The notes under the pieces: model-generated | Database searches by the model: none | What the model saw: only the letters and a program-made list of their open reading frames with translations | What the model was told of the DNA's origin: nothing | Part shown: piece after piece, positions 1-64,000 of the stretch | Layout: each line of letters opens with the position of its first letter | How positions within the stretch are numbered: position 1 is the first letter of the stretch | Position numbers and translations under genes: made by a program | NCBI GenBank assembly: GCA_003599535.1 | Contig: QZKQ01000033.1 | Span: 48,837 to 112,836, forward strand | DNA: 64,000 nucleotides | Origin: Candidatus Zixiibacteriota bacterium | Lineage (GTDB): Bacteria > Electryoneota > B3-LCP | Direction: 5' to 3'

Positions 1-378
1 GAAATGAGCTTCCAGCCCGGCGACGTGACCATCGAGCGCGCGCCGCTGGAAAACTGGGCCGCGTCCAGCGAAGAAGGTCTGACAGTGGCCCTGGACCTGA
101 ACATGACGGAAGAACTGCTGGACGAAGGCCGGGCCCGGGAGCTGGTGCACCTCATCCAGAACCTGCGTCGCGCCGCCGACCTGGAAGTCACCGACCGTAT
201 TCGGATCCACTACCAGACGGAATCGGAAATGGATCGCGCCGTGCAGGCCCACCGCAACTGGATCCAGACCGAGACTCTCGCGGTTGAACTGACGGCGGAC
301 GGTTACAAGAATTTAGGCGCTTCCAAACCTGAGAAAATTGACCGCTTCGACGTATATCTTACAATTGAACGAGTCTGA
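1..378 (+). CDS. ileS: isoleucyl-tRNA synthetase, C-terminal fragment (gene begins upstream of window)
   Basis: Frame-1 ORF is open from nt 1 to the stop at 376-378. The tail (..LDEGRARELVHLIQNLRRAADLEVTDRIRIHY..) looks like the IleRS C-terminus. lspA lies downstream, as in the classical ileS-lspA arrangement. Confidence 0.8.
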   Translation, partial: EMSFQPGDVTIERAPLENWAASSEEGLTVALDLNMTEELLDEGRARELVHLIQNLRRAADLEVTDRIRIHYQTESEMDRAVQAHRNWIQTETLAVELTADGYKNLGASKPEKIDRFDVYLTIERV

Positions 379-458
379 AGCGGCGCCGAAACACACTATT
401 GCCGGACCCCGGATCCACCCTGCTATTGGATGAACACCCGAATTTAATGGAGAAAGCG

Positions 459-872
459 ATGCCCAAGAATACAGCCAAAAAGCCCGTTCTGTTCAGCAAG
501 GACGACCTTCCCTACTTCGAAAAACTCATCCTCGTGAAGCGGGAGGAACTGCTGAAGGAACTGGGATACTTGAAGGAGAACTCCCTGGAACAGTCCTTCA
601 CCGACTACACCGGAGAAATCTCTACCTACTCCTATCACATGGCGGACCAGGGAACCGCGGCCCAGGAACGGGAGAAAGCATTCCTGTTCGCCTCGCGGGA
701 AGGCAAGTACCTGTCCTACCTGGACCGGGCCCTGGAGCGGATCAAGGCTGGGACGTACGGTTTCTGCCAGGAATGCGGCCAGCCCATTGCCAAGGCACGC
801 CTGGAAGCTGTGCCCACCGCCCGCATGTGCATCAACTGCAAGGCCAAGCAGGAAGAGTCCGGAACTCCCTGA
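459..872 (+). CDS. DksA/TraR-family C4 zinc-finger protein
   Basis: Lies within ORF 399-872. C-terminal four-Cys finger CQECGQPI...CINC. Start set at ATG 459 because GGAG lies 6 nt upstream; ATG 447 is an alternative. Confidence 0.8.
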   Translation: MPKNTAKKPVLFSKDDLPYFEKLILVKREELLKELGYLKENSLEQSFTDYTGEISTYSYHMADQGTAAQEREKAFLFASREGKYLSYLDRALERIKAGTYGFCQECGQPIAKARLEAVPTARMCINCKAKQEESGTP

Positions 873-906
873 TCCGGATCATTGCGGTAATACCTCGGGA
901 GTTCCG

Positions 907-1422
907 TTGAAACGCATCGTCACGTTGTTCTGGCCCGCGTTCCTGGTGCTGCTTCTGGATCAGATCACCAAGCTGAGCATTCGTCTAAGCCTGGCGCCGG
1001 GGGAATCCATCCCGGTGCTGGGGCCGGATTTCTTCCTGCTGACGCACGTCAGAAACACCGGAGTGGCCTTCGGATTGCAGCCGGGAGGCATCGTGTTCCT
1101 GGCCCTGTTCAATGCCGCCGCCTCTCTGGGACTGATATACCTGCTGCTGCGCTCCAGCCGCCAAACCACCGCCGAATCGCCCCGCCTGGTGCAGTTCGCC
1201 CTGGCGCTGATCCTGGGGGGCGCCTTGGGCAACCTGATAGACCGCGTGGCTTTCGGCCGCGTCACCGACTTTCTGGACTTCGACTTCCCCAACTTCATCA
1301 TGACCCGCTGGCCGGTGTTCAACATTGCCGATTCCGCGGTGCTCATCGGAGTAACCTTGTGGAGCTTCTACCTGCTGTTTGCGCCCCAACGCAAGCCGAG
1401 GGAAGACGCTTCGCAGGCCTGA
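907..1422 (+). CDS. lspA: lipoprotein signal peptidase II
   Basis: LspA motifs LLLDQITK, NTGVAFG, LGNLIDR and FNIADS. The ORF-track start at 787 overlaps the upstream gene. TTG 907 preceded by GGGAG is the likely start. Confidence 0.88.
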   Translation: MKRIVTLFWPAFLVLLLDQITKLSIRLSLAPGESIPVLGPDFFLLTHVRNTGVAFGLQPGGIVFLALFNAAASLGLIYLLLRSSRQTTAESPRLVQFALALILGGALGNLIDRVAFGRVTDFLDFDFPNFIMTRWPVFNIADSAVLIGVTLWSFYLLFAPQRKPREDASQA

Positions 1423-1501
1423 GCCCGGGCCTGTCCGGGTCCCGCCGCAGGGACCGGAAACAGATGCGCGGGAGAGACTTGGCGCGACCGGAGGCATCTT
1501 C

Positions 1502-1975
1502 ATGCCGTTCCAGGAACTCACCGCTCAATACGGCATTTACGCGGTCACCTTTCTCGTCTGCCTGGCCAGCGGAGTGGTGCCCGTCCTGAACGCCGAAGCC
1601 TACCTGATCTTCGCTTCCGCCGTGTCCCCTCCCGCCGCTATCCTCCCCCTTATCCTGCTCGCCACCATGGGTCAGATGTCGGCCAAGGCCGCGCTGTACA
1701 CCACCGGATTGGGCGTGGTCAAGCTACCCCTGCGCAACCACGCCGAACGCATGGAGCGCGTCCGGCGGAAGTTCGAGCGCTGGAAGGGCCGCACCAACAC
1801 CTTCGTGTTTCTCAGCGCCCTGACCGGGTTTCCCCCCTTCTACACCGTCAGTATGCTGGCCGGTGCGATTCGCATAAGCTTCAACCGCTTTATGGTCTTC
1901 GGGTTCGTGGGCCGCTTCTTACGGTTCGCGGCCTGCGTGCTGGGCCCGCAAATCGTGGCCTGGTGGATGAAATGA
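1502..1975 (+). CDS. YqaA/DedA-like (VTT/SNARE-associated domain) membrane protein
   Basis: Hydrophobic 157-aa product starting MPFQELTAQYGIYAVTFLVCLASGVVPVLNAEAYL. Start ATG 1502 inside ORF 1379-1975. Overlaps the PLD gene by 13 nt. Confidence 0.55.
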   Translation: MPFQELTAQYGIYAVTFLVCLASGVVPVLNAEAYLIFASAVSPPAAILPLILLATMGQMSAKAALYTTGLGVVKLPLRNHAERMERVRRKFERWKGRTNTFVFLSALTGFPPFYTVSMLAGAIRISFNRFMVFGFVGRFLRFAACVLGPQIVAWWMK

Positions 1976-3069
1976 ACGCCCGTCTGCTGGTAGACGCCCC
2001 GGAATTCATGGATCACTTGGAAGCGGACCTCCGCGCCGCCCGGGATCGCGCCTACATTCAGGCCATGACCTTCGAAGCCGACGCCGCCGGCCGGCGCCTG
2101 GCCGAGGCGCTGCTGGCCTGCCCGGCGCGGGACCGGCGCCTGCTGGTGGATTCCTTCATCCGCTACAAGATCAGCGACCGCTTTCTGTTCACCCCTGCCG
2201 GCCGGCTGAACCGGCCGCTGCGCCGGGAAGCGCGGGATACCCTCGCCCTGCTGGAACGCCTGCGGGCGGCGGGCGTAGACGTGCGCTTCACCAACACCGA
2301 CCGCCCTCTCCCCGTCCGCTTCCTGACCTGCAACCACAAGAAAATGGCCGTCCTGGATGGTCACGCGGCCTACTTCGGCGGGATCAACTTCAGCGACCAC
2401 AACTTCGCCTGGCACGACATGATGATCCGCCTGGAAGATGCCGCGGCGGCGGACTTCCTGGCCGGCGACTTCCTGGCTACGTGGGCAGGACGCACCGGCT
2501 GCCGCCGGGGACAGTTCGACGGGGTGGAGATCCACCTCCTGGACGGGCGCGGCAACGAGGCGGCTTTCGCGCCGCTCTTCGAGCGGCTGCGCGAGGCCCG
2601 GCGGGAAGTGTGGGTGGAGAGCGCCTACCTGACCTTTCCCTTCTTCGATCCCCTGCGGGACCTGCGCCGCCGGGGCGTGGCTGTCACCCTGATCACCCCT
2701 CGGGACAACAACAAGCGCTGGGTGGGGCATTACATTCGTTGGGAAGCGACCCGCTCGGGAGTGGACCTGAGGCTCTACTGCGGGCGAATGCTGCACCTGA
2801 AAGCCATGTTGATTGACGGCGACTGCCTGGTGGCGGGGTCGTCCAACTTCGATTACCTGAGCTACCGCACGCAGCCGGAAATCGTGGCGGTGGTCACGCA
2901 TCCCGGGGTGGTGGCCGACTTCCGCCGCCGGGTAATCGAGCGGGACCTGGCCTGCTGCGAAAACGGTGGGATCGAATTCTCCTGGCGGGGCCGGACGGTC
3001 CACTGGGGGATTCAATCCGTGGGGCGGGCGGTGACGGGATGGGGAAAGGGATCCGGGGCGCGTGAATGA
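1963..3069 (+). CDS. phospholipase D-family protein (cardiolipin/phosphatidylserine synthase-like)
   Basis: Two HKD motifs: NHKKMAVLDG..GGINFSD and LHLKAMLIDG..GSSNFD. Confidence 0.85.
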   Translation: MDEMNARLLVDAPEFMDHLEADLRAARDRAYIQAMTFEADAAGRRLAEALLACPARDRRLLVDSFIRYKISDRFLFTPAGRLNRPLRREARDTLALLERLRAAGVDVRFTNTDRPLPVRFLTCNHKKMAVLDGHAAYFGGINFSDHNFAWHDMMIRLEDAAAADFLAGDFLATWAGRTGCRRGQFDGVEIHLLDGRGNEAAFAPLFERLREARREVWVESAYLTFPFFDPLRDLRRRGVAVTLITPRDNNKRWVGHYIRWEATRSGVDLRLYCGRMLHLKAMLIDGDCLVAGSSNFDYLSYRTQPEIVAVVTHPGVVADFRRRVIERDLACCENGGIEFSWRGRTVHWGIQSVGRAVTGWGKGSGARE

Positions 3070-3101
3070 CAGTCAAGAATCCGTCGTGAGATGGACAAAT
3101 G

Positions 3102-3216
3102 CCTATCCCACCTCCCATCTTTCCATCTTCTAATTTTTCTTTTTCCTTTTTCCCTTTTCCAATTTCTTTCCCTTCCCTCTCCCCCACCCTCCTGTTATTC
3201 TCCTCACATTTCCCCC
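3102..3216 (+). repeat. about 115-nt polypyrimidine (CT-rich) low-complexity tract
   Basis: cctatcccacctcccatctttccatcttctaatttttctttttcc...ctcccccaccctcc. Almost purine-free on the plus strand. It is the complement of the purine-rich heptamer-type tracts seen in other spacers. Confidence 0.8.
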
Positions 3217-3311
3217 GCCGGATATTGCAATCCATTGATTTTTCTTGCATTCGCCGGATACGGAAACCATACCCCGCGGAATATGCGTATAATGCCCGAA
3301 TCAGGAAGCAC

Positions 3312-3340
3312 TTGATTCGGGTGTTGATTTGTATTACATT
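3312..3340 (+). promoter_or_regulatory. sigma70-like promoter upstream of kbl (TTGATT-17-TACATT)
   Basis: -35 TTGATT at 3312-3317, 17-nt spacer, -10 TACATT at 3335-3340, 48 nt before ATG 3389. Overlaps the CCCGAAT..ATTCGGG hairpin at 3295-3321. Confidence 0.45.
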
Positions 3341-3388
3341 AATAGGATTTCACTTCGGTATTTCCCCCTTCTCGTTATAGGGTTCACA

Positions 3389-4576
3389 ATGTACGCGAAA
3401 CTGAAAGACTTGCTGACTCAGGAACTGGACGCCTTCCGGGCTTCCGGGCTATACAAGGAAGAACGGGTCATCGAATCGCCCCAGGGGCCCCGGATTACGG
3501 TCAAGGGACGGCCCCTGCTGAACTTTTGCGCCAACAACTACCTGGGGTTGTCCTCCCACCCCAAAGTCATCGAAGCCGCCCACAAGGCGCTGGACGAGTG
3601 GGGTTACGGCATGTCCAGCGTACGCTTCATCTGCGGCACCCAGGAGATTCACAAGCAGCTCGAGCGCAAGGTGGCGGACTTCCTGCGCCAGGACGACGCC
3701 ATCCTCTACGCCGCCTGCTTCGACGCCAACGGCGGGGTGTTCGAACCATTCATGTCGGAAGACTGCGCCATCATCACCGACGCGCTGAACCACGCCTCCA
3801 TCATTGACGGGGTGCGCCTGACCAAGGCCCAGCGGCTGATCTACCAGCACGCCGACATGAATGACCTGGAAAACAAGCTGAAGCAGTCCCGGGACGCCAT
3901 GTTCCGCATGATCGTCACCGACGGGGTTTTCTCCATGGACGGCGACATCGCCCACCTGAAGGAGATCTGCATGCTGTCGGAATGGTACGAGGCCATCGTC
4001 ATGGTGGACGATTCCCACGCCACCGGGTTCATCGGGCCGACCGGGCGCGGCACCCCGGAATACTGGGATGTGGAGAGCAAGGTGGACGTCATCACCACCA
4101 CCTTCGGCAAGGCGCTGGGAGGCGCTTCCGGGGGCGCCACGGTGGGGCACCGGGAGATGATCGACATGCTGCGGCAGCGCAGCCGGCCCTACCTGTTTTC
4201 CAATACGCTGGCTCCGGCCGTCGTGGGCGCAACCCTGGCGGTCCTGGATCTGCTCTCGGAATCGGACGACCTGCGCAAGAAGCTGCAGCTTAACACCAAA
4301 TACTTCCGCGACGGCATGGCCCGCCTGGGCTTCGACATCCGGCCGGGAGTGCACCCGATTGTACCGATCATGCTCTACGAAGCCAAGGCGGCGGTGGAAC
4401 TGGCCTCCCGGCTGCTGGACGAGGGGATCTACGTTATCGCCTTCTCCTACCCGGTGGTGCCCAAGGGCCAGGCGCGCATCCGGGTGCAGATCTCGGCGGC
4501 GCACGAACAGGACCACTTGGACCGGGCGCTGGAAGCGTTCGGCAAGGTGGGAAGGGAACTGGGAGTGATCGGATAG
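3389..4576 (+). CDS. kbl: 2-amino-3-ketobutyrate CoA ligase (glycine C-acetyltransferase)
   Basis: N-terminus [42 protein letters not shown] and the alpha-oxoamine synthase PLP fold are typical of Kbl. Start ATG 3389 inside ORF 3329-4576. Confidence 0.9.
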
Positions 4577-4975
4577 CTTTCGCCTCGGGGGACTTGCCTT
4601 CTCCTCGCTTCAGAATCGCAGATTTTCGCTGACTTATCTGATTATGCAGATAACGTTGCCGCCAGGATTGAAGCGGGAATTCTTGCGCCGCTCCCGAAAA
4701 GAAGGAGGCGAAGTTATCTTGTGCAGATTGGTTAAGAGGTTAGAGTAGCGATTCCTGGCGGCGATGCTCTTTTGTCAGAATCACGGATTAAACGGTAGTA
4801 ACGGATTAAACGGATATGGTTCGACCCCGCTGGGTCGTGATGGAGGAGAGAGCCTTGTCTCCACCCTTGGGGGTGGCTACCCATGTTAATCCCCTTCGGG
4901 GATGGAATCTTCTGGCTCCTGGCTCCTGACTCCTGTTCTTCTGCCTTTTGACTCCCGAATTTTGGATTCTTTACC
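4577..4975 (-). repeat. modular hairpin-rich intergenic mosaic, copy A (inverted orientation)
   Basis: The reverse complement carries the same module order as copies C/D/G. Modules: heptamer tract CAGGAGTCAGGAGCCAGGAGCCAGAAG (4909-4950), CCCCGAAGGGG hairpin, AATCCGT repeats ending ..GTGATTCTGAC (4775-4789), GCCGCCAGGA/TCCTGGCGGC stem (4658-4762), and a second ATCTGCGATTCTGA-like end (4610-4623). Confidence 0.8.
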
Positions 4976-5680
4976 ATGCCACTGGTAGAACTGCGCGACG
5001 TTTATAAGACCTTCCAGAACGGGGTCGCTCCGGTGCCCGCGGTGCAGGGCGTCAGCCTGGCGCTGGAGCGGGGCGAATTCGCCGCTCTGGCCGGACCTTC
5101 GGGATCGGGCAAGACCACCGTGTTGAACCTGATCGGCGGCCTGGACCGGCCCACCGAAGGGCGGCTGTTTTTCGACGGCCGGGACATTTCCGAGCTCCCC
5201 GAGACGGAACGCACTCAACTGCGCCGCCGGCGCATCGGCTTCATTTTCCAGACCTTCAGCCTGATCCCGGTGCTGTCGTCGGTGGAAAACGTGGAGTTGT
5301 CCCTGGCCCTGCTGGGGTTCACCACCACCGACATGCGCCGGATGTCCCTGGAAATCCTCGAACATGTCGGATTGAAGGGGCTGGAAAACCGCCGCCCGGC
5401 GCAGCTTTCCGGCGGCCAGCAGCAGCGGGTGGCCATCGCTAGGGCGCTGGTCAAGGACCCCGAGATCGTTCTGGCCGACGAGCCCACCGCCAACTTGGAT
5501 CATGACACCGGCGCGGAGATCCTGGACTTGATGGCTGATCTGAACCGCACCCAGGGCACCACCTTCCTGTTCTCCACCCACGATCCCAAGGTCATGGAGC
5601 GCGCCCGCCGGTTGATTCTCCTGGACGACGGGCGCGTAGTGTCCGACCGGACGGTTCCTTCCCGCGGCGAAGGCACATGA
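4976..5680 (+). CDS. ABC transporter ATP-binding protein (LolD/MacB-type)
   Basis: Walker A GPSGSGKTT, signature LSGGQQQRVAIARAL, Walker B IVLADEPTANLD. Confidence 0.9.
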   Translation: MPLVELRDVYKTFQNGVAPVPAVQGVSLALERGEFAALAGPSGSGKTTVLNLIGGLDRPTEGRLFFDGRDISELPETERTQLRRRRIGFIFQTFSLIPVLSSVENVELSLALLGFTTTDMRRMSLEILEHVGLKGLENRRPAQLSGGQQQRVAIARALVKDPEIVLADEPTANLDHDTGAEILDLMADLNRTQGTTFLFSTHDPKVMERARRLILLDDGRVVSDRTVPSRGEGT

Positions 5681-6954
5681 GAGGCGACTGGATCTTCGCC
5701 GCGCGGCTGGCTTTCCGCAGCCTGGGACGCAACCGCAAGCGCAGCGCCATCACCCTGGCGGCGGTCGGCCTGTCGGTGGCCTTCCTGTTTCTCGAGCTGG
5801 GTTTTGTGGCCGGCCTGGAAGAGCAGTCGGTCAACACCCTGATTGACCAGGATTACGGCCACCTGAAGATCGTGCCGCCGGATTACGACCCCATGGAGCC
5901 GGTTTACGACAGCCTGCTGGCGGTGGACGATTTTCCCCCGTCCCTGCTGGACCTGCCCGGGGTGACCGCGGCGGCCCCCCGTCTGAAGTTTCCCTCCCTG
6001 GTGTCCGACGGCCTGGACCAGTTCCCCACCCTGGGGTATGGTCTCGACCTGGAGCGCGACGTGGAGGTATTCGCCCTGGATCAGACGCCGCTGATTGGGC
6101 GATTCTGGGCTCCGGGCGAGCGGGGGATCGTCATCGGCGGCGGGGTAGCGGAAACCTTCCGCCTGGACCCGGATTCCGTGGCCGCGGGCGGGGTTTTCCT
6201 GACGCTGGTGGGGCGCAGCGCGGCGGGCGCCTATGGGGCCTTCGACCTGCCGGTGCTGGGGGTCATCCGCACCGGTTACCCGCCCATTGACCGCAGCGGC
6301 GTGCTGGCCCCCCTGGAGCTGGCCCAGGAGCTGCTGGCGGCGCCGGGCCTGGTGTCGGAAATCACTCTGCGGATGGAGAGCGTATCCAGCGGTGACACGG
6401 ATCGTCTGCAGGCGGCCCAAAAGGCGTTGCAGGTGCGGTTGTCCCAAGCCGGCTTGCAGGCCGAAGTCTGGACTTGGCGGGAGCTGGCGGCCGACTACCT
6501 GGCCATCCTGAACGTGCGCAAGGTGTCGTCCAACATCGCCTCGTTGTTCTTCGTGTTGATCGCGGTCATGGGAGTGGCCAATTCCGTACTGATCGCGGCC
6601 TTTGAACGGACCAAGGAGGTGGGCATGCTGCGGGCCCTGGGCATGCGCTCCACGGAAATCATGTGGCAGTTCCTGTACGAAGGGGCGGTGTTGGGGCTGG
6701 TGGGGGGAATGATCGGGGGCGCCCTGGGCGGAGCGGCCGTGCTCTACCTGCAGCAGGTGGGCCTGAACCTGACCGCGCTGTACGGGGACATCGAGTTGGC
6801 CCTGCCCATCAAGGACGTGCTGTACGCCCATTTCCGGCTGGACCATTTGCTGGCCATGATCGCCGGCGCCACCCTGCTGTCGGCCCTGGCGGCGTACTTC
6901 CCCGCCCGGCGCACGGCGAAGCTGAATCCCGCGGACGCGCTAAGGGCGAAGTAA
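5677..6954 (+). CDS. ABC transporter permease, FtsX/MacB (LolC/E-like) family
   Basis: ATGA overlap with the ATPase gene. N-terminal TM, large periplasmic domain, and a C-terminal FtsX-type 3-TM bundle (..RTKEVGMLRALGM..). Confidence 0.85.
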   Translation: MRGDWIFAARLAFRSLGRNRKRSAITLAAVGLSVAFLFLELGFVAGLEEQSVNTLIDQDYGHLKIVPPDYDPMEPVYDSLLAVDDFPPSLLDLPGVTAAAPRLKFPSLVSDGLDQFPTLGYGLDLERDVEVFALDQTPLIGRFWAPGERGIVIGGGVAETFRLDPDSVAAGGVFLTLVGRSAAGAYGAFDLPVLGVIRTGYPPIDRSGVLAPLELAQELLAAPGLVSEITLRMESVSSGDTDRLQAAQKALQVRLSQAGLQAEVWTWRELAADYLAILNVRKVSSNIASLFFVLIAVMGVANSVLIAAFERTKEVGMLRALGMRSTEIMWQFLYEGAVLGLVGGMIGGALGGAAVLYLQQVGLNLTALYGDIELALPIKDVLYAHFRLDHLLAMIAGATLLSALAAYFPARRTAKLNPADALRAK

Positions 6955-6996
6955 AAAAATGAAAAGTGACAAAGTGCCTGCTTGCGTCAATTCCCC

Positions 6997-7038
6997 CGCC
7001 TCTCGCATCTCGGATCTCGCCTCTCGGATCGCGCATCT
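6997..7038 (+). repeat. heptanucleotide-periodic tract (CGNNTCT)x6
   Basis: cgcctct cgcatct cggatct cgcctct cggatcg cgcatct. A related tract lies at about 29400-29470. Confidence 0.75.
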
Positions 7039-7454
7039 TGAAAAAAAACTCCCCCCGCCCCAACCACCTGGAACGAGGGGATGCACCGAGATGAGCATCG
7101 CGAACCAACCACGCTATCAAATTACTCTTCTCCGGTGACGGTGTCAAGCCCTATTTGGGCTATTCTGGCCGGCGCCGTATTCCGCTTGGAGCGGCGCTGC
7201 CGGTTTCTTGCTTTGCCCGGTCTCAGGATACGGAAACCGGAAGTGCCGGGAAAGCGCTTCCGCCGGTTGCATCCCTTTCGCCCCGCCAAACAGGGATCCC
7301 GCCGCCCGGCAGCATTGTTTAACCATTGAATTCATCTTTCTTCCCGCCTCGCGCTAGGTCCCTGCAGCCATCGCTCGCAGTTTCCTTCAAGCCCTTTTCA
7401 GGGGCCCTTTCCGCAAGGCCGCGCCCGGGGGAGTAAAACCCCGAAAAAACCGTC

Positions 7455-8432
7455 ATGCATCAAGCCGAGTATTACCACCTCGAATCCTCCCGCCTGGTCT
7501 GCGACCTCTGCCCCCACGGCTGCAAGCTGCGGGAGGGGCAGGCGGGCGTCTGCCGGGTCCGGCGCCGCCAAGGCAACCGGCTGGAGGTGGACAACTACGC
7601 CCAGGTCGCTTCCCTGGCCCTGGACCCCATCGAGAAGAAGCCGCTGTACCACTTCCGCCCCGGATCGCTGATCCTGTCGGCTGGAGCCAACGGCTGCAAC
7701 CTGAAGTGCGCCTTCTGCCAGAACGCCGAAATCTCCCAAGGCAGCGTGCCCACCCGCCACCTGCCCGTGGAAGCGCTGGTGGAAGCGGCCGGAACCCGCG
7801 GTTCCATCGGAGTGGCCTTCACCTACAGCGAACCGCTGATGTGGTACGAGTACATCCTGGAGGCCGCCGCCGAACTGAAACGCCGGGACTATGCCGTGGT
7901 GCTGGTCACCAACGGCTACCTGTCGGAAGCTCCCTTCCGCCGCCTGCTGCCCCTGGTGGACGCCCTGAACGTGGACCTGAAGTCGCCGTCCCGCGATTTC
8001 TACCGCAAGCTGTGCAAGGCCGACCTGGAACCGGTGCAGCGTAACATCCGCCTGGCGCACGAAGCGGGGGTACACGTGGAAATCGCCCACCTGGTGGTCA
8101 CCGGCTGGAACGACAACGACGAATCCATCCAGCGTACGGCCGCCTGGATCGCCTCCGTCAGCGACGAGATTCCGTTGCATCTTTCGCGCTACTTCCCGCA
8201 TTACCGGTACGCGGAGCCGCCCACCTCGGAGGCCTTCCTGTTTCACGCTCTGGATTTAGCCCGGCGGGAACTGAAGTTCGCGTACCTGGGTAACATTGCG
8301 GGAGGCGGCAGCGACACGCTGTGCCCGGATTGCGGCGCGATAGTCATCGAGAGGCGCGCTTACCGCACCCGGGTCCTGAATCTGCGGGACGGGGCCTGCG
8401 CCCGCTGCGGCCGCTCACTGCCCGTGCGGTAG
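7455..8432 (+). CDS. AmmeMemoRadiSam-system-type radical SAM enzyme (PFL-activase-like)
   Basis: CNLKCAFCQN radical-SAM cluster preceded by CDLCPHGCKL..GVC. The N-terminus MHQAEYYH..LxDxxVxCxLCPHxC pattern is typical of this family. Confidence 0.75.
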   Translation: MHQAEYYHLESSRLVCDLCPHGCKLREGQAGVCRVRRRQGNRLEVDNYAQVASLALDPIEKKPLYHFRPGSLILSAGANGCNLKCAFCQNAEISQGSVPTRHLPVEALVEAAGTRGSIGVAFTYSEPLMWYEYILEAAAELKRRDYAVVLVTNGYLSEAPFRRLLPLVDALNVDLKSPSRDFYRKLCKADLEPVQRNIRLAHEAGVHVEIAHLVVTGWNDNDESIQRTAAWIASVSDEIPLHLSRYFPHYRYAEPPTSEAFLFHALDLARRELKFAYLGNIAGGGSDTLCPDCGAIVIERRAYRTRVLNLRDGACARCGRSLPVR

Positions 8433-8451
8433 CGAATCGCGCATTGCTTCC

Positions 8452-8480
8452 TTGCATCTTCCCCGCCGCTGTTGTACATT
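8452..8480 (+). promoter_or_regulatory. sigma70-like promoter (TTGCAT-17-TACATT)
   Basis: -35 at 8452-8457, -10 at 8475-8480, 28 nt before GTG 8508. Confidence 0.4.
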
Positions 8481-8507
8481 TAACCCGTTCTGTGGAGATA
8501 CCAGCCG

Positions 8508-9740
8508 GTGCATTCCACCATCTTGAAAATTCTGCTTCCCACGGTGTTGCTGGGGGGACTGATCCTGTCGGGCTGTACCCAGAAGGATACCGCCGTCGGC
8601 TCAGGACTGGCTCCGGGGCTGAATGATCTGTACCCCCAGGAGAAGATCATCTACCCGGAAGCGACCGCCTTCTACCAGGTGCTGTCCACCACCGGAACCA
8701 GCCCCTACCTGTACCTGGGAAAGGCCCAGGGGTACAGTTCCGACGCCCTGGTAAGGTTTTCCCCCGATTCCAGCGTCCTGCCTGACAGCTTCGCGGTAGA
8801 CAGCCTGAAGGTCCGGCTGTTCCTGGACAGCGTCGTCACCACCGGTACGGAACCGCTTCCGGTGGCGGTGCATTTCGTCAACCGGGCGCAGGAATGGACC
8901 GAAATCGGGGCCACCTGGAACACCCTGGATTCCCTGGAGCTGGACGGCTCCTTCACCACGTTCGAAATCGCCGCCACCCTGCCCGAAGACAGCTCCTACA
9001 GCTTCGCCTTGCCCGACAGCATCCTCGAGGCATGGGAATGGGTGGGCAACGGCGACAAGACGCTGCACTTCAACAACGGCCTGCTGCTGATGGCGCAGGG
9101 GGACGGCGATCACCTGGTCCGGCTGCGCTCTTCGGAACATGCCGGGATCAGCAAGCGGCCGCAGTTGGAGATGTACCTCACCATCTTCGATTCCACTGAC
9201 AGCCTGGGCGCCACGGCGGTGGACACCATGCTGGTACTCTACGCCACGGCGGACGCCTTTCTGGCGCAGGACAGCACCGAGCTGGACACCTCCTATCTCT
9301 ATCTCGGCAACGGCGCCGCCTACCGGAGCCTTTTCCGGTTTGACCTGGAAGACGCATTCGACACCTTCGGGACGGGCCTGCACCGCGCCGAACTGGTGCT
9401 GCACGCCGACACTACCCATCCTCTGAAATTCGACCAGATCACCAGCGCCTTCTACCTGACCATGGAAGACACCTCCTGGCTGGTGGATCCCGCCGCCGCG
9501 CCCATCGCGCCTAACAATTTCCCCGTGTTCGCGCCCTACGATGCGGAAAACGGCGTATTGACCCTGACCATGACCGCCCAGGTGGCGGACTGGATCGCCG
9601 AACCCGAAACCAATCTTGGCTTCCTGGTCCGGTCATCCAACGAGAATCACAACATTTCACGCGCAGTGTTCTACGGAACGGAAGCGGATTCCTCCCTGCG
9701 GCCGTATCTGCGGGTGGTTTACCTGGAGAATGAGCCATGA
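8508..9740 (+). CDS. lipoprotein of unknown function (two beta-sandwich-like halves, DNRLRE-like pattern?)
   Basis: Signal peptide with lipobox LILSGC. Repeated pattern ..LVRFSP..LKVRLFL.. and ..LFRFDL..AELVLH... GTG start. Confidence 0.6.
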   Translation: MHSTILKILLPTVLLGGLILSGCTQKDTAVGSGLAPGLNDLYPQEKIIYPEATAFYQVLSTTGTSPYLYLGKAQGYSSDALVRFSPDSSVLPDSFAVDSLKVRLFLDSVVTTGTEPLPVAVHFVNRAQEWTEIGATWNTLDSLELDGSFTTFEIAATLPEDSSYSFALPDSILEAWEWVGNGDKTLHFNNGLLLMAQGDGDHLVRLRSSEHAGISKRPQLEMYLTIFDSTDSLGATAVDTMLVLYATADAFLAQDSTELDTSYLYLGNGAAYRSLFRFDLEDAFDTFGTGLHRAELVLHADTTHPLKFDQITSAFYLTMEDTSWLVDPAAAPIAPNNFPVFAPYDAENGVLTLTMTAQVADWIAEPETNLGFLVRSSNENHNISRAVFYGTEADSSLRPYLRVVYLENEP

Positions 9741-10957
9741 TCCGCCGGGTGCTGTTCATCTGTTTACTGGGAAGCGCGCTGGCGGCGACCGGCAGCGCTT
9801 ACGCGGCGGGATCCCTGTTTTCCGGCCTGGGATACGGGATCATCGAGGATTTCACCACCTCCCGGGGCATCGGCATGGGTAACGCCGGCCTGGCCCTGCG
9901 GGATTCGACCGCCCTGAACTTCGCCAACCCGGCGCTGCTGGCCGACCTGCGGCGCGTGCACCTGTCGGTGGGCGGTTACGCCGCCCGGCAGTGGATCAAG
10001 GATACGCAGGCCAGCGACGTGGACGACTGGGCGCAGGTGGAATTCTTCGGCTTGGGCATTCCCCTGGCGCGCGGTTTGGCCGTCGGGTTGACCATGTCGC
10101 CCTATAGCCGGGTGGATTTCGAGTACGCCTGGGAAGACGACCTGCCCAACCTGCCTACCAGCTTTCAGACCTACCAGGGTTCGGGAGGATTGACTCGCGC
10201 GGCCCTGCAGGCCGCCTGGGCGCCCGGCTCCTGGGGACAGATCGGTGTGGCGGGATCGGCCATCTGGGGCGAGGTCGAGGAGGTCCGCGGCAGCTACATC
10301 AGCGAACCCGGGTACCAGGACCTGGAATTCGTCACTTCCAAGCAGTGGCTGGCGTTTTCCGGCCGGGTGGGCCTGTTGCTGACCCCTTCGCCGAAGCTCA
10401 ACATCGCCGCCACCTACGAACCGGAAGTGCCGGTTGACCTGAATCAGGAATACTCCATCAGCAACCAGGACACCCTGGTGACCAGCGAGGCGGAATTCCG
10501 TCTGGCCGCCCGTTACGGCCTGGGCGCTTCCTGGCAGGTGTCCCCCCAGTGGTTGACCGCGGCGCAGGTCTTCTACGGCGCCTGGGACGGCATTTCCGAC
10601 CTGCCGGTCAACTCCGCCAACTACCAGAATTCGCTCGAACTTGCTGTGGGCGCGGAATGGGCCCCGGGCGCTCCCGACGCCGACCGCTTTATGAACCGGT
10701 TGTCCTACCGCTTCGGCGCGCGCCGGGAATCAAGCTACCTGCTGGCGGACGGCGACCCGGTGGAAGCGTACTTCGGCACCGCCGGAATCAGCTATCCCTT
10801 CCACGGCGGCCGCGACCGGCTGGATCTGTCGCTGGAACTCGGCCGGCGGGGCAGCCTGTCGGCCAACACTGCGGAAGAAACGGTGCTGCGCTTCCGCCTG
10901 GGCCTGAACCTGGGCGAAACCTGGTTCCAGCGGACCAAGCCCGACTGGCAGAAATAG
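9737..10957 (+). CDS. putative outer-membrane beta-barrel protein (FadL/PorV-like N-terminal motif)
   Basis: ATGA overlap with the lipoprotein gene. Signal peptide ..ATGSAYA. GIGMGNAGLALRDSTALNFANPALLA resembles the FadL-family N-terminal motif. Alternating beta-strand pattern throughout. Confidence 0.5.
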   Translation: MIRRVLFICLLGSALAATGSAYAAGSLFSGLGYGIIEDFTTSRGIGMGNAGLALRDSTALNFANPALLADLRRVHLSVGGYAARQWIKDTQASDVDDWAQVEFFGLGIPLARGLAVGLTMSPYSRVDFEYAWEDDLPNLPTSFQTYQGSGGLTRAALQAAWAPGSWGQIGVAGSAIWGEVEEVRGSYISEPGYQDLEFVTSKQWLAFSGRVGLLLTPSPKLNIAATYEPEVPVDLNQEYSISNQDTLVTSEAEFRLAARYGLGASWQVSPQWLTAAQVFYGAWDGISDLPVNSANYQNSLELAVGAEWAPGAPDADRFMNRLSYRFGARRESSYLLADGDPVEAYFGTAGISYPFHGGRDRLDLSLELGRRGSLSANTAEETVLRFRLGLNLGETWFQRTKPDWQK

Positions 10958-11039
10958 CGCTGAGTATAAAGACGGTTCCGCCGCCGGGACCGTCCCGGCC
11001 CCGGCGCCAACTCCACGATTCCACGCCTTGGATCTTCCC

Positions 11040-11480
11040 ATGCGCCTCTCTCTGGCTTGCGACCATGCCGGCTTCGCCTTGAAGGAGCAGTTGAAAGCGC
11101 ACCTCCTGGACCACGGGCACGAGGTCCTTGACCGGGGGTGCTTCGATGAGGCCTCCGTGGATTACCCCGATCACGGCGTGCTGGCCGCCCGGGACGTGGC
11201 CGACGGCCTGGCGGACCGGGCGGTGCTGGTGTGCGGGTCGGGGATCGGCATGAGCATTGTAGCCAATAAAGTGCGCGGCGTCCGGGCCGCGCTTTGTTTT
11301 TCCCCGGAACTGGCGGAGATGAGCCGCCGCCACAACGACGCCAACGTCCTGGCCCTGGGCGCCCGCTTCACCGACCCGGACACCGCCCGGCGCATCCTGG
11401 ACGTCTGGCTGGACACCCCTTTCGAAGGCGGCCGCCACCAACGCCGCGTGGACAAGATCTCCGGCCTGGGCGATTATTAA
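11040..11480 (+). CDS. rpiB: ribose-5-phosphate isomerase B
   Basis: MRLSLACDHAGFALKEQL.., GSGIGMSIVANKVRGVRAA and ..ANVLALGAR.. are canonical RpiB/LacAB motifs. Confidence 0.9.
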   Translation: MRLSLACDHAGFALKEQLKAHLLDHGHEVLDRGCFDEASVDYPDHGVLAARDVADGLADRAVLVCGSGIGMSIVANKVRGVRAALCFSPELAEMSRRHNDANVLALGARFTDPDTARRILDVWLDTPFEGGRHQRRVDKISGLGDY

Positions 11481-11618
11481 AGAGGATTCGCGCGTTTCGT
11501 TTCCCCGGGCGCCAATCCGGAGAGCAATTCCAGGCAAAGGTGTTAGTCCTGATTAAATTCCTGCCGAATATTCCGTATCACTCGTAAAGCCTCCTCCATA
11601 TTACCCTGTGGAGATTTC

Positions 11619-12698
11619 ATGCCGGAGGACAACGAGAAGTACCGCGAACGCGTCATCGTTGATATCAGCACAATCGCCGTATTCAAGCTGCTGCTCTTCT
11701 TCCTGGTTATTGTTTTCCTCTATTTCATCCGGGAAGTGGTGGGGATCGTGTTCGCTTCCCTGGTATTTTCCCTGGCCCTGAATCCCTGGGTCAACTGGCT
11801 CCAGGCCCAGCGCATGCCCCGCATTCTGGCGATCTTCAGCATCTATCTGCTGATCCTTTCCGCCTTCACCCTGGCCCTGGTCCTGATCATTCCCCCCGTG
11901 GCCCAGCAAGTGGCCGATATCGCCGCCAAGTTCCCGGCATATTATCAGCAGGTGCTGGAGGCGATTCAGGATCTGCGGCTGTTCCGCGACCTGGATCTCG
12001 AACAGCAACTGGAAACCGGCCTGGGACGGGTGGGCGAACTGGCCAGCACCGCCGCGCCGGGCGTGGTCAGCATCCTGATGACGGTGTTCGGCGGAGTCTT
12101 CTCCCTGATCCTGATCCTGGTGCTGACACTGTACTTCATCCTGGAAGAGGCGGGATTCAAGCGCCTGGTCCGCAATGTGGCGCCGCGCCGCCACCGGGCC
12201 TACGTGTCCGGGCTGGTGGATCGCATGGAAAGCCGCATGAGTCTCTGGCTGCGCGGCCAGATCCTGCTCTCCTTAAGCATCTTCGTTTTGACCTTCATCA
12301 GCCTGGAAGTGGCCGGCATAAATTACGCCTTATTGATCGCTTTCATCGCGGGATTGTTTGAAATCATCCCCTTCCTGGGCCCCATCCTGGCAGGCATTCC
12401 GGCGGTGTTCTTCGCCCTGGCACAGTCGCCCGGCAAGGCGGTCCTGGTGGTGGTCATCTTCGTCATCGTCCAGCAGTTGGAAAATCACGTGCTGACGCCC
12501 AAAGTCCTGGGCGGATCGGTGCACATGAACCCGCTGGTGGTCATCGTCGTGGTGCTGGTCGGCGCCCAGTTGGGAGGCGTCCTGGGCATCCTGCTGTCGG
12601 TGCCGGTAGCCAGCGCACTGTCCATCCTGCTGCGCGACATTCTGGAAGCACGGGATGAGGCGACCACCAACGAAACCCCAGAGACGGCGCCGAAATAG
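11619..12698 (+). CDS. AI-2E family transporter (PerM/UPF0118)
   Basis: Membrane protein with 7-8 TM segments. Conserved C-terminal half ..EIIPFLGPILAGIPAV..QQLENHVLTPKVLG... Confidence 0.85.
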   Translation: MPEDNEKYRERVIVDISTIAVFKLLLFFLVIVFLYFIREVVGIVFASLVFSLALNPWVNWLQAQRMPRILAIFSIYLLILSAFTLALVLIIPPVAQQVADIAAKFPAYYQQVLEAIQDLRLFRDLDLEQQLETGLGRVGELASTAAPGVVSILMTVFGGVFSLILILVLTLYFILEEAGFKRLVRNVAPRRHRAYVSGLVDRMESRMSLWLRGQILLSLSIFVLTFISLEVAGINYALLIAFIAGLFEIIPFLGPILAGIPAVFFALAQSPGKAVLVVVIFVIVQQLENHVLTPKVLGGSVHMNPLVVIVVVLVGAQLGGVLGILLSVPVASALSILLRDILEARDEATTNETPETAPK

Positions 12699-12804
12699 CC
12701 TGCCGCTCATGGCCTTCGCTGCCGCCGGGAACAGGAAGGCCGGAAGTGACCAACCGCACAGCGAAAATATCTCACCTGCCATAGATTAACCCCTGGAGAC
12801 CGCC

Positions 12805-14094
12805 ATGAAAAGTTTAGCCGAAGTGGATCCTGAAATTAAAGACGTCATCCGCGGCGAACTGCACCGGCAGAGCTTCACGCTGGAAATGATCGCTTCGGAA
12901 AACTTTACCTCCCGCGCCGTCCTGGAAGCCATGGGATCGGTGCTGACCAACAAGTACGCCGAAGGCTACCCCCACAAGCGCTATTACGGCGGCTGCGAAT
13001 ACGTGGATACAGCCGAAGAACTGGCCCGGGAACGCGCCTGCCGGCTGTTCAAGTGCCGCTGGGCCAACGTACAGCCCCACGCCGGATCGCAGGCCAACAT
13101 GGCGGTTTACATGGCCCTGCTCCAGCCCGGCGATACCGTCATGGGTATGAATCTGTCCCACGGCGGCCACTTGACTCACGGCAGTCCGGTGAACTTCTCC
13201 GGCCGGCTGTACAAGATCATCCCCTACGGCGTGGGCGAGAAGACCGGCACCATTGATTTCGACCAGGTGCGGCAGCTGGCGCACGAACACAAGCCGAAGA
13301 TGATCATGACCGGCGCCTCGGCCTACCCGCGGATTATAGACTTCGCCCGCTTCCGGCAGATCGCCGACGAAGTGGGGGCCTACCTGGTGGCCGACATCGC
13401 CCACATCGCCGGGATGGTGGCCACCGACCTGCACCCCTCCCCCATCCCCCACTGCCACATGGTTACCACCACCACGCACAAGACCCTGCGAGGGCCGCGC
13501 GGCGGGGCCATCATGTCCGACTTCGAGGGCGGGGAAATCCTGCTCTCCGGCATGCCCAAGCCCAAGACCCTGACCGAAGCGGTGGATTCGCTGACCTTCC
13601 CCGGCATACAGGGCGGGCCGCTGATGCACGTCATCGCGGCCAAGGCGGTGGCCTTCAAGGAAGCGCTGCAGCCGGAATACACGGCCTACTGCGAGCAGAT
13701 CCTGAAGAACGCCCAGGCGCTGGCCGAAACTCTGGCCGGAGAAGGCTTCAACCTGGTGTCCGGCGGCACCGACAACCACCTGATGCTGGTGGACCTGCGC
13801 AACATGGACATCACCGGCAAGGACGCCGAAGCCGCCCTGGAAAAAGCCGGCATCACCGTGAACAAGAACACCGTACCTTTCGAAACCCGCAGCCCCTTTG
13901 TCACCTCCGGCATCCGCATCGGCACGCCGGCGCTGACCACCCGGGGCATGAAGGAAGCCGAAATGCGCACCATCGGCAAGTGGATCTCCCGGGTGATCCA
14001 TCATGCCGCCGACGAGAAAGTCATCGCCGAGGTCAAATCCCAGGTCGAAGAGCTGTGCAAGGGGTTCGTGATTTACGGGGATTTGATGGATTAG
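12805..14094 (+). CDS. glyA: serine hydroxymethyltransferase
   Basis: Full-length SHMT with the PLP-lysine motif [14 protein letters not shown]. Confidence 0.95.
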
Positions 14095-14115
14095 GGGCTG
14101 GGGGCTGGGGGCTGG
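14094..14115 (+). repeat. (GGGGCTG)x3 heptamer tract abutting the glyA stop codon
   Basis: ggggctg ggggctg ggggctg starts at the last base of the TAG stop. Confidence 0.85.
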
Positions 14116-14298
14116 AAAACCCCGACTGTTTCGTCAAGTCTTAGCCGCTGAGATTAGAGTCTGACCGGGAAGTGGTGAACGAAAATAAGCCTTCCTCGAC
14201 GGCGGCGTGACCTGACGCGGGGAAAAACCCTGCAAACAACGGAAAGTTAAGCATCAGTAAAATACGGGGGCGAGGCGAGGTATGTCTCGCCCTCTTGC

Positions 14299-14320
14299 GC
14301 ACCCGAATAAATTCGGGTGC
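14299..14320. repeat. 22-nt palindrome GCACCCGAAT-AA-ATTCGGGTGC
   Basis: 10-bp arms, 2-nt centre. Identical copy at 37389-37410. Near-identical copies at 23403-23424, 37499-37520 and 28601-28621. Confidence 0.9.
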
Positions 14321-14436
14321 TCCACGGTAGCAGGAAGTCGCTGAAAGCGACTGCCGAATGGCCAACGGTGACCCGGCGGCAATTAACAGATCAAAGGACT
14401 GCTCCTGCGTCTCTGCGTCTCTGCGAGAAACAAATC

Positions 14437-15024
14437 ATGGCTGATCCGGATAAACAAGGTTGCTTCTGGCCCACGCGCAGCGCCCTGCTGCAGGCCTACC
14501 ACGATACTGAGTGGGGCGTGCCACTGCACAACGACCGTACCTTGTTCGAGTACCTGGTGCTGGGCGGCGCCCAGGCGGGGTTGAACTGGGAGATCATCCT
14601 GAAGCGGCGCGAAGGCTACCGCCGGGCGTTCGACCATTTCGACCTCGCCAGGGTGGCGGCCTACGACGACGCCGACTTCGCCCGGCTGCTGGCGGACTCC
14701 GGCATCATCCGCAACCGGGCCAAGATCAGTTCGGCCATCCACAATGCCGGGAAGGTTATCGAAGTGCAGCAGGAATTCGGCTCCTTCGACCGCTACGTGT
14801 GGCAGTTCACCGGCGGGGTGACCATCCACCACCGTTGGACGGAAGAGGCGCAGATTCCCGCCACCTCGCCGGAATCCGACGCCCTGAGCCGGGATATGAT
14901 CCGGCGGGGGTTCAAGTTCGCCGGCTCGACCATCTGCTACGCCTTCATGCAGGCGGTGGGGATGGTGAACGATCACCTGGTGGGATGCCGTAGGTGGGCG
15001 GAATTGGGCGGGGATCAGAAATAA
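14437..15024 (+). CDS. tag: DNA-3-methyladenine glycosylase I
   Basis: ..CFWP..YHDTEWGVPLHNDRTLFEYLVLGGAQAGLNWEIILKRREGYRRAF.. is the Tag signature. Start ATG 14437 inside ORF 14317-15024. Confidence 0.9.
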   Translation: MADPDKQGCFWPTRSALLQAYHDTEWGVPLHNDRTLFEYLVLGGAQAGLNWEIILKRREGYRRAFDHFDLARVAAYDDADFARLLADSGIIRNRAKISSAIHNAGKVIEVQQEFGSFDRYVWQFTGGVTIHHRWTEEAQIPATSPESDALSRDMIRRGFKFAGSTICYAFMQAVGMVNDHLVGCRRWAELGGDQK

Positions 15025-15082
15025 TCCGTGCTCCACTCGTAGACGCTGCCATATCCTTAACTCATAGCCGCAAATTTCCGCC

Positions 15083-15949
15083 ATGTCCCTGGCCGCCCGA
15101 CGCTTTGATCCTTCCGCCTTCCTGGTTCTGACCCGGCCGGGCAACGTGGCTCTGACCGCGCTGTCGGTGGGGGTGGCGGGGGCCATTTCCAGCCCGGATT
15201 GGCCCGCCCGCGGCGGGGATCTACTGACGGCCATGGCCGCCGCCGCGCTGGTGGCCGCCGGCGGCAATGCCTACAACGACTGGCGCGACCGCGACCTGGA
15301 CCGCCTGCAGAAACCCCACCGGCCGCTGCCCGCCGGGAGGGTATCCCCGGGCGCGGCGCTGCTGCTGGCGCAATCTTGCCTGATCGCCGGCCTCATTCTG
15401 GCGGGGTGGGTGAATCCGGCCGCGCAGGGCGTGGCCCTGGCCGCCGGGATCACGCTGATCCTGTACAGCCGCTACTGGAAGGGCGTGCCCCTGGCGGGGA
15501 ACCTGGCCGTGGCCTTCGTGGCCGGGCTGGCCTTCGTCTTCGGCGGACTGGCGGTGGGCGAACCGGGCAACGCCCTGTGGGCCGCGGCGCTGGCCTTCGG
15601 CTTTCACCTGGGGCGGGAGATCATCAAGGATATGGAGGACGTGCCGGGAGATTCCGCCGCCGGGGTGGGAACTCTGCCGGTGCGCTATGGATTGCCCGCG
15701 GCGCGCGGCGCCGTCCTGTTGGTCTTCACCCTGCTGGCAGTCCTGTTGCCGTTACCGTATTACTTGGGAAACTACCGGTCGGCCTACCTGGCGGTGGCGT
15801 TGGCCGGCGTGCTCCCGGTACTGATCCTGGCTGCGGCGCTGGCTTGGCGGTGGTCCCGCCCGGAAGACCTGCACCGGCTGGGAGTCTTGCTGAAATGGGA
15901 TATGCTGGCAGGCCTGGGGGCGCTTTACCTGGGCCGGCCCGGAGGATGA
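15083..15949 (+). CDS. UbiA-family prenyltransferase
   Basis: Polytopic membrane protein with the Asp-rich motif NAYNDWRDRDLD followed by KPHRPLPAG. 288 aa. Confidence 0.8.
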   Translation: MSLAARRFDPSAFLVLTRPGNVALTALSVGVAGAISSPDWPARGGDLLTAMAAAALVAAGGNAYNDWRDRDLDRLQKPHRPLPAGRVSPGAALLLAQSCLIAGLILAGWVNPAAQGVALAAGITLILYSRYWKGVPLAGNLAVAFVAGLAFVFGGLAVGEPGNALWAAALAFGFHLGREIIKDMEDVPGDSAAGVGTLPVRYGLPAARGAVLLVFTLLAVLLPLPYYLGNYRSAYLAVALAGVLPVLILAAALAWRWSRPEDLHRLGVLLKWDMLAGLGALYLGRPGG

Positions 15950-15960
15950 GGATAATCTGC

Positions 15961-16563
15961 ATGGCGGACGCCATCGCCGAATTCTGGCGCCGGGCCGGCG
16001 TCAGCGAACCGTTGATTCTGGCTTCCAGTTCGCCGCGGCGGGCGGACCTGCTGCGCGCCGTCGGCTGCCCCTTCGAAGTGGTTCCGCCGGACTATGACGA
16101 AGGCAGCTACGGACCCTGGGACGGCGGGGAACATCTACGTTCCCTGGCTGTTGAAAAAGCGGAAAGAGTCCGCGCCCTGCGCCGCGGACGGACGGTGCTG
16201 GCGGCCGATACCGTGGTGCTGGTGGACAACCGGGTGCTGGGCAAACCGGCGGATCCGGTGGAAGCCGCCGCCATGCTGTCGCTGCTCTCCGGCCGCGAGC
16301 ACGAGGTCTGGACCGCCCTCTGCTACTTCCCGCCCGGCGGCGGACCCGCCCGCCAGGCTGCCGTCTCCACCCGGGTAACGTTCCGCGCGCTGAGCGCCGG
16401 GGAGATCGCGGCCTACGTCGCCACCGGCGAACCGCTGGACAAGGCCGGCGCCTACGGCATTCAGGGACTGGGCGGCTTATGGATTTCCCGTATCGAAGGA
16501 TGTTATTTCAACGTGGTCGGACTCCCGTTGTCAGCCCTATGGGACCTCGTGCAGTCCCGGTAG
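15961..16563 (+). CDS. maf: Maf-like nucleoside triphosphate pyrophosphatase (septum formation protein)
   Basis: LILASSSPRRADLL, ADTVV and GAYGIQG motifs. This is the real gene within the long artefactual ORF 15199-16563. ATG 15946 (ATGA overlap with ubiA) is an alternative start. Confidence 0.88.
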   Translation: MADAIAEFWRRAGVSEPLILASSSPRRADLLRAVGCPFEVVPPDYDEGSYGPWDGGEHLRSLAVEKAERVRALRRGRTVLAADTVVLVDNRVLGKPADPVEAAAMLSLLSGREHEVWTALCYFPPGGGPARQAAVSTRVTFRALSAGEIAAYVATGEPLDKAGAYGIQGLGGLWISRIEGCYFNVVGLPLSALWDLVQSR

Positions 16564-16575
16564 AGGTCGCTACGC

Positions 16576-17523
16576 ATGCCAAATTCATACGACGACATCA
16601 AAAAATTCGGGCAGGAGTTGATCCAGGCCCGGGAGCAACGAGGGATGTCCCTGGAGCAGATTTCGGACATCACCAAGGTGCACGAACGCTACCTCCGGGC
16701 CATGGAAGAGGGCCACTGGGATCTGCTCCCCCGGCCCTACATGGAATCCTTCCTGCACGCTTATGCCGAAGCCGTGGGGATGAACATCCCCAAGGTGATG
16801 CAGGAGTTCCATGACCTGATGCCGGGCGAGACCCGTCCTCCGGGCCGGGAACGCCTGGAGCCGGAGACGCCGGAAGAGGCCGCGGCGGACCGGCCGCCTC
16901 ACCGTCGGAGCCGGACCTGGTATATCCTGGGCGGCCTGGTGGTGCTGATCGTGGCCGCGGCCCTCATCGCCTACTTCGCCTGGAAGCCGGACCTGCAAAC
17001 ACTGCCGGTGCACCAGGTGCAGGGCGGGCGGATGATCGCGCCGACGGACACCCTGCAGCCCTTCCATCCCGACAGTGCGGCGCGAGCTGATTCCCTGCTG
17101 CCGGATACCCTCCGGCCCGACACCACCGTCATTGACACCGGGGCCACCCTGCAGGTGCCGGCCGACCCGAGGCTGTCGAATATTGCCGGCATGAACCTGG
17201 TGGCCCGGGCCTTCCAGCCCTGCTGGTTGCGCGCCACGCTGGACAATGCCGAGGTCCAGGAAGTCCTGCTGCAGGCCGGCGACAGCATCGCCTGGAAGGC
17301 CTCCGACGAGGTGATGATGGTCATCGGCAACGCCGGCGGCGTGCACCTGGAAATGGACGGGGAAGACTTGGGCGTCCTGGGGCCGGAAGGCAAGGTCGTC
17401 ACCGTGGTCATCACCCCCGACGGCATACAATCCCAGAGAATGGGCAAGGAAAAACTGACTCCCCCCATGGGTCCGGAATCCCTTCCGGATACCACCCGGG
17501 TCAACCAGGCCTCCAATACGTGA
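16576..17523 (+). CDS. rodZ: RodZ-like cytoskeleton protein (HTH + TM + DUF4115-like domain)
   Basis: N-terminal Cro/C1-type HTH (GQELIQAREQRGMSLEQISDITKV), single TM (WYILGGLVVLIVAAALIAYF) and a beta-rich C-terminus. GTGA overlap with ispG reproduces the known rodZ-ispG synteny. Confidence 0.75.
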   Translation: MPNSYDDIKKFGQELIQAREQRGMSLEQISDITKVHERYLRAMEEGHWDLLPRPYMESFLHAYAEAVGMNIPKVMQEFHDLMPGETRPPGRERLEPETPEEAAADRPPHRRSRTWYILGGLVVLIVAAALIAYFAWKPDLQTLPVHQVQGGRMIAPTDTLQPFHPDSAARADSLLPDTLRPDTTVIDTGATLQVPADPRLSNIAGMNLVARAFQPCWLRATLDNAEVQEVLLQAGDSIAWKASDEVMMVIGNAGGVHLEMDGEDLGVLGPEGKVVTVVITPDGIQSQRMGKEKLTPPMGPESLPDTTRVNQASNT

Positions 17524-18581
17524 TCCTGAGAAAACCGACCCGCCGTGTAGAGATCCGGGGGCTGGGGCTGGGCGGCTTCGAGCCGGTCCGGCTGCAGTCC
17601 ATGACCTGCACGGCGACCACAGATATCCCCGCCACCCTGGACCAGATCCGCCGCCTCGAAGCAGCCGGCTGCGAACTGGTGCGCCTGGCCATTCCCGACC
17701 ATGAGGCGGCCGCCGCCTTCGCTCAAATTCGCCGCCAGACCGACCTGCCCCTGGTGGCCGACATCCACTTCGATTACCGCCTGGCCCTGGAAGCGCTCCG
17801 GGCCGGCGCCGACAAGATCCGCCTGAATCCGGGCAACATCGGCGGGGAAGAGCGCGCCCTGACCGTGGCCCGCGAAGCCGCCGCCCGGGGCGTACCGATC
17901 CGCATCGGGGTCAATTCCGGGTCGGTGGAGAAGGACCTGCTGGCCAAGTACGGCGAACCGACTCCGCAGGCCCTGGTGGAATCGGCTCTGCGCCACGTGG
18001 ACCTGCTGTCCGCCGTGCCGGACCTCCAGCTTGTGCTCTCTCTGAAAGCCTCCGACGTGCTCACCACCATCGAAGCCTACCGCGCCGTTTCCGCGCAGAC
18101 CGACCTCCCCCTGCACCTGGGCGTAACCGAAGCCGGCACCCCCTTCACCGGGGCCATCCGCTCGGCGGTGGGCATCGGCACCCTGCTGGCGGAAGGCCTC
18201 GGCGACACCCTGCGCGTGTCCCTGACCGGCGACGTGGTCGAAGAGATCAAAGTGGGGTGGGAAATCCTGCGCTCGCTGGGGCTGCGCCGCCGCGGCGTGG
18301 AGCTGATCAGTTGCCCCACCTGCGGCCGCACCGAAGTGGACCTGGTGGGCATCGCCGTGCGGGTGGAAAAGGCGCTGGAGGACATCCAGCAGCCGCTGCG
18401 GGTGGCGGTGATGGGCTGCGCCGTTAACGGCCCGGGGGAAGCCCGCGGCGCCGACGTGGGGGTGGCCTGCGGCAAGGGCAAGGGGTTGATCTTCGTGCGG
18501 GGGGAGACCGTCCGAGCCGTCCCTGAAGAGCGCATCGTGGAAGAGCTGGTGGCGGAGGTGAGGAAATTTCTGGAGGGGTAA
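17520..18581 (+). CDS. ispG: 4-hydroxy-3-methylbut-2-en-1-yl diphosphate synthase
   Basis: Full-length GcpE/IspG (..RLQSMT..IRLNPGNIG..CPTCGR..VMGCAVNGPGE..). GTG start. Confidence 0.95.
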   Translation: MILRKPTRRVEIRGLGLGGFEPVRLQSMTCTATTDIPATLDQIRRLEAAGCELVRLAIPDHEAAAAFAQIRRQTDLPLVADIHFDYRLALEALRAGADKIRLNPGNIGGEERALTVAREAAARGVPIRIGVNSGSVEKDLLAKYGEPTPQALVESALRHVDLLSAVPDLQLVLSLKASDVLTTIEAYRAVSAQTDLPLHLGVTEAGTPFTGAIRSAVGIGTLLAEGLGDTLRVSLTGDVVEEIKVGWEILRSLGLRRRGVELISCPTCGRTEVDLVGIAVRVEKALEDIQQPLRVAVMGCAVNGPGEARGADVGVACGKGKGLIFVRGETVRAVPEERIVEELVAEVRKFLEG

Positions 18582-19154
18582 ATATTCACCACAGAGACAC
18601 GGAGAATAGAATCCAGAAGCCAGAATACAGGAGTCAGGAGCCAGAAGCTAGGAGAATCCGAGGGTGGAATGGGTGTTCCTGCCTGACGGAGGGCCGATGC
18701 CTCAGTGGCGCAAGCGTCCCCGCTTGCGGTTATCTGCGGCCAGCCACGAAGTGGTCACTGCGTGACAGAAACGCCGGCCTTACTGATCTAATCTTTGAGG
18801 GCATTGCATTGGGATGGCCATCTGCCGGCGGACGGATTGTGGCCACATGAATCCCCGCGTAGGGGCGGGGCTTAGCTTACCCCTTCGGGGACCCCGTCCG
18901 CGACTCCCCAGGAGTCGAATAATAGTAACATCGGGCGCCAGCCCGGGGTGGAGGCGACCTCGTCAATCCTCCCGACTCTGCCACGCAGTCCTGGGCGAGA
19001 CTCGTCCCGCGCCATAACACCAATACGACCACAATCCTCGGTTGACGAAAAGCCATCCATATACGATGAGCTCAACCCGATTCCCCACCGGGCTGTAACC
19101 TTTGTGAGAATGACAAACAGAGCCAGCAGCCAACAGCCAGCAGCCAGGAGCCAT
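18582..19154 (+). repeat. modular hairpin-rich intergenic mosaic, copy B
   Basis: Starts 1 nt after the ispG stop with ATTCACCACAGAGACACGG plus the heptamer tract 18589-18658. Also carries the GGCCATC..GATTGTGGCC module, the CGCAAGCG-TCCC-CGCTTGCG hairpin (18709-18728, also at 41494-41513), GTAGGGGCGGGGC words, and ends in the (AGCCARC)n tract 19121-19152. Confidence 0.75.
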
Positions 19155-19580
19155 ATGCAAGCACTTCAACACTCCGACGGCTACCTGATCCGTCTGGAAC
19201 GCGGCGAAGAGGTCACCGCCACGCTGACCGCTTTCCTGGAAGAGAAGGGCATCCACGCCGGGACCGTCATGGGCCTGGGCGGCATCGGCGACGCCGAACT
19301 GGGCTTCTACGACCTGCCCAACAAGACCTACCTGCGCCGCCAGGTCCCCGGCAACCTGGAACTGGTGCACTACTCCGGCAACATCACCCTGGTGGACGGC
19401 AAACCCTTCATCCACGCCCACGCAGTGGTATCCGGGGCGGACTACCAGGCGCTCTCCGGGCACTTCTTCAGCGCCAACGTCGTCATCACCGGCGAATTCA
19501 TCCTGCGACCTGCGCAGTGGGAAGTATCCCGCACGCTGGACGAATTCACCGGCCTGAAACTGATGGATCTCCCGAAGTGA
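19155..19580 (+). CDS. PPC (DUF296) domain protein, putative DNA-binding
   Basis: ..LELVHYSGNITLVDGKPFIHAHAVVSGADYQALSGHFFSANVVITGEFIL.. fits the PPC/DUF296 pattern. Start ATG 19155; ATG 19110 would translate the heptamer tract. Confidence 0.65.
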   Translation: MQALQHSDGYLIRLERGEEVTATLTAFLEEKGIHAGTVMGLGGIGDAELGFYDLPNKTYLRRQVPGNLELVHYSGNITLVDGKPFIHAHAVVSGADYQALSGHFFSANVVITGEFILRPAQWEVSRTLDEFTGLKLMDLPK

Positions 19581-20293
19581 ACTTCCCCACCTCCCGCCAG
19601 ACCGGCCGGGGCGACTTCTACGTGGACCCCCGCCCCCTGGCCGACCCGCCCGCCCGGGTGACCATTTCCGTGGCCGGCAACATCGGGTCGGGCAAGACCA
19701 CGCTGACCCAGCGCATCGGCGAGCTGCTGACCTTCAAGGCCTTCCTGGAACCGGTGGCCGCCAATCCTTACCTGGAAGATTTTTATCTCGAACCGCGCCG
19801 CTGGAGCTTTCCCCTGCAGGTGGTCTTCCTGTCGCAGAAGCTGAAGCTGATGCAGGAACTGCAGGCCAGCCCCCACCACCGCGTGCTGGACCGCACCCTG
19901 CAGGAGGACGCCGAGATCTTCGCCGCCACCCAGTTTCAGGCCGGGTACATGGACGAGCGCGACTGGCAAGCGTACTGGGATCTCTACCAGGCCGTGGAAC
20001 CGTCCATCCTGCTGCCTGATTTGGTGCTCTACCTGCAGGCGGACGTGGATTTCCTGCTTTACCGCATCCGCCGGCGCGAACGTGCGGCGGAAAAACCCCT
20101 CGCCCAGGACTACCTGGAACGGCTGAACCAGGCCTACGACCGCTGGATCGAATCCATAGCCGGTCGCACCCGGGTGCTGAAAATCCGGGCGCTGGATTAC
20201 GAGAGCGGCCCCGACTGGAAGCGGCTGGACTTCCTGGTGCGGGATATCGAACGGATGCTGGCGCGGACGATCCCGTTCCATTTCGGAAAGTAA
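19577..20293 (+). CDS. deoxynucleoside kinase
   Basis: P-loop VAGNIGSGKTTL followed by ..FLEPVAANPYLEDFY..WSFPLQVVFL.. typical of dNK/dCK/dGK. GTG 19577 overlaps the upstream stop (GTGA). GTG 19622 is an alternative. Confidence 0.82.
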   Translation: MNFPTSRQTGRGDFYVDPRPLADPPARVTISVAGNIGSGKTTLTQRIGELLTFKAFLEPVAANPYLEDFYLEPRRWSFPLQVVFLSQKLKLMQELQASPHHRVLDRTLQEDAEIFAATQFQAGYMDERDWQAYWDLYQAVEPSILLPDLVLYLQADVDFLLYRIRRRERAAEKPLAQDYLERLNQAYDRWIESIAGRTRVLKIRALDYESGPDWKRLDFLVRDIERMLARTIPFHFGK

Positions 20294-20730
20294 AATTCAC
20301 CGCAAAGACGCAGAGAACGCAGAGAAAATAGGATCCAGAAGCCGGCAGTCAGAAGAATAGGAGTCAGGAGTCAGGAGTCCGGAGATTCGGACGGCCATCC
20401 GTCAGCCGACGGATCGTGGCCCACACCCCGCAGGGGTGGTCCTTTAGTAGCCGTAGGTTTCAACCTACGGAGAAGGGGAATCCCATACCTCCTTTTCTAC
20501 AACCCTGAAGGGGTTGACCATAATCCGTTCAATCCGTTCCATCTGTTTCATCTGCGATTCTGACGTGGGGCCGCCAGGAATCGCTTCGCTTTCCCTAAGG
20601 GACCACTGCGTGGCAATCCTGGCGGTAACGAGGAATATTTCTCTGTAAGCCGTAGAGCACCCGCTTCAGCGGGTAGCATGATAGTAGCCCAGGAATTCAT
20701 TCCTGGGTGGGTTGCCAACCGCCACCTCCC
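20294..20730 (+). repeat. modular hairpin-rich intergenic mosaic, copy C (most complete)
   Basis: Module order: heptamer tract 20294-20385; GGCCATCCGTCAGCCGACGGATCGTGGCC; CACCCCGCAGGGGTG; CCGTAGGTTTCAACCTACGG; CCCTGAAGGGG; AATCCGT repeats ending ATCTGCGATTCTGAC (20550-20564); GCCGCCAGGA..TCCTGGCGG stem (20570-20625); ACCCGC-TTCA-GCGGGT; CCCAGGAAT-TC-ATTCCTGGG (20688-20707). Confidence 0.85.
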
Positions 20731-21912
20731 ATGACCGCTTCCACCCGCAAAACTCTGAATATCGCCCTGCTGGTCGTTCTGGCCGGATTCCTGGTGCACT
20801 ACAGCCTCTTCTCCATGCGGGAATACGCCGACTTCAAGCCGCTGTACCGGTCCGGGGAGCGGTTCCTCTGGGGGCGGGACCTGTACAACTTCGCCGACGG
20901 CCATTTTCTGTTCAAGTATGCCCCCTTCGCCGGAGCCATGTTCGCGCCGCTGGCGGCGCTGCCCTGGGCGTTGGCGTCGGTCATCTGGGTGACCGGCGCG
21001 TGGGCGCTGCTGGGAGTTACCTACGTGCAATCCCGCCGCTGGATCATGGGCCGCGAAACGCTGCCGCTGTGGGTGGGGCTGCTGGTGTTCCTGGGAGTGT
21101 CCAAGTTCACCTTGGCGGAAGTGCGGCTGGGGCAGGTGAACTATCCCCTGCTGTTCTTCGCGCTGGCGGCCATCATCAGCCTGGGGAAATCCTGGGAAGG
21201 CTGGGGGGGCGCCCTGCTGGCGGTGGCGACGCTTTTCAAGCCTCCCCTGGCGCTGCTGCTGGTAGTGGCCCTGTGGCGCCGCCGTCCCAAGTTCGTCCTG
21301 GGCTTTGCCGTGGGGTTGACGGCCGGACTTTTGCTTCCGATCCTGCGTTATGGCTGGATTGGTACTCTGGACCTGTACCGGGGCTGGTGGGAGGTGATGT
21401 GGGTGTCCTCGCCGGGGCAGATGGAAAGCGAAGTCAACCAGTCGCTGCCCGGAGCCCTGACGCGCTGGCTGGTGCATAACCCCTATGGATCGTCCTTTGC
21501 CACCCTGCCGCCGGAGGCGCCCATGATCATCACCGGGATCATTTTCGCGCTCTACCTGGCGCTGGCCTGGTGGATGGAACTGCGCTCGCGCACCAACCCG
21601 GAATTGGCCCCCGTGGCGCCGGTGCTGCTGCTGACCGGCACGGTGCTGTTCAATCCCCTGGGCTGGGTGCAGAACTACATCTTTCTGGCGCCGGCCCTGA
21701 TCCTGGCTTTTCGCTACGTCTTGCTGGAACGGGGGCGCGGCCGGACGCGGGTGGCGCTGGTGGCGCTGTTCTTCCTGGCGGCGGTGCTGCCCAACTACGA
21801 GATGATGGGCCGGCACCTGCACAATCACTACCTGGCGCAGTCATGGATTTTCCTGGGGGTGGCGGCGCTGATGGCCGCGCTCGTGGTTCCTTTACGTTAT
21901 CGCCATGCATGA
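20731..21912 (+). CDS. GT87/DUF2029-like polyprenol-dependent glycosyltransferase (membrane)
   Basis: About 11 TM segments. The N-terminal region ..DFKPLYRSGERFLWGRDLYNFADGHFLFKYAPFAGAMFAPL.. resembles DUF2029 mannosyltransferase-like proteins. Start ATG 20731. Confidence 0.65.
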   Translation: MTASTRKTLNIALLVVLAGFLVHYSLFSMREYADFKPLYRSGERFLWGRDLYNFADGHFLFKYAPFAGAMFAPLAALPWALASVIWVTGAWALLGVTYVQSRRWIMGRETLPLWVGLLVFLGVSKFTLAEVRLGQVNYPLLFFALAAIISLGKSWEGWGGALLAVATLFKPPLALLLVVALWRRRPKFVLGFAVGLTAGLLLPILRYGWIGTLDLYRGWWEVMWVSSPGQMESEVNQSLPGALTRWLVHNPYGSSFATLPPEAPMIITGIIFALYLALAWWMELRSRTNPELAPVAPVLLLTGTVLFNPLGWVQNYIFLAPALILAFRYVLLERGRGRTRVALVALFFLAAVLPNYEMMGRHLHNHYLAQSWIFLGVAALMAALVVPLRYRHA

Positions 21913-22207
21913 TGGCGCGGGGGTTAAATTCGTCAGCGCCGAGCTGGACATGCTGGAAACCGAGCCCGGCGGCCGGCCGGTACGCTTCCGCTATGAAGGC
22001 GCCGAGCACCGTGTGGAGGAGATTGTGCGGGAATGGCAGGACTACGGCTTTTCGGCGGCGGCCTTCCGGCGCGATTGGCGCACCCGGCGGCATCGCAACT
22101 ACTACGAAATCCGCACCGACCGGGGTCTGCATGGGCAGGTGTACTTTGACCGGGGAGTCAAACCCAGCAGCCCGCGGGCGTGGGTGCTGCTGGAAGTGTA
22201 TGAATAG
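21905..22207 (+). CDS. hypothetical protein (100 aa)
   Basis: ORF overlapping the GT87-like gene by 8 nt. Host-like composition. No motif recognised. Confidence 0.4.
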   Translation: MHDGAGVKFVSAELDMLETEPGGRPVRFRYEGAEHRVEEIVREWQDYGFSAAAFRRDWRTRRHRNYYEIRTDRGLHGQVYFDRGVKPSSPRAWVLLEVYE

Positions 22208-22256
22208 GGCTCTCGGCTGTCGGCTCTCGGCTCTCGGCTCTCGGCTATTAGCTCCT
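22208..22256 (+). repeat. (GGCTCTC)n heptamer tract, left inverted arm of the four-helix-bundle cassette
   Basis: ggctctc ggctgtc ggctctc ggctctc ggctctc ggctatt agctcct. Reverse-complementary to 22701-22731. Confidence 0.85.
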
Positions 22257-22305
22257 GGATACTGATAATTAATGCAGACATCAAATAATATCTTCGGAGG
22301 ATACA

Positions 22306-22695
22306 ATGGGCGATTATCGAAAGCTCGAAGTATGGCAATTGAGCCATGCTCTGGTGTTGGATATTTATAAAGTCACCTCTTCATATCCCAATCATGAAAT
22401 GTTTGGCTTGACCAGTCAAACTCGACGCGCCGCCATCTCGATTGCTGCGAATATTGTCGAAGGATGCGGCCGGGGGCGTGATGGCGAAATGTCCAGGTTT
22501 CTGATTATTTCTCTGGGGTCAGCCACCGAATTGGAATATCATCTCCTGGTGGCAAAGGATGTAGGTTATCTTCCCAACACGGAATATGATCGCCTGTCTG
22601 AATGCTTGAGCCGCATACTGCGCATGTTGAACACGTTTACGCAACGCGTAAGGAATAGCTTTGAAGCATCTAACAAAAAGATTGCAGCACGGTAA
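22306..22695 (+). CDS. four-helix-bundle protein (23S rRNA intervening-sequence protein family)
   Basis: MGDYRKLEVWQLSHALVLDIYKVTSSYPNHEMFGLTSQTRRAAISIAANIVEG.. matches the family signature. GC about 42% on a sampled line, against about 65% in flanking genes. Confidence 0.9.
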   Translation: MGDYRKLEVWQLSHALVLDIYKVTSSYPNHEMFGLTSQTRRAAISIAANIVEGCGRGRDGEMSRFLIISLGSATELEYHLLVAKDVGYLPNTEYDRLSECLSRILRMLNTFTQRVRNSFEASNKKIAAR

Positions 22696-22700
22696 CCGAT

Positions 22701-22731
22701 AGCTGAGAGCCGACAGCCGAGAGCCGAGAGC
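22701..22731 (+). repeat. (AGCCGAG)n heptamer tract, right inverted arm of the four-helix-bundle cassette
   Basis: agctgag agccgac agccgag agccgag agc. Pairs with 22208-22256 with about 3 mismatches in 28 nt. Confidence 0.85.
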
Positions 22732-22735
22732 GTTC

Positions 22736-22764
22736 TTGACTTCCGTCAAGAAAATCCGTACATT
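22736..22764 (+). promoter_or_regulatory. sigma70-like promoter (TTGACT-17-TACATT)
   Basis: -35 at 22736-22741, -10 at 22759-22764, 45 nt before ATG 22810. Confidence 0.45.
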
Positions 22765-22809
22765 ATATGCCTCCCGCGTGTTGACCCGCGTCATCAACCG
22801 GAGCCTCCC

Positions 22810-23295
22810 ATGAAGCGATATGAAGCCCCGCGCAAGGAATTGATCGAAGGCGTGGCGGTCAAGGATCTGAAGATCATCCCTGACGAGCGCGGCCGGCTGA
22901 TGGAAATCCTGCGCTCGGACGACCCCCTGTTCGTCAAGTTCGGCCAGGTGTACATGACCACCAACTACCCCGGCGTAGTCAAGGCCTGGCACTACCACAA
23001 GCAGCAGGTGGACCACGTGGCCTGCGTCAAGGGGATGATCAAGCTGGTCATGTTCGACGACCGCGAAGGCAGCCCCACCCGGGGGATCCTCAACGAATTC
23101 TTCCTGGGCGAGCATAACCCCAAGCTGGTGCGCATCCCTTCGGGGGTGTGGCACGGCTGGAAGGGGGTCAGCGAGACCGAGGCGCTGATCGTCAACACCA
23201 CCACCGAGCTGTACGACCCGGCCAATCCGGACGAATACCGGCTCCCCTTCGACACGGACAAGATCCCTTACGACTGGGCGATACGGATGGGGTGA
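22810..23295 (+). CDS. RmlC-like cupin (dTDP-4-dehydrorhamnose 3,5-epimerase-related sugar epimerase)
   Basis: ..IIPDERGRLMEILRSDD..GQVYMTTNYPGVVKAWHYHKQQVDHVACVKG.. is the small epimerase-like cupin pattern. Confidence 0.75.
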   Translation: MKRYEAPRKELIEGVAVKDLKIIPDERGRLMEILRSDDPLFVKFGQVYMTTNYPGVVKAWHYHKQQVDHVACVKGMIKLVMFDDREGSPTRGILNEFFLGEHNPKLVRIPSGVWHGWKGVSETEALIVNTTTELYDPANPDEYRLPFDTDKIPYDWAIRMG

Positions 23296-23424
23296 CCCCG
23301 GAATAAATTCCGGGGCTCTCCCGTAAAACCAAGTCACTGAAGTGACTGGCGATGTTTCGAAATCACGGCAGTCTCTTTAGAGACTTTCAATCCTAAAAGA
23401 GAGCACCCGAATTCATTCGGGTGC
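23296..23424 (+). repeat. about 130-nt four-hairpin composite element (copy J) upstream of gcvPB
   Basis: CCCCGGAAT-AA-ATTCCGGGG (23296-23315), AGTCAC-TGAA-GTGACT, AGTCTCT-TT-AGAGACT (23370-23385), GCACCCGAAT-TC-ATTCGGGTGC (23403-23424). Collinear with 37389-37520. Confidence 0.85.
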
Positions 23425-23514
23425 CAAGACCGGCGATCATCAACACTTGAAACCATCTCTGACCAGTTTCCGTTTAATATCAACCCGCATTTCCCCATAA
23501 ACCTTCGATGACCC

Positions 23515-24969
23515 ATGTACGACAAACTCATCTTCGATCTGTCCAAACCCGGCAAGACCGGCGTCTCTCTGCCCCAGACAGACGTTCCGCACCGCGATAA
23601 TCTGATCCCGGACCAATTGCGCCGCAAGGAACCCATTGGGCTGCCCGAAGTCAGCGAACCGGAAGTGATGCGCCATTTCCACAACCTCTCGATCAAGAAC
23701 CACCACATTGACAAGGGCTTCTACCCCTTGGGATCGTGTACCATGAAGTACAATCCCAAGATCAACGAAGTCACCGCGCGGCTGTCCGGCCTGGCCGACC
23801 TGCACCCCTTGCAGCCGGCCGAACAGGTCCAGGGGGCGCTGCGGCTGCTGGTGGAACTGGGCGAGGCGCTGCTGGAAGTATCCGGCATGGACGGCGTCAC
23901 CCTGCAGCCCGCCGCCGGGGCTCACGGCGAACTGACCGGCCTGCTCCTGATGCGCGCCTACCATGAATCCCAGGGGCACCCGCGCCGCAAGGTCATCATC
24001 CCCGACAGCGCCCACGGCACCAACCCGGCCTCCATCATCACCGCCGGCTACGAGGTGGTGCAGATCCCTTCCAATGCCGACGGGCTAATTGACGTCCAGG
24101 CTCTGAAGAACGTGCTGGACACCGAAGTCGCCGCCATGATGATCACCAACCCCAACACCTTGGGAATGTTTGAATCCAACATCCTGGAGGTGGCGGAACT
24201 GGTCCACAACGCCGGCGGGCTGCTGTACATGGACGGCGCCAACCTGAACGCCATGCTGGGCATCACCCGCCCGGGCGACATGAACTTCGACGTGGTGCAC
24301 ATCAACCTGCACAAGACCTTCTCGACGCCACACGGCGGCGGCGGCCCCGGAGCCGGCCCCGTGGCGGTCAAGCAGCACCTGGTCCCCTTCCTGCCCGGCC
24401 CCCTGCCGGTCAAGGATGGCGATAAGTACCACTGGCAGGAACCCGGGCCGCAGTCCATCGGCCGGGTGGGGAGCTTCTACGGCAACTTCGGCGTGCTGGT
24501 GCGGGCCTACACCTACATCCTGATGATGGGCGCCGAAGGCCTGCGCCAGGTCAGCGAACGCGCGGTCATCAACGCCAATTATCTGCGCGCCCTGCTGGAA
24601 CCGCACTACGAGCTGCCCTACAAGCGCCGCAGCCTGCACGAAGTGGTGTTCTCCGGCGACGGCCTGAAGCCCTACGGCGTCAAGACCACCGACGTGGCCA
24701 AGCGCCTGCTGGACTACGGCTATCACGCGCCCACCATTTACTTCCCGCTGATCGTTCATGAGGCGCTGATGATTGAGCCGACCGAGACGGAATCCAAGGA
24801 GACCCTGGACGCCTTCGCGCAGGCCATGATCAACATCGCGGAAGAGGCTCGGACCAACCCCGAGCTGCTGCACCGCGCGCCGATTGCGACTCCGGTGGGC
24901 CGCCTGGACGAGGCCGGCGCCGCTCGCGCTCTGAACGTCGTCTACAAGCCGGAAGCCGAGCAGAAATAG
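23515..24969 (+). CDS. gcvPB: glycine dehydrogenase (aminomethyl-transferring) subunit 2
   Basis: Full-length GcvPB with the PLP-lysine region [18 protein letters not shown]. No gcvPA/T/H adjacent. Confidence 0.95.
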
Positions 24970-25009
24970 CTTCTCCAGCCTGACATTGGATTACTTGGCA
25001 GCACCATCA

Positions 25010-25041
25010 CGGCGGGGGAAGCGATTCCCCCGCCGGCGTTT
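25010..25041 (+). terminator. possible rho-independent terminator after gcvPB
   Basis: CGGCGGGGGAA-gcga-TTCCCCCGCCG (11-bp stem) followed by GCGTTTGG. The T-tract is weak. Confidence 0.4.
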
Positions 25042-25442
25042 GGGGCCGGGATGGCAGAACCGGAAGTACTGCACATAAGTATAAGAGTAGTCAGGAGCCG
25101 GGAGTCAGGAGCCAGAAGTCTCGGAGGCATAGCACCCCTGGAGAACGTAACCTGTCCTCTCCTCTTTTCCCGAACGACATCCGCGAAATCTGTCAGATCT
25201 GAGCCAATCTGCGATTCAGAAAAGAGTAAAATTTCCGTGGAATCCGTGTGATCCGCTCGATCCGTGATTCTGACCATTTCCTGACCGTGAGATTGCTTCG
25301 GCCCGCCCTTTGGTGGTCTATTCTGACGGATGATGACAACCTCCAGGTCACAGACTCGTTCAGGCTTTATCTCCGGCGGGCCTCGCAATGACACTGCGAT
25401 TCGGGCGGAGTCAAGCCCCCCTACGCGAGCAGTCACCAGCGA

Positions 25443-25529
25443 GTAGGTTGGGTTAGCGAAGCGTAACCCAACAATTTGTTAAAGTGACCGCGGTGTTGGG
25501 TTACGCCCTGGCGGGCTAACCCAACCTAC
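25443..25529. repeat. 87-nt two-tier perfect hairpin
   Basis: Outer stem GTAGGTTGGGTTAGC/GCTAACCCAACCTAC (15 bp). Inner stem GTAACCCAACA/TGTTGGGTTAC (11 bp). 5/10-nt internal loop containing GCGAAGC. 20-nt apical loop. Confidence 0.9.
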
Positions 25530-25569
25530 CCAGCCAACAGCCAACAGCCAATAGCCAGCAGCCAATCCC

Positions 25570-28509
25570 ATGCCTCGCCGTTTCACCACACCGACCCTGC
25601 CTCTTGACCTGCTCCAGGACCTGTGCCTGGACCGCTGCGTCGCCTTGGGGCTCACCGCCACCGGGCCGGACCTGGAGTCCGACCGCGTGGTGGAAGTGGC
25701 CGCGATGCGCCTGGTGGAAGGCCGGGAGACGGAGTCTTACCACACGCTGCTGCGCCTTTCCGGCCGGAGGCCTCCCGACTGGGAGCAGACCACGGGACTA
25801 AGCGAGAAGGACCTGGCCGGCGCCCCTCGCCCGGCCGAGGCGCTGAAGGGGTTGCTCGAATTTATCGGCGAAGACCCGCTGGTGGGGCACGACCTGGTCC
25901 GCACCCTGGGCTTCCTGAAGGAGGCATTGCGCCGCGAGGGGCTGGACGACTTCGCTCTGGACCGCAAGGCCGCCGACACCGACCTGCTGGCCCGCGTGTT
26001 TCTTCCGACCCTGCCGTCGAGATCGCTGCCCGCCCTGGCGGATTACTTCAACCTGGGCGGGGAGGACTGCCTCCGGGCGCTGTCCCAGGCTCGCGCCTGC
26101 GCTCATATCCTGCTGCACGAACTATCCTACTTCATTCGCGTAGACCTGAAGGCCGTCGACCTGCTGCGCCGCGCCGCCGAAGGGCTGCGCCATCCCTCCG
26201 CCTGGATCTTCGGAGCCTGGCACGGCTACCTGATGCGTTCCGCCGCGCTGGAAGGCCGCTTCAAGCCCTACCAGATCCCCTTCCTGAAGGACAACGTCAT
26301 CGGCCGGCTGGCCTATCGCTTCGGCAAGGAGTTGGAGGAGGCGGATCCCGAAGCTCTGCCGGAGGCGATGAACGGAGCCCTGGTGGAGCAGTTTTTCTCC
26401 GGGCAGGGACGGCTGTCGCAGGCTCTGCCCGGGTTCGAATGCCGCCCCCAACAGGAGGAGATGGCTCAAGCCTGCGGCGAGATCTTCAACGCGGGCGGCG
26501 TCCTGGCGGTGGAAGCCGGCACCGGGGTGGGCAAATCGCTGGCCTACCTGGTGCCCTCCATCCTGTGGGCCGCGGCCAACCGCCACCGCGCCGAACGCGT
26601 GATCGTGTCCACCAATACCATCAACCTTCAGGAACAGCTTTTCCACAAGGACCTGCCTCTCCTGGTGGAGGCCTTACCGGAAGCCTTTTCCGCCGTATTA
26701 CTGAAAGGGCGGGGCAACTACCTGTGCCGCGGCCGCTGGGAGACGCTGGTCACCGAACACCCCCTGCGCCTGGGGCAGCCGGAACGCCTGGCCCTGCTTT
26801 CCCTGGCGCTGTGGGCCGGGCAAACTCGCACTGGGGACGTCACCGAGGTGGCCGCCTTCGACGGGGAGGGGTCCGACGCCCTGTGGGCGCGGCTGGCGTC
26901 CGAGCCGGGAAGTTGCCGGGGCAAGCGCTGCCAGGAACGGGGGCGCTGCTTCTACGCCAAGGCCCGCGCCGCCGCCCAGCGCACCGACGTTGTGGTGGTC
27001 AACCATGCCCTGCTGCTGTCCGACCTGGCCGCTGACCGGGCTCCCATCGGTCCCTACCGCGCCCTGGTGGTGGACGAAGCCCACCACCTGGAACGCGCCG
27101 CCGCCCAGCACCTGGGCCGGGAATTGAACTACTGGCAGTTCCGCGTCTGGACCGGGCGCATGTACGAGGTGGAAGGCCTGGCCACCGGTCTGCTGGCGCG
27201 GATCATGGTCAAGGCTTCGACCGCCGCCGACAGCCATCCCGCTCTGCCGGGAATCCTGAACGCCTTGCAGGAGGCGGGCGCCCGGGTGGTGGAACTGCGC
27301 CGCGTCGCCCTGGATTTCTTCCAGAACCTGACCGCCGCTGTGCGCGGCCATCTGGGCGACCGGGACAACGGCTACACCCCCAAGCTGCGCCTGCGTGACC
27401 CGGCCGGCTTCCTGCAGGTCGGCCCCCTGGCGCAGGTGCCGCTGCTCACGGTCATGATGGAGCTGGAAAAGCTCTTCGCCAGGCTGACCGCGGGGCTGGG
27501 GGAGATTCCCCTGGCAATCCTGCCCAAGGTGGAGGACTGGCGCGAGGAACTGGGCGCCGCCCTGGACGAGCTGCGATCCCTGCGCGAGACGTTCGTCTTC
27601 TACTTCATGCCGCCCGACGGCGATTGGGTCTACTGGACGGAACTGCCCCGCCGCCGCGATCAGTCCGCGCTGCTCTATGCCGCGCCGCTGAACGTGGCCG
27701 ACATCCTGCGCGACCAGCTCTTCGCGCCCCTGCGCACCGCCGTGCTGACCTCCGCGACGCTGACCGTGGCGGATCGCTTCCACTACTACCTGCGCAAGGT
27801 AGGGCTGGCCGGCCGCGACGACGTCCGCAGCCACAAGCTGGGCAGTCCCTTCGATTTTTCCCGGCAGATGCGCCTGGGCCTGCCCGCGTTCCTGCCATCA
27901 CCCCGGCAGCCGGAATTCGAGGAGCGTTTCATCGAAATGCTGCGGGACCTGGTCAAGCGCATCCCCCGGGGAACGCTGGGGCTGTTCACTTCGCACCGGG
28001 CGCTGAAGACGGCAGGCAAGGCGCTGGACCGGGAGATCCCCGCCCGCAGCCTGCTGGTGCAGGGCGCCGGCGGCAACCGCGACCAGCTCCTGCGCCGCTT
28101 CCGCGACGAACCGGGATCGGTGCTGTTGGGCACCGACAGCTTCTGGGAAGGCATTGACGTGGTGGGTGAAGCCCTGGAACTGCTGCTGGTCTCCAAGCTG
28201 CCCTTCGAAGTGCCGTCCGAACCGCTGGTGGAAGCCCGCCTGGAACGCCTGGAAGCCGAGGGGCGCGATCCCTTCATGTACTACACTGTGCCGGAGGCCA
28301 TCATTCGGTTGCGGCAGGGGGTGGGCCGGCTAATCCGCTCCAAGAGCGACCGCGGCGCCGCCATCATCTGCGATTCGCGCCTGACGCAGTCCCGCTACGG
28401 CCGGGCCTTCCTGGAATCCCTGCCCGCGCCGGTGACGGTGTACGAAACCTATGAAGCCATGATCCGGGACCTGGAGGCGTTCTTCGCGCCGGTGACTGTC
28501 CCGGATTAG
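25570..28509 (+). CDS. dinG: DnaQ-like 3'-5' exonuclease fused to DinG/Rad3-family ATP-dependent helicase
   Basis: N-terminal exonuclease-like domain (..ATGPDLESDRVVEVAAMRL..), helicase motif I AGTGVGKS, DEAH box VVDEAHHLE, and C-terminal helicase motifs (..GTDSFWEGIDV.., ..GRLIRS..). 979 aa. Confidence 0.85.
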   Translation: MPRRFTTPTLPLDLLQDLCLDRCVALGLTATGPDLESDRVVEVAAMRLVEGRETESYHTLLRLSGRRPPDWEQTTGLSEKDLAGAPRPAEALKGLLEFIGEDPLVGHDLVRTLGFLKEALRREGLDDFALDRKAADTDLLARVFLPTLPSRSLPALADYFNLGGEDCLRALSQARACAHILLHELSYFIRVDLKAVDLLRRAAEGLRHPSAWIFGAWHGYLMRSAALEGRFKPYQIPFLKDNVIGRLAYRFGKELEEADPEALPEAMNGALVEQFFSGQGRLSQALPGFECRPQQEEMAQACGEIFNAGGVLAVEAGTGVGKSLAYLVPSILWAAANRHRAERVIVSTNTINLQEQLFHKDLPLLVEALPEAFSAVLLKGRGNYLCRGRWETLVTEHPLRLGQPERLALLSLALWAGQTRTGDVTEVAAFDGEGSDALWARLASEPGSCRGKRCQERGRCFYAKARAAAQRTDVVVVNHALLLSDLAADRAPIGPYRALVVDEAHHLERAAAQHLGRELNYWQFRVWTGRMYEVEGLATGLLARIMVKASTAADSHPALPGILNALQEAGARVVELRRVALDFFQNLTAAVRGHLGDRDNGYTPKLRLRDPAGFLQVGPLAQVPLLTVMMELEKLFARLTAGLGEIPLAILPKVEDWREELGAALDELRSLRETFVFYFMPPDGDWVYWTELPRRRDQSALLYAAPLNVADILRDQLFAPLRTAVLTSATLTVADRFHYYLRKVGLAGRDDVRSHKLGSPFDFSRQMRLGLPAFLPSPRQPEFEERFIEMLRDLVKRIPRGTLGLFTSHRALKTAGKALDREIPARSLLVQGAGGNRDQLLRRFRDEPGSVLLGTDSFWEGIDVVGEALELLLVSKLPFEVPSEPLVEARLERLEAEGRDPFMYYTVPEAIIRLRQGVGRLIRSKSDRGAAIICDSRLTQSRYGRAFLESLPAPVTVYETYEAMIRDLEAFFAPVTVPD

Positions 28510-28569
28510 TCTGAAGCCCCCTATTCCGAACCCTGCCGCGCAGTGGTCTCTGAAGAAGTGTTGGGCTAC

Positions 28570-28621
28570 AGTGGTTTTAACCACTTGATTGTGCAAGAGA
28601 GCACCCGAATTTATTCGGTTG
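28570..28621 (+). repeat. short hairpin composite (copy L) upstream of the epimerase gene
   Basis: AGTGGTT-TT-AACCACT (28570-28585) then AGAGAGCACCCGAAT-TT-ATTCGGTTG (28601-28621), a degenerate member of the 22-nt palindrome family. Confidence 0.75.
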
Positions 28622-28641
28622 TCAAATCGCGGAGGTCCTGA

Positions 28642-29046
28642 ATGAAAAAACTCGACCATATCGCCATCGCCGTCCCTGACCTGGACGCCGCCGAAAGGAT
28701 CTGGCGGGAAGCGCTGCAGTTGGAATGGAAGGGTTGGGAGGAAGTCCCCGAACAGAAGGTGCTGACCAGCATCTTCCGCGCGGGGGTGACGCGCCTGGAA
28801 CTGATCACGCCCACGGCGGAAGATTCCCCCATCACCGGCTTCCTGGAGCGGCGCGGGCCGGGGCTGCACCATATCTGCTTTGAGGTGGACGACCTCGAGG
28901 CTGAAATGGAACGCCTGAAGGAGCAGGGCATCCGTCTGCTGAACGAGGCCCCGCGCGCCGGCGTGGGCGGATCCCGGGTTGTCTTTCTGCATCCCAAGGA
29001 CACCGGCGGAGTGCTGGTGGAGGTGATGGAGAAGAAGAAGGGGTAA
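28642..29046 (+). CDS. mce: methylmalonyl-CoA epimerase (VOC/glyoxalase fold)
   Basis: LDHIAIAV.., ..GPGLHHICFEVDD.. and ..FLHPKDTGGVLVEV.. are typical of MCE. Confidence 0.82.
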   Translation: MKKLDHIAIAVPDLDAAERIWREALQLEWKGWEEVPEQKVLTSIFRAGVTRLELITPTAEDSPITGFLERRGPGLHHICFEVDDLEAEMERLKEQGIRLLNEAPRAGVGGSRVVFLHPKDTGGVLVEVMEKKKG

Positions 29047-29080
29047 GTGATAAGTGTAAAGTTGTGAGTCATAACTATGA

Positions 29081-29245
29081 AGGGAGCGAGGCTTCGCGCC
29101 CGGGTCGCCCCAGCGCGAGGGGTGGGTGGAAGCCGGGTCGCATAAAGTCATCTTTGATGGGTCGGGCCTGCCTTCGGGCGTCTACCTGCTGCGGCTGGAA
29201 GCGGGGGACTTCACCCGGGTGCAGAAGCTCGTTCTGCTGAAATAG
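29081..29245 (+). pseudogene. orphan remnant of a T9SS C-terminal sorting domain
   Basis: Frame open only from 29081. Translates ..EAGSHKVIFDGSGLPSGVYLLRLEAGDFTRVQKLVLLK*, the last ~35-40 residues of a T9SS CTD. No start codon, signal peptide or passenger domain. Confidence 0.7.
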
Positions 29246-29638
29246 TCGTTGGTCGTTAGTAGGGGCGGCCCGGCGTGGCCGCCTCTTCTCTGTCGGTAGG
29301 ATAGGCGCTTGTCCGTCTCCCGACGGATTCCTGCCGGTCAGTGCCATGGCCCCGCCCCTACGCGTGTTTTTTTCCAGCACCAGGCACTGCGCATCAAGAC
29401 ACTCGTACCTCGCATCTGTCTTCTTTCATTTCGTCTCTCGGATCTAATTTCTCGCGTCCCGGATCCCGCTTCGACCCTTCCGGAACCCCGCCGTCCCCCG
29501 TGAAGTACTCTGCTAAAGCGCCCATTTTTACCTTGCTTTTGGCCTTCGCCGGGCGTATCTTTATTCTGACGGCCTCGCGCGTTGAACCGCTCGCCACAAA
29601 CCGCAGTCTCCCGCATACCATGACAGCCCTCAAAACCC

Positions 29639-29667
29639 TTGACCTGACCGGGCCAAAATAGTATATT
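29639..29667 (+). promoter_or_regulatory. sigma70-like promoter upstream of miaB (TTGACC-17-TATATT)
   Basis: -35 at 29639-29644, -10 at 29662-29667, about 70 nt before ATG 29739. Confidence 0.5.
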
Positions 29668-29738
29668 ATCTGCACATTGGGTCAACGGGACGGGAGCGGC
29701 TGCGCGGCTGTCCGTACCGATGACATGGCGTACCCGAC

Positions 29739-31061
29739 ATGATGACTGATCACCCCACAGTATTCCTGCACACCTACGGCTGCCAGATGAACGTCTACGA
29801 CAGTGAACTGGTCGGCAGCCTGTTGACCACCGACGGTTTCCGCCTGGTGTCGCATCCCGAAGCGGCCCAGGTGATCCTGATAAACACCTGCGCGGTCCGC
29901 GACCACGCCGAACAGCGCGTCCTGGGGCGTCTGAACGCCCTGGGCACTCTGAAACGCCGCCGGCCCGGCCTCCTGATCGGCGTGCTGGGCTGCATGGCCC
30001 AGCGGCTGGGCGAGGAGCTGAAGAACCGGGCTCCGGCCGTGGACCTGGTCCTGGGGCCCGACGCCTACCGCCGGCTGCCCGGCCTGCTGCGGGAACGCTT
30101 GGTGAGCGGGGCAACCGCGGCTTTCTGCGCCGGCGACCCCGGCGAAACCTACGGCGACGTGGCGCCCGCGCGCGGCGAGGGGGTCAATGCCTTCGTCGCC
30201 ATCATGCGCGGCTGCAACAACTTCTGCACCTACTGCATCGTCCCCTATGCCCGGGGCCGGGAGCGCAGCCGCCCCCCCGGGGAGCTGCTGGACGAAATTC
30301 GCCGGGCGGTGGAAAACGGCTTCCACGAAATCACCCTGCTGGGGCAGAATGTCAATTCCTACCGCTGGGATGAGACCGACTTCTCCGCCCTGCTGGACCG
30401 CGTGGCCCAAATTCCCGGCCTGCGGCGGTTGCGCTTCATGACTTCGCACCCCCGCGACCTGGGCGAGCGGCTGATCGAGCGGCTGGCCGGAGGCGGCGCC
30501 ATCTGCCCGTCACTGCACCTGCCCGCCCAGTCGGGGTCGGACCGGGTGCTGGAACAGATGAACCGGGGCTACACCCGCGCCCAGTACCTGGACAAGGTCC
30601 GCCGCCTGCGGGAACGGGTCCCCGGCCTGGCTCTGACCACCGACCTGCTCTGCGGCTTCCCCACGGAGAGCGAGGCGGATTTCGAGGCCACCCTGGAACT
30701 GATGCGCGAGGCGGCCTTCGACGACGCGTTCACCTTCAAGTATTCCCCCCGCCCGGGGACCCGGGCGGCGAAGATGAAGGACGACGTCCCCGAAGCCGTC
30801 AAACTGCAGCGGCTGGAACGGATGATCGCCCTGGCCCGGGAACAGGCCGACGCCTCGCGGCAACGGCTGCTCGGAGAAACCGCCGAAGTGCTGCTGGAGC
30901 ATCCCAGCCCCCGGGATGAGTCGGAATGGACCGGCCGGACCCGGTGCGGCCGGGTGGCCCTGGCGCCGGGGTCGTTCCAGCGCGGCGCGGAGGTCCGCAT
31001 TCGGGTGGAGGCCATTCGAGGCTTCTCCCTGTGGGGGAAGCCGGCAGCACCTAATACATGA
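29739..31061 (+). CDS. miaB: tRNA-2-methylthio-N6-dimethylallyladenosine synthase
   Basis: MTTase N-domain (..TYGCQMNVYDSE..), radical-SAM CNNFCTYCIVPYARG, C-terminal TRAM domain. Confidence 0.95.
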   Translation: MMTDHPTVFLHTYGCQMNVYDSELVGSLLTTDGFRLVSHPEAAQVILINTCAVRDHAEQRVLGRLNALGTLKRRRPGLLIGVLGCMAQRLGEELKNRAPAVDLVLGPDAYRRLPGLLRERLVSGATAAFCAGDPGETYGDVAPARGEGVNAFVAIMRGCNNFCTYCIVPYARGRERSRPPGELLDEIRRAVENGFHEITLLGQNVNSYRWDETDFSALLDRVAQIPGLRRLRFMTSHPRDLGERLIERLAGGGAICPSLHLPAQSGSDRVLEQMNRGYTRAQYLDKVRRLRERVPGLALTTDLLCGFPTESEADFEATLELMREAAFDDAFTFKYSPRPGTRAAKMKDDVPEAVKLQRLERMIALAREQADASRQRLLGETAEVLLEHPSPRDESEWTGRTRCGRVALAPGSFQRGAEVRIRVEAIRGFSLWGKPAAPNT

Positions 31062-31086
31062 TCTGTACCGCCCTTGGGAGGTCCCC

Positions 31087-31446
31087 ATGTGGGTCATTCG
31101 CTGGATTTTAATCACCATTCTGCTCCTGGCCCTGGTCGGATTCATGGGCCAGAACCAGGATGAACTGGTAGACATCCGCTTCTTCGCCTGGGAGTCGCCC
31201 GATATTGAGCTGGCCTACGCCCTGTTCATCGCCTTCGTGGCGGGCGTCTTCGTCCACCTGCTGTTTTCGGTGGTGCGCCAGTTCCAGCTCCAGGCCGAAA
31301 TCGGCCGCCTGAAGCGTCAGATCCGCAAGCTCCATGAAGAGGTGGAATCGCTACGCAATCTGGCCATCGAAGAAGATCTCTATCCCCCCAACATTACGGA
31401 CACTCCCGGCAGCGGGTATCCCCAGCCGGAAGACGGCTCCCGGTAA
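31087..31446 (+). CDS. lapA: LapA-family (DUF1049) lipopolysaccharide assembly protein
   Basis: Two TM helices followed by a coiled coil (..QLQAEIGRLKRQIRKLHEEVESLRN..). Immediately upstream of the lapB-like gene. Start ATG 31087 with GGAGG upstream. Confidence 0.7.
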   Translation: MWVIRWILITILLLALVGFMGQNQDELVDIRFFAWESPDIELAYALFIAFVAGVFVHLLFSVVRQFQLQAEIGRLKRQIRKLHEEVESLRNLAIEEDLYPPNITDTPGSGYPQPEDGSR

Positions 31447-31475
31447 CCTGAAGCCATCAACGTAGGAACACGCGC

Positions 31476-32615
31476 ATGGAATGGACCGTACCCCTTCTCC
31501 TGGCTGCCCTGATCATCCTGGCCGGCGTCTACTACTACCTCAAGGTGTATCAGCCGGTCAAACCGGTGGAGCGCTATTCGCCCTACGCCCTGGGGCTGAA
31601 CTACATCATCGCCGGCGAGCCGGAAAAGGCGCGGGAAAAACTGATGGAAGCAGTGCGCAAGGATTCCGAGAATTTCGACGCGTATCTGAAGCTGGGAACC
31701 CTGCTGCGCGACAAAGGCCAGGTGGTGCCGGCCATCAAGGTGCACCAGAGCCTGACGGTGCGTTCCGACCTGAAAGCCGCCGAGCGCATCGAAGTGCTGC
31801 GGGAGCTGGCGCTGGACTATGAGACCGCCGGAGCGTTGCGCCGCGCCGCGGAATTCGCCGACAAGATTCTGGCCCTGGCCTCCGACCACCGCTGGGCGCT
31901 GAACTTCCGCCTGCGCCTGGCCGAAAAGCTGCAGGATTGGGGCAGCGCGTTCGATTTCGCCCGGCGGCTGAACCTGCTGAACGGAGCCAAGGATCAGTCC
32001 AAGCTGGCCCTCTACCGGGTGGAGGAAGGCCGCGCGCTGATGGACCAGGGTAAGGGCAAGGACGGCCGCCTGAAATGCCGGGAAGCCCTGAAGCTGGACC
32101 GCAGTTGCGCTCACGCCTACCTCACGCTGGCGCAATCCTACAACATGGAAGGCCGGGAAGAGGACGCGGTCAAGGAGTTGCGCTGCCTGCTGGATACCAA
32201 TGCGGAGCAGGGTTACCTGGCCTACGATATGCTGGAGAACCTCTACTTCTCCCTGGGGCGGTTCGGCGACCTGGAAAAGCTCTACCGGCAGATCATCGAG
32301 AAGCGCCCCGACGACCTGCACGCTTCGCAGGCCCTGGCCCGCTTCCTGCGCAAGAAGGGCGAAGTAGACCGGGCGCTGACGGTCTGCCAGGTGGCCCTGG
32401 AACGCAACCCCGACGACCTCTGGTCGCGGCGCTTCATGATTCGCACCCTGCTGGAGACCAACCGCACCAACGAAATCGGGCCGCTGACCCTGGAGATTCT
32501 CGACCGGGTCATGGAAGACCGCACCCGTTACACCTGCTCCGTCTGCGGGTACCGCACGGATCAGCCGCTGTGGCGCTGTCCCCGCTGTTCGGCCCTGGGC
32601 GCTTTCAATTTGTAG
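31476..32615 (+). CDS. lapB: LapB/YciM-like TPR protein with C-terminal rubredoxin-type zinc finger
   Basis: N-terminal TM, TPR repeats, C-terminal CSVCGYRTDQPLWRCPRCSALGAF. Confidence 0.8.
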   Translation: MEWTVPLLLAALIILAGVYYYLKVYQPVKPVERYSPYALGLNYIIAGEPEKAREKLMEAVRKDSENFDAYLKLGTLLRDKGQVVPAIKVHQSLTVRSDLKAAERIEVLRELALDYETAGALRRAAEFADKILALASDHRWALNFRLRLAEKLQDWGSAFDFARRLNLLNGAKDQSKLALYRVEEGRALMDQGKGKDGRLKCREALKLDRSCAHAYLTLAQSYNMEGREEDAVKELRCLLDTNAEQGYLAYDMLENLYFSLGRFGDLEKLYRQIIEKRPDDLHASQALARFLRKKGEVDRALTVCQVALERNPDDLWSRRFMIRTLLETNRTNEIGPLTLEILDRVMEDRTRYTCSVCGYRTDQPLWRCPRCSALGAFNL

Positions 32616-32690
32616 CGGCGTGATCCGATGCTTTCCCCCTCCCGCGTCCAGTTACATGTATTCTCCTTCGCTGACAGGCATTACCCATAG

Positions 32691-32936
32691 ATGATCCGGA
32701 AAGTTGTGATATTCGTTATCGGTTCCACCGTGGTTCTCTTCGGAGTGGCGTTGTTGGTGCTGCCGGGCCCGGCGTTCATTGTGATCCCCGCGGGTCTGGC
32801 GATTCTGGCCACGGAATTTCTCTGGGCCAGAAAAATTCTCCACGGCATGAAGAACCAAGCCTCCCGGGTCGCCGGGAGTTTCTGGAAAAGGAAACCTCCG
32901 GAAACCGAACCTCCCCATGGGAAATCCGAATCCTGA
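32691..32936 (+). CDS. PGPGW-domain small membrane protein
   Basis: ..LLVLPGPAFIVIPAGLAILATEFLWARK.. matches the PGPGW transmembrane motif. Confidence 0.6.
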   Translation: MIRKVVIFVIGSTVVLFGVALLVLPGPAFIVIPAGLAILATEFLWARKILHGMKNQASRVAGSFWKRKPPETEPPHGKSES

Positions 32937-33654
32937 GGGCCGGCGGCCGGGGCTCCCGGCCCTGGCTCTGGCCCTGGCCCTGGCGGCGGCCGGGCCGTCG
33001 CCGCTCCCGGCGCAGACGAATGCGGAAAAGCCGTTTCGCGGCCTGGAGGCCTATGACCGGGGCGACCTGGACCAGGTCCGCACTCTCCTGGCCGGCAACA
33101 CCCTGGATCCCGCCGAGGCGGAATACCTGCACGCCGCGCTGGTCACTTCCGGGGACGAGGCCATGGAAATGTACCGCCAGGTGGTGCTGAAGTACCCGGA
33201 ATCCCCGCTCAGCTCCCGGGCCATGGACCGCGTCCGGCAGTACCATTACGCCCTGGGCCTCTACGCCAAGGCGGAGGAGCTGGCCGGCACTCTCCCGCAC
33301 TACCGGCCCCCGGAGAAAAAGCTGAGTCCGCCGGGGACAGCCCCGGCCGCCCTGGTTCCGGCGTCGGCCCGTACTGCAGAACCCGTCGCCGCCCCGGCCG
33401 TCCGCACGGCTCCCGCCACCGGGTACTCCCTGCAGGTGGGGGCCTTCTCCCTGGAGGCCAACGCGCGCAAGCTGGCTTCCAGCCTGGAAGCAGCCGGTTT
33501 CACCGTCCAGGTGCTGGACGCCGCCCACATGCACAACCGCCTGCACATGGTTCGGGTCACCGGATTTGACACTGAGCAGGACGCCCGGACCGCAGCGGCC
33601 GAACTGCAGCGCCGTTTCCAACTGCAACCCCTTCTGGTCCCCGATAATCCGTAG
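32917..33654 (+). CDS. SPOR-domain protein (peptidoglycan-binding) with TPR-like N-terminal part
   Basis: Signal-like N-terminus. C-terminal YSLQVGAFSLEANARKLASSLEAAGF..VRVTGFDTEQDARTAAAEL is a SPOR repeat. Confidence 0.72.
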   Translation: MGNPNPEGRRPGLPALALALALAAAGPSPLPAQTNAEKPFRGLEAYDRGDLDQVRTLLAGNTLDPAEAEYLHAALVTSGDEAMEMYRQVVLKYPESPLSSRAMDRVRQYHYALGLYAKAEELAGTLPHYRPPEKKLSPPGTAPAALVPASARTAEPVAAPAVRTAPATGYSLQVGAFSLEANARKLASSLEAAGFTVQVLDAAHMHNRLHMVRVTGFDTEQDARTAAAELQRRFQLQPLLVPDNP

Positions 33655-33661
33655 AGGCGCC

Positions 33662-36172
33662 ATGGGACATGCCTACCGCTTCTTGTTTGCCGGCTTGATG
33701 CTCGCCCTGTCCGCCCTGCCCGCCCGGGCTGTGGTGGACCTGAATTCCGCCCCTCTTGACCAGATCCAATCGTTACCTTTAAGCCCGGAGCAGGCCCGGG
33801 CGATCTGGGAGCGGGTGTACTACCAGGGGCCCCTGGGGAGTCTCTACGATCTCTTCGATCTGCCCGGCTTCGACACCCCCACGGTGGAAGCCCTGCGTCC
33901 CCTGGTGCGGGTGGAACCCCCGGTTTCCGGCGACCTGCGCGCCGCACGCCGGGAACGGCTCTCCCGGCGCCTCAGCGACCTGGGCACCGATGAAGGCTCC
34001 GGGGCCGCCTGGTCGGACGCCTGGTTCGACCGGCTGGTGGATCCCCTGAACGTCAACCGGGCCTCCGCCGAAGAGATGGCGGGACTGGAAAACCTCTCCC
34101 CGGTGGACGCGGTGGCCATCTACAACCAGGTCAGGTCTCAGGGCGAGCTGAAGAGCGTGCGCGAGCTGCGCACCGTCCCGGGGCTGTCCCGCTTCGGCTA
34201 CTATTCCGCCCGGGATTACCTGGTGTTCGAGGACGCGGCGGAGATCCGCGCCCTGCACGGGTCCTACCAGTTCCGCGCCTACAATATCCCCTACTTCCAG
34301 GATGAAGAAGACGTCATCCCCGCTGAAGCCCTGCGAAGTCCCGAACCGGATCTGACCCACAAGCTGCGCCTGAACTACGGCCGGCAGTGGCGCTTCGGCC
34401 TGTCCTATCACCGCAATTTCGGCGAACCGGATGCCTACTTCAATCCCGGCGCCGGATTCCAGATCCCCGAAGTAAAAGCCTACCTGGGGCTGGAAGATCG
34501 TCCTCTCGGTCCCGTGAAACTGGAGCGCGCTTACCTGGGCAATTTCCACGTGTCCGTGGGGCAGGGGTTGATCGTGGAGACGGGCGATTACTTCACGCCG
34601 CGCTATTCCGGCTACGATTTCGCCCAGCGGCCGTACGGCGTGATTGGGGACTTGTCGCGCACCCGGGAATACGGCTTCCGCGGTGTGGCGGCGCAGGCTG
34701 CGTGGAAGAAGCTCTCGGTCCTGGGCTTCGTGTCCCTGGACGAGAAGGACGCCGTGGTCAATCCCGACGGCTCCTTCAGCTATCTGGTCTCCCTGACGCC
34801 CCGGCAGGACTTCGACCTCTACCCCGCCGCCCTGGCCGATCCGGAAGACAGCAGCAGTTGGGTGGACCCCTATCCCGGTACGCAGAGCCCGCTGGAGGCG
34901 GTCAAGGAATTCGCCGCCGGCACCAACCTGCAGTACCGTTTCGCCCCGGGGTCGCACGTGGGCGTGACCTACTTCGAGACCCTGTACGATCGGGAGCTGC
35001 ACCCCGACATCTACGCCCTGGTGGATTCGGCCGAATACGACGAGATCAACGACGACTACGCCAACGCGGAAATCCTGAACTCCTACTCGTCCCTGGCGCG
35101 GTCGTCCATCTGGGGTCCGGCGCAGTCGCTGCGGCGCATCTACGGCCTGGAAGGACGCTGGGTGGTCAATAACCTGGCCTTCCAGGGGGAAGTGGCTGAA
35201 CTGGAGGTGGACGGGTCGCCCTTCAAGTTCGGCGACGACCCCAAGGCCATGGTCTTTTCTGCCTTCGCCCAGTGGAACAGCGTGAATCTGCTGGCTCTCT
35301 ACCGCCACTACGACGTGGCCTACGACAACCCCTACAATCGCGGCTTCGCCAACTACTCCCGCTACAAGGGCACCATTTTCGAAGATTACTACTACCTGAA
35401 CGATCCGACGTTGGGATCGCTCTACACCAACGCCGCCGCGCCCCAGGCCGAGGACGGAGTGTTCCTGAAATCGCGGGTGCAGTGGAGCCGCCAGGTGACT
35501 TCACAGGTGGAACTGGACAACTGGACCCGCCTGGCCGACGGGCAGGACTACCACCGCTGGGTGGTGAAACTCTACTACCGGCCGGTCTACCCGGTACAGT
35601 TCAACCTGCGGCAGAAGTTCCAGGCCCGCGCGGCGCTGAATCCGTTCGACAAGCAGTACTACGACAGCCGGGAAAGCCGCCTGACCCTGCGCCTGCTGCT
35701 GTCCCGCCGCGACCGGGTGGAACTGTTCTACGCCGCGGGGTACACCCAGTGGCCGCCCCGCCCGCGCTTCAGCGGCGACCCTGCGCCCACCGGGAATTAC
35801 ACCTCCATCGGCAACAACGCCGTGCACAACGAGGCGCTGGGAATCACCCTGGAACACCACTTCAGCAACCGCTTGCAGGCTTCCGCCTTCTGGGGGATGT
35901 ACCAGGGCTTCCTGTGGACCTTCGAGGACACCGATTTCATCATCCTGGACGGGGAAGCGACCCGCGCCTGGTTCGCCCTGGCCTCGCGGCTTTCCGACCA
36001 GATTTCCGTGCGCCTGAAGTACGCCTTCGAAGACGGCCTGCCGGTGACCAACGTCCAGGCCCGCGATAACAACGAGTGGCCTGTCCAGCAGCCGGTCGGC
36101 CAGCCCACCTCCGCCTGGAACGTGACCGACCACACTGATTCCTTCCGGGTGCAGGTGGATTGGTATTTTTAA
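33662..36172 (+). CDS. helix-hairpin-helix (ComEA-like) motif protein fused to a large predicted outer-membrane beta-barrel
   Basis: Signal peptide MGHAYRFLFAGLMLALSALPARA. HhH-like motifs VDLNSAPLDQIQSLPLSPEQARAI and VNRASAEEMAGLENLSPVDAVAIYNQV. About 600 aa of amphipathic beta-strand pattern ending ..FRVQVDWYF (terminal aromatic OMP signal). Confidence 0.62.
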   Translation: MGHAYRFLFAGLMLALSALPARAVVDLNSAPLDQIQSLPLSPEQARAIWERVYYQGPLGSLYDLFDLPGFDTPTVEALRPLVRVEPPVSGDLRAARRERLSRRLSDLGTDEGSGAAWSDAWFDRLVDPLNVNRASAEEMAGLENLSPVDAVAIYNQVRSQGELKSVRELRTVPGLSRFGYYSARDYLVFEDAAEIRALHGSYQFRAYNIPYFQDEEDVIPAEALRSPEPDLTHKLRLNYGRQWRFGLSYHRNFGEPDAYFNPGAGFQIPEVKAYLGLEDRPLGPVKLERAYLGNFHVSVGQGLIVETGDYFTPRYSGYDFAQRPYGVIGDLSRTREYGFRGVAAQAAWKKLSVLGFVSLDEKDAVVNPDGSFSYLVSLTPRQDFDLYPAALADPEDSSSWVDPYPGTQSPLEAVKEFAAGTNLQYRFAPGSHVGVTYFETLYDRELHPDIYALVDSAEYDEINDDYANAEILNSYSSLARSSIWGPAQSLRRIYGLEGRWVVNNLAFQGEVAELEVDGSPFKFGDDPKAMVFSAFAQWNSVNLLALYRHYDVAYDNPYNRGFANYSRYKGTIFEDYYYLNDPTLGSLYTNAAAPQAEDGVFLKSRVQWSRQVTSQVELDNWTRLADGQDYHRWVVKLYYRPVYPVQFNLRQKFQARAALNPFDKQYYDSRESRLTLRLLLSRRDRVELFYAAGYTQWPPRPRFSGDPAPTGNYTSIGNNAVHNEALGITLEHHFSNRLQASAFWGMYQGFLWTFEDTDFIILDGEATRAWFALASRLSDQISVRLKYAFEDGLPVTNVQARDNNEWPVQQPVGQPTSAWNVTDHTDSFRVQVDWYF

Positions 36173-36598
36173 GCAAGAATCCAGAAGCCAGAATACAGGA
36201 GCCAGGAGGTCCGGAGGGTGGGATAGGCATTCTTGCCTGTCGGAGGGCAATCCGTCTCCTGACGGATCGTGGCCAACACCCCGAAGGGGTGATCTTTTTG
36301 TAGCCGTAGGTTTCAACCTACGGAGAGGATCAGCCTCCTCCCCTTCTCGACCCCGTAGGGGTCGAACCATGTAATCCGCGTAACCTGCTAAATCGTTGAA
36401 AATCTGCGATTCTGACGGGGAGAGGAAGCGACCCCCGCCGCCAGGAATCGCCACTTAAGGGCGGGCTTAAGTCCCACTTCGCTCCAATCCTGGCGGCAAC
36501 GTGAAGCACCCGGCACACTCTGGATCCCATGGTTCGCTGGGAGGACATCGCCGAGAACCGAGAGCCGAGAGCCAACAGCCAAGCGCCAACAGCCATAC
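36173..36598 (+). repeat. modular hairpin-rich intergenic mosaic, copy D
   Basis: Same module order as copy C: heptamers AATCCAGAAGCCAGAATACAGGAGCCAGGAG, GATCGTGGCC module, CACCCCGAAGGGGTG, CCGTAGGTTTCAACCTACGG, GACCCCGTAGGGGTC, ATCTGCGATTCTGAC (36402-36416), GCCGCCAGGA/TCCTGGCGGC (36437-36497), (AGCCRAS)n 36556-36594. Confidence 0.85.
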
Positions 36599-37360
36599 AT
36601 GACCACCCTGCAACTGCAAACCCATATCGTCTACGGTCCGGTACGATCCCGGCGCCTGGGGAAATCCCTGGGCGTCAACCTGAGCCCCATTCCCTACAAG
36701 CTGTGCCCGTATAACTGCGTCTACTGCCAGTACGGCTGGACCCGGGTGCTATCCACCGAAGCGGAACCTTACCTCGACGACTTTCCCCGCGTGGACGAGC
36801 TGTCCCGAGCTCTGGAAGAATTCCCCGCATCCCTGGACGACCTGGACCACATCACCTTCTCGGGCAACGGGGAAGCCACGCTGCACCCCGACTTCAACCG
36901 GGCTGTGGACCTCGTCACGGACTTCCGCGACCGCCGCGCCCCGCGCGCCCGGACGGCCATCCTGTCCAATGCCGCCCTGGTGGACCGGCCGGAGGTGCGC
37001 CATGCCCTGATGCGGCTCGACCGCCGCATCATGAAGCTGGACGCCGGCGACGAAACCACCTGGAAGCGCCTCAACCGCGCACCGGCCCGTATCACCTTTC
37101 CCGCCCTGGTGGAAGGCCTGCAAGCGCTGAAAGATTACGAGATTCAGGCCCTCTTCCTGGACGGTCCCTTCAGCAACAGCACGCCCCCGGCGGTGGAAGC
37201 CTGGGTCCGGCTGGCGGCGGAACTGAAGCCGCTGCGGGCGCAGATCTACACCCTGGACCGAGTTCCCGCCGACGCCACGCTCCTGCCGGTGTCCCCCCAG
37301 CGGCTGCTGGAAATCCGCGACTTGGCCCGGGCGGCGGGGTTGGAAGTAGAGGTGTACTGA
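36599..37360 (+). CDS. radical SAM protein (function unknown)
   Basis: CPYNCVYCQYG CxxxCxxC cluster near the N-terminus. About 250-aa single-domain enzyme. Confidence 0.75.
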   Translation: MTTLQLQTHIVYGPVRSRRLGKSLGVNLSPIPYKLCPYNCVYCQYGWTRVLSTEAEPYLDDFPRVDELSRALEEFPASLDDLDHITFSGNGEATLHPDFNRAVDLVTDFRDRRAPRARTAILSNAALVDRPEVRHALMRLDRRIMKLDAGDETTWKRLNRAPARITFPALVEGLQALKDYEIQALFLDGPFSNSTPPAVEAWVRLAAELKPLRAQIYTLDRVPADATLLPVSPQRLLEIRDLARAAGLEVEVY

Positions 37361-37388
37361 AGCTGGGCAGAATTCAGCGTCCGCCGTC

Positions 37389-37520
37389 GCACCCGAATAA
37401 ATTCGGGTGCTCTCTGAAAGCCAAGTAATTGAAACCACTAAAGCCAGTGGTCTTGAATCACTATATTTCAGTCTCTTTAGAGACTTTATTCCTATGGAGC
37501 ACTCGAATTTATTCGGGTGT
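37389..37520 (+). repeat. about 130-nt four-hairpin composite element (copy K) upstream of ltaE
   Basis: GCACCCGAAT-AA-ATTCGGGTGC (37389-37410), CCACT-AAAGCC-AGTGG, AGTCTCT-TT-AGAGACT (37470-37485), GCACTCGAAT-TT-ATTCGGGTGT (37499-37520). Collinear with 23296-23424. Confidence 0.85.
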
Positions 37521-37538
37521 CATCACCGGACCCATGCC

Positions 37539-38573
37539 ATGAAACCCATCGACCTGCGTTCCGATACCGTGACCCGCCCCACGCCCGCCATGCGCGAAGC
37601 CATGGCCCGGGCCGAAGTGGGCGACGACGTTTTCGGGGAAGATCCCACCGTCAACCGGCTGCAGGAGACCACGGCCGCGCTGCTGGGCAAGGAAGCCGCC
37701 CTGTACGTGCCCTCCGGCACCATGGCCAACCAGTTGGCCGTGAAATCTCACACCCAGGCCGGCGACGAGGTCATCCTGGAAGCCAATTCCCACGTCTTCA
37801 ACTATGAATCCGGCGGGCCGGCGGTGCTGTCGGCCGTGCAGATCAATCCGCTGCCGGGGGTGCGCGGCGTGTTCACCGCCGAACAGGTGGAAGCCGCCAT
37901 CCGCCCCACCGACCACCACTTCGCCCAGACCCGGCTGGTGGTCATCGAGAACACCCACAACCGCGCCGGCGGCGCCATCTTCCCGGTCGAGGAGATGCGC
38001 CGCATCCGCGAGACGGCCGACCGCCGCGGCCTGGCCCTCCACCTGGACGGGGCGCGCCTGTGGAACGCCTCGGCCGCCACCGGGCTGGCCCTGCGCGCCT
38101 GGGCGGATCTGGCCGATTCCGTCTCCTGCTGCTTCTCGAAGGGCCTGGGTGCGCCGGTGGGTTCCTGCCTCGCCGGGACGAAGGCGTTCATTGACCGCGC
38201 CCACCGCTTCCGCAAGGTGTTCGGCGGCGGCATGCGCCAGGCGGGCATTCTGGCCGCAGCGGCGCTATACGCGGTTGAAAACCACCGCGCCCGGCTGGCC
38301 GACGACCACGCCCACGCCAGGCTGCTGGCCGAAACCATTTCCGCCCTGCCCGGCGCCCTCCTCGACCCGGCCCACGTGCAGACCAACATCCTGATCGTGG
38401 AACTGGGCCCCGAAGCCCCTTTCGATGCGAAGGAACTGGTTCGGCGCCTGAAGGACTCGGGAGTATTGTGCCTGGACACCGCCCCGCGAAAAATCCGCCT
38501 GGTGACTCACCTGGACGTTTCCCGCGAGCAGGTGCTGGATGCCTGCGAGCGGATTCGCCAGGTGTGGAAATAG
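37539..38573 (+). CDS. ltaE: low-specificity L-threonine aldolase
   Basis: [34 protein letters not shown].. is the canonical LtaE N-terminus. Start ATG 37539 inside ORF 37407-38573. Confidence 0.9.
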
Positions 38574-38852
38574 GATTAGCCACAGATTGCACAGATAAAA
38601 GCTATTTCTCGCAAAGACGCAAATACATCTCCACGCAAAGGGCGCAAAGAAGGGGTTAGGGGTCGGGGGGGATTAGAGGTTGGGAGATAGCGCGTAGAGG
38701 CGGGGCTTGCCCCCGCCCGGTTGGGGATCAGAGTGTAAGGCGGACTAAACGGCAGAGCACCAACCTCTCCCTGCCACTATCCTCGATCCGCCGCGCAGTC
38801 CGCCGGGTACTGGCGTAGGGTTGCGTAGAGGCCCGGAAATAGTTTTCCACCC
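38574..38852. repeat. intergenic mosaic, copy E (variant module set)
   Basis: Heptamer-like words CCACAGATTGCACAGATAAAAGC..CGCAAAGACGCAAAT..GGGGTTAGGGGTCGGGGGGG. GGCGGGGCTTGCCCCCGCC hairpin. GGCGGACT..AGTCCGCC stem (38739-38804), homologous in inverted orientation to 41400-41467. Confidence 0.7.
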
Positions 38853-39623
38853 ATGAATACCCAACAGAGCATCGCCTACACCCTGGGCGCCACCCCGGAA
38901 GTCATGCCCTACCTGGGGCGGCTCCTGGCGGACCTGCAGGCGCTGGGATCGTCTCCCAGCCTGATCGTGGATCTGCTCCGCCCCCTGGGCCTGCCCCCGG
39001 ACAGCCGCGTCCTGGACCTGGGGTGCGGCAAGGGCGCTGTGGCCCTGGAAATCGCCCAGAGGCTGGGCTTTCAGGTAGAGGGAGTGGACGGCTTCAGGCC
39101 GTTCATTCAGGCGGCGCGGCGGCGGGCCAAGCGGTTGAGGCTGTCCGGTCTCTGCCGGTTTGAATGCGCCGACCTGCGGGACGTGTTCCGCCGGCCGGAA
39201 ACATACGACGTGATCGTCCTGGCCGCCATCGGGCCGGTGCTGGGGGACATGGCGCAGACCGTGGGGACGCTGCGGCAGAGAGTGCGTCCCGGCGGGTACC
39301 TGGTGCTGGATGACGGCTTCCTGGATCCGGGCGAAGGCACCGTACCGGACAGCTACACGGCCTATCTTCCCTACCGGGAAACGGTAGCACAGATGACTTC
39401 CTTCGGCGACCGGGTGATCCACGAACGGATCTTTTCGCCGGACGAGATCCGCGCCACCAACGCCGCGATATACGCGAAAATCCGCCGCCGCGCCGCGAGC
39501 ATCATCCGCCGCCACCCGGCAGCGGCAGAGGCCATCCAGGAATACCTCCGCGGCCAGGAAGATGAGAACCTGGCCCTGGAAACCCGGGTGCGGTCGGCGC
39601 TGTGGGTGGTGAAAATAAAGTAA
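38853..39623 (+). CDS. class I SAM-dependent methyltransferase
   Basis: Motif I VLDLGCGKGAVALEIA, motif post-I ..GVD.., motif II ..YDVIVLAA... Confidence 0.8.
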   Translation: MNTQQSIAYTLGATPEVMPYLGRLLADLQALGSSPSLIVDLLRPLGLPPDSRVLDLGCGKGAVALEIAQRLGFQVEGVDGFRPFIQAARRRAKRLRLSGLCRFECADLRDVFRRPETYDVIVLAAIGPVLGDMAQTVGTLRQRVRPGGYLVLDDGFLDPGEGTVPDSYTAYLPYRETVAQMTSFGDRVIHERIFSPDEIRATNAAIYAKIRRRAASIIRRHPAAAEAIQEYLRGQEDENLALETRVRSALWVVKIK

Positions 39624-39935
39624 AGACCCTCACCTCCGTTTTAGCGTTGTCAGAATCGCAGATGGAACGGAGGGAACGGATGTTGGTCCACCCCTTCAGG
39701 GTGGCACAGGAGGGTGGGGTATCCTTCTCCGGGGGTTACCACGCAGTGGTCCCTTCGGGAAAACACCCCGGCTACTAAAAGACCACCCTTCCAGGGTGAA
39801 GGCCACGATCCTTCGGTAGACAGATGGCCTTCCCAATCTCCTGGCTCCTGACTCCTATTCTTGTGCCTTTTGTATTCTTTTCTTCGTTCATCTGTGTCCA
39901 TCTGTGTGATCTGTGGCTTCCCAACTCATCCCCTC
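39624..39935 (-). repeat. modular hairpin-rich intergenic mosaic, copy F (inverted); left arm of the inverted pair around the YhaM-like gene
   Basis: The reverse complement of 39649-39788 aligns with 41059-41200 with about 8 differences in 142 nt. Outer end GTCAGAATCGCAGAT (39649-39663). Heptamers CTCCTGGCTCCTGACTCCTATTCTTGTGCC face the gene. Confidence 0.88.
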
Positions 39936-39947
39936 ATGGAGCCTCCC

Positions 39948-40949
39948 ATGTCCTCCGCCCTCACCGACAAATTCCTTCGAGAGCTGGCCGAAAACGAGCG
40001 TTTCGCCGGGTTCGTGGTACTGCGCAGCATCCATGTGCGCCAGAAGAAGGATGGGTCCCCCTTCCTGACCCTCGAATTCGGCGACCGGTCGGGCCGCATG
40101 CCCGGCAAGCTGTGGGATCACGTGGAAGAGTACCGCAAGATCCTGGAACCGGGCAAGATCGTCAAGCTGCTGGGCAGCGTAACCACCTACCAGGATCAGA
40201 AGGAGATCCAGATCGAGCGGCTGCGGCTGACCACGCCCGAAGATCCCGTGGACCGTTCCCGCCTGATTGCCGTCAGCGAACGCCCGGTCGAGGAGATGCG
40301 CCGCCACCTGCGCCGGTTGATCGAAGCGGTGGTTCAGCCCGGGTTACGCTCCTTCCTGCGCCGCTTCTTTGACGACCCCGCCATCGCCGGCCCCTGGCTG
40401 GAAGCGCCCGCCGGAAAGCTCTGGCACCACTGCTACCTGGGCGGCCTGGCCGAACATTCCCTGAATATGGCGGAAATCCTGCTGAAGGTGGCGGAACTGT
40501 ACCCCCACGCGGATAAGGACCTGCTCATCGCCGGCGCCCTGCTGCACGACGTGGGCAAAATCGAGGAGCTGTCCTGGGACACGGACATTGACTACACCGA
40601 TCGCGGCCGGCTGGTGGGGCACATCGTTCTGGGGCAGGAAATCCTGCTGCGCCACCGCCAGGACGGCGAAATGCCGGAAGAGACCTGGAACTGCCTCCTG
40701 CACCTGCTGCTGGCCCACCAGGGCAACGGCGAACAGGGGTCGCCGGTGAAGCCGCAGACCCTGGAAGCCATCCTGCTGTACTACGCCGACGAAATGGATT
40801 CCAAGGCCAACGCCTTCAACCGCATCATCCAGCGCGCGCGGGAACAGGGCGACCGCTGGTCGGAATATATCAAGCTGATGGAACGCTTCCTGTACGCCGG
40901 ATCAAAGCCGCAGGAGGGGGGGGAGGTCAAGGAAGGGGATCTGTTTTAG
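39948..40949 (+). CDS. YhaM-like 3'-5' exoribonuclease (OB-fold + HD domain)
   Basis: N-terminal OB-fold (..VVLRSIHVRQKKDGSPFLTLEFGDRSGRMPGKLWD..) and HD domain (..LLHDVGKIEE.., ..LLAHQGNGE..). ATG 39948 has GGAG 6 nt upstream. ATG 39936 is an alternative. Confidence 0.8.
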   Translation: MSSALTDKFLRELAENERFAGFVVLRSIHVRQKKDGSPFLTLEFGDRSGRMPGKLWDHVEEYRKILEPGKIVKLLGSVTTYQDQKEIQIERLRLTTPEDPVDRSRLIAVSERPVEEMRRHLRRLIEAVVQPGLRSFLRRFFDDPAIAGPWLEAPAGKLWHHCYLGGLAEHSLNMAEILLKVAELYPHADKDLLIAGALLHDVGKIEELSWDTDIDYTDRGRLVGHIVLGQEILLRHRQDGEMPEETWNCLLHLLLAHQGNGEQGSPVKPQTLEAILLYYADEMDSKANAFNRIIQRAREQGDRWSEYIKLMERFLYAGSKPQEGGEVKEGDLF

Positions 40950-41608
40950 CCACGGAAATAGAATTCAGAAGCCAGAATTCAGAAGCCAGAAGAAGAATAC
41001 AGGAGCCAGGCGTCAGGAGCCAGGAGCCGGGAGTCAGGAGCCAGAATATCACCCCGCAGGGGTGGTCTTTTAGTAGCCGGGGCGTTTTCCCGAAGGGACC
41101 ACTGCGTGGTAACCCCCGGAGAACGGATTCCCCACCCTCCTGTGCCACCCTGAAGGGGTGGACCATAATCCCCTCCCTCCGTTCTATCTGCGATTCTGAC
41201 CATGAGATTGCTTCGGCCGCTGAAAAAACGCGGCCTCGCAATGACACTGCCGGGCGATGGGCGGAGATTGCTTCGGCCGCTGAAAACCGCGGGCCTCGCA
41301 ATGACACTGCCGGGCGATGGGCGGAGATTGCTTCGGCCGCTGAAAACCGCGGGCCTCGCAATGACACTGTTAGTTAAGCATCAAGCGTCAAGAACCCCCG
41401 GCGGACTGCGCGGCGGGTTAATGAATTGAGCGAAGGATGGGTTCGGCGCTCCGCCGCTTAGTCCGCCCTACAACACTCCCCACATGAAGGTGGCGCAAGC
41501 GTCCCCGCTTGCGATTGTTTCCACCGGCAGAGACGCCGGCGCTATCCTCTTTTACTTATTACTTATTACTTTATACTTCTTTTATCTCTGACTTCAAAGG
41601 AGCTTTTC
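40950..41608 (+). repeat. modular hairpin-rich intergenic mosaic, copy G; right arm of the inverted pair around the YhaM-like gene
   Basis: 12-unit heptamer tract 40961-41044; arm 41059-41200 ending ATCTGCGATTCTGAC; tandem 60-mers 41204-41369; GGCGGACT..AGTCCGCC stem 41400-41467; CGCAAGCG-TCCC-CGCTTGCG 41494-41513; TACTTAT-type heptamers 41550-41590. Confidence 0.88.
41204..41369 (+). repeat. tandem direct repeat, 60-nt unit x 2.8
   Basis: Units 41204-41263, 41264-41323 and 41324-41369 of GAGATTGCTTCGGCCGCTGAAAACCGCGGGCCTCGCAATGACACTGCCGGGCGATGGGCG. Units 2 and 3 are identical. Unit 1 differs in the AAAAAACGCGG loop. Each unit carries an ATTGC..GGCCGC/GCGGCC..GCAAT hairpin. Confidence 0.92.
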
Positions 41609-42658
41609 ATGGATCTGATCTCAACTTTACGCACCCTGAGCCAGGCCTTCGGGCCGCCGGGGTTCGAAGACGAGGTCCGCGCGCTGGTGCGCGACGCCGC
41701 CCAACCGTTGGCCGACCGCCTGGACGAGGACGCCCTGGGCAACCTGACTGCCTGGCGCGACGGCGCCTCGGACAAAATCGTCATGCTGGACGCCCACACC
41801 GACGAGGTGGGACTGATCGTTTCCCATGTCAGCGACAAGGGCTTCCTGCGCTTCGCGCCGCTGGGCGGCTGGGACGGGCGGCTCTTCCCCGGGTCGCGCG
41901 TCACCCTGAAGGGCAAGGACGGCTACGTGCCCGCGGTGGTGGGTTTCCCGCCGCCGCACATCACCACGCCGGAACAACGCAGCAAGGCGCTGCCGCCCGA
42001 AGAGCTGTTCCTGGACGCCGGCATCACCAACCGCGATCAGGCCGCTGAACTGGGTCTGGGGCCGGGCACGCCGGGAGTGCTGGACGGTCCCTTCCACACG
42101 CTGCCGGGCAACCTCATCCTGGGCAAGGCCTTCGACGACCGGTGCGGCTGCGCCGCCGCCCTGAATATCCTGGAAACCCTGCAGGGGAAGGATCTCCCCT
42201 TCACCCTGGCGGTGAATTTCGCCACGGGCGAAGAGCTGGGCCTGCGCGGAGCCAAGGTAGCCGGATACCGCATCGCACCGCAGGTGGCCCTGGTGCTGGA
42301 AACCACCACCGCGGGCGACTTCCCCGGAGTGGCCGAACACCAGTCTCCCTGCCGCATGGGCGGAGGCGTGGCCGTAACCGTGGCCGATCGTACCATGGTG
42401 ACTTCGCCGCGCATGGTGCGCTTCCTGCAGGAAACGGCCCAGGAAGCGGGCCTCCCCTACCAGTTGAAGCAGCCGTTGTTCGGCGGCACCAATGCGGGGG
42501 AAATCCACCTGTCGCGATCCGGGGTGCTGACCGGCGTGCTGGCGGTGCCGGCACGCTACATCCACAGTCCCTCCTCCATCCTGGACACGAACGACTTGGA
42601 CGCCATGATCCGCCTGGCCCTGGCGGCGCTGGAAAGAATGCCGGGGAAGTTGATCTGA
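41609..42658 (+). CDS. M42-family metallopeptidase (glutamyl aminopeptidase/FrvX-like)
   Basis: ..FGPPGFEDEV.., ..MLDAHTDEVGL.., ..GKAFDDRCGC.., ..EELGLRGA... Confidence 0.88.
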   Translation: MDLISTLRTLSQAFGPPGFEDEVRALVRDAAQPLADRLDEDALGNLTAWRDGASDKIVMLDAHTDEVGLIVSHVSDKGFLRFAPLGGWDGRLFPGSRVTLKGKDGYVPAVVGFPPPHITTPEQRSKALPPEELFLDAGITNRDQAAELGLGPGTPGVLDGPFHTLPGNLILGKAFDDRCGCAAALNILETLQGKDLPFTLAVNFATGEELGLRGAKVAGYRIAPQVALVLETTTAGDFPGVAEHQSPCRMGGGVAVTVADRTMVTSPRMVRFLQETAQEAGLPYQLKQPLFGGTNAGEIHLSRSGVLTGVLAVPARYIHSPSSILDTNDLDAMIRLALAALERMPGKLI

Positions 42659-42676
42659 GAGCAAGCTGGCACAGTG

Positions 42677-42705
42677 AAAAATGCCTCCGGGGTGGAGGCA
42701 TTTTT
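42677..42705. terminator. bidirectional rho-independent terminator between convergent genes
   Basis: AAAAATGCCTCC-ggggt-GGAGGCATTTTT. Perfect 12-bp stem with an A-tract and a T-tract. Lies between the M42 gene (+) and the NTF2-like gene (-). Confidence 0.8.
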
Positions 42706-42793
42706 AATTAATGTCTGGAAACAAATCTTCGATATCGGCAAGCAGGGACGCTTACCCTACCCTCATAAGTAGGGCCGTCGTCCCTGCCGGTCC

Positions 42794-43249
42794 TTATTCT
42801 TCCCGCTCCAGCGCCACATTCTCGAACAGCGCCTTCAGGTGGTACTGGAAGCTGGTGATGAGCCAGGCGTTGCCGCGGCGGATCAGCTCGAAATCATAGC
42901 TGCCGATGAAGGTGCGGACTTTGTTGCCGGATTGGGTGGGCTGGTAATGGGTGGCGGTGGCGTAGCAGAACGCGGTAGCCTGGTCGCCGGTGACCTCCAC
43001 AAGGTAATTGCCCGCCTGGTGAAAAACCACCGGTATGGCCCGCAGGCCCTCTTCCCATCCGGCCGCGATCTGCTCCGGAGTCATCGTTTGCGGTTCCCCT
43101 CCGGCCAAGGAAGTCACGTCGAAGTGGACGCTTTTGGCGAAGCAGGCCCTCACGGCGGGCCAGTCGCGGTCGTCCGTGCTGATGAACAGCCGGTTGAGCA
43201 ATTCGATGATGCGGTCCTTGGCAAGCAGGAGAGAAAGGGAAACCGGCAT
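42794..43249 (-). CDS. NTF2-like (SnoaL/DUF4440-type) domain protein
   Basis: 151 aa, ..RLFISTDDRDWPAVRACFA..VHFDVTS.. pattern of the SnoaL-like fold. Confidence 0.65.
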   Translation of the reverse strand: MPVSLSLLLAKDRIIELLNRLFISTDDRDWPAVRACFAKSVHFDVTSLAGGEPQTMTPEQIAAGWEEGLRAIPVVFHQAGNYLVEVTGDQATAFCYATATHYQPTQSGNKVRTFIGSYDFELIRRGNAWLITSFQYHLKALFENVALEREE

Positions 43250-43335
43250 AAAAACCTCCCGGCAATGGTATCAGGCTGAATTTCATTAGTTGGTACGCAG
43301 GAATAAACGATTTCGACAACGCCGCGGAGATGATA

Positions 43336-43361
43336 TAAAAGAGGCGCGATCGCTCGCGCCT
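43336..43361 (-). terminator. rho-independent terminator of the 43418-45346 gene
   Basis: The minus strand reads AGGCGCGA-gcga-TCGCGCCT followed by CTTTTAT, about 60 nt after the stop codon. Confidence 0.65.
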
Positions 43362-43417
43362 TGGTACTTTACCGGCAGAAATGCTTACCCTGCCTACGGC
43401 CGGCAGGGACACCGGTC

Positions 43418-45346
43418 CTACTTGATTAGTACCATCTTCCAACTGAGCGTCTGTCCTGCCGTCTGCAGGCGGTAGAGGTACATTCCTGAAGCCAATCCCG
43501 ACCCGTCGAAGGTTGCCCGGTGAGTCCCCGCTTCCCGCCAGCCGTCCACCAGGGTGGCAACTTCCCGCCCGGCGGTATCGTAAACCTTCAGGCTGACGCG
43601 GCTGAAGGCGGTAAGCTGATAACGGATCGCCGTCGCGGGATTGAAGGGATTGGGGTGGTTGCCCATTAAGGAGGTCGCCTGGCGTAAGGCCGTTCCCGGC
43701 AGCTCGAAGCTCCGGCTGACCTCCCCGTCGGACAGGGTAGCGATGACCGGGCCGCCGGTTCCGTCTCCCGCTGTCGCCGATTTTTCAAAGGTGAAGCTGT
43801 CGAAGCTTTCAATTCCCATGGGGTGTTCGCCCACATAGGCCGTGACGGTGTAGGTTCCGGCCATGGCCGTGCCGGGCAGAGTTAACCCCAGCACGCGAGC
43901 CAGGGTACCGCCGGCCGGCAGGTACAGGTCTTCCCGCAGCACCATGGGAACGACCTGGCTGTCGGGCTGCTGCAGGGTGTACCAGGCGTCGTACAGGTTG
44001 AAGTAGTCGGGGGAGTTGGTGATGGCCAGGCCGAATTCCACCGTGCCTCCGGCGGGCGGCAGGACGATGGGGCTGCCGAACGGCGTCAGGCTGATGGTGC
44101 AGGTGCCCTGCGGCTGGTTCTGGTCGAAGTAGTGGGCGCCCACGTCGGCGAGGGTGCTGTCGGGGTCCGGCGAAGCCAGGGGGCTGCCGGTGTCAATGCA
44201 GGGGCTGTAGGGCATCAGGTTGAAATTGATCCCGCCGACGAAACAGGGGTTGGCGTCGAAATTCCCCGCCCCCGGATACATACCCTCCACGTCGCTGTAG
44301 GTCAGGACCAGGCTGCTGCCGGTTTCGACGTAGATCCCGAAGATGTTGTTGCGCAGGATGTTGTTGCGTCCGAAGGGATGGGAATTCTGCCACACCCGCA
44401 ACCCGTGGGCCCCGTTCCACATAATGGTACAGTTGTCAATCAACGGAGAGCTCTGGTTGTAGCAACTGACGGCCACGTTACCGTTCAGGCAGAGTTCCGC
44501 GTACATCACTTCGGGACTGGAGAAGTTCCGGCAGTAGAGTCCTGAGCCGGACATTCCGACAGACATGTTCTCGCTGATGGCGCCGTAGTGGATTGCGGGC
44601 GAACTGTGATCCAGCAGAATTCCTCCTCCGTTGGCGGTCTCGGCGGCATTGTGGTGAATGAAGTTGTTCTCGAACAGGCCGTGGGTGTAGGTGCAGTGAA
44701 TGCCGCCGCCGTTATCCGCCCGGTTGTTCCAGATGATGTTGTCATGCAGGTAGGGGTTGGCGCAATCGTCCAGGAACAGGCCGCCGCCGTCGCTTTCGCA
44801 GAAGTTCTGGGTGATGACGCAATGGTCAATTTCCGCGTTGCACTTGCGCAGGTAAACACCCCCGCCCTTGACGTCGGCGTTATTCTGTTTGATGGTGCAA
44901 TAGCGCAAAACCAGCATGCAACTGTCGGCGTGGATGCCGCCGCCGCGGCTGTCCGGCTGACCGACGGTGCCCTGGGCGTGGCCCCGTTCGATGGTGCAGT
45001 AGACCAGCTCGGAGGTACCCTGTGATTGCAGGAAGCGGAGCCCCGCCCAGGAGCCGGCCGAGCCGACGGCGTAGGACATCAGGATCATCTCCTGCTCGGT
45101 GCCCAACGCCCTCAGGACGCCGTGCACCAGAAAGCGGTAGTGGCCGGTGAAGCACACCTCCACGCCCGGCTGAATGACCAGGCTGTCACCGGCGGGCACG
45201 TCAATGTCCGACACCACCAGGTAGGGCGACCCGGCGGCGGTCCAGGCGCCGGTGACGACGCCGGAAACGATGGTATCTGCGCGTAGCGCCGGCACGGTCA
45301 GGATCAGGATCGCCAGCACAGCGCAACCGAAGCGTAGTCTTTTCAT
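43418..45346 (-). CDS. secreted right-handed parallel beta-helix repeat protein with T9SS C-terminal sorting domain
   Basis: Signal peptide MKRLRFGCAVLAILILTVPALRA. PbH1-type repeats (..GGGIHA.., ..GGGVYL.., ..GGGLFL.., ..GGGIHC..). CTD ..HPNPFNPATAIRYQL..VSLKVYDTAGREVATL..SGMYLYRLQ..KMVLIK. Start ATG at 45346. Confidence 0.8.
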   Translation of the reverse strand: MKRLRFGCAVLAILILTVPALRADTIVSGVVTGAWTAAGSPYLVVSDIDVPAGDSLVIQPGVEVCFTGHYRFLVHGVLRALGTEQEMILMSYAVGSAGSWAGLRFLQSQGTSELVYCTIERGHAQGTVGQPDSRGGGIHADSCMLVLRYCTIKQNNADVKGGGVYLRKCNAEIDHCVITQNFCESDGGGLFLDDCANPYLHDNIIWNNRADNGGGIHCTYTHGLFENNFIHHNAAETANGGGILLDHSSPAIHYGAISENMSVGMSGSGLYCRNFSSPEVMYAELCLNGNVAVSCYNQSSPLIDNCTIMWNGAHGLRVWQNSHPFGRNNILRNNIFGIYVETGSSLVLTYSDVEGMYPGAGNFDANPCFVGGINFNLMPYSPCIDTGSPLASPDPDSTLADVGAHYFDQNQPQGTCTISLTPFGSPIVLPPAGGTVEFGLAITNSPDYFNLYDAWYTLQQPDSQVVPMVLREDLYLPAGGTLARVLGLTLPGTAMAGTYTVTAYVGEHPMGIESFDSFTFEKSATAGDGTGGPVIATLSDGEVSRSFELPGTALRQATSLMGNHPNPFNPATAIRYQLTAFSRVSLKVYDTAGREVATLVDGWREAGTHRATFDGSGLASGMYLYRLQTAGQTLSWKMVLIK

Positions 45347-45476
45347 GGTACGTCCTTTGGATGGGAGAGCGGCGCAGATCCGGGGGCCGGAGTGCGCAAA
45401 ACGGGCGAAGAGGCGGACCGGATGATCCGCCCCTTCGGTTACTACCACACCATGGCGAGGGGCATGGAATCGCAGG

Positions 45477-47411
45477 TTACTTCATCAGGGTCATCTTGCC
45501 GACGGAGCGGACCTCGCCCGCCTGCAACACGTACAGGTACAGTCCCGAGGCCAAACCGGAGGCGTCGAAGGTGACTTCGTGCGAACCGGCCGCCCGCCAG
45601 CCGTCCACCAGGTCCGCCACCTGCCGCCCCTGCAGATCATAGACTGCCAGGCGCACCGGGGCGGCCTGGGCCAGGTCGAAGGCGATGGTGGTGGTGGGAT
45701 TGAACGGATCAGGGTAGTTGCCCTTCAAGGCGGTCGCCTGGGGCAGGGCCGTTCCCGGCAGCTCGAAGGTCTCGCTGACTTCGCCGTCGGACAGGGTGAC
45801 CGTGGCCGGACCTTCGGGGAGACCGTCGGTCGCGGACTTTTCGAACGTGAAGCTGTCGAAGTCCTCGATCACCGTGGGATGCTCGCCCGTGTACGCCGTC
45901 ACGGTGTAGGTTCCGGGCATGGTCGTGGAGGAGAGGGTCAGGCTGAGGGTCCGGGACAGGTTGCCTCCGGCCGGCAGGTACAGGTTGGTCCGCAGCACCA
46001 TGGGGATGATCTGGCCGTCCGGCTGCTGCAGGTTGTACCACCCGTCGAACAGGTTGAAGTAGAGCGGCGAATTCATGATGGACAAGCCGAACCATACCGT
46101 GCCCCCGGTGGGCGGCAGGACGATGGGGCTGCCGAACGGAGTCAGGGTAATGGCGCTGGTGCCCTGCGGCTGGTTCTGGTCGAAGTAGTGGGCGCCCATG
46201 TCGGCGATGGTGCCGTCGGGGTCCAGCGGCGCCTGGGGGCTGCCGGCGTCAATGCAGGGGCTGAAGGGCATCAGGTTGAAGTCGTCGCCGTAGGGGTTCA
46301 CGAAGAATGGCTGGACGTTGATGTTGCCGGCCCCGCTCCAGTAGACTTGGATATTGCTGTAGGTCAGGTAAATGCTGCATCCCGAGCTGACGTAGAAGGC
46401 GTAGCTGTTGCCGGTGATGATGTTGTTCCGGCCGAAAGGATTGGAGCTCAGGTAGGTGCGGATGGCGTAGCTGCCGTTGCCGTGGATGGTGTTATTGTCA
46501 ATGGTGGGAGAACAGTTGTCCCCGCAGTAGATGGCGGTGTAGTTGTTGAAGCAGATCTCGTTGTACATCAACAGGGGGCTGGCGAAATGCTGGCAGTACA
46601 CCCCGGCGCCATAGCTGGAGGAGGCGGTATTATGGTTGATCTTGCAGTTCTGTATCAGCGGCGAGCTGTGGTCCAGGAGAATGCCGCCGCCGTTGCTGGA
46701 AGTGGCGGAATTATAGTTGATCACATTGTCCGACAGCACGCCCCCGGTGTAGACCAGGAATAGGCCACCGCCGTTGTCGGCGCTGTTGGAAGTGATCACG
46801 TTGTCGTGAATGTCGGCGTTGTTGGTGTATTCCACGAACATACCGCCGCCGTCGCCGTTACAGGTGTTGTTAGTGATGAGATTGTCATGAATCGCGCCGG
46901 TGATATTATGGGCGAAGATGGCCCCGCCCTTGGTGTCCGCCTTATTCTGATAGAAACGGCAGTTGTGGATGCTGAGCGCGGCGCTGAGGGCGTGCACTCC
47001 GCCCCCCTTGCTGGAGGTCTGGCCCACCTGGCCCTGGGCGTAACCCCACTCGATCACACAGTAGGCCAATTCACTGGAGCCCACGGTATTTTCGAAGAAC
47101 AAACCCGCCCAGGTGTAGTTGGGGTAGGGAAGGTGGTGCGTGAAACGGATGGAATCCGTAGGGGTGCCGACCGCGGTCATGGGGCCGTGAGCGATGAGCT
47201 TGAACTGGCCGGTGAACTTGACTTCCACGCCGGGCTGAATCGTCAGACTCAGGGCCGCGGGAATTTCCACGTCCGCCAGCACCACGTAGGGCGATCCGGC
47301 GGTGGTCCAGGTGCCGCTGACCTGGCCGGCGACGTAGGTGTCGCACAGGGCCGGTTGCGTCCAGAAGGACAACAGGATCAACAGGCTGCCAAGGGGAATG
47401 AGTCGCTTCAT
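45477..47411 (-). CDS. secreted parallel beta-helix repeat protein with T9SS CTD (tandem paralog of 43418-45346)
   Basis: Signal peptide MKRLIPLGSLLILLSFWTQPALC. Collinear with its neighbour along the full length. CTD ..YPDPFNPTTTIAFDL..LAVYDLQGRQVADL..SGLYLYVLQ..KMTLMK. Start ATG at 47411. Confidence 0.8.
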   Translation of the reverse strand: MKRLIPLGSLLILLSFWTQPALCDTYVAGQVSGTWTTAGSPYVVLADVEIPAALSLTIQPGVEVKFTGQFKLIAHGPMTAVGTPTDSIRFTHHLPYPNYTWAGLFFENTVGSSELAYCVIEWGYAQGQVGQTSSKGGGVHALSAALSIHNCRFYQNKADTKGGAIFAHNITGAIHDNLITNNTCNGDGGGMFVEYTNNADIHDNVITSNSADNGGGLFLVYTGGVLSDNVINYNSATSSNGGGILLDHSSPLIQNCKINHNTASSSYGAGVYCQHFASPLLMYNEICFNNYTAIYCGDNCSPTIDNNTIHGNGSYAIRTYLSSNPFGRNNIITGNSYAFYVSSGCSIYLTYSNIQVYWSGAGNINVQPFFVNPYGDDFNLMPFSPCIDAGSPQAPLDPDGTIADMGAHYFDQNQPQGTSAITLTPFGSPIVLPPTGGTVWFGLSIMNSPLYFNLFDGWYNLQQPDGQIIPMVLRTNLYLPAGGNLSRTLSLTLSSTTMPGTYTVTAYTGEHPTVIEDFDSFTFEKSATDGLPEGPATVTLSDGEVSETFELPGTALPQATALKGNYPDPFNPTTTIAFDLAQAAPVRLAVYDLQGRQVADLVDGWRAAGSHEVTFDASGLASGLYLYVLQAGEVRSVGKMTLMK

Positions 47412-47560
47412 GATTGCTCCTCCGATGAGGGTAAGAACTGGATTGAGGGATTCTTTAGTGATCAAGCGAAAACCAGTGGAGGAATAGCATCTCATGCAGC
47501 CATAATGATCGTGGATTACACAATGCTTCCGTCGTAAGCACCGCCGAGACTACCGGCCAT

Positions 47561-49837
47561 TCATTTCAGCAGCAGCATCTTGGCGCTGACCCGGCCCAGA
47601 GGGGTAGTCAGGACCGCCAGGTACAGGCCCGAACTCAAGCTGCGGCCGTCGAAAGTCACGCTGATGATTCCCGCCTGGGCGGGTAGGGAAGCAACGGAAA
47701 TCCGCCGCCCGGCCAGATCATAAATTTCCAACTGCGCCTCGCCTCCGGGCGGCAGGGTGATATCCAGCCGGGCTTCCGCGTTGAAGGGGTTGGGCGACAC
47801 CCGCACGCCCCCTTCCCCCGGGACCGGCAGGCGGTCATCCCCGGCTTCCAGTCCCAGGGGAAGGTCCGTGTTCGTCTCCGGCCAAATGTCATCGCTGTGC
47901 CCGGGGCCTGTCTTCTGGAAATAGAGGTAAGCCAGGTCCGTGACCACATTGGGATAGTCCCCCAGCCGGACGTCGAAGCGATAAAATCCGGGCGGAGCGC
48001 CGCCGGGGACCATCTGGGTGAGGGTCACGAGAAAGGAATCCTGGGGACTCAGGGTGCGGTTCTGGCGCAGCAGCAGCGGCCCCACCACCGCTCCGCTGGG
48101 CATCACGACGGAGGTCCAGGCGTCCACCACGGCGGCCGAGGCCAGTTCGTTGCCCAGGGTGACATACATGGGCAGTTCGCCTCCCGAAGACGGCACCTGG
48201 AGCGGAACTGCGGCGGGATCAATGCGGACGAACACTTGGGGCTGGAAATATCCCGCCGAGTTGGCTCCGCCGGGCGTGGGAGCGCCGGCGGCGCCGTTCA
48301 GGTGCCAGTCGCTGCCGTAGCCGGTATCCAGGGATTGGGCGTTGCGGCCGTAGGTCTGCCCCACCCCGGGCTCGGGAAGGGTGAAGCCGGCCACGTGGTT
48401 GCCTCCCCAGGAGAGCGCATCGGTGATGGAGGTGTTGGTCATGGGGGCCGGCGCCGCGGTGTTGATCAGGGCGCACCCGTCCACGTCGTCATGCAGGGTG
48501 AAAAAACCCGCGCCGGTGAGGACCCGGGCGCCGGTGCCGCCCGTGACTTCAAAATCGGGGCGGAGACCGTAGCGGTTGCGGAAGAGGGATCCGTTGTGCG
48601 CCGCGACCAGGTGCTCGAAGGGGCCCAGCCAACTGGAAGGGGGAAACTGCCAGTGCTCCGGCGCTCCCAGCAGCCCGTTGGTGAACTTGTACCCGCCGAG
48701 GTTGAGCCATTGCGCCGTGGGATTGTACACCTCGACCCACTCCGATCCCTGGGTGAGATCCTGGGGAATGATCATGGCTTCGTTGATCAGGGGGACCTGG
48801 GGGTAGGGATGGATATAAGAGAAGGAGGACTGCCCCGGGTGTGAGGCTTCCCAGTCCAGGTATTCGCTGACCACCTCGCGGCACGTGCTGTAGCGGGCGA
48901 TGAGGTTGTTGCGGGGGGTGTAATGCCCCACGAAATTCGCCTCGATAAAATCCATGAAGGTGCTGATCTGTTGCTGGTAGTAGGGACTGAACAGCCAGAG
49001 ATGGGTCAGGAAACCGAAGGTCCAGACCTTGTAATTCAGCGAGTCGCCCTGCATCATCTCCTGAACCAGCCATTCCTGGTAGCACTGGTTCAGCGCCGCC
49101 TCCATGGCCGGCTCGGTGCAGTTGTAACCGTGGGCTTCGGGATTGCCGATCTGGGCGTAGTGGTCAATGTAGATGAAGGGACTGCTTAAATTCTCTTCCA
49201 GCTCGTGGCCCAGCCGGTTGTCGCTGCCCGGACGGAAGGGGTGGCGGATCAGGCGCCCCAGGTAATCCAGGCCCTTTTCCGACCGGTTGCCCGGGCCGGA
49301 CAGGAACCCGAACTGATTCATGAACTGCCCTTCGTCGCTGCACAGGAAGGGGAAGGCGCACATGGTGAGGTTGGAATCCGTCAATTGGTCCACCCAGTAT
49401 GTCGCATCGTTCCAGATCTGCTGGGTCCAGAGGGGATCATAGTTGGGGATACCGTACCGGCCGGTGGAATCCGTCACGTCCAGCCAGTTGAAGGGGCCCT
49501 GGTAGACCACGCTGTGGGCGTGGGTCCCCAACTCGTGGCCGTCGGCTTCCAGATCGCGGAACAGTTGCTGATCGCCGTAGTGCAGCACCCACTCGGCGAA
49601 ACTGCCGTTCATCAGGATGGTCATCTTGAAGGGGAAGGGGCGGCTGGCGGCTTCCTGCCGAAGCCATTGGAGAAAGGCGATGCGCGCCGCGTACCCCGTG
49701 GAATCGGGCGTCACCGGCTCAACGTGGATGATAAAAGCAATGTTGATGGGGGGTTCATACTGTACCGCACGGCCGGGGGAGCAAAGCGCTCCGACACCAG
49801 CCATTAGCAGAATCATCATCAGACTATATCGTCGCAT
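47561..49837 (-). CDS. secreted multidomain T9SS cargo (polysaccharide-deacetylase-like N-domain, lamin-tail domain, Ig-like module, CTD)
   Basis: Signal peptide MRRYSLMMILLMAGVGALCSPGRA. LTD-like ..INEAMIIPQDLTQGSEWVEVYNPTAQWLNLGGYKF... CTD ..VSPNPFNAEARLDITL..LEIYDLAGRRI..SGLYLAVL..KMLLLK. Start ATG at 49837. Confidence 0.72.
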   Translation of the reverse strand: MRRYSLMMILLMAGVGALCSPGRAVQYEPPINIAFIIHVEPVTPDSTGYAARIAFLQWLRQEAASRPFPFKMTILMNGSFAEWVLHYGDQQLFRDLEADGHELGTHAHSVVYQGPFNWLDVTDSTGRYGIPNYDPLWTQQIWNDATYWVDQLTDSNLTMCAFPFLCSDEGQFMNQFGFLSGPGNRSEKGLDYLGRLIRHPFRPGSDNRLGHELEENLSSPFIYIDHYAQIGNPEAHGYNCTEPAMEAALNQCYQEWLVQEMMQGDSLNYKVWTFGFLTHLWLFSPYYQQQISTFMDFIEANFVGHYTPRNNLIARYSTCREVVSEYLDWEASHPGQSSFSYIHPYPQVPLINEAMIIPQDLTQGSEWVEVYNPTAQWLNLGGYKFTNGLLGAPEHWQFPPSSWLGPFEHLVAAHNGSLFRNRYGLRPDFEVTGGTGARVLTGAGFFTLHDDVDGCALINTAAPAPMTNTSITDALSWGGNHVAGFTLPEPGVGQTYGRNAQSLDTGYGSDWHLNGAAGAPTPGGANSAGYFQPQVFVRIDPAAVPLQVPSSGGELPMYVTLGNELASAAVVDAWTSVVMPSGAVVGPLLLRQNRTLSPQDSFLVTLTQMVPGGAPPGFYRFDVRLGDYPNVVTDLAYLYFQKTGPGHSDDIWPETNTDLPLGLEAGDDRLPVPGEGGVRVSPNPFNAEARLDITLPPGGEAQLEIYDLAGRRISVASLPAQAGIISVTFDGRSLSSGLYLAVLTTPLGRVSAKMLLLK

Positions 49838-49969
49838 CCCGTATTTCTCCGGAAAAAAGATGGTGAGGTGTCCATTTGCACGCACCCTCACGCTGCCTGG
49901 TGATACGAAGCGAACCGTGCGGGTGGTATCCCGTGGCGGACTGCGCCCGAGACTCGGTCAGGCGGGGAC

Positions 49970-49999
49970 AATATAGGAAGTTTCCCCCAGGCAAATCAA
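49970..49999 (-). promoter_or_regulatory. sigma70-like promoter for the 47561-49837 gene (TTGATT-18-TATATT on minus strand)
   Basis: The minus strand reads TTGATT tgcctgggggaaacttcc TATATT, with an AT-rich UP-like tract immediately upstream (50000-50100). Confidence 0.4.
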
Positions 50000-50126
50000 G
50001 CGCAATTTTTTGCATATTATGCATTCCGTTGCATTTATATGTGATTATTGAGTTTGTGAATATTATTATTTTATATTTGCTTCATCCGGCGATAAACTCA
50101 CCCATGATATGCCTTTCGTCTGGTAG

Positions 50127-50381
50127 GGCGCTTCAGCCAACGGCGAGACCGTCATCCCCCTGGAGCTGCCGCAACGCTCGCAAGTGAAGATCGAGCTGTT
50201 CAACGTGCGCGGGCAGTCCCTGGGTGTCATTCATGACGGAATCGAAAACGCCGGTTGGCCCAAGATCCGCTACGATGCCTCAGCCCTGTCCTCCGGAGTA
50301 TACTTCTACCGAGTTATGGTGGAAGGGCTAGAGCGCAGCGGCAAGCACCAGAATACCGGAAAAATGCTCTTGCTGAAGTGA
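50127..50381 (+). pseudogene. orphan T9SS C-terminal sorting domain without passenger
   Basis: Frame open only from 50127. Translates ..NGETVIPLELPQRSQVKIELFNVRGQSLGVIHDGIENAGWPKIRYDASALSSGVYFYRVMVEG..GKMLLLK*, a complete CTD. No signal peptide or upstream domain. Preceded by about 25% GC DNA. Confidence 0.7.
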
Positions 50382-50444
50382 GATGACGTGATTATATTGG
50401 GAGGGCGGAGATTTCCCCGCCCTCCCTTCTGCTTGGAGACGACC

Positions 50445-52502
50445 ATGAGATGGCTGATGATACTATTGGGGTTATTGCCGATCCTGGCCACCGCCCAGGA
50501 TTTCACCTTTGAGTTGCAGCCGGAAGCGTTTCCCGTTGAGATAGAGGGCTGGGAACTCTTCCAACCATGGGCAGGCGGCTTGAACACCACCACGCCGGAA
50601 TGTTGCGACCTGGATGGAGATGGCGATCTGGATTATCTCAGTGGTGGTTCTGGTGATTACTACTACGCCTACTTCACAAATATCGGGACGGAAACAGATC
50701 CGGATTTTCAATATCTCACCCACCAACTGGATTCCCTGCGGGCCATGGATGTGGATCTGGTGGATATGGATCATGACGGGGATCAGGATGCGGTCATGAG
50801 TGGCCTATGCTATCGCAACCTGGGCTCATCCAACCAATACAATTTTGCCGCTGTAGCGGATACCCTCTACGACCCTGCCGGCAACCAACTTATCTGCCCA
50901 CGCACCGCGGCGGTGGACATTGATGCCGATGGGGATTATGACATCTTGGCGGGGCAGATGAATGGCACCCTGCGCTTCTATCAAAATATGGGCTCCCCCG
51001 AAATTTACCTTTTTCAGCGCGGTGTTGGCAATTGGCAGAACATTCAAGTCTGGCCTGATCCCTATCACTACACCGATCCCTGCTTTGCCGATCTGGATGG
51101 CGATGGCGACCTGGACCTGCTGGTGGGGGCGGGGGACGGCACGCTCTCCTACTACCGCAACGACGGCACCCCCCAGAATGCGGCCATGACATTGGTATCC
51201 AGCAGCTACCTGAACCTGGACGTGCAGTTTGACGCCTCGCCGGAACTGGCCGACATCGACTCTGACGGGGATCTGGACTTATTCGTGGGCCGCAGTCCCG
51301 CCGGAGGCCAGGATCGCACCCCGGGCGATGTGTACTTCTTCCGCAATGAAGGTACGACTCAAAACCCCGCTTTCCAGTGGGTCACCACCAACTACCTGAC
51401 CTGGGATAACGGCGCCGAAGCCCGACCCCGGCTGGTGGACATTGACACCGACGGTGATCCTGATCTGTTCTCCCCCATCGGCGGCCGCCTCTTTTTCTAC
51501 CGCAACCAAGGCAGCGCACCATCCCCCCGCTTCGTCTTCGAGACCGACACTTTCCAGAATATCGCGGTCTTTGATAATGAACCCTGGTTTGTGGATCTGG
51601 ACGGGGATGGGGACTACGACCTGTTGGCCGGGGAAAGCGCCTTCCCGCCGCCCGGACCGGGCTTGCACCTGTATCTCAACCAAGGCACGCCCCAGGAACC
51701 AGATTTTGTCCTGTATAGCGATGATCTTCTGCCCGGCTGCTTCAACGATGAAATTGTGCTTAGTCCCTGGACAGCCGATATAGATGCCGATGGAGATCAA
51801 GACCTGTTCGTCAGCACCGGACGATTGTGGTACTTTGAGAATGTCGGCACTTCCGCGCACTTCCGGTTTGAACTGGACAGCAACAACTGGCAGAATATCG
51901 GCGCGCCCAATTACGGGTTGGCCTGGGGCTGCTTCTGGGATATCGATGGGGATCTGGATCTAGATCTGTTCATCAACAGCGAGAATTACGGCTGGTTTCC
52001 CTGGGAGAAGAACCTGACCTTCTACCGCAACACCGGCACGGCGCAGAATGCCGTGATGGTGCTGGAGGACGATGACCTCTTCCCGGAGCTGATGATCTGG
52101 CAGGCAGCGCCCTTTCTCTATGATATGGACTTAGATGGGGATGGGGATCTGTTTGTGGGAGACGAGTGGGGCGGGATCCGTTACTTCGAGAACACCACCG
52201 GGGACACGGCCTACAGCCCCTACACCAAACCCCGCCCGCAGCGGGTGATGGATTTGTCGCTGTCACCCCAACCCGGCAACCCCACCACGGCCATCTCCTT
52301 CCAACTGCCCTACGCTCAGGAGGTGGACTTGGCGGTGTACAATCTCCTGGGGGCAAGGGTGGCGACACTGGCCTCGGGGAGGATGAACGCGGGGAGCTAT
52401 TCCCTGCCGTGGGCCTCCGACGGGTACGCCTCCGGGATCTACTTCGTGCGGCTGACCACCCCCACCGAAACCCTCACCCGGAAGCTGGTGATCCTGCAGT
52501 AA
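50445..52502 (+). CDS. FG-GAP/VCBS repeat protein with T9SS CTD
   Basis: Signal peptide MRWLMILLGLLPILATAQ. At least 10 repeats of D(L/I/M)DGDGD(L/Y/Q)D(L/Y)L-type calcium-binding loops (..DLDGDGDLDLLVGAGDGTLSYYRNDG..). CTD ..PQPGNPTTAISFQLP..VDLAVYNLLGARVATL..SGIYFVRL..KLVILQ. Confidence 0.85.
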   Translation: MRWLMILLGLLPILATAQDFTFELQPEAFPVEIEGWELFQPWAGGLNTTTPECCDLDGDGDLDYLSGGSGDYYYAYFTNIGTETDPDFQYLTHQLDSLRAMDVDLVDMDHDGDQDAVMSGLCYRNLGSSNQYNFAAVADTLYDPAGNQLICPRTAAVDIDADGDYDILAGQMNGTLRFYQNMGSPEIYLFQRGVGNWQNIQVWPDPYHYTDPCFADLDGDGDLDLLVGAGDGTLSYYRNDGTPQNAAMTLVSSSYLNLDVQFDASPELADIDSDGDLDLFVGRSPAGGQDRTPGDVYFFRNEGTTQNPAFQWVTTNYLTWDNGAEARPRLVDIDTDGDPDLFSPIGGRLFFYRNQGSAPSPRFVFETDTFQNIAVFDNEPWFVDLDGDGDYDLLAGESAFPPPGPGLHLYLNQGTPQEPDFVLYSDDLLPGCFNDEIVLSPWTADIDADGDQDLFVSTGRLWYFENVGTSAHFRFELDSNNWQNIGAPNYGLAWGCFWDIDGDLDLDLFINSENYGWFPWEKNLTFYRNTGTAQNAVMVLEDDDLFPELMIWQAAPFLYDMDLDGDGDLFVGDEWGGIRYFENTTGDTAYSPYTKPRPQRVMDLSLSPQPGNPTTAISFQLPYAQEVDLAVYNLLGARVATLASGRMNAGSYSLPWASDGYASGIYFVRLTTPTETLTRKLVILQ

Positions 52503-52618
52503 ACTTCTCTCGCTCGCCCCGTAACTTCCCCCACGAAAAAGCCCCTGAAGGCCCACCATCGCCGGGTGAGATCCGGAGGCCACGCCCGAAATCCGGGAAT
52601 TGCCTGCCTGTACGCGTG

Positions 52619-52671
52619 TGGGCCCAGCAGGATTCGAACCCGCGACCCACGGATTAAAAGTCCGTTGCTCT
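52619..52671 (-). tRNA. 3'-terminal fragment of tRNA-Lys(UUU); 5' acceptor strand and D-arm missing
   Basis: The reverse complement is AGAGCAACGGACTTTTAATCCGTGGGTCGCGGGTTCGAATCCTGCTGGGCCCA. It contains the anticodon arm ACGGA-CTTTTAA-TCCGT, the T-arm GCGGG-TTCGAAT-CCTGC, and the acceptor 3' strand plus discriminator A. Adjacent sequence has no GGGCCCA or GCTC D-stem. Confidence 0.75.
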
Positions 52672-52699
52672 TGTGCGGGAAAAGGGGCAAAATCGGGCG

Positions 52700-52721
52700 T
52701 TTTGCAGTAGTTTTGCAGTAG
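52700..52721 (+). repeat. tandem direct 11-mer TTTTGCAGTAG x2 next to the tRNA fragment
   Basis: ttttgcagtag ttttgcagtag begins 28 nt from the truncated end of the tRNA fragment. Candidate recombinase arm-type sites. Confidence 0.6.
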
Positions 52722-53273
52722 TCGCATGAAAACGGGCCGGACTTGCGTCCGCGTGAGTCCGGTCCGGCCGTTAACGCAACGGTCGCTGGGCCTGCCTGAG
52801 AAATCCCTTGCTCTTTGAAATAGGTTAGCTATCTACACTTTTTCGGCACTATCCTACGCGGGCCGTGCGCCAGGTAGGTATGGCAGCGTTGCGCCGGAAA
52901 ACCGGCAGCAAGCAACTGTGTTTTCGTGAAGGAAGCACTTTCCTGACGGGCGGCGCGGTCGGTGGATGCTGAGCTGGCTTCTCTCATTGAATCAGGCTTC
53001 CCTCGCCCACCTGCTGGGAGAGGTCAACACGTTCCCAGGCTTATAGAGCCTTCCCGACCAGAATGCGCTTGACGCTGCCCCGAAAATATTCTGTCGGGTA
53101 GGGGGGGGTATGTTTCTCCTGAAACCGAAATCCCGAATCCAAGGTGGGGGGCTTTGCCGCCGACGGGAGGTTTTAACTTCGCCCCCTCCCAGAAGCCGGT
53201 CAGGGACGGACTTCAGAATGCTGCCTCAATCAGGAGTGACAAGGGATAAAGATCCAGAAATTGAAGAAATTAC

Positions 53274-53302
53274 TTGACTTTGGGAGAAAGTTGCTCTATA
53301 TT
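53274..53302 (+). promoter_or_regulatory. sigma70-like promoter (TTGACT-17-TATATT)
   Basis: cTTGACTttgggagaaagttgctcTATATTa, 156 nt before ATG 53459. Near-twin of the promoter at 59897-59925. Confidence 0.55.
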
Positions 53303-53458
53303 AGAATTGAGTTCTAACCTGTGGGGGTTAGCGTGCCAGGATCTTCCCAAGCGCTAAGGACATTCCCCTCCCAAAATGGCTGCCCGAAGCCGGAGCGCGG
53401 TGATGCCCCGGAACGGGCGCTTTACGTTTGACCACCCCAAGCTGAAAAGAGACCAACG

Positions 53459-55141
53459 ATGAAGAAGCTGCCGTTACTGCTGATAAGCCTGGTTATACTG
53501 GCTGCCCTAGTAGCCCCCGCCCCCGCCCAAGCCCAGTGGCCTACCACCCCCCGCGAATTCCTCTCTGTGTCCGCTATTCCCGATACCATGGAGGCCTATC
53601 CTTCCATCTTTTCCCTGGCCGGCGGTAGGACCATAATAACCTTTTTTAAAGATGGGGCGGGGCAATGCTATCAGGTCCTAAGCGCGGACGGTTATACGAT
53701 GTTCACCGTGCCCCCTCTGATCGCCACCACCGCAGCCGGTCCCTATTCTTATTCAACCAAAATGCTTCCCACCCCTGATGGTGGGGTTTACGTGGTGTGG
53801 CAGAATATCTATGGCAGCCCTTTCCCCGGCACCTATGCCCAGCGCCTGGATTCCCTGGGCAACCGCCTGTGGGGAGATGCCGGAGTGTTGATCCATCCCG
53901 CGCATTGGAACGATTTCGACATCTGCCCCGATGGCCAGGGCGGGTTCTTCGCCGCCGTCAACACTCTCCCCTTGACCCCCACGATGGACCTGGCGGGGCA
54001 ACACGTTTCCCTGGCCGGGGAGCTGCTGTGGGGCGCCGCCGGCTTGCCTCTGATCACTTATCTTGAGGCGCAGCAGTTTCCCGCCGTCGCCCCTGACGAG
54101 CAGGGAGGTCTCTATGTCATCTGGGAGGACCGCCGCCCCCCCAACCCTGGTTTCGGCCGGATCTTCAGTCAACGCTTCGACGGGCAAGCCCAACCGTTAT
54201 GGGCACCGGCCACGGGAAGAGAGATCTGGCCCGGCAGCGGCTCCTTCCGCCAGATTTTCCCTGACGGGCAGCACGGCTTCATTGTCTACCACGGCGGGGG
54301 GACCAACTGGAACCACTTGGCTCGCTACAGCCCGGAGGGCCGGCTGCGGTGGAGAAACGATGAGGCTGGGGCGGGCGATCCTGCCAAGATGGTGGCCGGG
54401 GAGCCCGGCTACTTCTACTTCGCTTGGGTGGAGCATTTCCATTGGAAGACGATCTACGGCCAGCGCGTGGACTTGCAGGGACGTTTTCACTGGTCGGGGC
54501 CTTCCGGCGGCGCCCAGGTCATCTCGCCACTAGAAGGGGCCTGGCAGATTATCTACCCGGAGCTGGATTGTTTCTACCGGGACAGCAGTTTCTGGGTGGC
54601 GGAGGCTTACAAGGTATCGCATAGCCCCAGCCTGAGGTTTCCTTTCCGAATCTATGTGCAGGCTCTGGATGCCCAAGCTAATCCCCGCTTTGGTTCCCAA
54701 GGACTATATATCTGTTCCCAAGCCTTATCCAGCCACACCGTGGCGAATCTGAGCGCCGCCACTGATGGATCGGATGGCATTGTGACCGTTTGGGCGGATC
54801 GCTTGATAGGATCGGTATCAGAGGAAGATGTGTTCGCCAGTCATACCAATGCCGACGGAAGCTTCGGCATTCCGCCTGCAATGACTGTCGGCGCTTACTC
54901 TGTGCAAATTAAACGGTCTGATTCAGCTAGCATAGTCTATCAGATCAATGCCCCCGGCATCGTGAGTGTAACTCTCTTCGATCTTCTGGGGAGAAAAATC
55001 AATTCTCTACAAGACGGTCTACAAGCGCCTGGCAATCATTCATTATCTCTAAGTCACCTCTCCTTGCCTTCTGGGGTATATATAGTCACGATCAGAGTGG
55101 ATAACCAGATCATCGCCGGTAAGGTTGCACTGATTAAATAA
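53459..55141 (+). CDS. secreted DGxGG-repeat (beta-propeller-like) protein with T9SS CTD
   Basis: Signal peptide ..APAPAQA/QWPTTP. Repeats PDGGVYVVWQN..YAQRLDSLGNRLWG, PDGQGGFFAA, DEQGGLYVIWEDRR..FSQRFDGQAQPLW, ..YGQRVDLQGRFHW. CTD ..VSVTLFDLLGRKINSL..SGVYIVTIRV..KVALIK. Confidence 0.75.
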   Translation: MKKLPLLLISLVILAALVAPAPAQAQWPTTPREFLSVSAIPDTMEAYPSIFSLAGGRTIITFFKDGAGQCYQVLSADGYTMFTVPPLIATTAAGPYSYSTKMLPTPDGGVYVVWQNIYGSPFPGTYAQRLDSLGNRLWGDAGVLIHPAHWNDFDICPDGQGGFFAAVNTLPLTPTMDLAGQHVSLAGELLWGAAGLPLITYLEAQQFPAVAPDEQGGLYVIWEDRRPPNPGFGRIFSQRFDGQAQPLWAPATGREIWPGSGSFRQIFPDGQHGFIVYHGGGTNWNHLARYSPEGRLRWRNDEAGAGDPAKMVAGEPGYFYFAWVEHFHWKTIYGQRVDLQGRFHWSGPSGGAQVISPLEGAWQIIYPELDCFYRDSSFWVAEAYKVSHSPSLRFPFRIYVQALDAQANPRFGSQGLYICSQALSSHTVANLSAATDGSDGIVTVWADRLIGSVSEEDVFASHTNADGSFGIPPAMTVGAYSVQIKRSDSASIVYQINAPGIVSVTLFDLLGRKINSLQDGLQAPGNHSLSLSHLSLPSGVYIVTIRVDNQIIAGKVALIK

Positions 55142-55180
55142 ATTTTCCATGAACTACCAATTTAATGAAGAGAGGTCATC

Positions 55181-58100
55181 ATGCAGCGCTCAATTCTCGC
55201 TAGTGTGCTACTGGCCGCGCTTTTTACCACCTCCATCCAGGCACAACCGATCCCTTGGGAGTATCACCGCATGCCCGGCGGTTCGGAGGAGGAAACCATC
55301 ATTGTGGATGAAACTCTGGGCCAAGAAGCGGTTAAGGGGCTCTGGATAACCGAGAAACAAGGCGGCATGTATTGGACAGAGTGGAATTCGACTTCAAACA
55401 GCTTCGACCCATGCGATGCGAATAGCGAATTTGATGCCCATTATCCCTGGTGCATGGGCGCTGATGTGCATTCTGTTGGAGGAACATATTCCGGGCTGTA
55501 CACCGTAGCCGCCACCTATAATGCGACTCAATGGTATAAACACTTCACAGGAGAACCATCAAATTGGGGCTACGAAAGTAACTTACCCATTCGTTCCAAC
55601 AATCTTTATCGTTGGCATGACGCTCTGCTGGTCGCCGATGGAAGCGGCAACTTTCTTCCCGATCAATACGTCGTCTCCGCCATGCAGGAATGGTCATCGG
55701 CCGCCGCTTCCCTACGTAAAGGCCTATATGTGTGCCGAACAGGTAATTCAACTCCCGTCCTTCTTACAGATTCGGATTACCACTATGATTACCGTTCGTT
55801 TTATCGTGATTTAGACGATGGGAAAGTCTTTTACACGTTTTACAATGCCACTACGCATCCTACTGACCCAAGCTGCGCGTTTCAGAAGTGGACCATGAGC
55901 GGCACTGGGCCATCACTAACTGGGAGTTCTGTCTCAGACTTTGCTTCCGGTTACGTGCTTAAGGAGGTCGGCGATTTCTATCAGTACATTGAGCCGGACC
56001 CGTCACCGGGAGACAACGATGTCCGTCACCAATTCCTGGAAGCCGAATCCAAACCCACTGGAGGCGATTATACTTGGGATGTCTGGCACCGCGAGAAAAT
56101 CGGTTCGACCGGAACTTACACGACGTGGACGAAAATTTTATCGGATTTAGGCAACATTAATGCAATCAGAGGCACGAAGAATGCGGACATCGTGGCCTAT
56201 CGACCGATCGGTGGAGATTATCATATCTACTTGGGTATCGGTCTGCGCGGATTAGTTTTAGTGAAAGGATTGCCGTCATCGACTTGGTCATATACCCTGC
56301 TGAATGGTTCCATCTCCAATGGTTTTCTGTACAGAAGCGGCACCCGCAGCCTGAACTTGCGGCCGCGATCATGGGTGACAGGTAGCAGCCCACCTGATCA
56401 AGTGATCGTAGGTGGGGTTCACGGCGGCCTCCAAGTCGCCAAAATCAGCCTGGCTGGTCCATCGGTTGATAGCTATGTGTCTTTAGATAACTGGGGAGGA
56501 GGGGTACGCGGAACTGCCCAAAAAGCGGGCTCCTATGTCTTTGATGTGGTAGCAAATGGACCAAATTATTACTTTTTCCATGACGCCTTGGGCGTTTTCA
56601 AGGCCGCTACCAGCTCTGATCCGGATGATTGGGTAACATATACTAGGTTAGGACTAAGCACTACCGACCTTACCGCCCGGACTGATTTCAACATCTGCTT
56701 GAGAAACGGGTGTTTTTCTCCTTTTCCCGGGGAGAGCAATATCCTTTATCTGGGAGGCCAAGACAGACAGTACATTAACGGTTTATCTTCAACCACTCAG
56801 CTGCATCGAGGGGGCATGTGGAAACTGGATATTTCAAGTCCCACAAATTCCCTGACGCGGCCTGCAGATATATCGCTTCTGGTGGAAACTGGAAAACTGT
56901 CTGCCATCGTCACAGAAGATGCAGGGGCTGGGGAACCGATCCTGTATTATGCCTCACCAAGTAACTCGAGGAGTGATGATGAATCGTTAAGGGATGAAGG
57001 CCCCTACAACATTTATCGATACAAGCAGGGAAGTCCTTCTACTGTAGAGGATATTTGGGATACTGACGCAATTGAGTATACGGTTTATCACTGGTTAGCT
57101 GGACCTCTAGGCGAGAACATGCATGCCGGCATTTTTTGCCTGGAGGCGCATCCCACCGTCAAGGGGGTCGTATATGGATTAAGTATGCCGGCACCGCCCC
57201 TGGACTGGGATGATCTTTACCAAGGTACAGAAAACGGTGGTGGTTTGGGATATGTCTACCGGTCGGTCGTTGGTCCTCCTGAAGTTTGGACACCAGAACC
57301 GGTAGTGCAGTGTCATAACGCACCAGATTATTTCCAGAATGTGGTAGACATGGTAGCGGAGTACCCTTTATCACCAGCCGGTGCTGACCATCAGAAGGTG
57401 GATATGCTGGTGGCTTGTGCTGCTTTCGAATTATCGCATAAGAGTGAGGACCCATTCCGCTATGGTGGTCTTTTTAAGGTGCACTATGGCGGCAGTGCCT
57501 GGCAAGTAACTGATGTTACTCCCCCCGTAGGCAGTGATTATAGGCTGTCTCCCGCTTCCGGCGCGTTTTCCCATCCGGCAGTTGTGGGGGTGGATAGTGT
57601 GGCGCTGAGTGCATCCAGTAGAATTTATGTTTGTGTGACTAGCGGCGAGGACAACAGCGTTGTCGGGCTTGATGAATGGACCAGCCATGTGTGGTACCAA
57701 CGGGCCGCCGGTATTGCAAACCTTACGGCATCGGGTTGGAGGAAATTCCCCAGCCCCATCCCCTCCATAGCTAATGGCATAATACCGTATACAAACTCCG
57801 CGGGGGAGACCAAGCCGTTGGTGTCATGGGGCCCTGTCATCGTCAACAAGTACCACAACAATGCCATTGATCTCTTTGTGGGAGGTGTTAGCGGCATCCG
57901 GTACACGATGACCACCGGGCCTGTGGATCAGAGCCAGGCTTGGGAAGGGATGGTGATCCTTGATGATAATGTGACCGTAAATAACGGCGCTACCCTGACC
58001 CTGAATCCTGGCTGCCAGATTGTAGCGAACGGCGACTTCGGCATCACCGTGGATTCGGGCTACATCAAGGTGGCCTACCCCGACAGCGACCGGGTGGTGT

Positions 58101-59785
58101 TCACCGCCGCCGAAGGGGTGCGCTGGGAAGGCCTCACCTTCAAGAACATGCACCCCGACAGCACCCCCACGGTCGAGAACCTGGAGATCCGCAACGCCGA
58201 CGTGGGGATCTACATCGACGACAACGCCACCCACTCGGTGCGCCTGACGGTGCAGAACTGCCTCTTCGACGGCAACAGCACCGCCATCGCCGCCTCCCAG
58301 GCCGACCGCCTCCGCATCGCCAACTGCACCATCCGGAATTGCGTCAAGGACAGCGTCGGCAACGGCGACGGGATCTACCTGTTCAATCCCTCCGCCGGCG
58401 TCAACCATATCGTTGAGAACAACGAGATCTACGGCAACGACGGCTGCGGGGTGCGCCTGTCCAGTTGCCCGGCCACGGTGGTCGTGCGCAACAACGCCAT
58501 CCACGACAACCTGGAGCAGAACAGCGCCGGCTACACCACCTGGGCGGGGGTGTACTGCTACAACAGCTCGCCCAAGGTCCTGACTACCGAAGTCAGCGAA
58601 GCGAACGGCTACCCCCTGGCGGCCTTCAACTCGGCGGCGCCCTACCTGTGCCCCGGCCCGGACTCCACCAACCGCTTCGAGCTGACCATGAGCCCGCCGG
58701 ATACCTACGCCGTGATTTTCGCCGACGGCGGCTTCCCGGTGATGAACAACGCCCACAACAACTTCAGCCACGCTGGCAGCGGCAGCGCCCTCCTAATCCG
58801 GGACGTCACCTCATCGCCGCCGCTGCGCACCGTGAAGTACAACTGGTGGGGCGTCTCTTCCCCGGCCACCGACCAGTACAGCCCCACCAGCATAGATTAC
58901 ACCCCCTGCCTGACCAGCGCCGAAGGGTTCCCCACGGGCCTGCCGGCGCGGGGCATCTACACGGAGGATTCCACCGCCTACGGGCTGCTGGCCGACGCGC
59001 TGGCCGCCGCCGAAGTCGAGAACTACGCCCTGGCCTACCAGCTTCTGGTCACGTTAATGGAGACCTATCCCAATGAAGGCGATGCCGTCTGCCAGGCGCT
59101 GCCCCACCTGTACAACAACGGCCTGCTGGCTTCGATTCCAGCAACGACACTCTATGCTTACTTAGACAACCTCTATCTAGAGAATCCCGGCACCCTGGTG
59201 GGCAAGACCGCCCGCAAGGTGCGCAACGACTGCGCCGTGTACCAGGGCAACTACCAGGCGGCGTTGAACGACTACCAGGCGATCATGGCTGACCCTGAGA
59301 CCCTGGCCGATTCGGTGTATGCGGCCATTGACGCCAATCAGGTCAACCTGATCCTTTCCGGCTCGGGGATGCCGGGCATCATGGCGGTCGGACCGTTGAA
59401 CCCCGGCAGCGCCCAGGAGTGCATGAAGCGGGAAGCACAGCTCATGGCCCTGCTGTACGGCAGCGGCGGCCCGGCCGGCCCGGCCTTGCCCCAGAGCTTC
59501 GCCCTGCACCAGAACTTCCCCAACCCCTTCAACCCTGTGACCACCATCCAGTATGACCTGCCGGAGTTGTCCCAGGTGAAGATCACCATCTATAACATGC
59601 TGGGGCAGAAGGTGGTGACGCTGGCGGACGGGCTGCAGACGGCCGGGTACAAGAAGGTGATGTGGGACTCGCAGCGCGCCGGGGTAGTGCTGGCCAGCGG
59701 GATCTACGTCTATCACTTCGAGGCCACGGGAAAAGTCACAGGCAAGACCTTCACCACAGCCAAGAAGATGTTGCTGCTGAAGTAG
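55181..59785 (+). CDS. giant (1534 aa) secreted protein: unknown N-terminal about 920 aa + parallel beta-helix (PbH1) repeats + TPR-like segment + T9SS CTD
   Basis: Signal peptide MQRSILASVLLAALFTTSIQA. Beta-helix repeats from about 58000 (..LEIRNADVGIYID.., ..LFDGNSTAIAA.., ..NNEIYGNDGCGVRL.., ..NNAIHDN..). CTD ..NFPNPFNPVTTIQYDLPELSQVKITIYNMLGQKVVTL..SGIYVYHFE..KKMLLLK. Confidence 0.8.
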   Translation: MQRSILASVLLAALFTTSIQAQPIPWEYHRMPGGSEEETIIVDETLGQEAVKGLWITEKQGGMYWTEWNSTSNSFDPCDANSEFDAHYPWCMGADVHSVGGTYSGLYTVAATYNATQWYKHFTGEPSNWGYESNLPIRSNNLYRWHDALLVADGSGNFLPDQYVVSAMQEWSSAAASLRKGLYVCRTGNSTPVLLTDSDYHYDYRSFYRDLDDGKVFYTFYNATTHPTDPSCAFQKWTMSGTGPSLTGSSVSDFASGYVLKEVGDFYQYIEPDPSPGDNDVRHQFLEAESKPTGGDYTWDVWHREKIGSTGTYTTWTKILSDLGNINAIRGTKNADIVAYRPIGGDYHIYLGIGLRGLVLVKGLPSSTWSYTLLNGSISNGFLYRSGTRSLNLRPRSWVTGSSPPDQVIVGGVHGGLQVAKISLAGPSVDSYVSLDNWGGGVRGTAQKAGSYVFDVVANGPNYYFFHDALGVFKAATSSDPDDWVTYTRLGLSTTDLTARTDFNICLRNGCFSPFPGESNILYLGGQDRQYINGLSSTTQLHRGGMWKLDISSPTNSLTRPADISLLVETGKLSAIVTEDAGAGEPILYYASPSNSRSDDESLRDEGPYNIYRYKQGSPSTVEDIWDTDAIEYTVYHWLAGPLGENMHAGIFCLEAHPTVKGVVYGLSMPAPPLDWDDLYQGTENGGGLGYVYRSVVGPPEVWTPEPVVQCHNAPDYFQNVVDMVAEYPLSPAGADHQKVDMLVACAAFELSHKSEDPFRYGGLFKVHYGGSAWQVTDVTPPVGSDYRLSPASGAFSHPAVVGVDSVALSASSRIYVCVTSGEDNSVVGLDEWTSHVWYQRAAGIANLTASGWRKFPSPIPSIANGIIPYTNSAGETKPLVSWGPVIVNKYHNNAIDLFVGGVSGIRYTMTTGPVDQSQAWEGMVILDDNVTVNNGATLTLNPGCQIVANGDFGITVDSGYIKVAYPDSDRVVFTAAEGVRWEGLTFKNMHPDSTPTVENLEIRNADVGIYIDDNATHSVRLTVQNCLFDGNSTAIAASQADRLRIANCTIRNCVKDSVGNGDGIYLFNPSAGVNHIVENNEIYGNDGCGVRLSSCPATVVVRNNAIHDNLEQNSAGYTTWAGVYCYNSSPKVLTTEVSEANGYPLAAFNSAAPYLCPGPDSTNRFELTMSPPDTYAVIFADGGFPVMNNAHNNFSHAGSGSALLIRDVTSSPPLRTVKYNWWGVSSPATDQYSPTSIDYTPCLTSAEGFPTGLPARGIYTEDSTAYGLLADALAAAEVENYALAYQLLVTLMETYPNEGDAVCQALPHLYNNGLLASIPATTLYAYLDNLYLENPGTLVGKTARKVRNDCAVYQGNYQAALNDYQAIMADPETLADSVYAAIDANQVNLILSGSGMPGIMAVGPLNPGSAQECMKREAQLMALLYGSGGPAGPALPQSFALHQNFPNPFNPVTTIQYDLPELSQVKITIYNMLGQKVVTLADGLQTAGYKKVMWDSQRAGVVLASGIYVYHFEATGKVTGKTFTTAKKMLLLK

Positions 59786-59817
59786 CGCATGAGGCCTTCC
59801 CTGACGGGAGAAATACC

Positions 59818-59847
59818 AGGGGCAGGCCGGTGGACCTGCCCCTTTAT
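59818..59847 (+). terminator. rho-independent terminator after the giant gene
   Basis: AGGGGCAGG-ccggtgga-CCTGCCCCT followed by TTAT. Confidence 0.6.
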
Positions 59848-59896
59848 GCGGGTGCTGTCCATCAATAATCAAAATGCCCCGCTCTGATCATTGTTC

Positions 59897-59925
59897 TTGA
59901 CTTGGGCAGTTTTTGTCAGTATATT
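59897..59925 (+). promoter_or_regulatory. sigma70-like promoter (TTGACT-17-TATATT)
   Basis: cTTGACTtgggcagtttttgtcagTATATTa, 35 nt before ATG 59961. The TTG start at 59913 in the ORF track lies inside this promoter. Confidence 0.55.
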
Positions 59926-59960
59926 ATTTCCGAAACTCCTACCCTGACATGGAGCCTCCC

Positions 59961-61640
59961 ATGCGCACTTTACTTTTGCTGATAATCCTGACCCTGCTGG
60001 CCACTGTGTGGCTGGCCGCCCCCGCCTTCGCCCAGTGGTCCACCACGCCTTATGGCGACCTGACGATTTACGCCGGTCCGTTTTCGTACAATCAGGTTTG
60101 GTTAATCCCGGATCCCTGCCAACTGGGAAACGGCGATTTTCTGGTGTTTTACCAGGTAGCAACCGCCGGCAACACCTATCATGTCTATCTCCAGTTGATT
60201 GATCCTCAAGGCGCCAAGCAGTGGGGCGGGGACGGCATTCCGATCAGCACGGCGGATGATTCCACCCAGTACGGTGGGCACATGATCCCCGACGGGCAGG
60301 GCGGGGCATTTCTGGTCTGGTGGGTGGCGCGCGAGACCGGACCCGACTACGAGCTGTACGGCCAGCATCTCGGACCCGAGGGCCAATTCCTGTGGGATTC
60401 GGCCGGGGTGTTGTTGGTCACGCCGGGACAGGACATCACCTGGTATGAGATAGACCTGTGCGGAGACGGGGAAGGGGGCTTCTACCTGGCCTGGAGCCAG
60501 GAGGAATCGGCCACCTGCTCCAACTCCGATCCCTACCTGCAGCGCTTCGACAGCCTGGGGCAGGCCCTGTGGCCCCAGCCGGCAGCCCTGTGCCTCTATC
60601 CCGACAGGGACCAGGTGGAGCCCAAAGTGTGTCTGCGGGAACGGGGCGGATGCTTCGCCACCTGGTCGGACATGCGCAGCGGGTGGTACTACACCCAGGC
60701 CCGGCAGAAGGTCACCGCCGAGGGCCAGATCCTGTGGGGTCCCACCGGTATCTATCAGAACGATGCCGGCACCGCCCAAGCGCAGTTGCAGGCCCATCCG
60801 GCGGGGGGATTCCTCTATCTCGACGGCGCCTGTATCTATCATTTCGGGGAGGAGGGGCAGATTCTCTGGGAGGTGGAGATCGGCGGCGATATGCCCGGCG
60901 TCTCTGCCAACCAATTTGCCGTATCGCCCAGCGGACGGCTGTACACCCCCTTCTTTTCGGATTACTTCAACACCGGCGACGACGATTGGGACATCTTTGC
61001 CCAGTGCCTGAACTTCAGCGGGGACCATCTCTGGAGCCCCCGGTATCCGCTGCTGGCGCGGGAACCTGGCGATTGGCAAGTGGAGCCACTCATCGCCCTG
61101 ACACCCGACGGCTTCCTTACCGCCTATGAGCAGCCTCGTCATGGATTGTATCACGGCAACATTTTCTTTCAGATCGCCGACAGCCTGGGGCAGCCGCAGT
61201 TGAACCGGCACGGGGCGCCGCTGCGCATCTCGCACCGCGAGAAGCAGTTGAAGGCTCTGATCCCGGATGGCACAGGCGGGGCCATCGCCTTTTGGGAAAA
61301 AACGGGTTCACCCTATACTTTGCACGCCAACCGCATCCTGTCGGATGGGTCGCTGGGGTATCCGGAACCGGCGCCGGCAGTGAAGCGGGAGCAGCAAGAA
61401 ACCGCTGAGCTGTCGGTGGGTGGCAACTTCGTGCAAGTGAAATTACCCCAAGCCGGGGAAGTGAGGGCGGCGCTATATAATCTCCTGGGGCAACAGGTGA
61501 AGCTGATAATGGACGGTGGGCAGGAAGCGGGCCGGCACCATTATACTATAGACACTCGGGGACTGGCCTCGGGAGTGTATTTCGTAAGGTTGCAATATCA
61601 GGGAGAGGTACGCACCACCAAGATCATTCTGTCGCGGTAG
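59961..61640 (+). CDS. secreted DGxGG-repeat protein with T9SS CTD (paralog of 53459-55141)
   Basis: Signal peptide MRTLLLLIILTLLATVWLAAPAFA/QWSTTP. Repeats PDGQGGAFLVWWVARE..YGQHLGPEGQFLW, GDGEGGFYLAWSQEE..YLQRFDSLGQALW, ERGGCFATWSDMR, PDGTGGAIAFWEK. CTD ..VRAALYNLLGQQVKLI..SGVYFVRLQ..KIILSR. GGAG lies 6 nt before ATG 59961. Confidence 0.75.
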   Translation: MRTLLLLIILTLLATVWLAAPAFAQWSTTPYGDLTIYAGPFSYNQVWLIPDPCQLGNGDFLVFYQVATAGNTYHVYLQLIDPQGAKQWGGDGIPISTADDSTQYGGHMIPDGQGGAFLVWWVARETGPDYELYGQHLGPEGQFLWDSAGVLLVTPGQDITWYEIDLCGDGEGGFYLAWSQEESATCSNSDPYLQRFDSLGQALWPQPAALCLYPDRDQVEPKVCLRERGGCFATWSDMRSGWYYTQARQKVTAEGQILWGPTGIYQNDAGTAQAQLQAHPAGGFLYLDGACIYHFGEEGQILWEVEIGGDMPGVSANQFAVSPSGRLYTPFFSDYFNTGDDDWDIFAQCLNFSGDHLWSPRYPLLAREPGDWQVEPLIALTPDGFLTAYEQPRHGLYHGNIFFQIADSLGQPQLNRHGAPLRISHREKQLKALIPDGTGGAIAFWEKTGSPYTLHANRILSDGSLGYPEPAPAVKREQQETAELSVGGNFVQVKLPQAGEVRAALYNLLGQQVKLIMDGGQEAGRHHYTIDTRGLASGVYFVRLQYQGEVRTTKIILSR

Positions 61641-61664
61641 GGAAACCGCGATTGTTTTTATCCG

Positions 61665-62546
61665 ATGGAGGCGATCATGCGAGGCAGGAAATTCCGTTTC
61701 TCCGGGATCCTCTTGGGGATTATTCTGGCCGGATGGCTGGGCTTGGTGCAGCAGGCTTGGGGCACCAATTGGGATCGTATCGTCGCCGAGCGGGAGGGCG
61801 GCGTGATCTGCGACTTCGCCTATTTTAATCACGGCACCGGCCAGGAAGTGCTTTATGCCGTGAGCATGGAGAATGGGGTCTGGTATCGCACCTACGACGC
61901 AACGTATGGCTGGTTGAACTCGGCGGTTTGGTCCTGTCTGTTGCCCGCACGCCAGTGCTACGGGGTGGACGTGCAGCGCATCGGCTCCGGCACCACCAGT
62001 GATTACATTTTGGTGGCCACAGAATTTCACGGCATCTATCGTGGCATCCGCGACGGTTCGGGGACCTACGGCAACTGGATCAACAGAAGACAGCATGGGG
62101 ACAATACGAATGGATATCCTATGCACTGGGAGGATGTGGCCTTCTGGGGGACGACCAGTGCGGACCAGTATTTCGCCATCGGGGATGAACTGTGGGACAG
62201 CTATAAGACCAAGCTGTACCTTTGGAACGCTGCGCCCAGCAATACTTGGTCTGCTGTCCAATATAACGGTAATGCCATTGAAGCCAACAAACTCTACCGG
62301 GACGCCGATGCCTCCTACAGCACCACGTTGTACGCCACCGCGGACAACGCCATCTACCAATCCAATGCCACTTCTTACATTGCAGACTGGACCAACATTA
62401 AATCCAGCTTCACTAGCGATACCTGGTACGGCGTGCACGGCTTCTATCAGGACCCGACCACCCGGACCCTGTATGTCATCGCGGAAACCAACCCCAGCAC
62501 CCACACCTGTGCCGTTTACGACAATGTTCGGGTGACACCATCGTGA
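61665..62546 (+). CDS. secreted hypothetical protein; probably the 5' part of a gene interrupted by a 1-nt indel
   Basis: Signal peptide ..LGLVQQAWG/TNW. The ORF stops at 62544-62546, while the adjacent frame is open from 62417 to the window end. Confidence 0.6.
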   Translation: MEAIMRGRKFRFSGILLGIILAGWLGLVQQAWGTNWDRIVAEREGGVICDFAYFNHGTGQEVLYAVSMENGVWYRTYDATYGWLNSAVWSCLLPARQCYGVDVQRIGSGTTSDYILVATEFHGIYRGIRDGSGTYGNWINRRQHGDNTNGYPMHWEDVAFWGTTSADQYFAIGDELWDSYKTKLYLWNAAPSNTWSAVQYNGNAIEANKLYRDADASYSTTLYATADNAIYQSNATSYIADWTNIKSSFTSDTWYGVHGFYQDPTTRTLYVIAETNPSTHTCAVYDNVRVTPS

Positions 62547-64000
62547 CCTTCACGCCGCCTAGGGAAACCGATGATTTATTTTTCGACGCCCGCGCCAAAC
62601 ATGTCTCCGGATTGGTCGTGTACTATGATGAAACTAATGACAAGTACCATATCTGGATCGGCACCAATGACTACGGTCTTTTGCATTGGTACACCGGTTG
62701 GAGTGACTGGGTGCAGACCGAGGACCCTGGCGAAGGAGTGCGCCCCTGGAAAGCGCGGGCGTTGCTCATGGATCCGATGGAAACCACGGATGTCAGCCTG
62801 TTTTACGGCACGTGGCAGGCTGGCTTGGCTCATTATACCCTTGAATTTTCCTCTGGGGACTGCACTTGGGTAACCCCCATGTGGGGGCTCTACGGCGGCA
62901 ACGGGCCGGGTGGACGCGGCGGATACCTGGACTCCGGGGTTTTGCCCGGAACGGGAGATGTTCTGGGCAGCAGCTATCAACACGGCCTCTACAAGATGGC
63001 ATTATCAGGAAGCGCCTTTTCTGGGATCGGTAATACCAATGGGACCGCCCGGGAAAAATCCAACTGGAGCAAATGCTTCAACGACGTCATCCGCGGCCCG
63101 GAGACCGTCAGCTCGATCTACTACGGCGGCTGCCGCCCCTTCACCCGGTTCGCCTATCCCAGTGGAACCGATTACGCCACCGGGGGCATCTACTATGTGG
63201 ACGCCACTGACAATTGCAATTGGCTCAACGCGGATTGGCACGGCATCCCTAACTTGACTGACCACAAGGCGCCGGACGCCGTGCGTATGGTGAAGGATCC
63301 GGATGGAAGTTTCTATGTGGCCACCGGCGAGTACGGCATCAACTGTTACGGTAGCGGAATCGACCGGCATGTAGTGCGGAGGGCTTACCTAAATGGCGCC
63401 CTTCAGTGGACCAGTGCTGCCAGCTTTGATGTCACAAACTACAGCTTCATCAGCTATTCGGCGCCGCTGGGCATTGATCCATATCCCAACAACAACCCAA
63501 CGAATCACCAGATCGTTGTTGGCATCGGGAATTACTCCAATTGGAATCTTGATGGCGCCTCCCCCCTTGGAATTGGTAGAATCTACGGCCCGGATCCCGA
63601 CAACAGCTATCAGAATGTGAATCCAGTCTTACTGGCTCCCACCGGCAGCCAGAGCTTCTACTCCTTCCATGACGTGGAAGCGATGCCACGACCTTCCACC
63701 CCTTCCAATGACGATTATGTGGTCTTTGCCGCCGAAGCGAATCATTTCCCACCGGGGAAATCGCAGACTTACGTGAAGGAGGGAGGCATCTGGGCTCTTG
63801 AAGTCTATACCGGCACCCCACCCTATACTGCCACGGATGTGACCCCGCCCACCTCCGTGCTTCCCTACGCTTCGGACTATGGATTCGCCAGCCTGCATCA
63901 CGTGAACTATAATAACCGCATGCAGTTGCTAGCCGCCATTGCCCAAGGCTACAGACTGAATAACCCCGATGTAGACATTTATGAGTCCATCTTCCTGATT
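62543..64000 (+). CDS. hypothetical protein, partial (runs off the window end); probably the continuation of 61665-62546
   Basis: Stop-free frame, not in the supplied ORF track because there is no stop within the window. It translates ..VTFTPPRETDDLFFDARAKHVSGLVVYYDETNDKYHIWIGTNDYGLLHWYTGW... The only candidate start is GTG 62543 (GTGA overlap). No signal peptide. Confidence 0.6.
   Translation, partial: MTFTPPRETDDLFFDARAKHVSGLVVYYDETNDKYHIWIGTNDYGLLHWYTGWSDWVQTEDPGEGVRPWKARALLMDPMETTDVSLFYGTWQAGLAHYTLEFSSGDCTWVTPMWGLYGGNGPGGRGGYLDSGVLPGTGDVLGSSYQHGLYKMALSGSAFSGIGNTNGTAREKSNWSKCFNDVIRGPETVSSIYYGGCRPFTRFAYPSGTDYATGGIYYVDATDNCNWLNADWHGIPNLTDHKAPDAVRMVKDPDGSFYVATGEYGINCYGSGIDRHVVRRAYLNGALQWTSAASFDVTNYSFISYSAPLGIDPYPNNNPTNHQIVVGIGNYSNWNLDGASPLGIGRIYGPDPDNSYQNVNPVLLAPTGSQSFYSFHDVEAMPRPSTPSNDDYVVFAAEANHFPPGKSQTYVKEGGIWALEVYTGTPPYTATDVTPPTSVLPYASDYGFASLHHVNYNNRMQLLAAIAQGYRLNNPDVDIYESIFLI

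Follow-up and report, generated by a model that had tools for sequence, protein, structure and literature searches.

How does the 3′ part of a tRNA gene come to lie, without the rest of the gene, among genes for secreted proteins? This question is raised by a stretch of DNA of 64,000 nucleotides (the window, referred to below as the 64-kb window) from an uncultured FCB-group bacterium, in which positions 52619-52671 of the minus strand correspond to the 3′ part of a gene for tRNA-Lys(UUU). The attP site of elements that integrate into tRNA genes (tDNAs) carries the 3′ part of the tRNA gene, and the regenerated gene and the displaced fragment bracket the element. In tDNA islands, the island separates the regenerated tDNA from the displaced 3′ fragment, which lies further downstream and has the orientation of the tDNA (PMC4383910). 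In the Islander collection, such a 3′ fragment was present in 3760 of the 3919 islands, and 2083 had a site centred on the anticodon (Hudson, Lau and Williams 2015; PMC4383910). Fragments of tRNA genes have been described as arising widely from the integration of mobile elements, and rearrangement can later part the partners (PMC9897764).

Read directly on the minus strand, the 53 nt at 52619-52671 are AGAGC-A-ACGGA-CTTTTAA-TCCGT-GGGTC-GCGGG-TTCGAAT-CCTGC-TGGGCCC-A, i.e., tRNA positions 21-73. The first half comprises the 3′ strand of the D-stem, a perfect anticodon arm with UUU and a variable loop of 5 nt; the second half comprises the T arm (one G.U pair; loop as in the consensus), the 3′ strand of the acceptor stem and the discriminator base A. 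Directly 3′ of the fragment is CAC, so CCA is not encoded. The Rfam tRNA family (RF00005) matches 52627-52676 of the minus strand with 30.6 bits (gathering score 29; E=0.02 for the 64-kb window), which is the sole Rfam match in the window. The fragment was aligned with a reference set of 70 intact tRNA-Lys(UUU) genes on IMG/VR viral contigs, found by means of a 20-mer from the anticodon arm. The best of the 70, those on contigs L109, L145, L159 and L164, are identical to it at 50 of 53 positions, and have the acceptor sequence GGGCCCA, as the 3′ strand of the fragment requires. With its stems and conserved loops intact, the locus is the 3′ part of tRNA-Lys(UUU), as the original prediction had it, lying on the minus strand and truncated at 52671.

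The limits of the fragment are equally sharp. In the alignment with the 70 intact genes, similarity breaks off exactly upstream of AGAGC. When the whole intergenic spacer was compared with phage and plasmid records by blastn, the tRNA part alone matched, the matches ended at 52671, and the phage records concerned carry a tRNA-Lys annotation there. The D-arm and the 5′ acceptor strand had been described as absent; this holds for the acceptor 5′ strand, the D-stem 5′ strand and the D loop, whereas the D-stem 3′ strand (GAGC) has been kept. The complete cloverleaf, paired acceptor stem and D arm of a functional tRNA gene are lacking, and ARAGORN called no complete tRNA in the whole window. The 5′ half of tRNA-Lys (GGGCCCATAGCTCAGnnGG, allowing up to 3 mismatches) was not found in the 64-kb window; a split tRNA with its 5′ half elsewhere in the window was rejected, as that half is absent from it. 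A search of the window for a second copy of the fragment, or for tandem islands, also found none. The fragment sits in non-coding DNA, and the reading frames that overlap it have no Pfam match. Two properties by which Islander recognizes its fragments can be seen here: the fragment is an end piece (extending to the discriminator A) rather than an internal piece, and it overlaps no conserved protein domain.

On balance, the fragment is probably, though not securely, the scar of the far end of an integrated mobile element. The 53 nt would then be what was originally the 3′ end of a tRNA-Lys(UUU) gene, now displaced. An element with a tyrosine integrase and its own copy of the tRNA segment would have recombined within the gene, probably in the region of the anticodon loop; the 5′ part of the tRNA, completed by the copy supplied by the element, would have been shifted to the far side of the insert, and the old 3′ end would have stayed at the original downstream flank of the gene (52618 leftwards). 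The DNA to the right of 52671 would thus all belong, or once have belonged, to the element, and the repeats of TTTTGC type that lie 16-50 nt within it would be candidate binding sites for the recombinase or for an accessory protein. The integrase mechanism and the side of the element are what we infer. Given that the 3′ fragment lies downstream of the regenerated tDNA (PMC4383910), any island would lie to the right of 52671, and the original prediction, which had placed the element on this side, agrees with the Islander rule. Integration is favoured here by four features taken together: the fragment is an end fragment, it starts by the anticodon stem, it sits at a non-coding site and there are repeats at the junction.

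Among the closest known systems is the “A” (anticodon-centred) class of Islander. There, as here, a 3′ end fragment reaches the discriminator base and is situated in non-coding DNA, its start is a few bases 5′ of the anticodon stem, and the element could lie on the 5′ side; the start at tRNA position 21, just 5′ of the anticodon stem, fits this class. Islander islands differ in having a cognate intact tDNA and a tyrosine integrase, neither of which is seen in the window, and the visible interval here has neither mobility genes nor a sharp compositional edge. Elements that target tRNA-Lys include those of the PAPI-1/pKLC102 family of Pseudomonas aeruginosa and the mycobacteriophage Tweety; these share the target isoacceptor and the distal duplication of the tRNA-Lys 3′ part, and the resemblance is one of principle only. 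In PYG1 of Pyrococcus yayanosii CH1, which is flanked by one partial and one complete tRNA-Gln gene, a partial tRNA of about 44-53 nt marks the end of the element, as would be the case here; however, PYG1 has both direct repeats and is a defined element of 21.4 kb (PMC9897764), whereas a single repeat is visible here, and the host of PYG1 is an archaeon, whereas the present host is an FCB-group bacterium. Partial tRNA stumps like that of PYG1 can be picked up by tRNA search tools (PMC9897764). The Arg-TCT tRNA of Thermococcus kodakarensis, with separated partial and full copies, provides a parallel for an orphan fragment with no partner nearby, in a region that shows signs of rearrangement (PMC9897764).

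Wider searches with the 3′ end of the fragment mostly returned tRNA-Met. A 50-mer of the fragment and a degenerate Lys-specific pattern had no match in 185,579 species genomes. In JGI metagenomes, the 30-mer of the 3′ end was found only in two intact tRNA-Met genes of another organism (L098, L099), the last 30 nt of which are the last 30 nt of the fragment in the window. In IMG/VR, the 22-mer of the 3′ end was found mostly in tRNA-Met genes or in their 3′ fragments. Five IMG/VR contigs (L082, L083, L087, L088 and L089) carry bare 3′ fragments of tRNA-Met(CAT) that start at the anticodon loop, and the 22-nt T-arm/acceptor end of these is identical to that of the window fragment. These fragments look like anticodon-centred att sites, and illustrate the same att design as that proposed for the tRNA-Lys fragment.

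What lies immediately beyond the truncated end? The DNA at 52672-52699 has no similarity to tRNA, both by direct reading and in the alignment with the 70 tRNA-Lys genes. Within it, GCAAAA (52687-52692) forms an inverted pair with TTTTGC (52700-52705), with a spacer of 7 nt between them. The tandem 11-mer that had been reported next to the fragment was found as described: two copies of TTTTGCAGTAG occupy 52700-52721, 28 nt from the truncated end, and the perfect tract extends over 52699-52722 of the plus strand as a tandem duplication of the 11-nt unit GTTTTGCAGTA. This is a candidate arm-type protein-binding site. Perfect tandem duplications with units of 9-25 nt are more frequent in the window than in Markov-shuffled sequence (7 observed vs about 0.2), and the chance of finding one within 50 nt of the junction is about 1%, a post hoc figure based on a background of about 1.1e-4 per nt. 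Other short perfect tandem duplications, in or near intergenic DNA, are at 40960-40991, 20308-20326 and 20522-20539 (14- and 9-nt units).

The original prediction had taken the 11-mers for candidate arm-type sites of an integrase, a suggestion to which further searches lent no support. Arm-type sites are short motifs that recur in the att arms and to which the N-terminal domain of the integrase binds. There is no further copy of TTTTGCAGTAG nearby with up to 1 mismatch, and the tandem 11-mer was found nowhere else in the 64-kb window; the copies of the motif, with one att end visible, amount to the two tandem TTTTGCAGTAG units and one inverted TTTTGC hexamer. The tandem 22-mer had 0 matches in viral contigs. 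The exact 22-mer TTTTGCAGTAGTTTTGCAGTAG does occur in the non-coding DNA of five unrelated genomes (L172-L176), i.e., those of a Nitrospirae MAG, Ichthyocystis, a Bacteroidales MAG, a Nanobdellati archaeon and Edaphobacter, where the genes beside it are housekeeping genes, for GGDEF, URO-D, TonB-receptor, KdsB, GatD, FtsZ and GyrA. Taking into consideration a frequency of 6.5 tandem duplications of 11 nt per Mb (determined from 1.23 Mb of unrelated loci), about 7.6 matches to the 22-mer would be expected by chance. As 5 were observed, the recurrence of the 22-mer was rejected as evidence.

The fragment and its junction lie in an intergenic spacer of 956 nt, between the end of one gene at 52502 and the start of the next at 53459. 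The predicted gene-free DNA of about 750 nt was borne out, as the 737 nt at 52722-53458 wholly contain no open reading frame longer than 55 aa. Outside the tRNA part, the spacer contains no Rfam family and has no similarity to phages or plasmids by blastn. Ten stop-free segments of the spacer, of 45-110 aa, had no Pfam match at E<=1; the two longest of these extend leftward across the tRNA fragment. The remains of an integrase or of another gene were looked for across the 956 nt and rejected, since no frame had a Pfam match. An inverted repeat of 11 nt (CGGGCCGGACT / AGTCCGGTCCG) lies at 52733-52766 on the minus strand, with a short T run (GTTTTCATG) following 3′ on that strand, so that the hairpin faces the fragment. 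A terminator at this position was rejected: the fold is not significant against shuffled sequences (z=-1.4), and a terminator scan made no call. Further to the right, a sigma-70-like promoter match at 53274-53302, upstream of the gene that starts at 53459, probably serves that gene.

The genes on either side of the spacer have a bearing on whether the fragment is the edge of anything. The first 43 kb of the window (1-43 kb) consists of housekeeping genes, including lspA, genes for an ABC/FtsX transporter, rpiB, glyA, ispG, and genes for the glycine-cleavage P subunit, a DinG-like helicase, MiaB-like radical-SAM enzymes and an M42 peptidase, together with others. From 43.4 kb on, there are genes for secreted proteins with T9SS C-terminal sorting domains (CTDs), recognized by means of Pfam and NCBIfam. 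To the left of the fragment, three of these are on the minus strand (43418-45448, 45477-47495 and 47561-49891); the left neighbour of the fragment, 50388-52502, is on the plus strand, convergent with the fragment, and its product has FG-GAP repeats and, at the C-terminus, a T9SS sorting domain. The right-hand block (53459-64000), which would be the element side, has five genes for secreted proteins, all on the plus strand, with no mobility genes and of mosaic composition: three have T9SS tails, i.e., 53459-55141, 55181-59785 (beta-helix) and 59913-61640, and two, 61665-62546 and one from 62543 to beyond 64000, match no family. For 53459-55141, the database gene call is a protein of 517 aa that starts at an internal Met, and the open reading frame is of 560 aa; the start of the latter, with a typical signal peptide (MKKLPLLLISLVILAALVAPAPAQAQ), is the more likely one. 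The true start of 59913-61640 is probably at the internal MRTLLLL.

T9SS cargo had been put forward as the mark of an island. As genes with T9SS tails are present on both sides (43418-52502 and 53459-61640), the fragment lies in the middle of the cluster rather than at its edge, and the cargo cannot serve as such a mark. Two of the three right-hand sorting domains are also as like the left-hand CTDs as these are like each other: those of 55181 and 59913 have 36-46% identity to the left-hand CTDs, compared with 28-42% among the left-hand CTDs themselves, and that of 53459 is at the low end with 28-32%. Pfam, NCBIfam and PHROGs revealed no family of integrases, excisionases or transposases and none of phage or conjugation proteins in the 64-kb window, and a search for a tyrosine integrase in the 11.3 kb from the fragment to 64000 found none. 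The putative interval would extend over 11.3 kb or more, the length range for Islander islands being 2-200 kb. The part of it within the window has the look of host-type genes for secreted proteins, of mosaic composition. If there was an element, it would have to be a large one that has a long cargo end, or else an old one that has eroded.

Comparison with relatives distinguishes the two sides to some degree. The nearest proteins of the host are in LCP-89 and Zixibacteria-like MAGs. The left-hand proteins have homologues at 55-62% identity in MAGs that are mostly labelled “bacterium”, and in some cases candidate division LCP-89, Zixibacteria or FCB group; for the FG-GAP protein (50388-52502), homologues of up to 62% identity are found in uncultured FCB-group MAGs. 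By contrast, the nearest homologue of the first right-hand protein (53459) is 34% identical, with none above 35%, and this far greater distance speaks for integration. SHMT has homologues of at most 68% identity, which implies that there is no close genome among the species representatives. The neighbourhoods of homologues of left-hand genes (FG-GAP and LTD) and of the right-hand gene 53459 were compared with the window (L091-L097, L170-L171 and L177-L179); gene order shared with the window, or a tRNA-Lys near the homologue, was found in none of them. The right-hand proteins have no relatives on viral contigs.

Base composition and codon usage show no step at 52671, whether judged by codon usage, tetranucleotides or GC. 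Up to 49891, GC3 is core-like (0.81-0.88), as is the synonymous-codon likelihood. From the FG-GAP gene (50388) onward, GC3 is 0.72, then 0.66, 0.67, 0.75, 0.73 and 0.67, and the mean log codon usage of the right-hand genes is -1.08 to -1.31, compared with -0.70 to -0.96 for the core. The patchy shift in codon usage and tetranucleotides begins at about 49.5-50.4 kb (near 50.0 kb), which is some 2.6 kb before the fragment on its left. In the tetranucleotide scan, z exceeds 3.9 at 49-51 kb, dips at 51-53 kb, peaks at about 10 over 54.5-58.5 kb, i.e., over the N-terminal two-thirds of a gene for a protein of 1534 aa, returns to 1-2 at 57.5-62 kb and rises again at 61-64 kb. Patches of low GC had been noted on the right, and are indeed present there (49-53% at 55-58 kb), but low GC is found already at 50-51 kb, on the left. 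Low GC3 is, moreover, at least in part a property of the gene family, since in L091, the nearest relative with a readable locus for this comparison, both FG-GAP genes are low outliers (GC3 0.52-0.58 vs 0.65-0.78 in their neighbours). The 1534-aa beta-helix T9SS gene (55181-59785) has a GC of 0.49-0.53 over about 54.5-58.5 kb and 0.655 at 58-59 kb, where its composition is core-like, which points to a recombinant gene whose N-terminal part is foreign.

Several of these observations weigh against integration: no intact tRNA-Lys, 5′ half or second fragment lies within the window, no mobility family is present, T9SS cargo occurs on both sides and composition does not step at the junction. They also bear on the stronger version of the same explanation, which was that of the original prediction, i.e., that a discrete island of more than 11 kb extends from 52672 to an intact tRNA-Lys and a tyrosine integrase beyond 64000, with T9SS cargo and with the 11-mers as arm-type sites. 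The geometry is correct for such an island (PMC4383910), the contig of 125,527 bp leaves room for it (up to 61.5 kb beyond the window), the tRNA fragment is undecayed, the right-hand codon usage is atypical, and the first right-hand gene is at most 34% identical to anything known. However, the visible 11.3 kb has no mobility gene, the composition shifts 2.6 kb outside the proposed boundary and has core values again at 57.5-62 kb, the “native” side carries the same kind of cargo, FG-GAP/T9SS genes are low in GC3 in the core chromosome of a relative also, and no viral relatives were found. The arguments from composition, cargo and the 11-mers gave the claim of a discrete island no support when tested, and such an island, which would depend wholly on sequence beyond 64000, is possible rather than probable.

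Plain deletion or rearrangement is a serious rival in a cluster that is demonstrably unstable, although it is unlikely to be the correct explanation. The fragment would then be a tRNA pseudogene that arose by deletion or illegitimate recombination in a hypervariable cluster of secreted-protein genes, with no integrase involved, the rearrangement having taken the 5′ third of a resident tRNA-Lys and the DNA upstream of it. That such events occur in this cluster can be seen from a second truncated gene nearby. Preceded by an AT-rich stretch (49990-50110), the region at 50127-50381 of the plus strand is the orphan 3′ end of a T9SS gene: its translation gives the last approximately 80 codons, with an in-frame stop before them, and the product is 64% identical to residues 446-525 of a 525-aa protein in the relative L091. 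This stump, which lies just upstream of the FG-GAP gene and 2.5 kb to the left of the tRNA fragment, is a scar of truncation. Thus, gene-truncating rearrangements occur in this cluster, and they do so in a manner other than by an integrase, which counts against a scar of integration. Furthermore, the 2.5-kb block 50127-52671 has gene 3′ stumps at both ends, the relatives examined show no conserved order of the genes that surround these families, and neither an integrase nor a partner copy is visible in the window. Against plain deletion, a random breakpoint would not favour an exact att-like segment, from the 5′ edge of the anticodon stem to the discriminator; long 3′ end fragments are mostly derived from integration in the literature (PMC4383910, PMC9897764); and loss of a tRNA-Lys(UUU) gene would need another copy elsewhere.

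The two stumps also allow a different reading, namely that the block 50127-52671 (T9SS stump, FG-GAP gene and tRNA stump) was copied as a patch from a related genome or another locus. Both ends of the block cut genes; it has a composition of its own (GC3 0.72, tetranucleotide z of about 4-5), unlike the core to its left and the DNA at 54-58 kb; and in L091 the gene for the 525-aa T9SS protein sits directly between two FG-GAP genes. However, no locus was found that could be the donor and has a tRNA-Lys next to it, the L091 locus has no tRNA, the FG-GAP protein of the window is most like the one encoded before the 525-aa gene in L091 and not the one encoded after it, and two independent events explain the data equally well, which makes an imported or relocated patch improbable. 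An artefact, be it a sequence that resembles tRNA by coincidence or a metagenome assembly wrongly joined at conserved tRNA sequence, is very improbable, given that 50/53 identity to real tRNA-Lys genes with perfect stems is not chance, that a misjoin within a shared tRNA segment would give a whole chimeric tRNA and not a truncated one, and that the contig is present in both JGI/IMG and NCBI (though maybe as a single assembly), despite its origin in a metagenome-assembled genome and despite tRNA sequence being shared among organisms, as in the 30-nt 3′ end that is identical to that of the tRNA-Met of another organism.

Orphan 3′ fragments of tRNA genes are common and well understood, and nothing at this locus departs from the known kind. 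It is doubtful that this uncultured high-GC FCB-group bacterium carries a large tRNA-Lys island, with T9SS beta-propeller and beta-helix genes as its cargo end and TTTTGCAGTAG as its arm sites. If it did, the T9SS cargo repertoires of these lineages would be exchanged on mobile elements that target tRNA genes. Should the matching tRNA-Lys and an integrase be located past the end of the window, the fragment would give the exact position of one end of a mobile island in a poorly known candidate lineage. This would help to map the mobilome of uncultured FCB bacteria without being conceptually new. If the partner is absent, the fragment would be one more tRNA stump in a rearranging gene cluster; as its score exceeds the Rfam threshold, it would then serve as a caution in the annotation of tRNA genes.

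Finally, in relatives, the LTD-domain T9SS gene that is orthologous to 47561-49891 is found within a few hundred bases of a tRNA gene. In L178 and L179, a tRNA-Glu lies upstream of the LTD gene (9683-9757 and 6061-6133, respectively). In L095, a tRNA-Asn (10627-10700) lies near the LTD gene, beside a small GIY-YIG gene, and CBASS-like genes (CD_NTase_C, Cap15) are situated about 9 kb away.

Follow-up and report, generated by a model that had tools for sequence, protein, structure and literature searches.

The large gene under study in this window (the whole 64,000-nt stretch of DNA that was analysed) encodes a type IX secretion (T9SS) cargo of an old and conserved kind, and a strong step in G+C content at third codon positions (GC3) runs through it. 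The step closes a tract of 3.4 kb, 54638-58024, which lies mid-operon, begins in the preceding gene and has the composition typical of the bacterium's family (GC 0.50, GC3 0.50), with host codons used on both sides of it. Recombination is the most economical and the most likely cause of the break, which would make the operon an ordinary, if unusually clean, mosaic. A gene can carry an internal GC step without being a new domain fusion: in this case the domain order is ancient, and it is one stretch of sequence alone that was exchanged, or was left behind.

The composition step and the extent of the low-GC3 tract

In 300-nt windows, GC was 0.47-0.53 over 54.8-57.5 kb and 0.65-0.67 over 58.1-59.1 kb, in line with the initial annotation, which had given 47-53% for 55.5-57.0 kb and 63-67% for 58.2-58.6 kb within a 4.6-kb gene whose reading frame is indeed present. 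Per kilobase, GC was about 0.60-0.69 up to 50 kb, and the minimum of the window lay at 55-57 kb. The last gene (62-64 kb) also had lower GC, as had been noted, but at 0.52-0.60 it was less extreme than the 45-53% claimed. GC1 and GC2 were flat along P0001 (about 0.5-0.6 and about 0.45); the step is nearly all in GC3, which was 0.50 over codons 1-820, 0.66 over codons 820-948 and 0.90-0.95 beyond, with windows passing from 0.43-0.58 to 0.91-0.97. A maximum likelihood fit to third positions placed the main change-point at codon 948 (nt 58025; log-likelihood gain 131), with GC3 of 0.52 to its left and 0.90 to its right in the two-segment fit, which agrees with the switch suggested earlier near 57950-58000. 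The sharp intragenic step described there is real and strong, but only its final part is abrupt; codons 820-948 are graded.

The shift in codon choice affected all 18 degenerate amino acids. Measured against 82 host windows of 100 codons each (GC3 mean 0.845, sd 0.055, minimum 0.65), the N-terminal windows of P0001 lay 4-7 sd below the host and the C-terminal windows within +/-2 sd of it, the C-module standing 5-10 points above the host mean. RSCU of the C-part correlated with that of 16 host genes at r = 0.94-0.95, and RSCU of the N-part at r = 0.46 with the host and 0.55-0.57 with genes of relatives.

Low GC at the 3' end of the preceding gene, P0004, was likewise confirmed, with GC3 of 0.74 up to codon 393 (about nt 54638) and 0.485 thereafter (LLR 16.7). 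The tract starts 540 nt upstream of P0001, inside the P0004 gene, and includes the P0004 sorting domain; its core covers the last 500 nt of that gene, the spacer and codons 1-820 of P0001. The intermediate zone takes in the end of the N-domain, a linker of low conservation and some 30 codons at the start of the C-module, where the tract ends (Table 1). Because it crosses a gene boundary and both its flanks have GC3 of at least 0.74, the tract is not set by gene or domains, and it does not mark a border between a low-GC passenger and a host-GC module, as had been proposed, since it overshoots the passenger-module boundary at both ends.

Table 1. Coordinates of the features in and around the low-GC3 tract, in window positions
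Feature	Position	Strand	Basis or remark
T9SS cargo gene P0001, 1534 aa	55181..59785	+	ORF confirmed
Putative signal peptide and ~900-aa N-domain	55181..57916	+	leader taken by eye as aa 1-22
Right-handed parallel beta-helix (PbH1 repeats), GC3 0.92-1.00	57980..58585	+	PF13229 3.3e-16, PF05048 2.4e-07
Helical, TPR-like segment	58943..59440	+	inferred from sequence only; conserved with C-module homologues
T9SS type A C-terminal sorting domain	59516..59782	+	PF18962, TIGR04183
Core of low-GC3 tract, GC ~0.50, GC3 ~0.50	54638..57640		GC windows, GC3, change-points, RSCU
Intermediate zone, GC3 0.66, patchy runs	57641..58024		GC3 change-point analysis
Main GC3 change-point, 2-lnL interval	58010..58034	+	within TLTLNPGCQIVANG
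Upstream T9SS cargo gene P0004, 560 aa	53459..55141	+	signal peptide, DGxGG-type repeats, sorting domain aa 491-556
Sigma-70-like promoter match TTGACT-17-TATATT	53274..53302	+	ahead of P0004
G+C-rich hairpin, 11-bp stem	59818..59843		just 3' of P0001 stop codon; listed on minus strand

An ancient domain architecture

Five parts make up P0001: a putative signal peptide, an all-beta domain of ~900 aa, a beta-helix of PbH1 repeats, a putatively helical segment and a sorting domain. Its leader, MQRSILASVLLAALFTTSIQA/QP, is signal-peptide-like by inspection and aligns with the leaders of homologues. The beta-helix and CTD that the initial annotation placed in the 3' part of the gene are both found by Pfam, which identified Beta_helix (PF13229) at aa 990-1135 with 59.7 bits (gathering score 25.9), a NosD-like match at aa 934-1115 and the sorting domain PF18962 at aa 1446-1520 with 27.3 bits (cut-off 27). 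The sorting domain, which also matches TIGR04183 (32 bits against a cut-off of 23), forms the extreme C-terminus of the protein, which ends at aa 1534. The helical segment matched no domain model, and aa 1201-1440 are 46-52% identical to the homologues P0019, L015 and L016. Of the T9SS machinery, the PorU sortase is encoded in the genome (model NF033707, cut-off 420, scores 747.5 bits at G000:C6), along with more than 150 CTD-bearing paralogues. P0001 resembles T9SS type A PbH1 cargo (TIGR04183 / PF18962) in its putative signal peptide, beta-helix passenger and terminal sorting domain, and differs from the usual form in adding the N-domain of a rare family and in placing a conserved helical segment ahead of its CTD.

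The N-domain matched nothing in Pfam or NCBIfam, and the N-terminal ~920 aa had been described as lacking any recognisable domain; they nevertheless belong to a conserved family that is kept in a second genome of the same taxonomic family (G004). A word-based search with the N-terminal 920 aa matched the query alone, so a full HMMER scan was needed, and this yielded 33 homologues among 1.84 billion representatives, the closest with 38% identity. Distribution of the family is patchy (2 of 79 species of the phylum), a search of genome contigs gave no homologue, and distant kinship with the next gene was not significant (E = 0.11). The AF2 model of the domain has strands throughout, and its top Foldseek matches were the double propellers of DDB1, Elp2 and GH74 (TM 0.3-0.4). 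The fold is all-beta and probably a tandem or double beta-propeller, the propeller assignment being kept tentative because the pLDDT is only modest (60.5). The search thus brought to light, as a by-product, a rare and unnamed all-beta family of ~900 aa that is recurrently joined to a module of beta-helix, helical part and T9SS CTD.

The same layout of N-domain, beta-helix, helical segment and CTD was found in at least 6 distant homologues (P0019, P0008, P0010, P0011, L015 and L016) and in the frameshifted L030, and it occurs in both deep clades of the N-domain family. As the full-length homologues share this layout and are colinear with P0001 across the joint, with no indels, the fusion is ancient. 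On the model of the initial annotation, foreign low-GC passenger DNA was newly joined to a resident secretion/anchoring module, here taken to be a stand-alone beta-helix and CTD gene, an event we regard as very improbable. Its ingredients exist: stand-alone C-modules with their own signal peptide occur in this genome (C102, 637 aa) and elsewhere (P0042, 634 aa), N-domain-only proteins of 890-950 aa are known, and the change-point lies at most ~35 codons from the module boundary. However, the fused layout in both deep clades, the indel-free joint and the overshoot of the tract at both ends all speak against it, and the C-module of P0001 groups with the modules of fused proteins and is only 37% identical to that of C102.

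Trees of the two halves were compared separately and show no clear conflict of the kind expected of a graft. In the N-tree the query groups with P0007 and P0008 (97/96), and the best C-tree, which has a clade of the query, P0008, P0042 and C102 (support 71/89), agrees with it. The AU test that rejected query plus P0008 in the C-tree was unfair, as P0008 goes with P0042 and C102, and all four already form a clade in the best tree. Query plus L030 was rejected in the N-tree (p = 6e-7) and not in the C-tree (p = 0.25); the groups tested were named after the trees had been seen. Being compatible, the two trees give no phylogenetic proof of exchange. The C-half is 46-63% identical to P0019, L015 and L016 and the N-half 22-36%; module swapping had been read from this difference, and the claim of proven incongruence was dropped.

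Composition in the homologues separates the N-domain from its low GC3. The N-domain of L030 has GC3 of 0.56 against 0.50-0.57 in the neighbouring genes, and GC3 is flat along L019, so that elsewhere the N-domain has the GC3 of its host and low GC3 is not intrinsic to it. In three lineages (L018, L030 and L015/L016), the beta-helix part has GC3 10-30 points above that of the N-domain, so that the C-module itself may account for part of the contrast in P0001.

Origin of the tract

The genome (G000) has 63% GC, with GC of 0.63 at the glyA locus and glyA GC3 of 0.84, and is a GC-rich outlier of its family; the eight other species sampled from the family (seven other genera; 79-85% glyA amino-acid identity to G000) have glyA-locus GC of 0.45-0.52 and glyA GC3 of 0.57-0.70. 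With 63% against 45-52%, it is a good system for the speed and force of a base-composition shift. One of the eight, G004, has the same two-gene neighbourhood, at GC 0.51, with aligned signal peptides, 30% identity for each gene and an upstream gene colinear with P0004.

The explanation we favour, at somewhat better than even, is a mosaic made by recombination of a resident GC-rich allele with a roughly 50%-GC allele. The genome around the operon would have risen to 63% GC (GC3 ~0.85) while the other sampled genera of the family stayed at 45-52% (glyA locus). The partners would be diverged forms of this two-gene cassette, a longstanding resident of the GC-rich lineage and one from a roughly 50%-GC relative. 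One crossover would lie inside the P0004 gene (~54.64 kb) and the other among the earliest beta-helix turns of the C-module (58.01-58.03 kb), and the recombinant would have left both genes in frame, with their domains in the ancestral order. That the tract was imported is an inference, as are the direction and recency of the import. Of the recent recombination that the initial annotation invoked for a grafted foreign passenger, the compositional break, the host-codon 3' part and recombination as the most economical cause are supported, and the new graft is not. No donor or parental allele of the tract was found, the nearest N-domain relative being 38% identical, and no DNA near-identical to the tract occurred in the sequencing runs that were searched. 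Searches of runs returned two tiny contigs from one soil run, 92-95% identical and covering 58059-58423 only, which is too sparse to bear on the join or on an absence of the N-part.

Mosaic genes formed by inter-lineage homologous (homeologous) recombination, such as pbp/penA alleles and surface-protein genes, are known from naturally transformable bacteria. As in these mosaics, a block with the signature of another lineage lies inside an otherwise resident gene while frames and domain order are kept; its limits follow neither genes nor domains, and the proteins concerned are exposed or secreted. Unlike in the classical cases, the parts here are told apart by composition alone, through a 40-point GC3 difference and with no known donor; the partners would be far more diverged, and the host is an uncultured T9SS-bearing bacterium. 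Alleles 40 GC3 points apart offer homologous recombination very little sequence identity, a point against a mosaic. The framework of Lawrence and Ochman deals with horizontally acquired DNA of atypical composition and with its amelioration. The tract resembles such DNA in its lower GC, its atypical codons, mostly at third positions, its patchy phyletic distribution and its setting among accessory cargo genes, and differs from acquired islands in being sub-genic and homologous to the sequence replaced. Near the tract we found no mobile-element gene, integrase or intact tRNA, which weighs against import. In composition, the operon is a clean and quantifiable case of a sub-genic mosaic, formed of secreted-protein genes in an uncultured bacterium.

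Alternatively, the heterogeneity could have arisen in situ. The operon would have been vertically inherited, and a GC3-raising force, whether biased gene conversion tied to recombination or selection that recombination rendered effective, would have driven the shared C-module to GC3 0.95 and bypassed the hypervariable N-domain tract because the latter had no homologous partner in the population. We consider this unlikely, though it is consistent with the higher GC3 of the C-module in L018, L030 and L015/L016, the excess of the C-module over the host mean, the compatible trees, the cassette common to G000 and G004, and a second, weaker GC3 step of the same polarity in the next cargo gene (0.67 to 0.89). 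A link between recombination and GC content is documented in bacteria, though its cause is debated (Torrance et al. 2024, PMC11879095, which cites Lassalle et al. 2015, PMC4450053), and here too GC3 differs between segments of possibly different recombination history; the trends in those studies are of a few percent from gene to gene, in contrast to the 40-point intragenic step. Against in-situ heterogeneity, the 5' border lies inside P0004 and the low tract holds a sorting domain, a module with more than 150 paralogues, which is the opposite of the prediction; the tract GC3 of 0.50 is below the intergenic GC of 0.58; and a 40-point gap could persist across a ~25-nt border only if the recombination boundary were very sharp and stable. 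We give still less credence to a reading in which the tract was never imported and marks a stable sub-genic boundary between population-recombining and non-recombining DNA, the C-module and core genes having been driven to GC3 of 0.85-0.95 and the hypervariable N-tract left near the family's ancestral ~0.5. If this were true, the operon and the step in the next gene would be a natural experiment on what made GC3 climb rapidly in a single genus of a family with roughly 50% GC, glyA GC3 being 0.57-0.70 in the sister genera and ~0.85 here.

An assembly artefact, in which the contig was threaded through 3.4 kb of the homologous operon of a co-occurring lower-GC relative, is also very improbable, although the genome is a 140-contig MAG and the tract has the composition of the sister genera. 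The reading frame is intact at both joins, homologues are colinear across them, and each join region occurs only once in the bin (801 nt around the 58.0-kb joint are unique in the genome), leaving no repeat to mislead an assembler. Further, a de Bruijn chimera depends on exact shared k-mers, which alleles with GC3 of 0.5 and 0.95 would hardly have in common, and the coincidence would have had to occur twice; the 130-codon graded zone is not a clean switch, and bin contamination is 1%.

The operon and its neighbours

P0001 and the upstream cargo gene are probably co-transcribed; they are separated by a 39-nt spacer, in which no promoter-like site was found. The sigma-70-like match ahead of P0004 is the probable start of the operon that contains the low-GC tract. 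A parental breakpoint was also sought in the paralogue pair 53459-55141 and 59913-61640, which at ~45% DNA identity throughout was uninformative. The transcription unit probably ends at the hairpin 3' of P0001, a palindrome that can fold on either strand.

Codon composition of the cargo operon

We analyzed base composition across the gene of P0001, a large T9SS cargo protein, and the upstream cargo gene encoding P0004. GC in 300-nt windows was 0.47-0.53 at 54.8-57.5 kb, rose through 57.5-58.1 kb, and was steady at 0.65-0.67 at 58.1-59.1 kb, with the lowest per-kb GC of the whole window at 55-57 kb and per-kb values before 50 kb mostly between 0.60 and 0.69. The change within the large gene was almost purely synonymous, GC1 and GC2 being nearly flat across the step and GC3 rising from 0.43-0.58 up to approximately codon 800 to 0.91-0.97 across codons 950-1200. 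Maximum likelihood on third positions placed the main GC3 change-point at codon 948 (nt 58025; 2-lnL interval 58010-58034; log-likelihood gain 131), preceded by a patchy intermediate zone of GC3 0.66 in codons 820-948 (57.64-58.02 kb). Host baseline GC3, from 100-codon windows of 16 housekeeping-type and 3 cargo genes of the window, was 0.845 +/- 0.055 (minimum 0.65); N-terminal windows of the P0001 gene lay 4-7 sd under it and C-terminal windows within 2 sd. The GC3 shift was present in 18/18 degenerate amino acids, and codon usage correlated with that of host genes at r = 0.94 in the C-part and only r = 0.46 in the N-part. The intragenic GC step reported in the initial annotation is thus confirmed, and it is far beyond chance.

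The low-GC3 block is not a feature of the large gene alone. GC3 of the upstream gene dropped from 0.74 to 0.485 at approximately nt 54638 (LLR 16.7), and the sorting domain of this gene falls in its low-GC3 part. Because the spacer between the 2 genes is 39 nt, a promoter-like site precedes only the first, and a strong hairpin lies 3' of the second, the pair probably forms 1 operon with the tract in its middle.

Features of the cargo operon and its surroundings (nucleotides are window positions; aa are residues of P0001)
Feature	Position	Strand	Basis or remark
Promoter-like site TTGACT-17-TATATT	53274-53302		Ahead of one DGxGG-repeat paralogue
Upstream T9SS cargo gene	53459-55141	+	560-aa product (P0004)
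Low-GC3 tract	54638-58024 (3.4 kb)		GC3 change-points; higher GC3 on both flanks
Large gene	55181-59785	+	ORF, 1534-aa product (P0001)
PbH1 beta-helix	aa 934-1135		Pfam/NCBIfam
Type A T9SS sorting domain	aa 1446-1520		Pfam/NCBIfam
Promoter-like site TTGACT-17-TATATT	59897-59925		Ahead of the other DGxGG-repeat paralogue; identical to 53274-53302

Domain layout and the N-domain family

The genome encodes a PorU sortase and >150 CTD-bearing paralogues. The N-terminal ~900 aa of P0001 (N-domain) had zero matches to Pfam/NCBIfam domain models, and a word-based search with this region returned zero relatives. When 1.84 billion representatives were scanned exhaustively with HMMER, 33 relatives were identified, including 16 below 1e-30, and this similarity indicates a real protein family, found in only 2 of 79 species from the phylum. 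The AlphaFold model, built from an 8-row alignment, was all-beta and of modest confidence (pLDDT 60.5), with tandem beta-propellers (DDB1, Elp2, and GH74 xyloglucanases; TM 0.3-0.4) as top PDB matches, so that the fold can reasonably, though only tentatively, be read as a double propeller.

The order of N-domain, beta-helix, helical segment, and CTD was also identified in the homologues P0019 (1509 aa), P0010 (1569 aa), and P0011 (1538 aa), in the incomplete P0008 (1327 aa), and at the metagenome loci L015, L016, L017, and frameshifted L030. P0019 and P0001 can be aligned end to end, the joint region of P0001 has zero indels relative to 5 homologues, and in the N-domain tree each of the two deep clades contains the full layout. 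The initial annotation had proposed that a foreign passenger was recently grafted onto a resident secretion module; this de novo fusion is contradicted by the conserved, colinear layout of the homologues. Stand-alone N-only proteins of 890-950 aa exist, as do proteins with a signal peptide of their own followed by the C-module (beta-helix, helical segment, and CTD) alone, namely P0042 and a 637-aa paralogue, only 37% identical, on contig C102 of this genome. Among the homologues, the one whose C-module is most similar (57%), at L030:1-4213, is split into P0025 and P0039 by a +1 frameshift near ..WFEHPYQ..; the locus is a pseudogene unless the frameshift is an assembly error.

Composition and history among relatives

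We used glyA and its locus as a yardstick for family composition in 8 other sampled species from 7 other genera (G001-G008). With glyA-locus GC of 0.45-0.52 and glyA GC3 of 0.57-0.70 in those species (79-85% amino-acid identity in glyA), and GC of 0.63 and glyA GC3 of 0.84 here, the host stands out within its family as GC-rich, and the composition of the tract is typical of the relatives. One of these species, G004, encodes a 432-aa secreted homologue of P0001 aa 5-422 directly 3' of an upstream-gene homologue, each ~30% identical to its window counterpart with leaders aligned and at GC 0.51, and the two-gene neighbourhood therefore occurs in more than one member of the family. The G004 homologue (L014:1480-2778) ends after ~420 aa of the N-domain, without beta-helix or sorting domain; the gene after it appears phosphate-acetyltransferase-like from inspection of its translation.

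The N-domain does not inherently carry low GC3, since in other organisms its GC3 matches that of the surrounding genes (0.56 vs 0.50-0.57 at L030; flat at L019). An attractive alternative is that the force that raised GC3 acted heterogeneously in situ: GC3 of the C-module is high in several lineages, the beta-helix part tending to lie 10-30 points above the N-domain in L018, L030, and L015/L016, and the trees of the 2 halves are compatible. However, the low GC3 of the upstream gene's sorting domain and the sharp border of the tract contradict it. At L018:87-4070, which encodes P0008, the closest full-length N-domain relative, GC3 goes from 0.57 to 0.80-0.88 exactly over the beta-helix and then to 0.60, on a contig of only 4.8 kb that is too short for a host GC3 baseline.

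The C-half of P0001 shares 46-63% identity with P0019, L015, L016, and L030, and the N-half 22-36%; nearest to the N-half are P0007 and P0008. This contrast might suggest module exchange between the halves. However, the best C-tree also joins the query with the P0008/P0042/C102 clade (71/89), and the only groupings rejected by tree tests were those splitting strongly supported pairs, so these protein trees neither prove nor exclude such exchange.

Proposed recombination and the neighbouring cargo genes

The cargo operon carries a real, unusually clean sub-genic mosaic of codon composition within an ancient conserved cargo architecture, and a recombination mosaic is the most likely account, with the best support. 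An operon version long resident in the GC-rich lineage would have been joined with a family-typical version of ~50% GC, with one crossover inside the upstream gene and another within the initial turns of the beta-helix module, reading frames and domain order being preserved through the exchange. The flanks have host-like codons and tract GC3 (0.50) is below intergenic GC (0.58), which points to the tract as the later arrival, although the order of arrival cannot be proven. The patchiness of the intermediate zone would fit a mosaic left by mismatch repair close to a crossover, or an additional, earlier event. A weakness of this account is that RecA-type exchange would have had little identity between the versions to work with. 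Further weaknesses are that no donor for the tract was found, nor mobile-element genes or an intact tRNA (ARAGORN) near it. The event would be of an ordinary kind, in an interesting genomic setting.

An assembly chimera is unlikely, with both joins in frame, colinear with homologues, and unique in the bin. Only 2 matching contigs were identified (151-174 nt, 92-95% identity, within 58059-58423), both from 1 soil metagenome run (X1), and this identity indicates that a related GC-rich organism is present in public data. The X1 contigs match the beta-helix part only, at very low depth.

Mosaic composition is general across the 50-65 kb cargo cluster. The next downstream cargo gene (62543-64000, on to window-equivalent 65458; L004) has a weaker step of the same polarity at approximately window-equivalent 64196 (GC3 0.67 to 0.89, LLR 36), its low part being N-terminal. 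Despite their identical promoter-like sites, the 2 DGxGG-repeat paralogues share only ~45% identity in coding DNA. GC3 is also patchy, at 0.52-0.92 per 40 codons, in the FG-GAP/VCBS-repeat T9SS cargo gene at 50388-52502.
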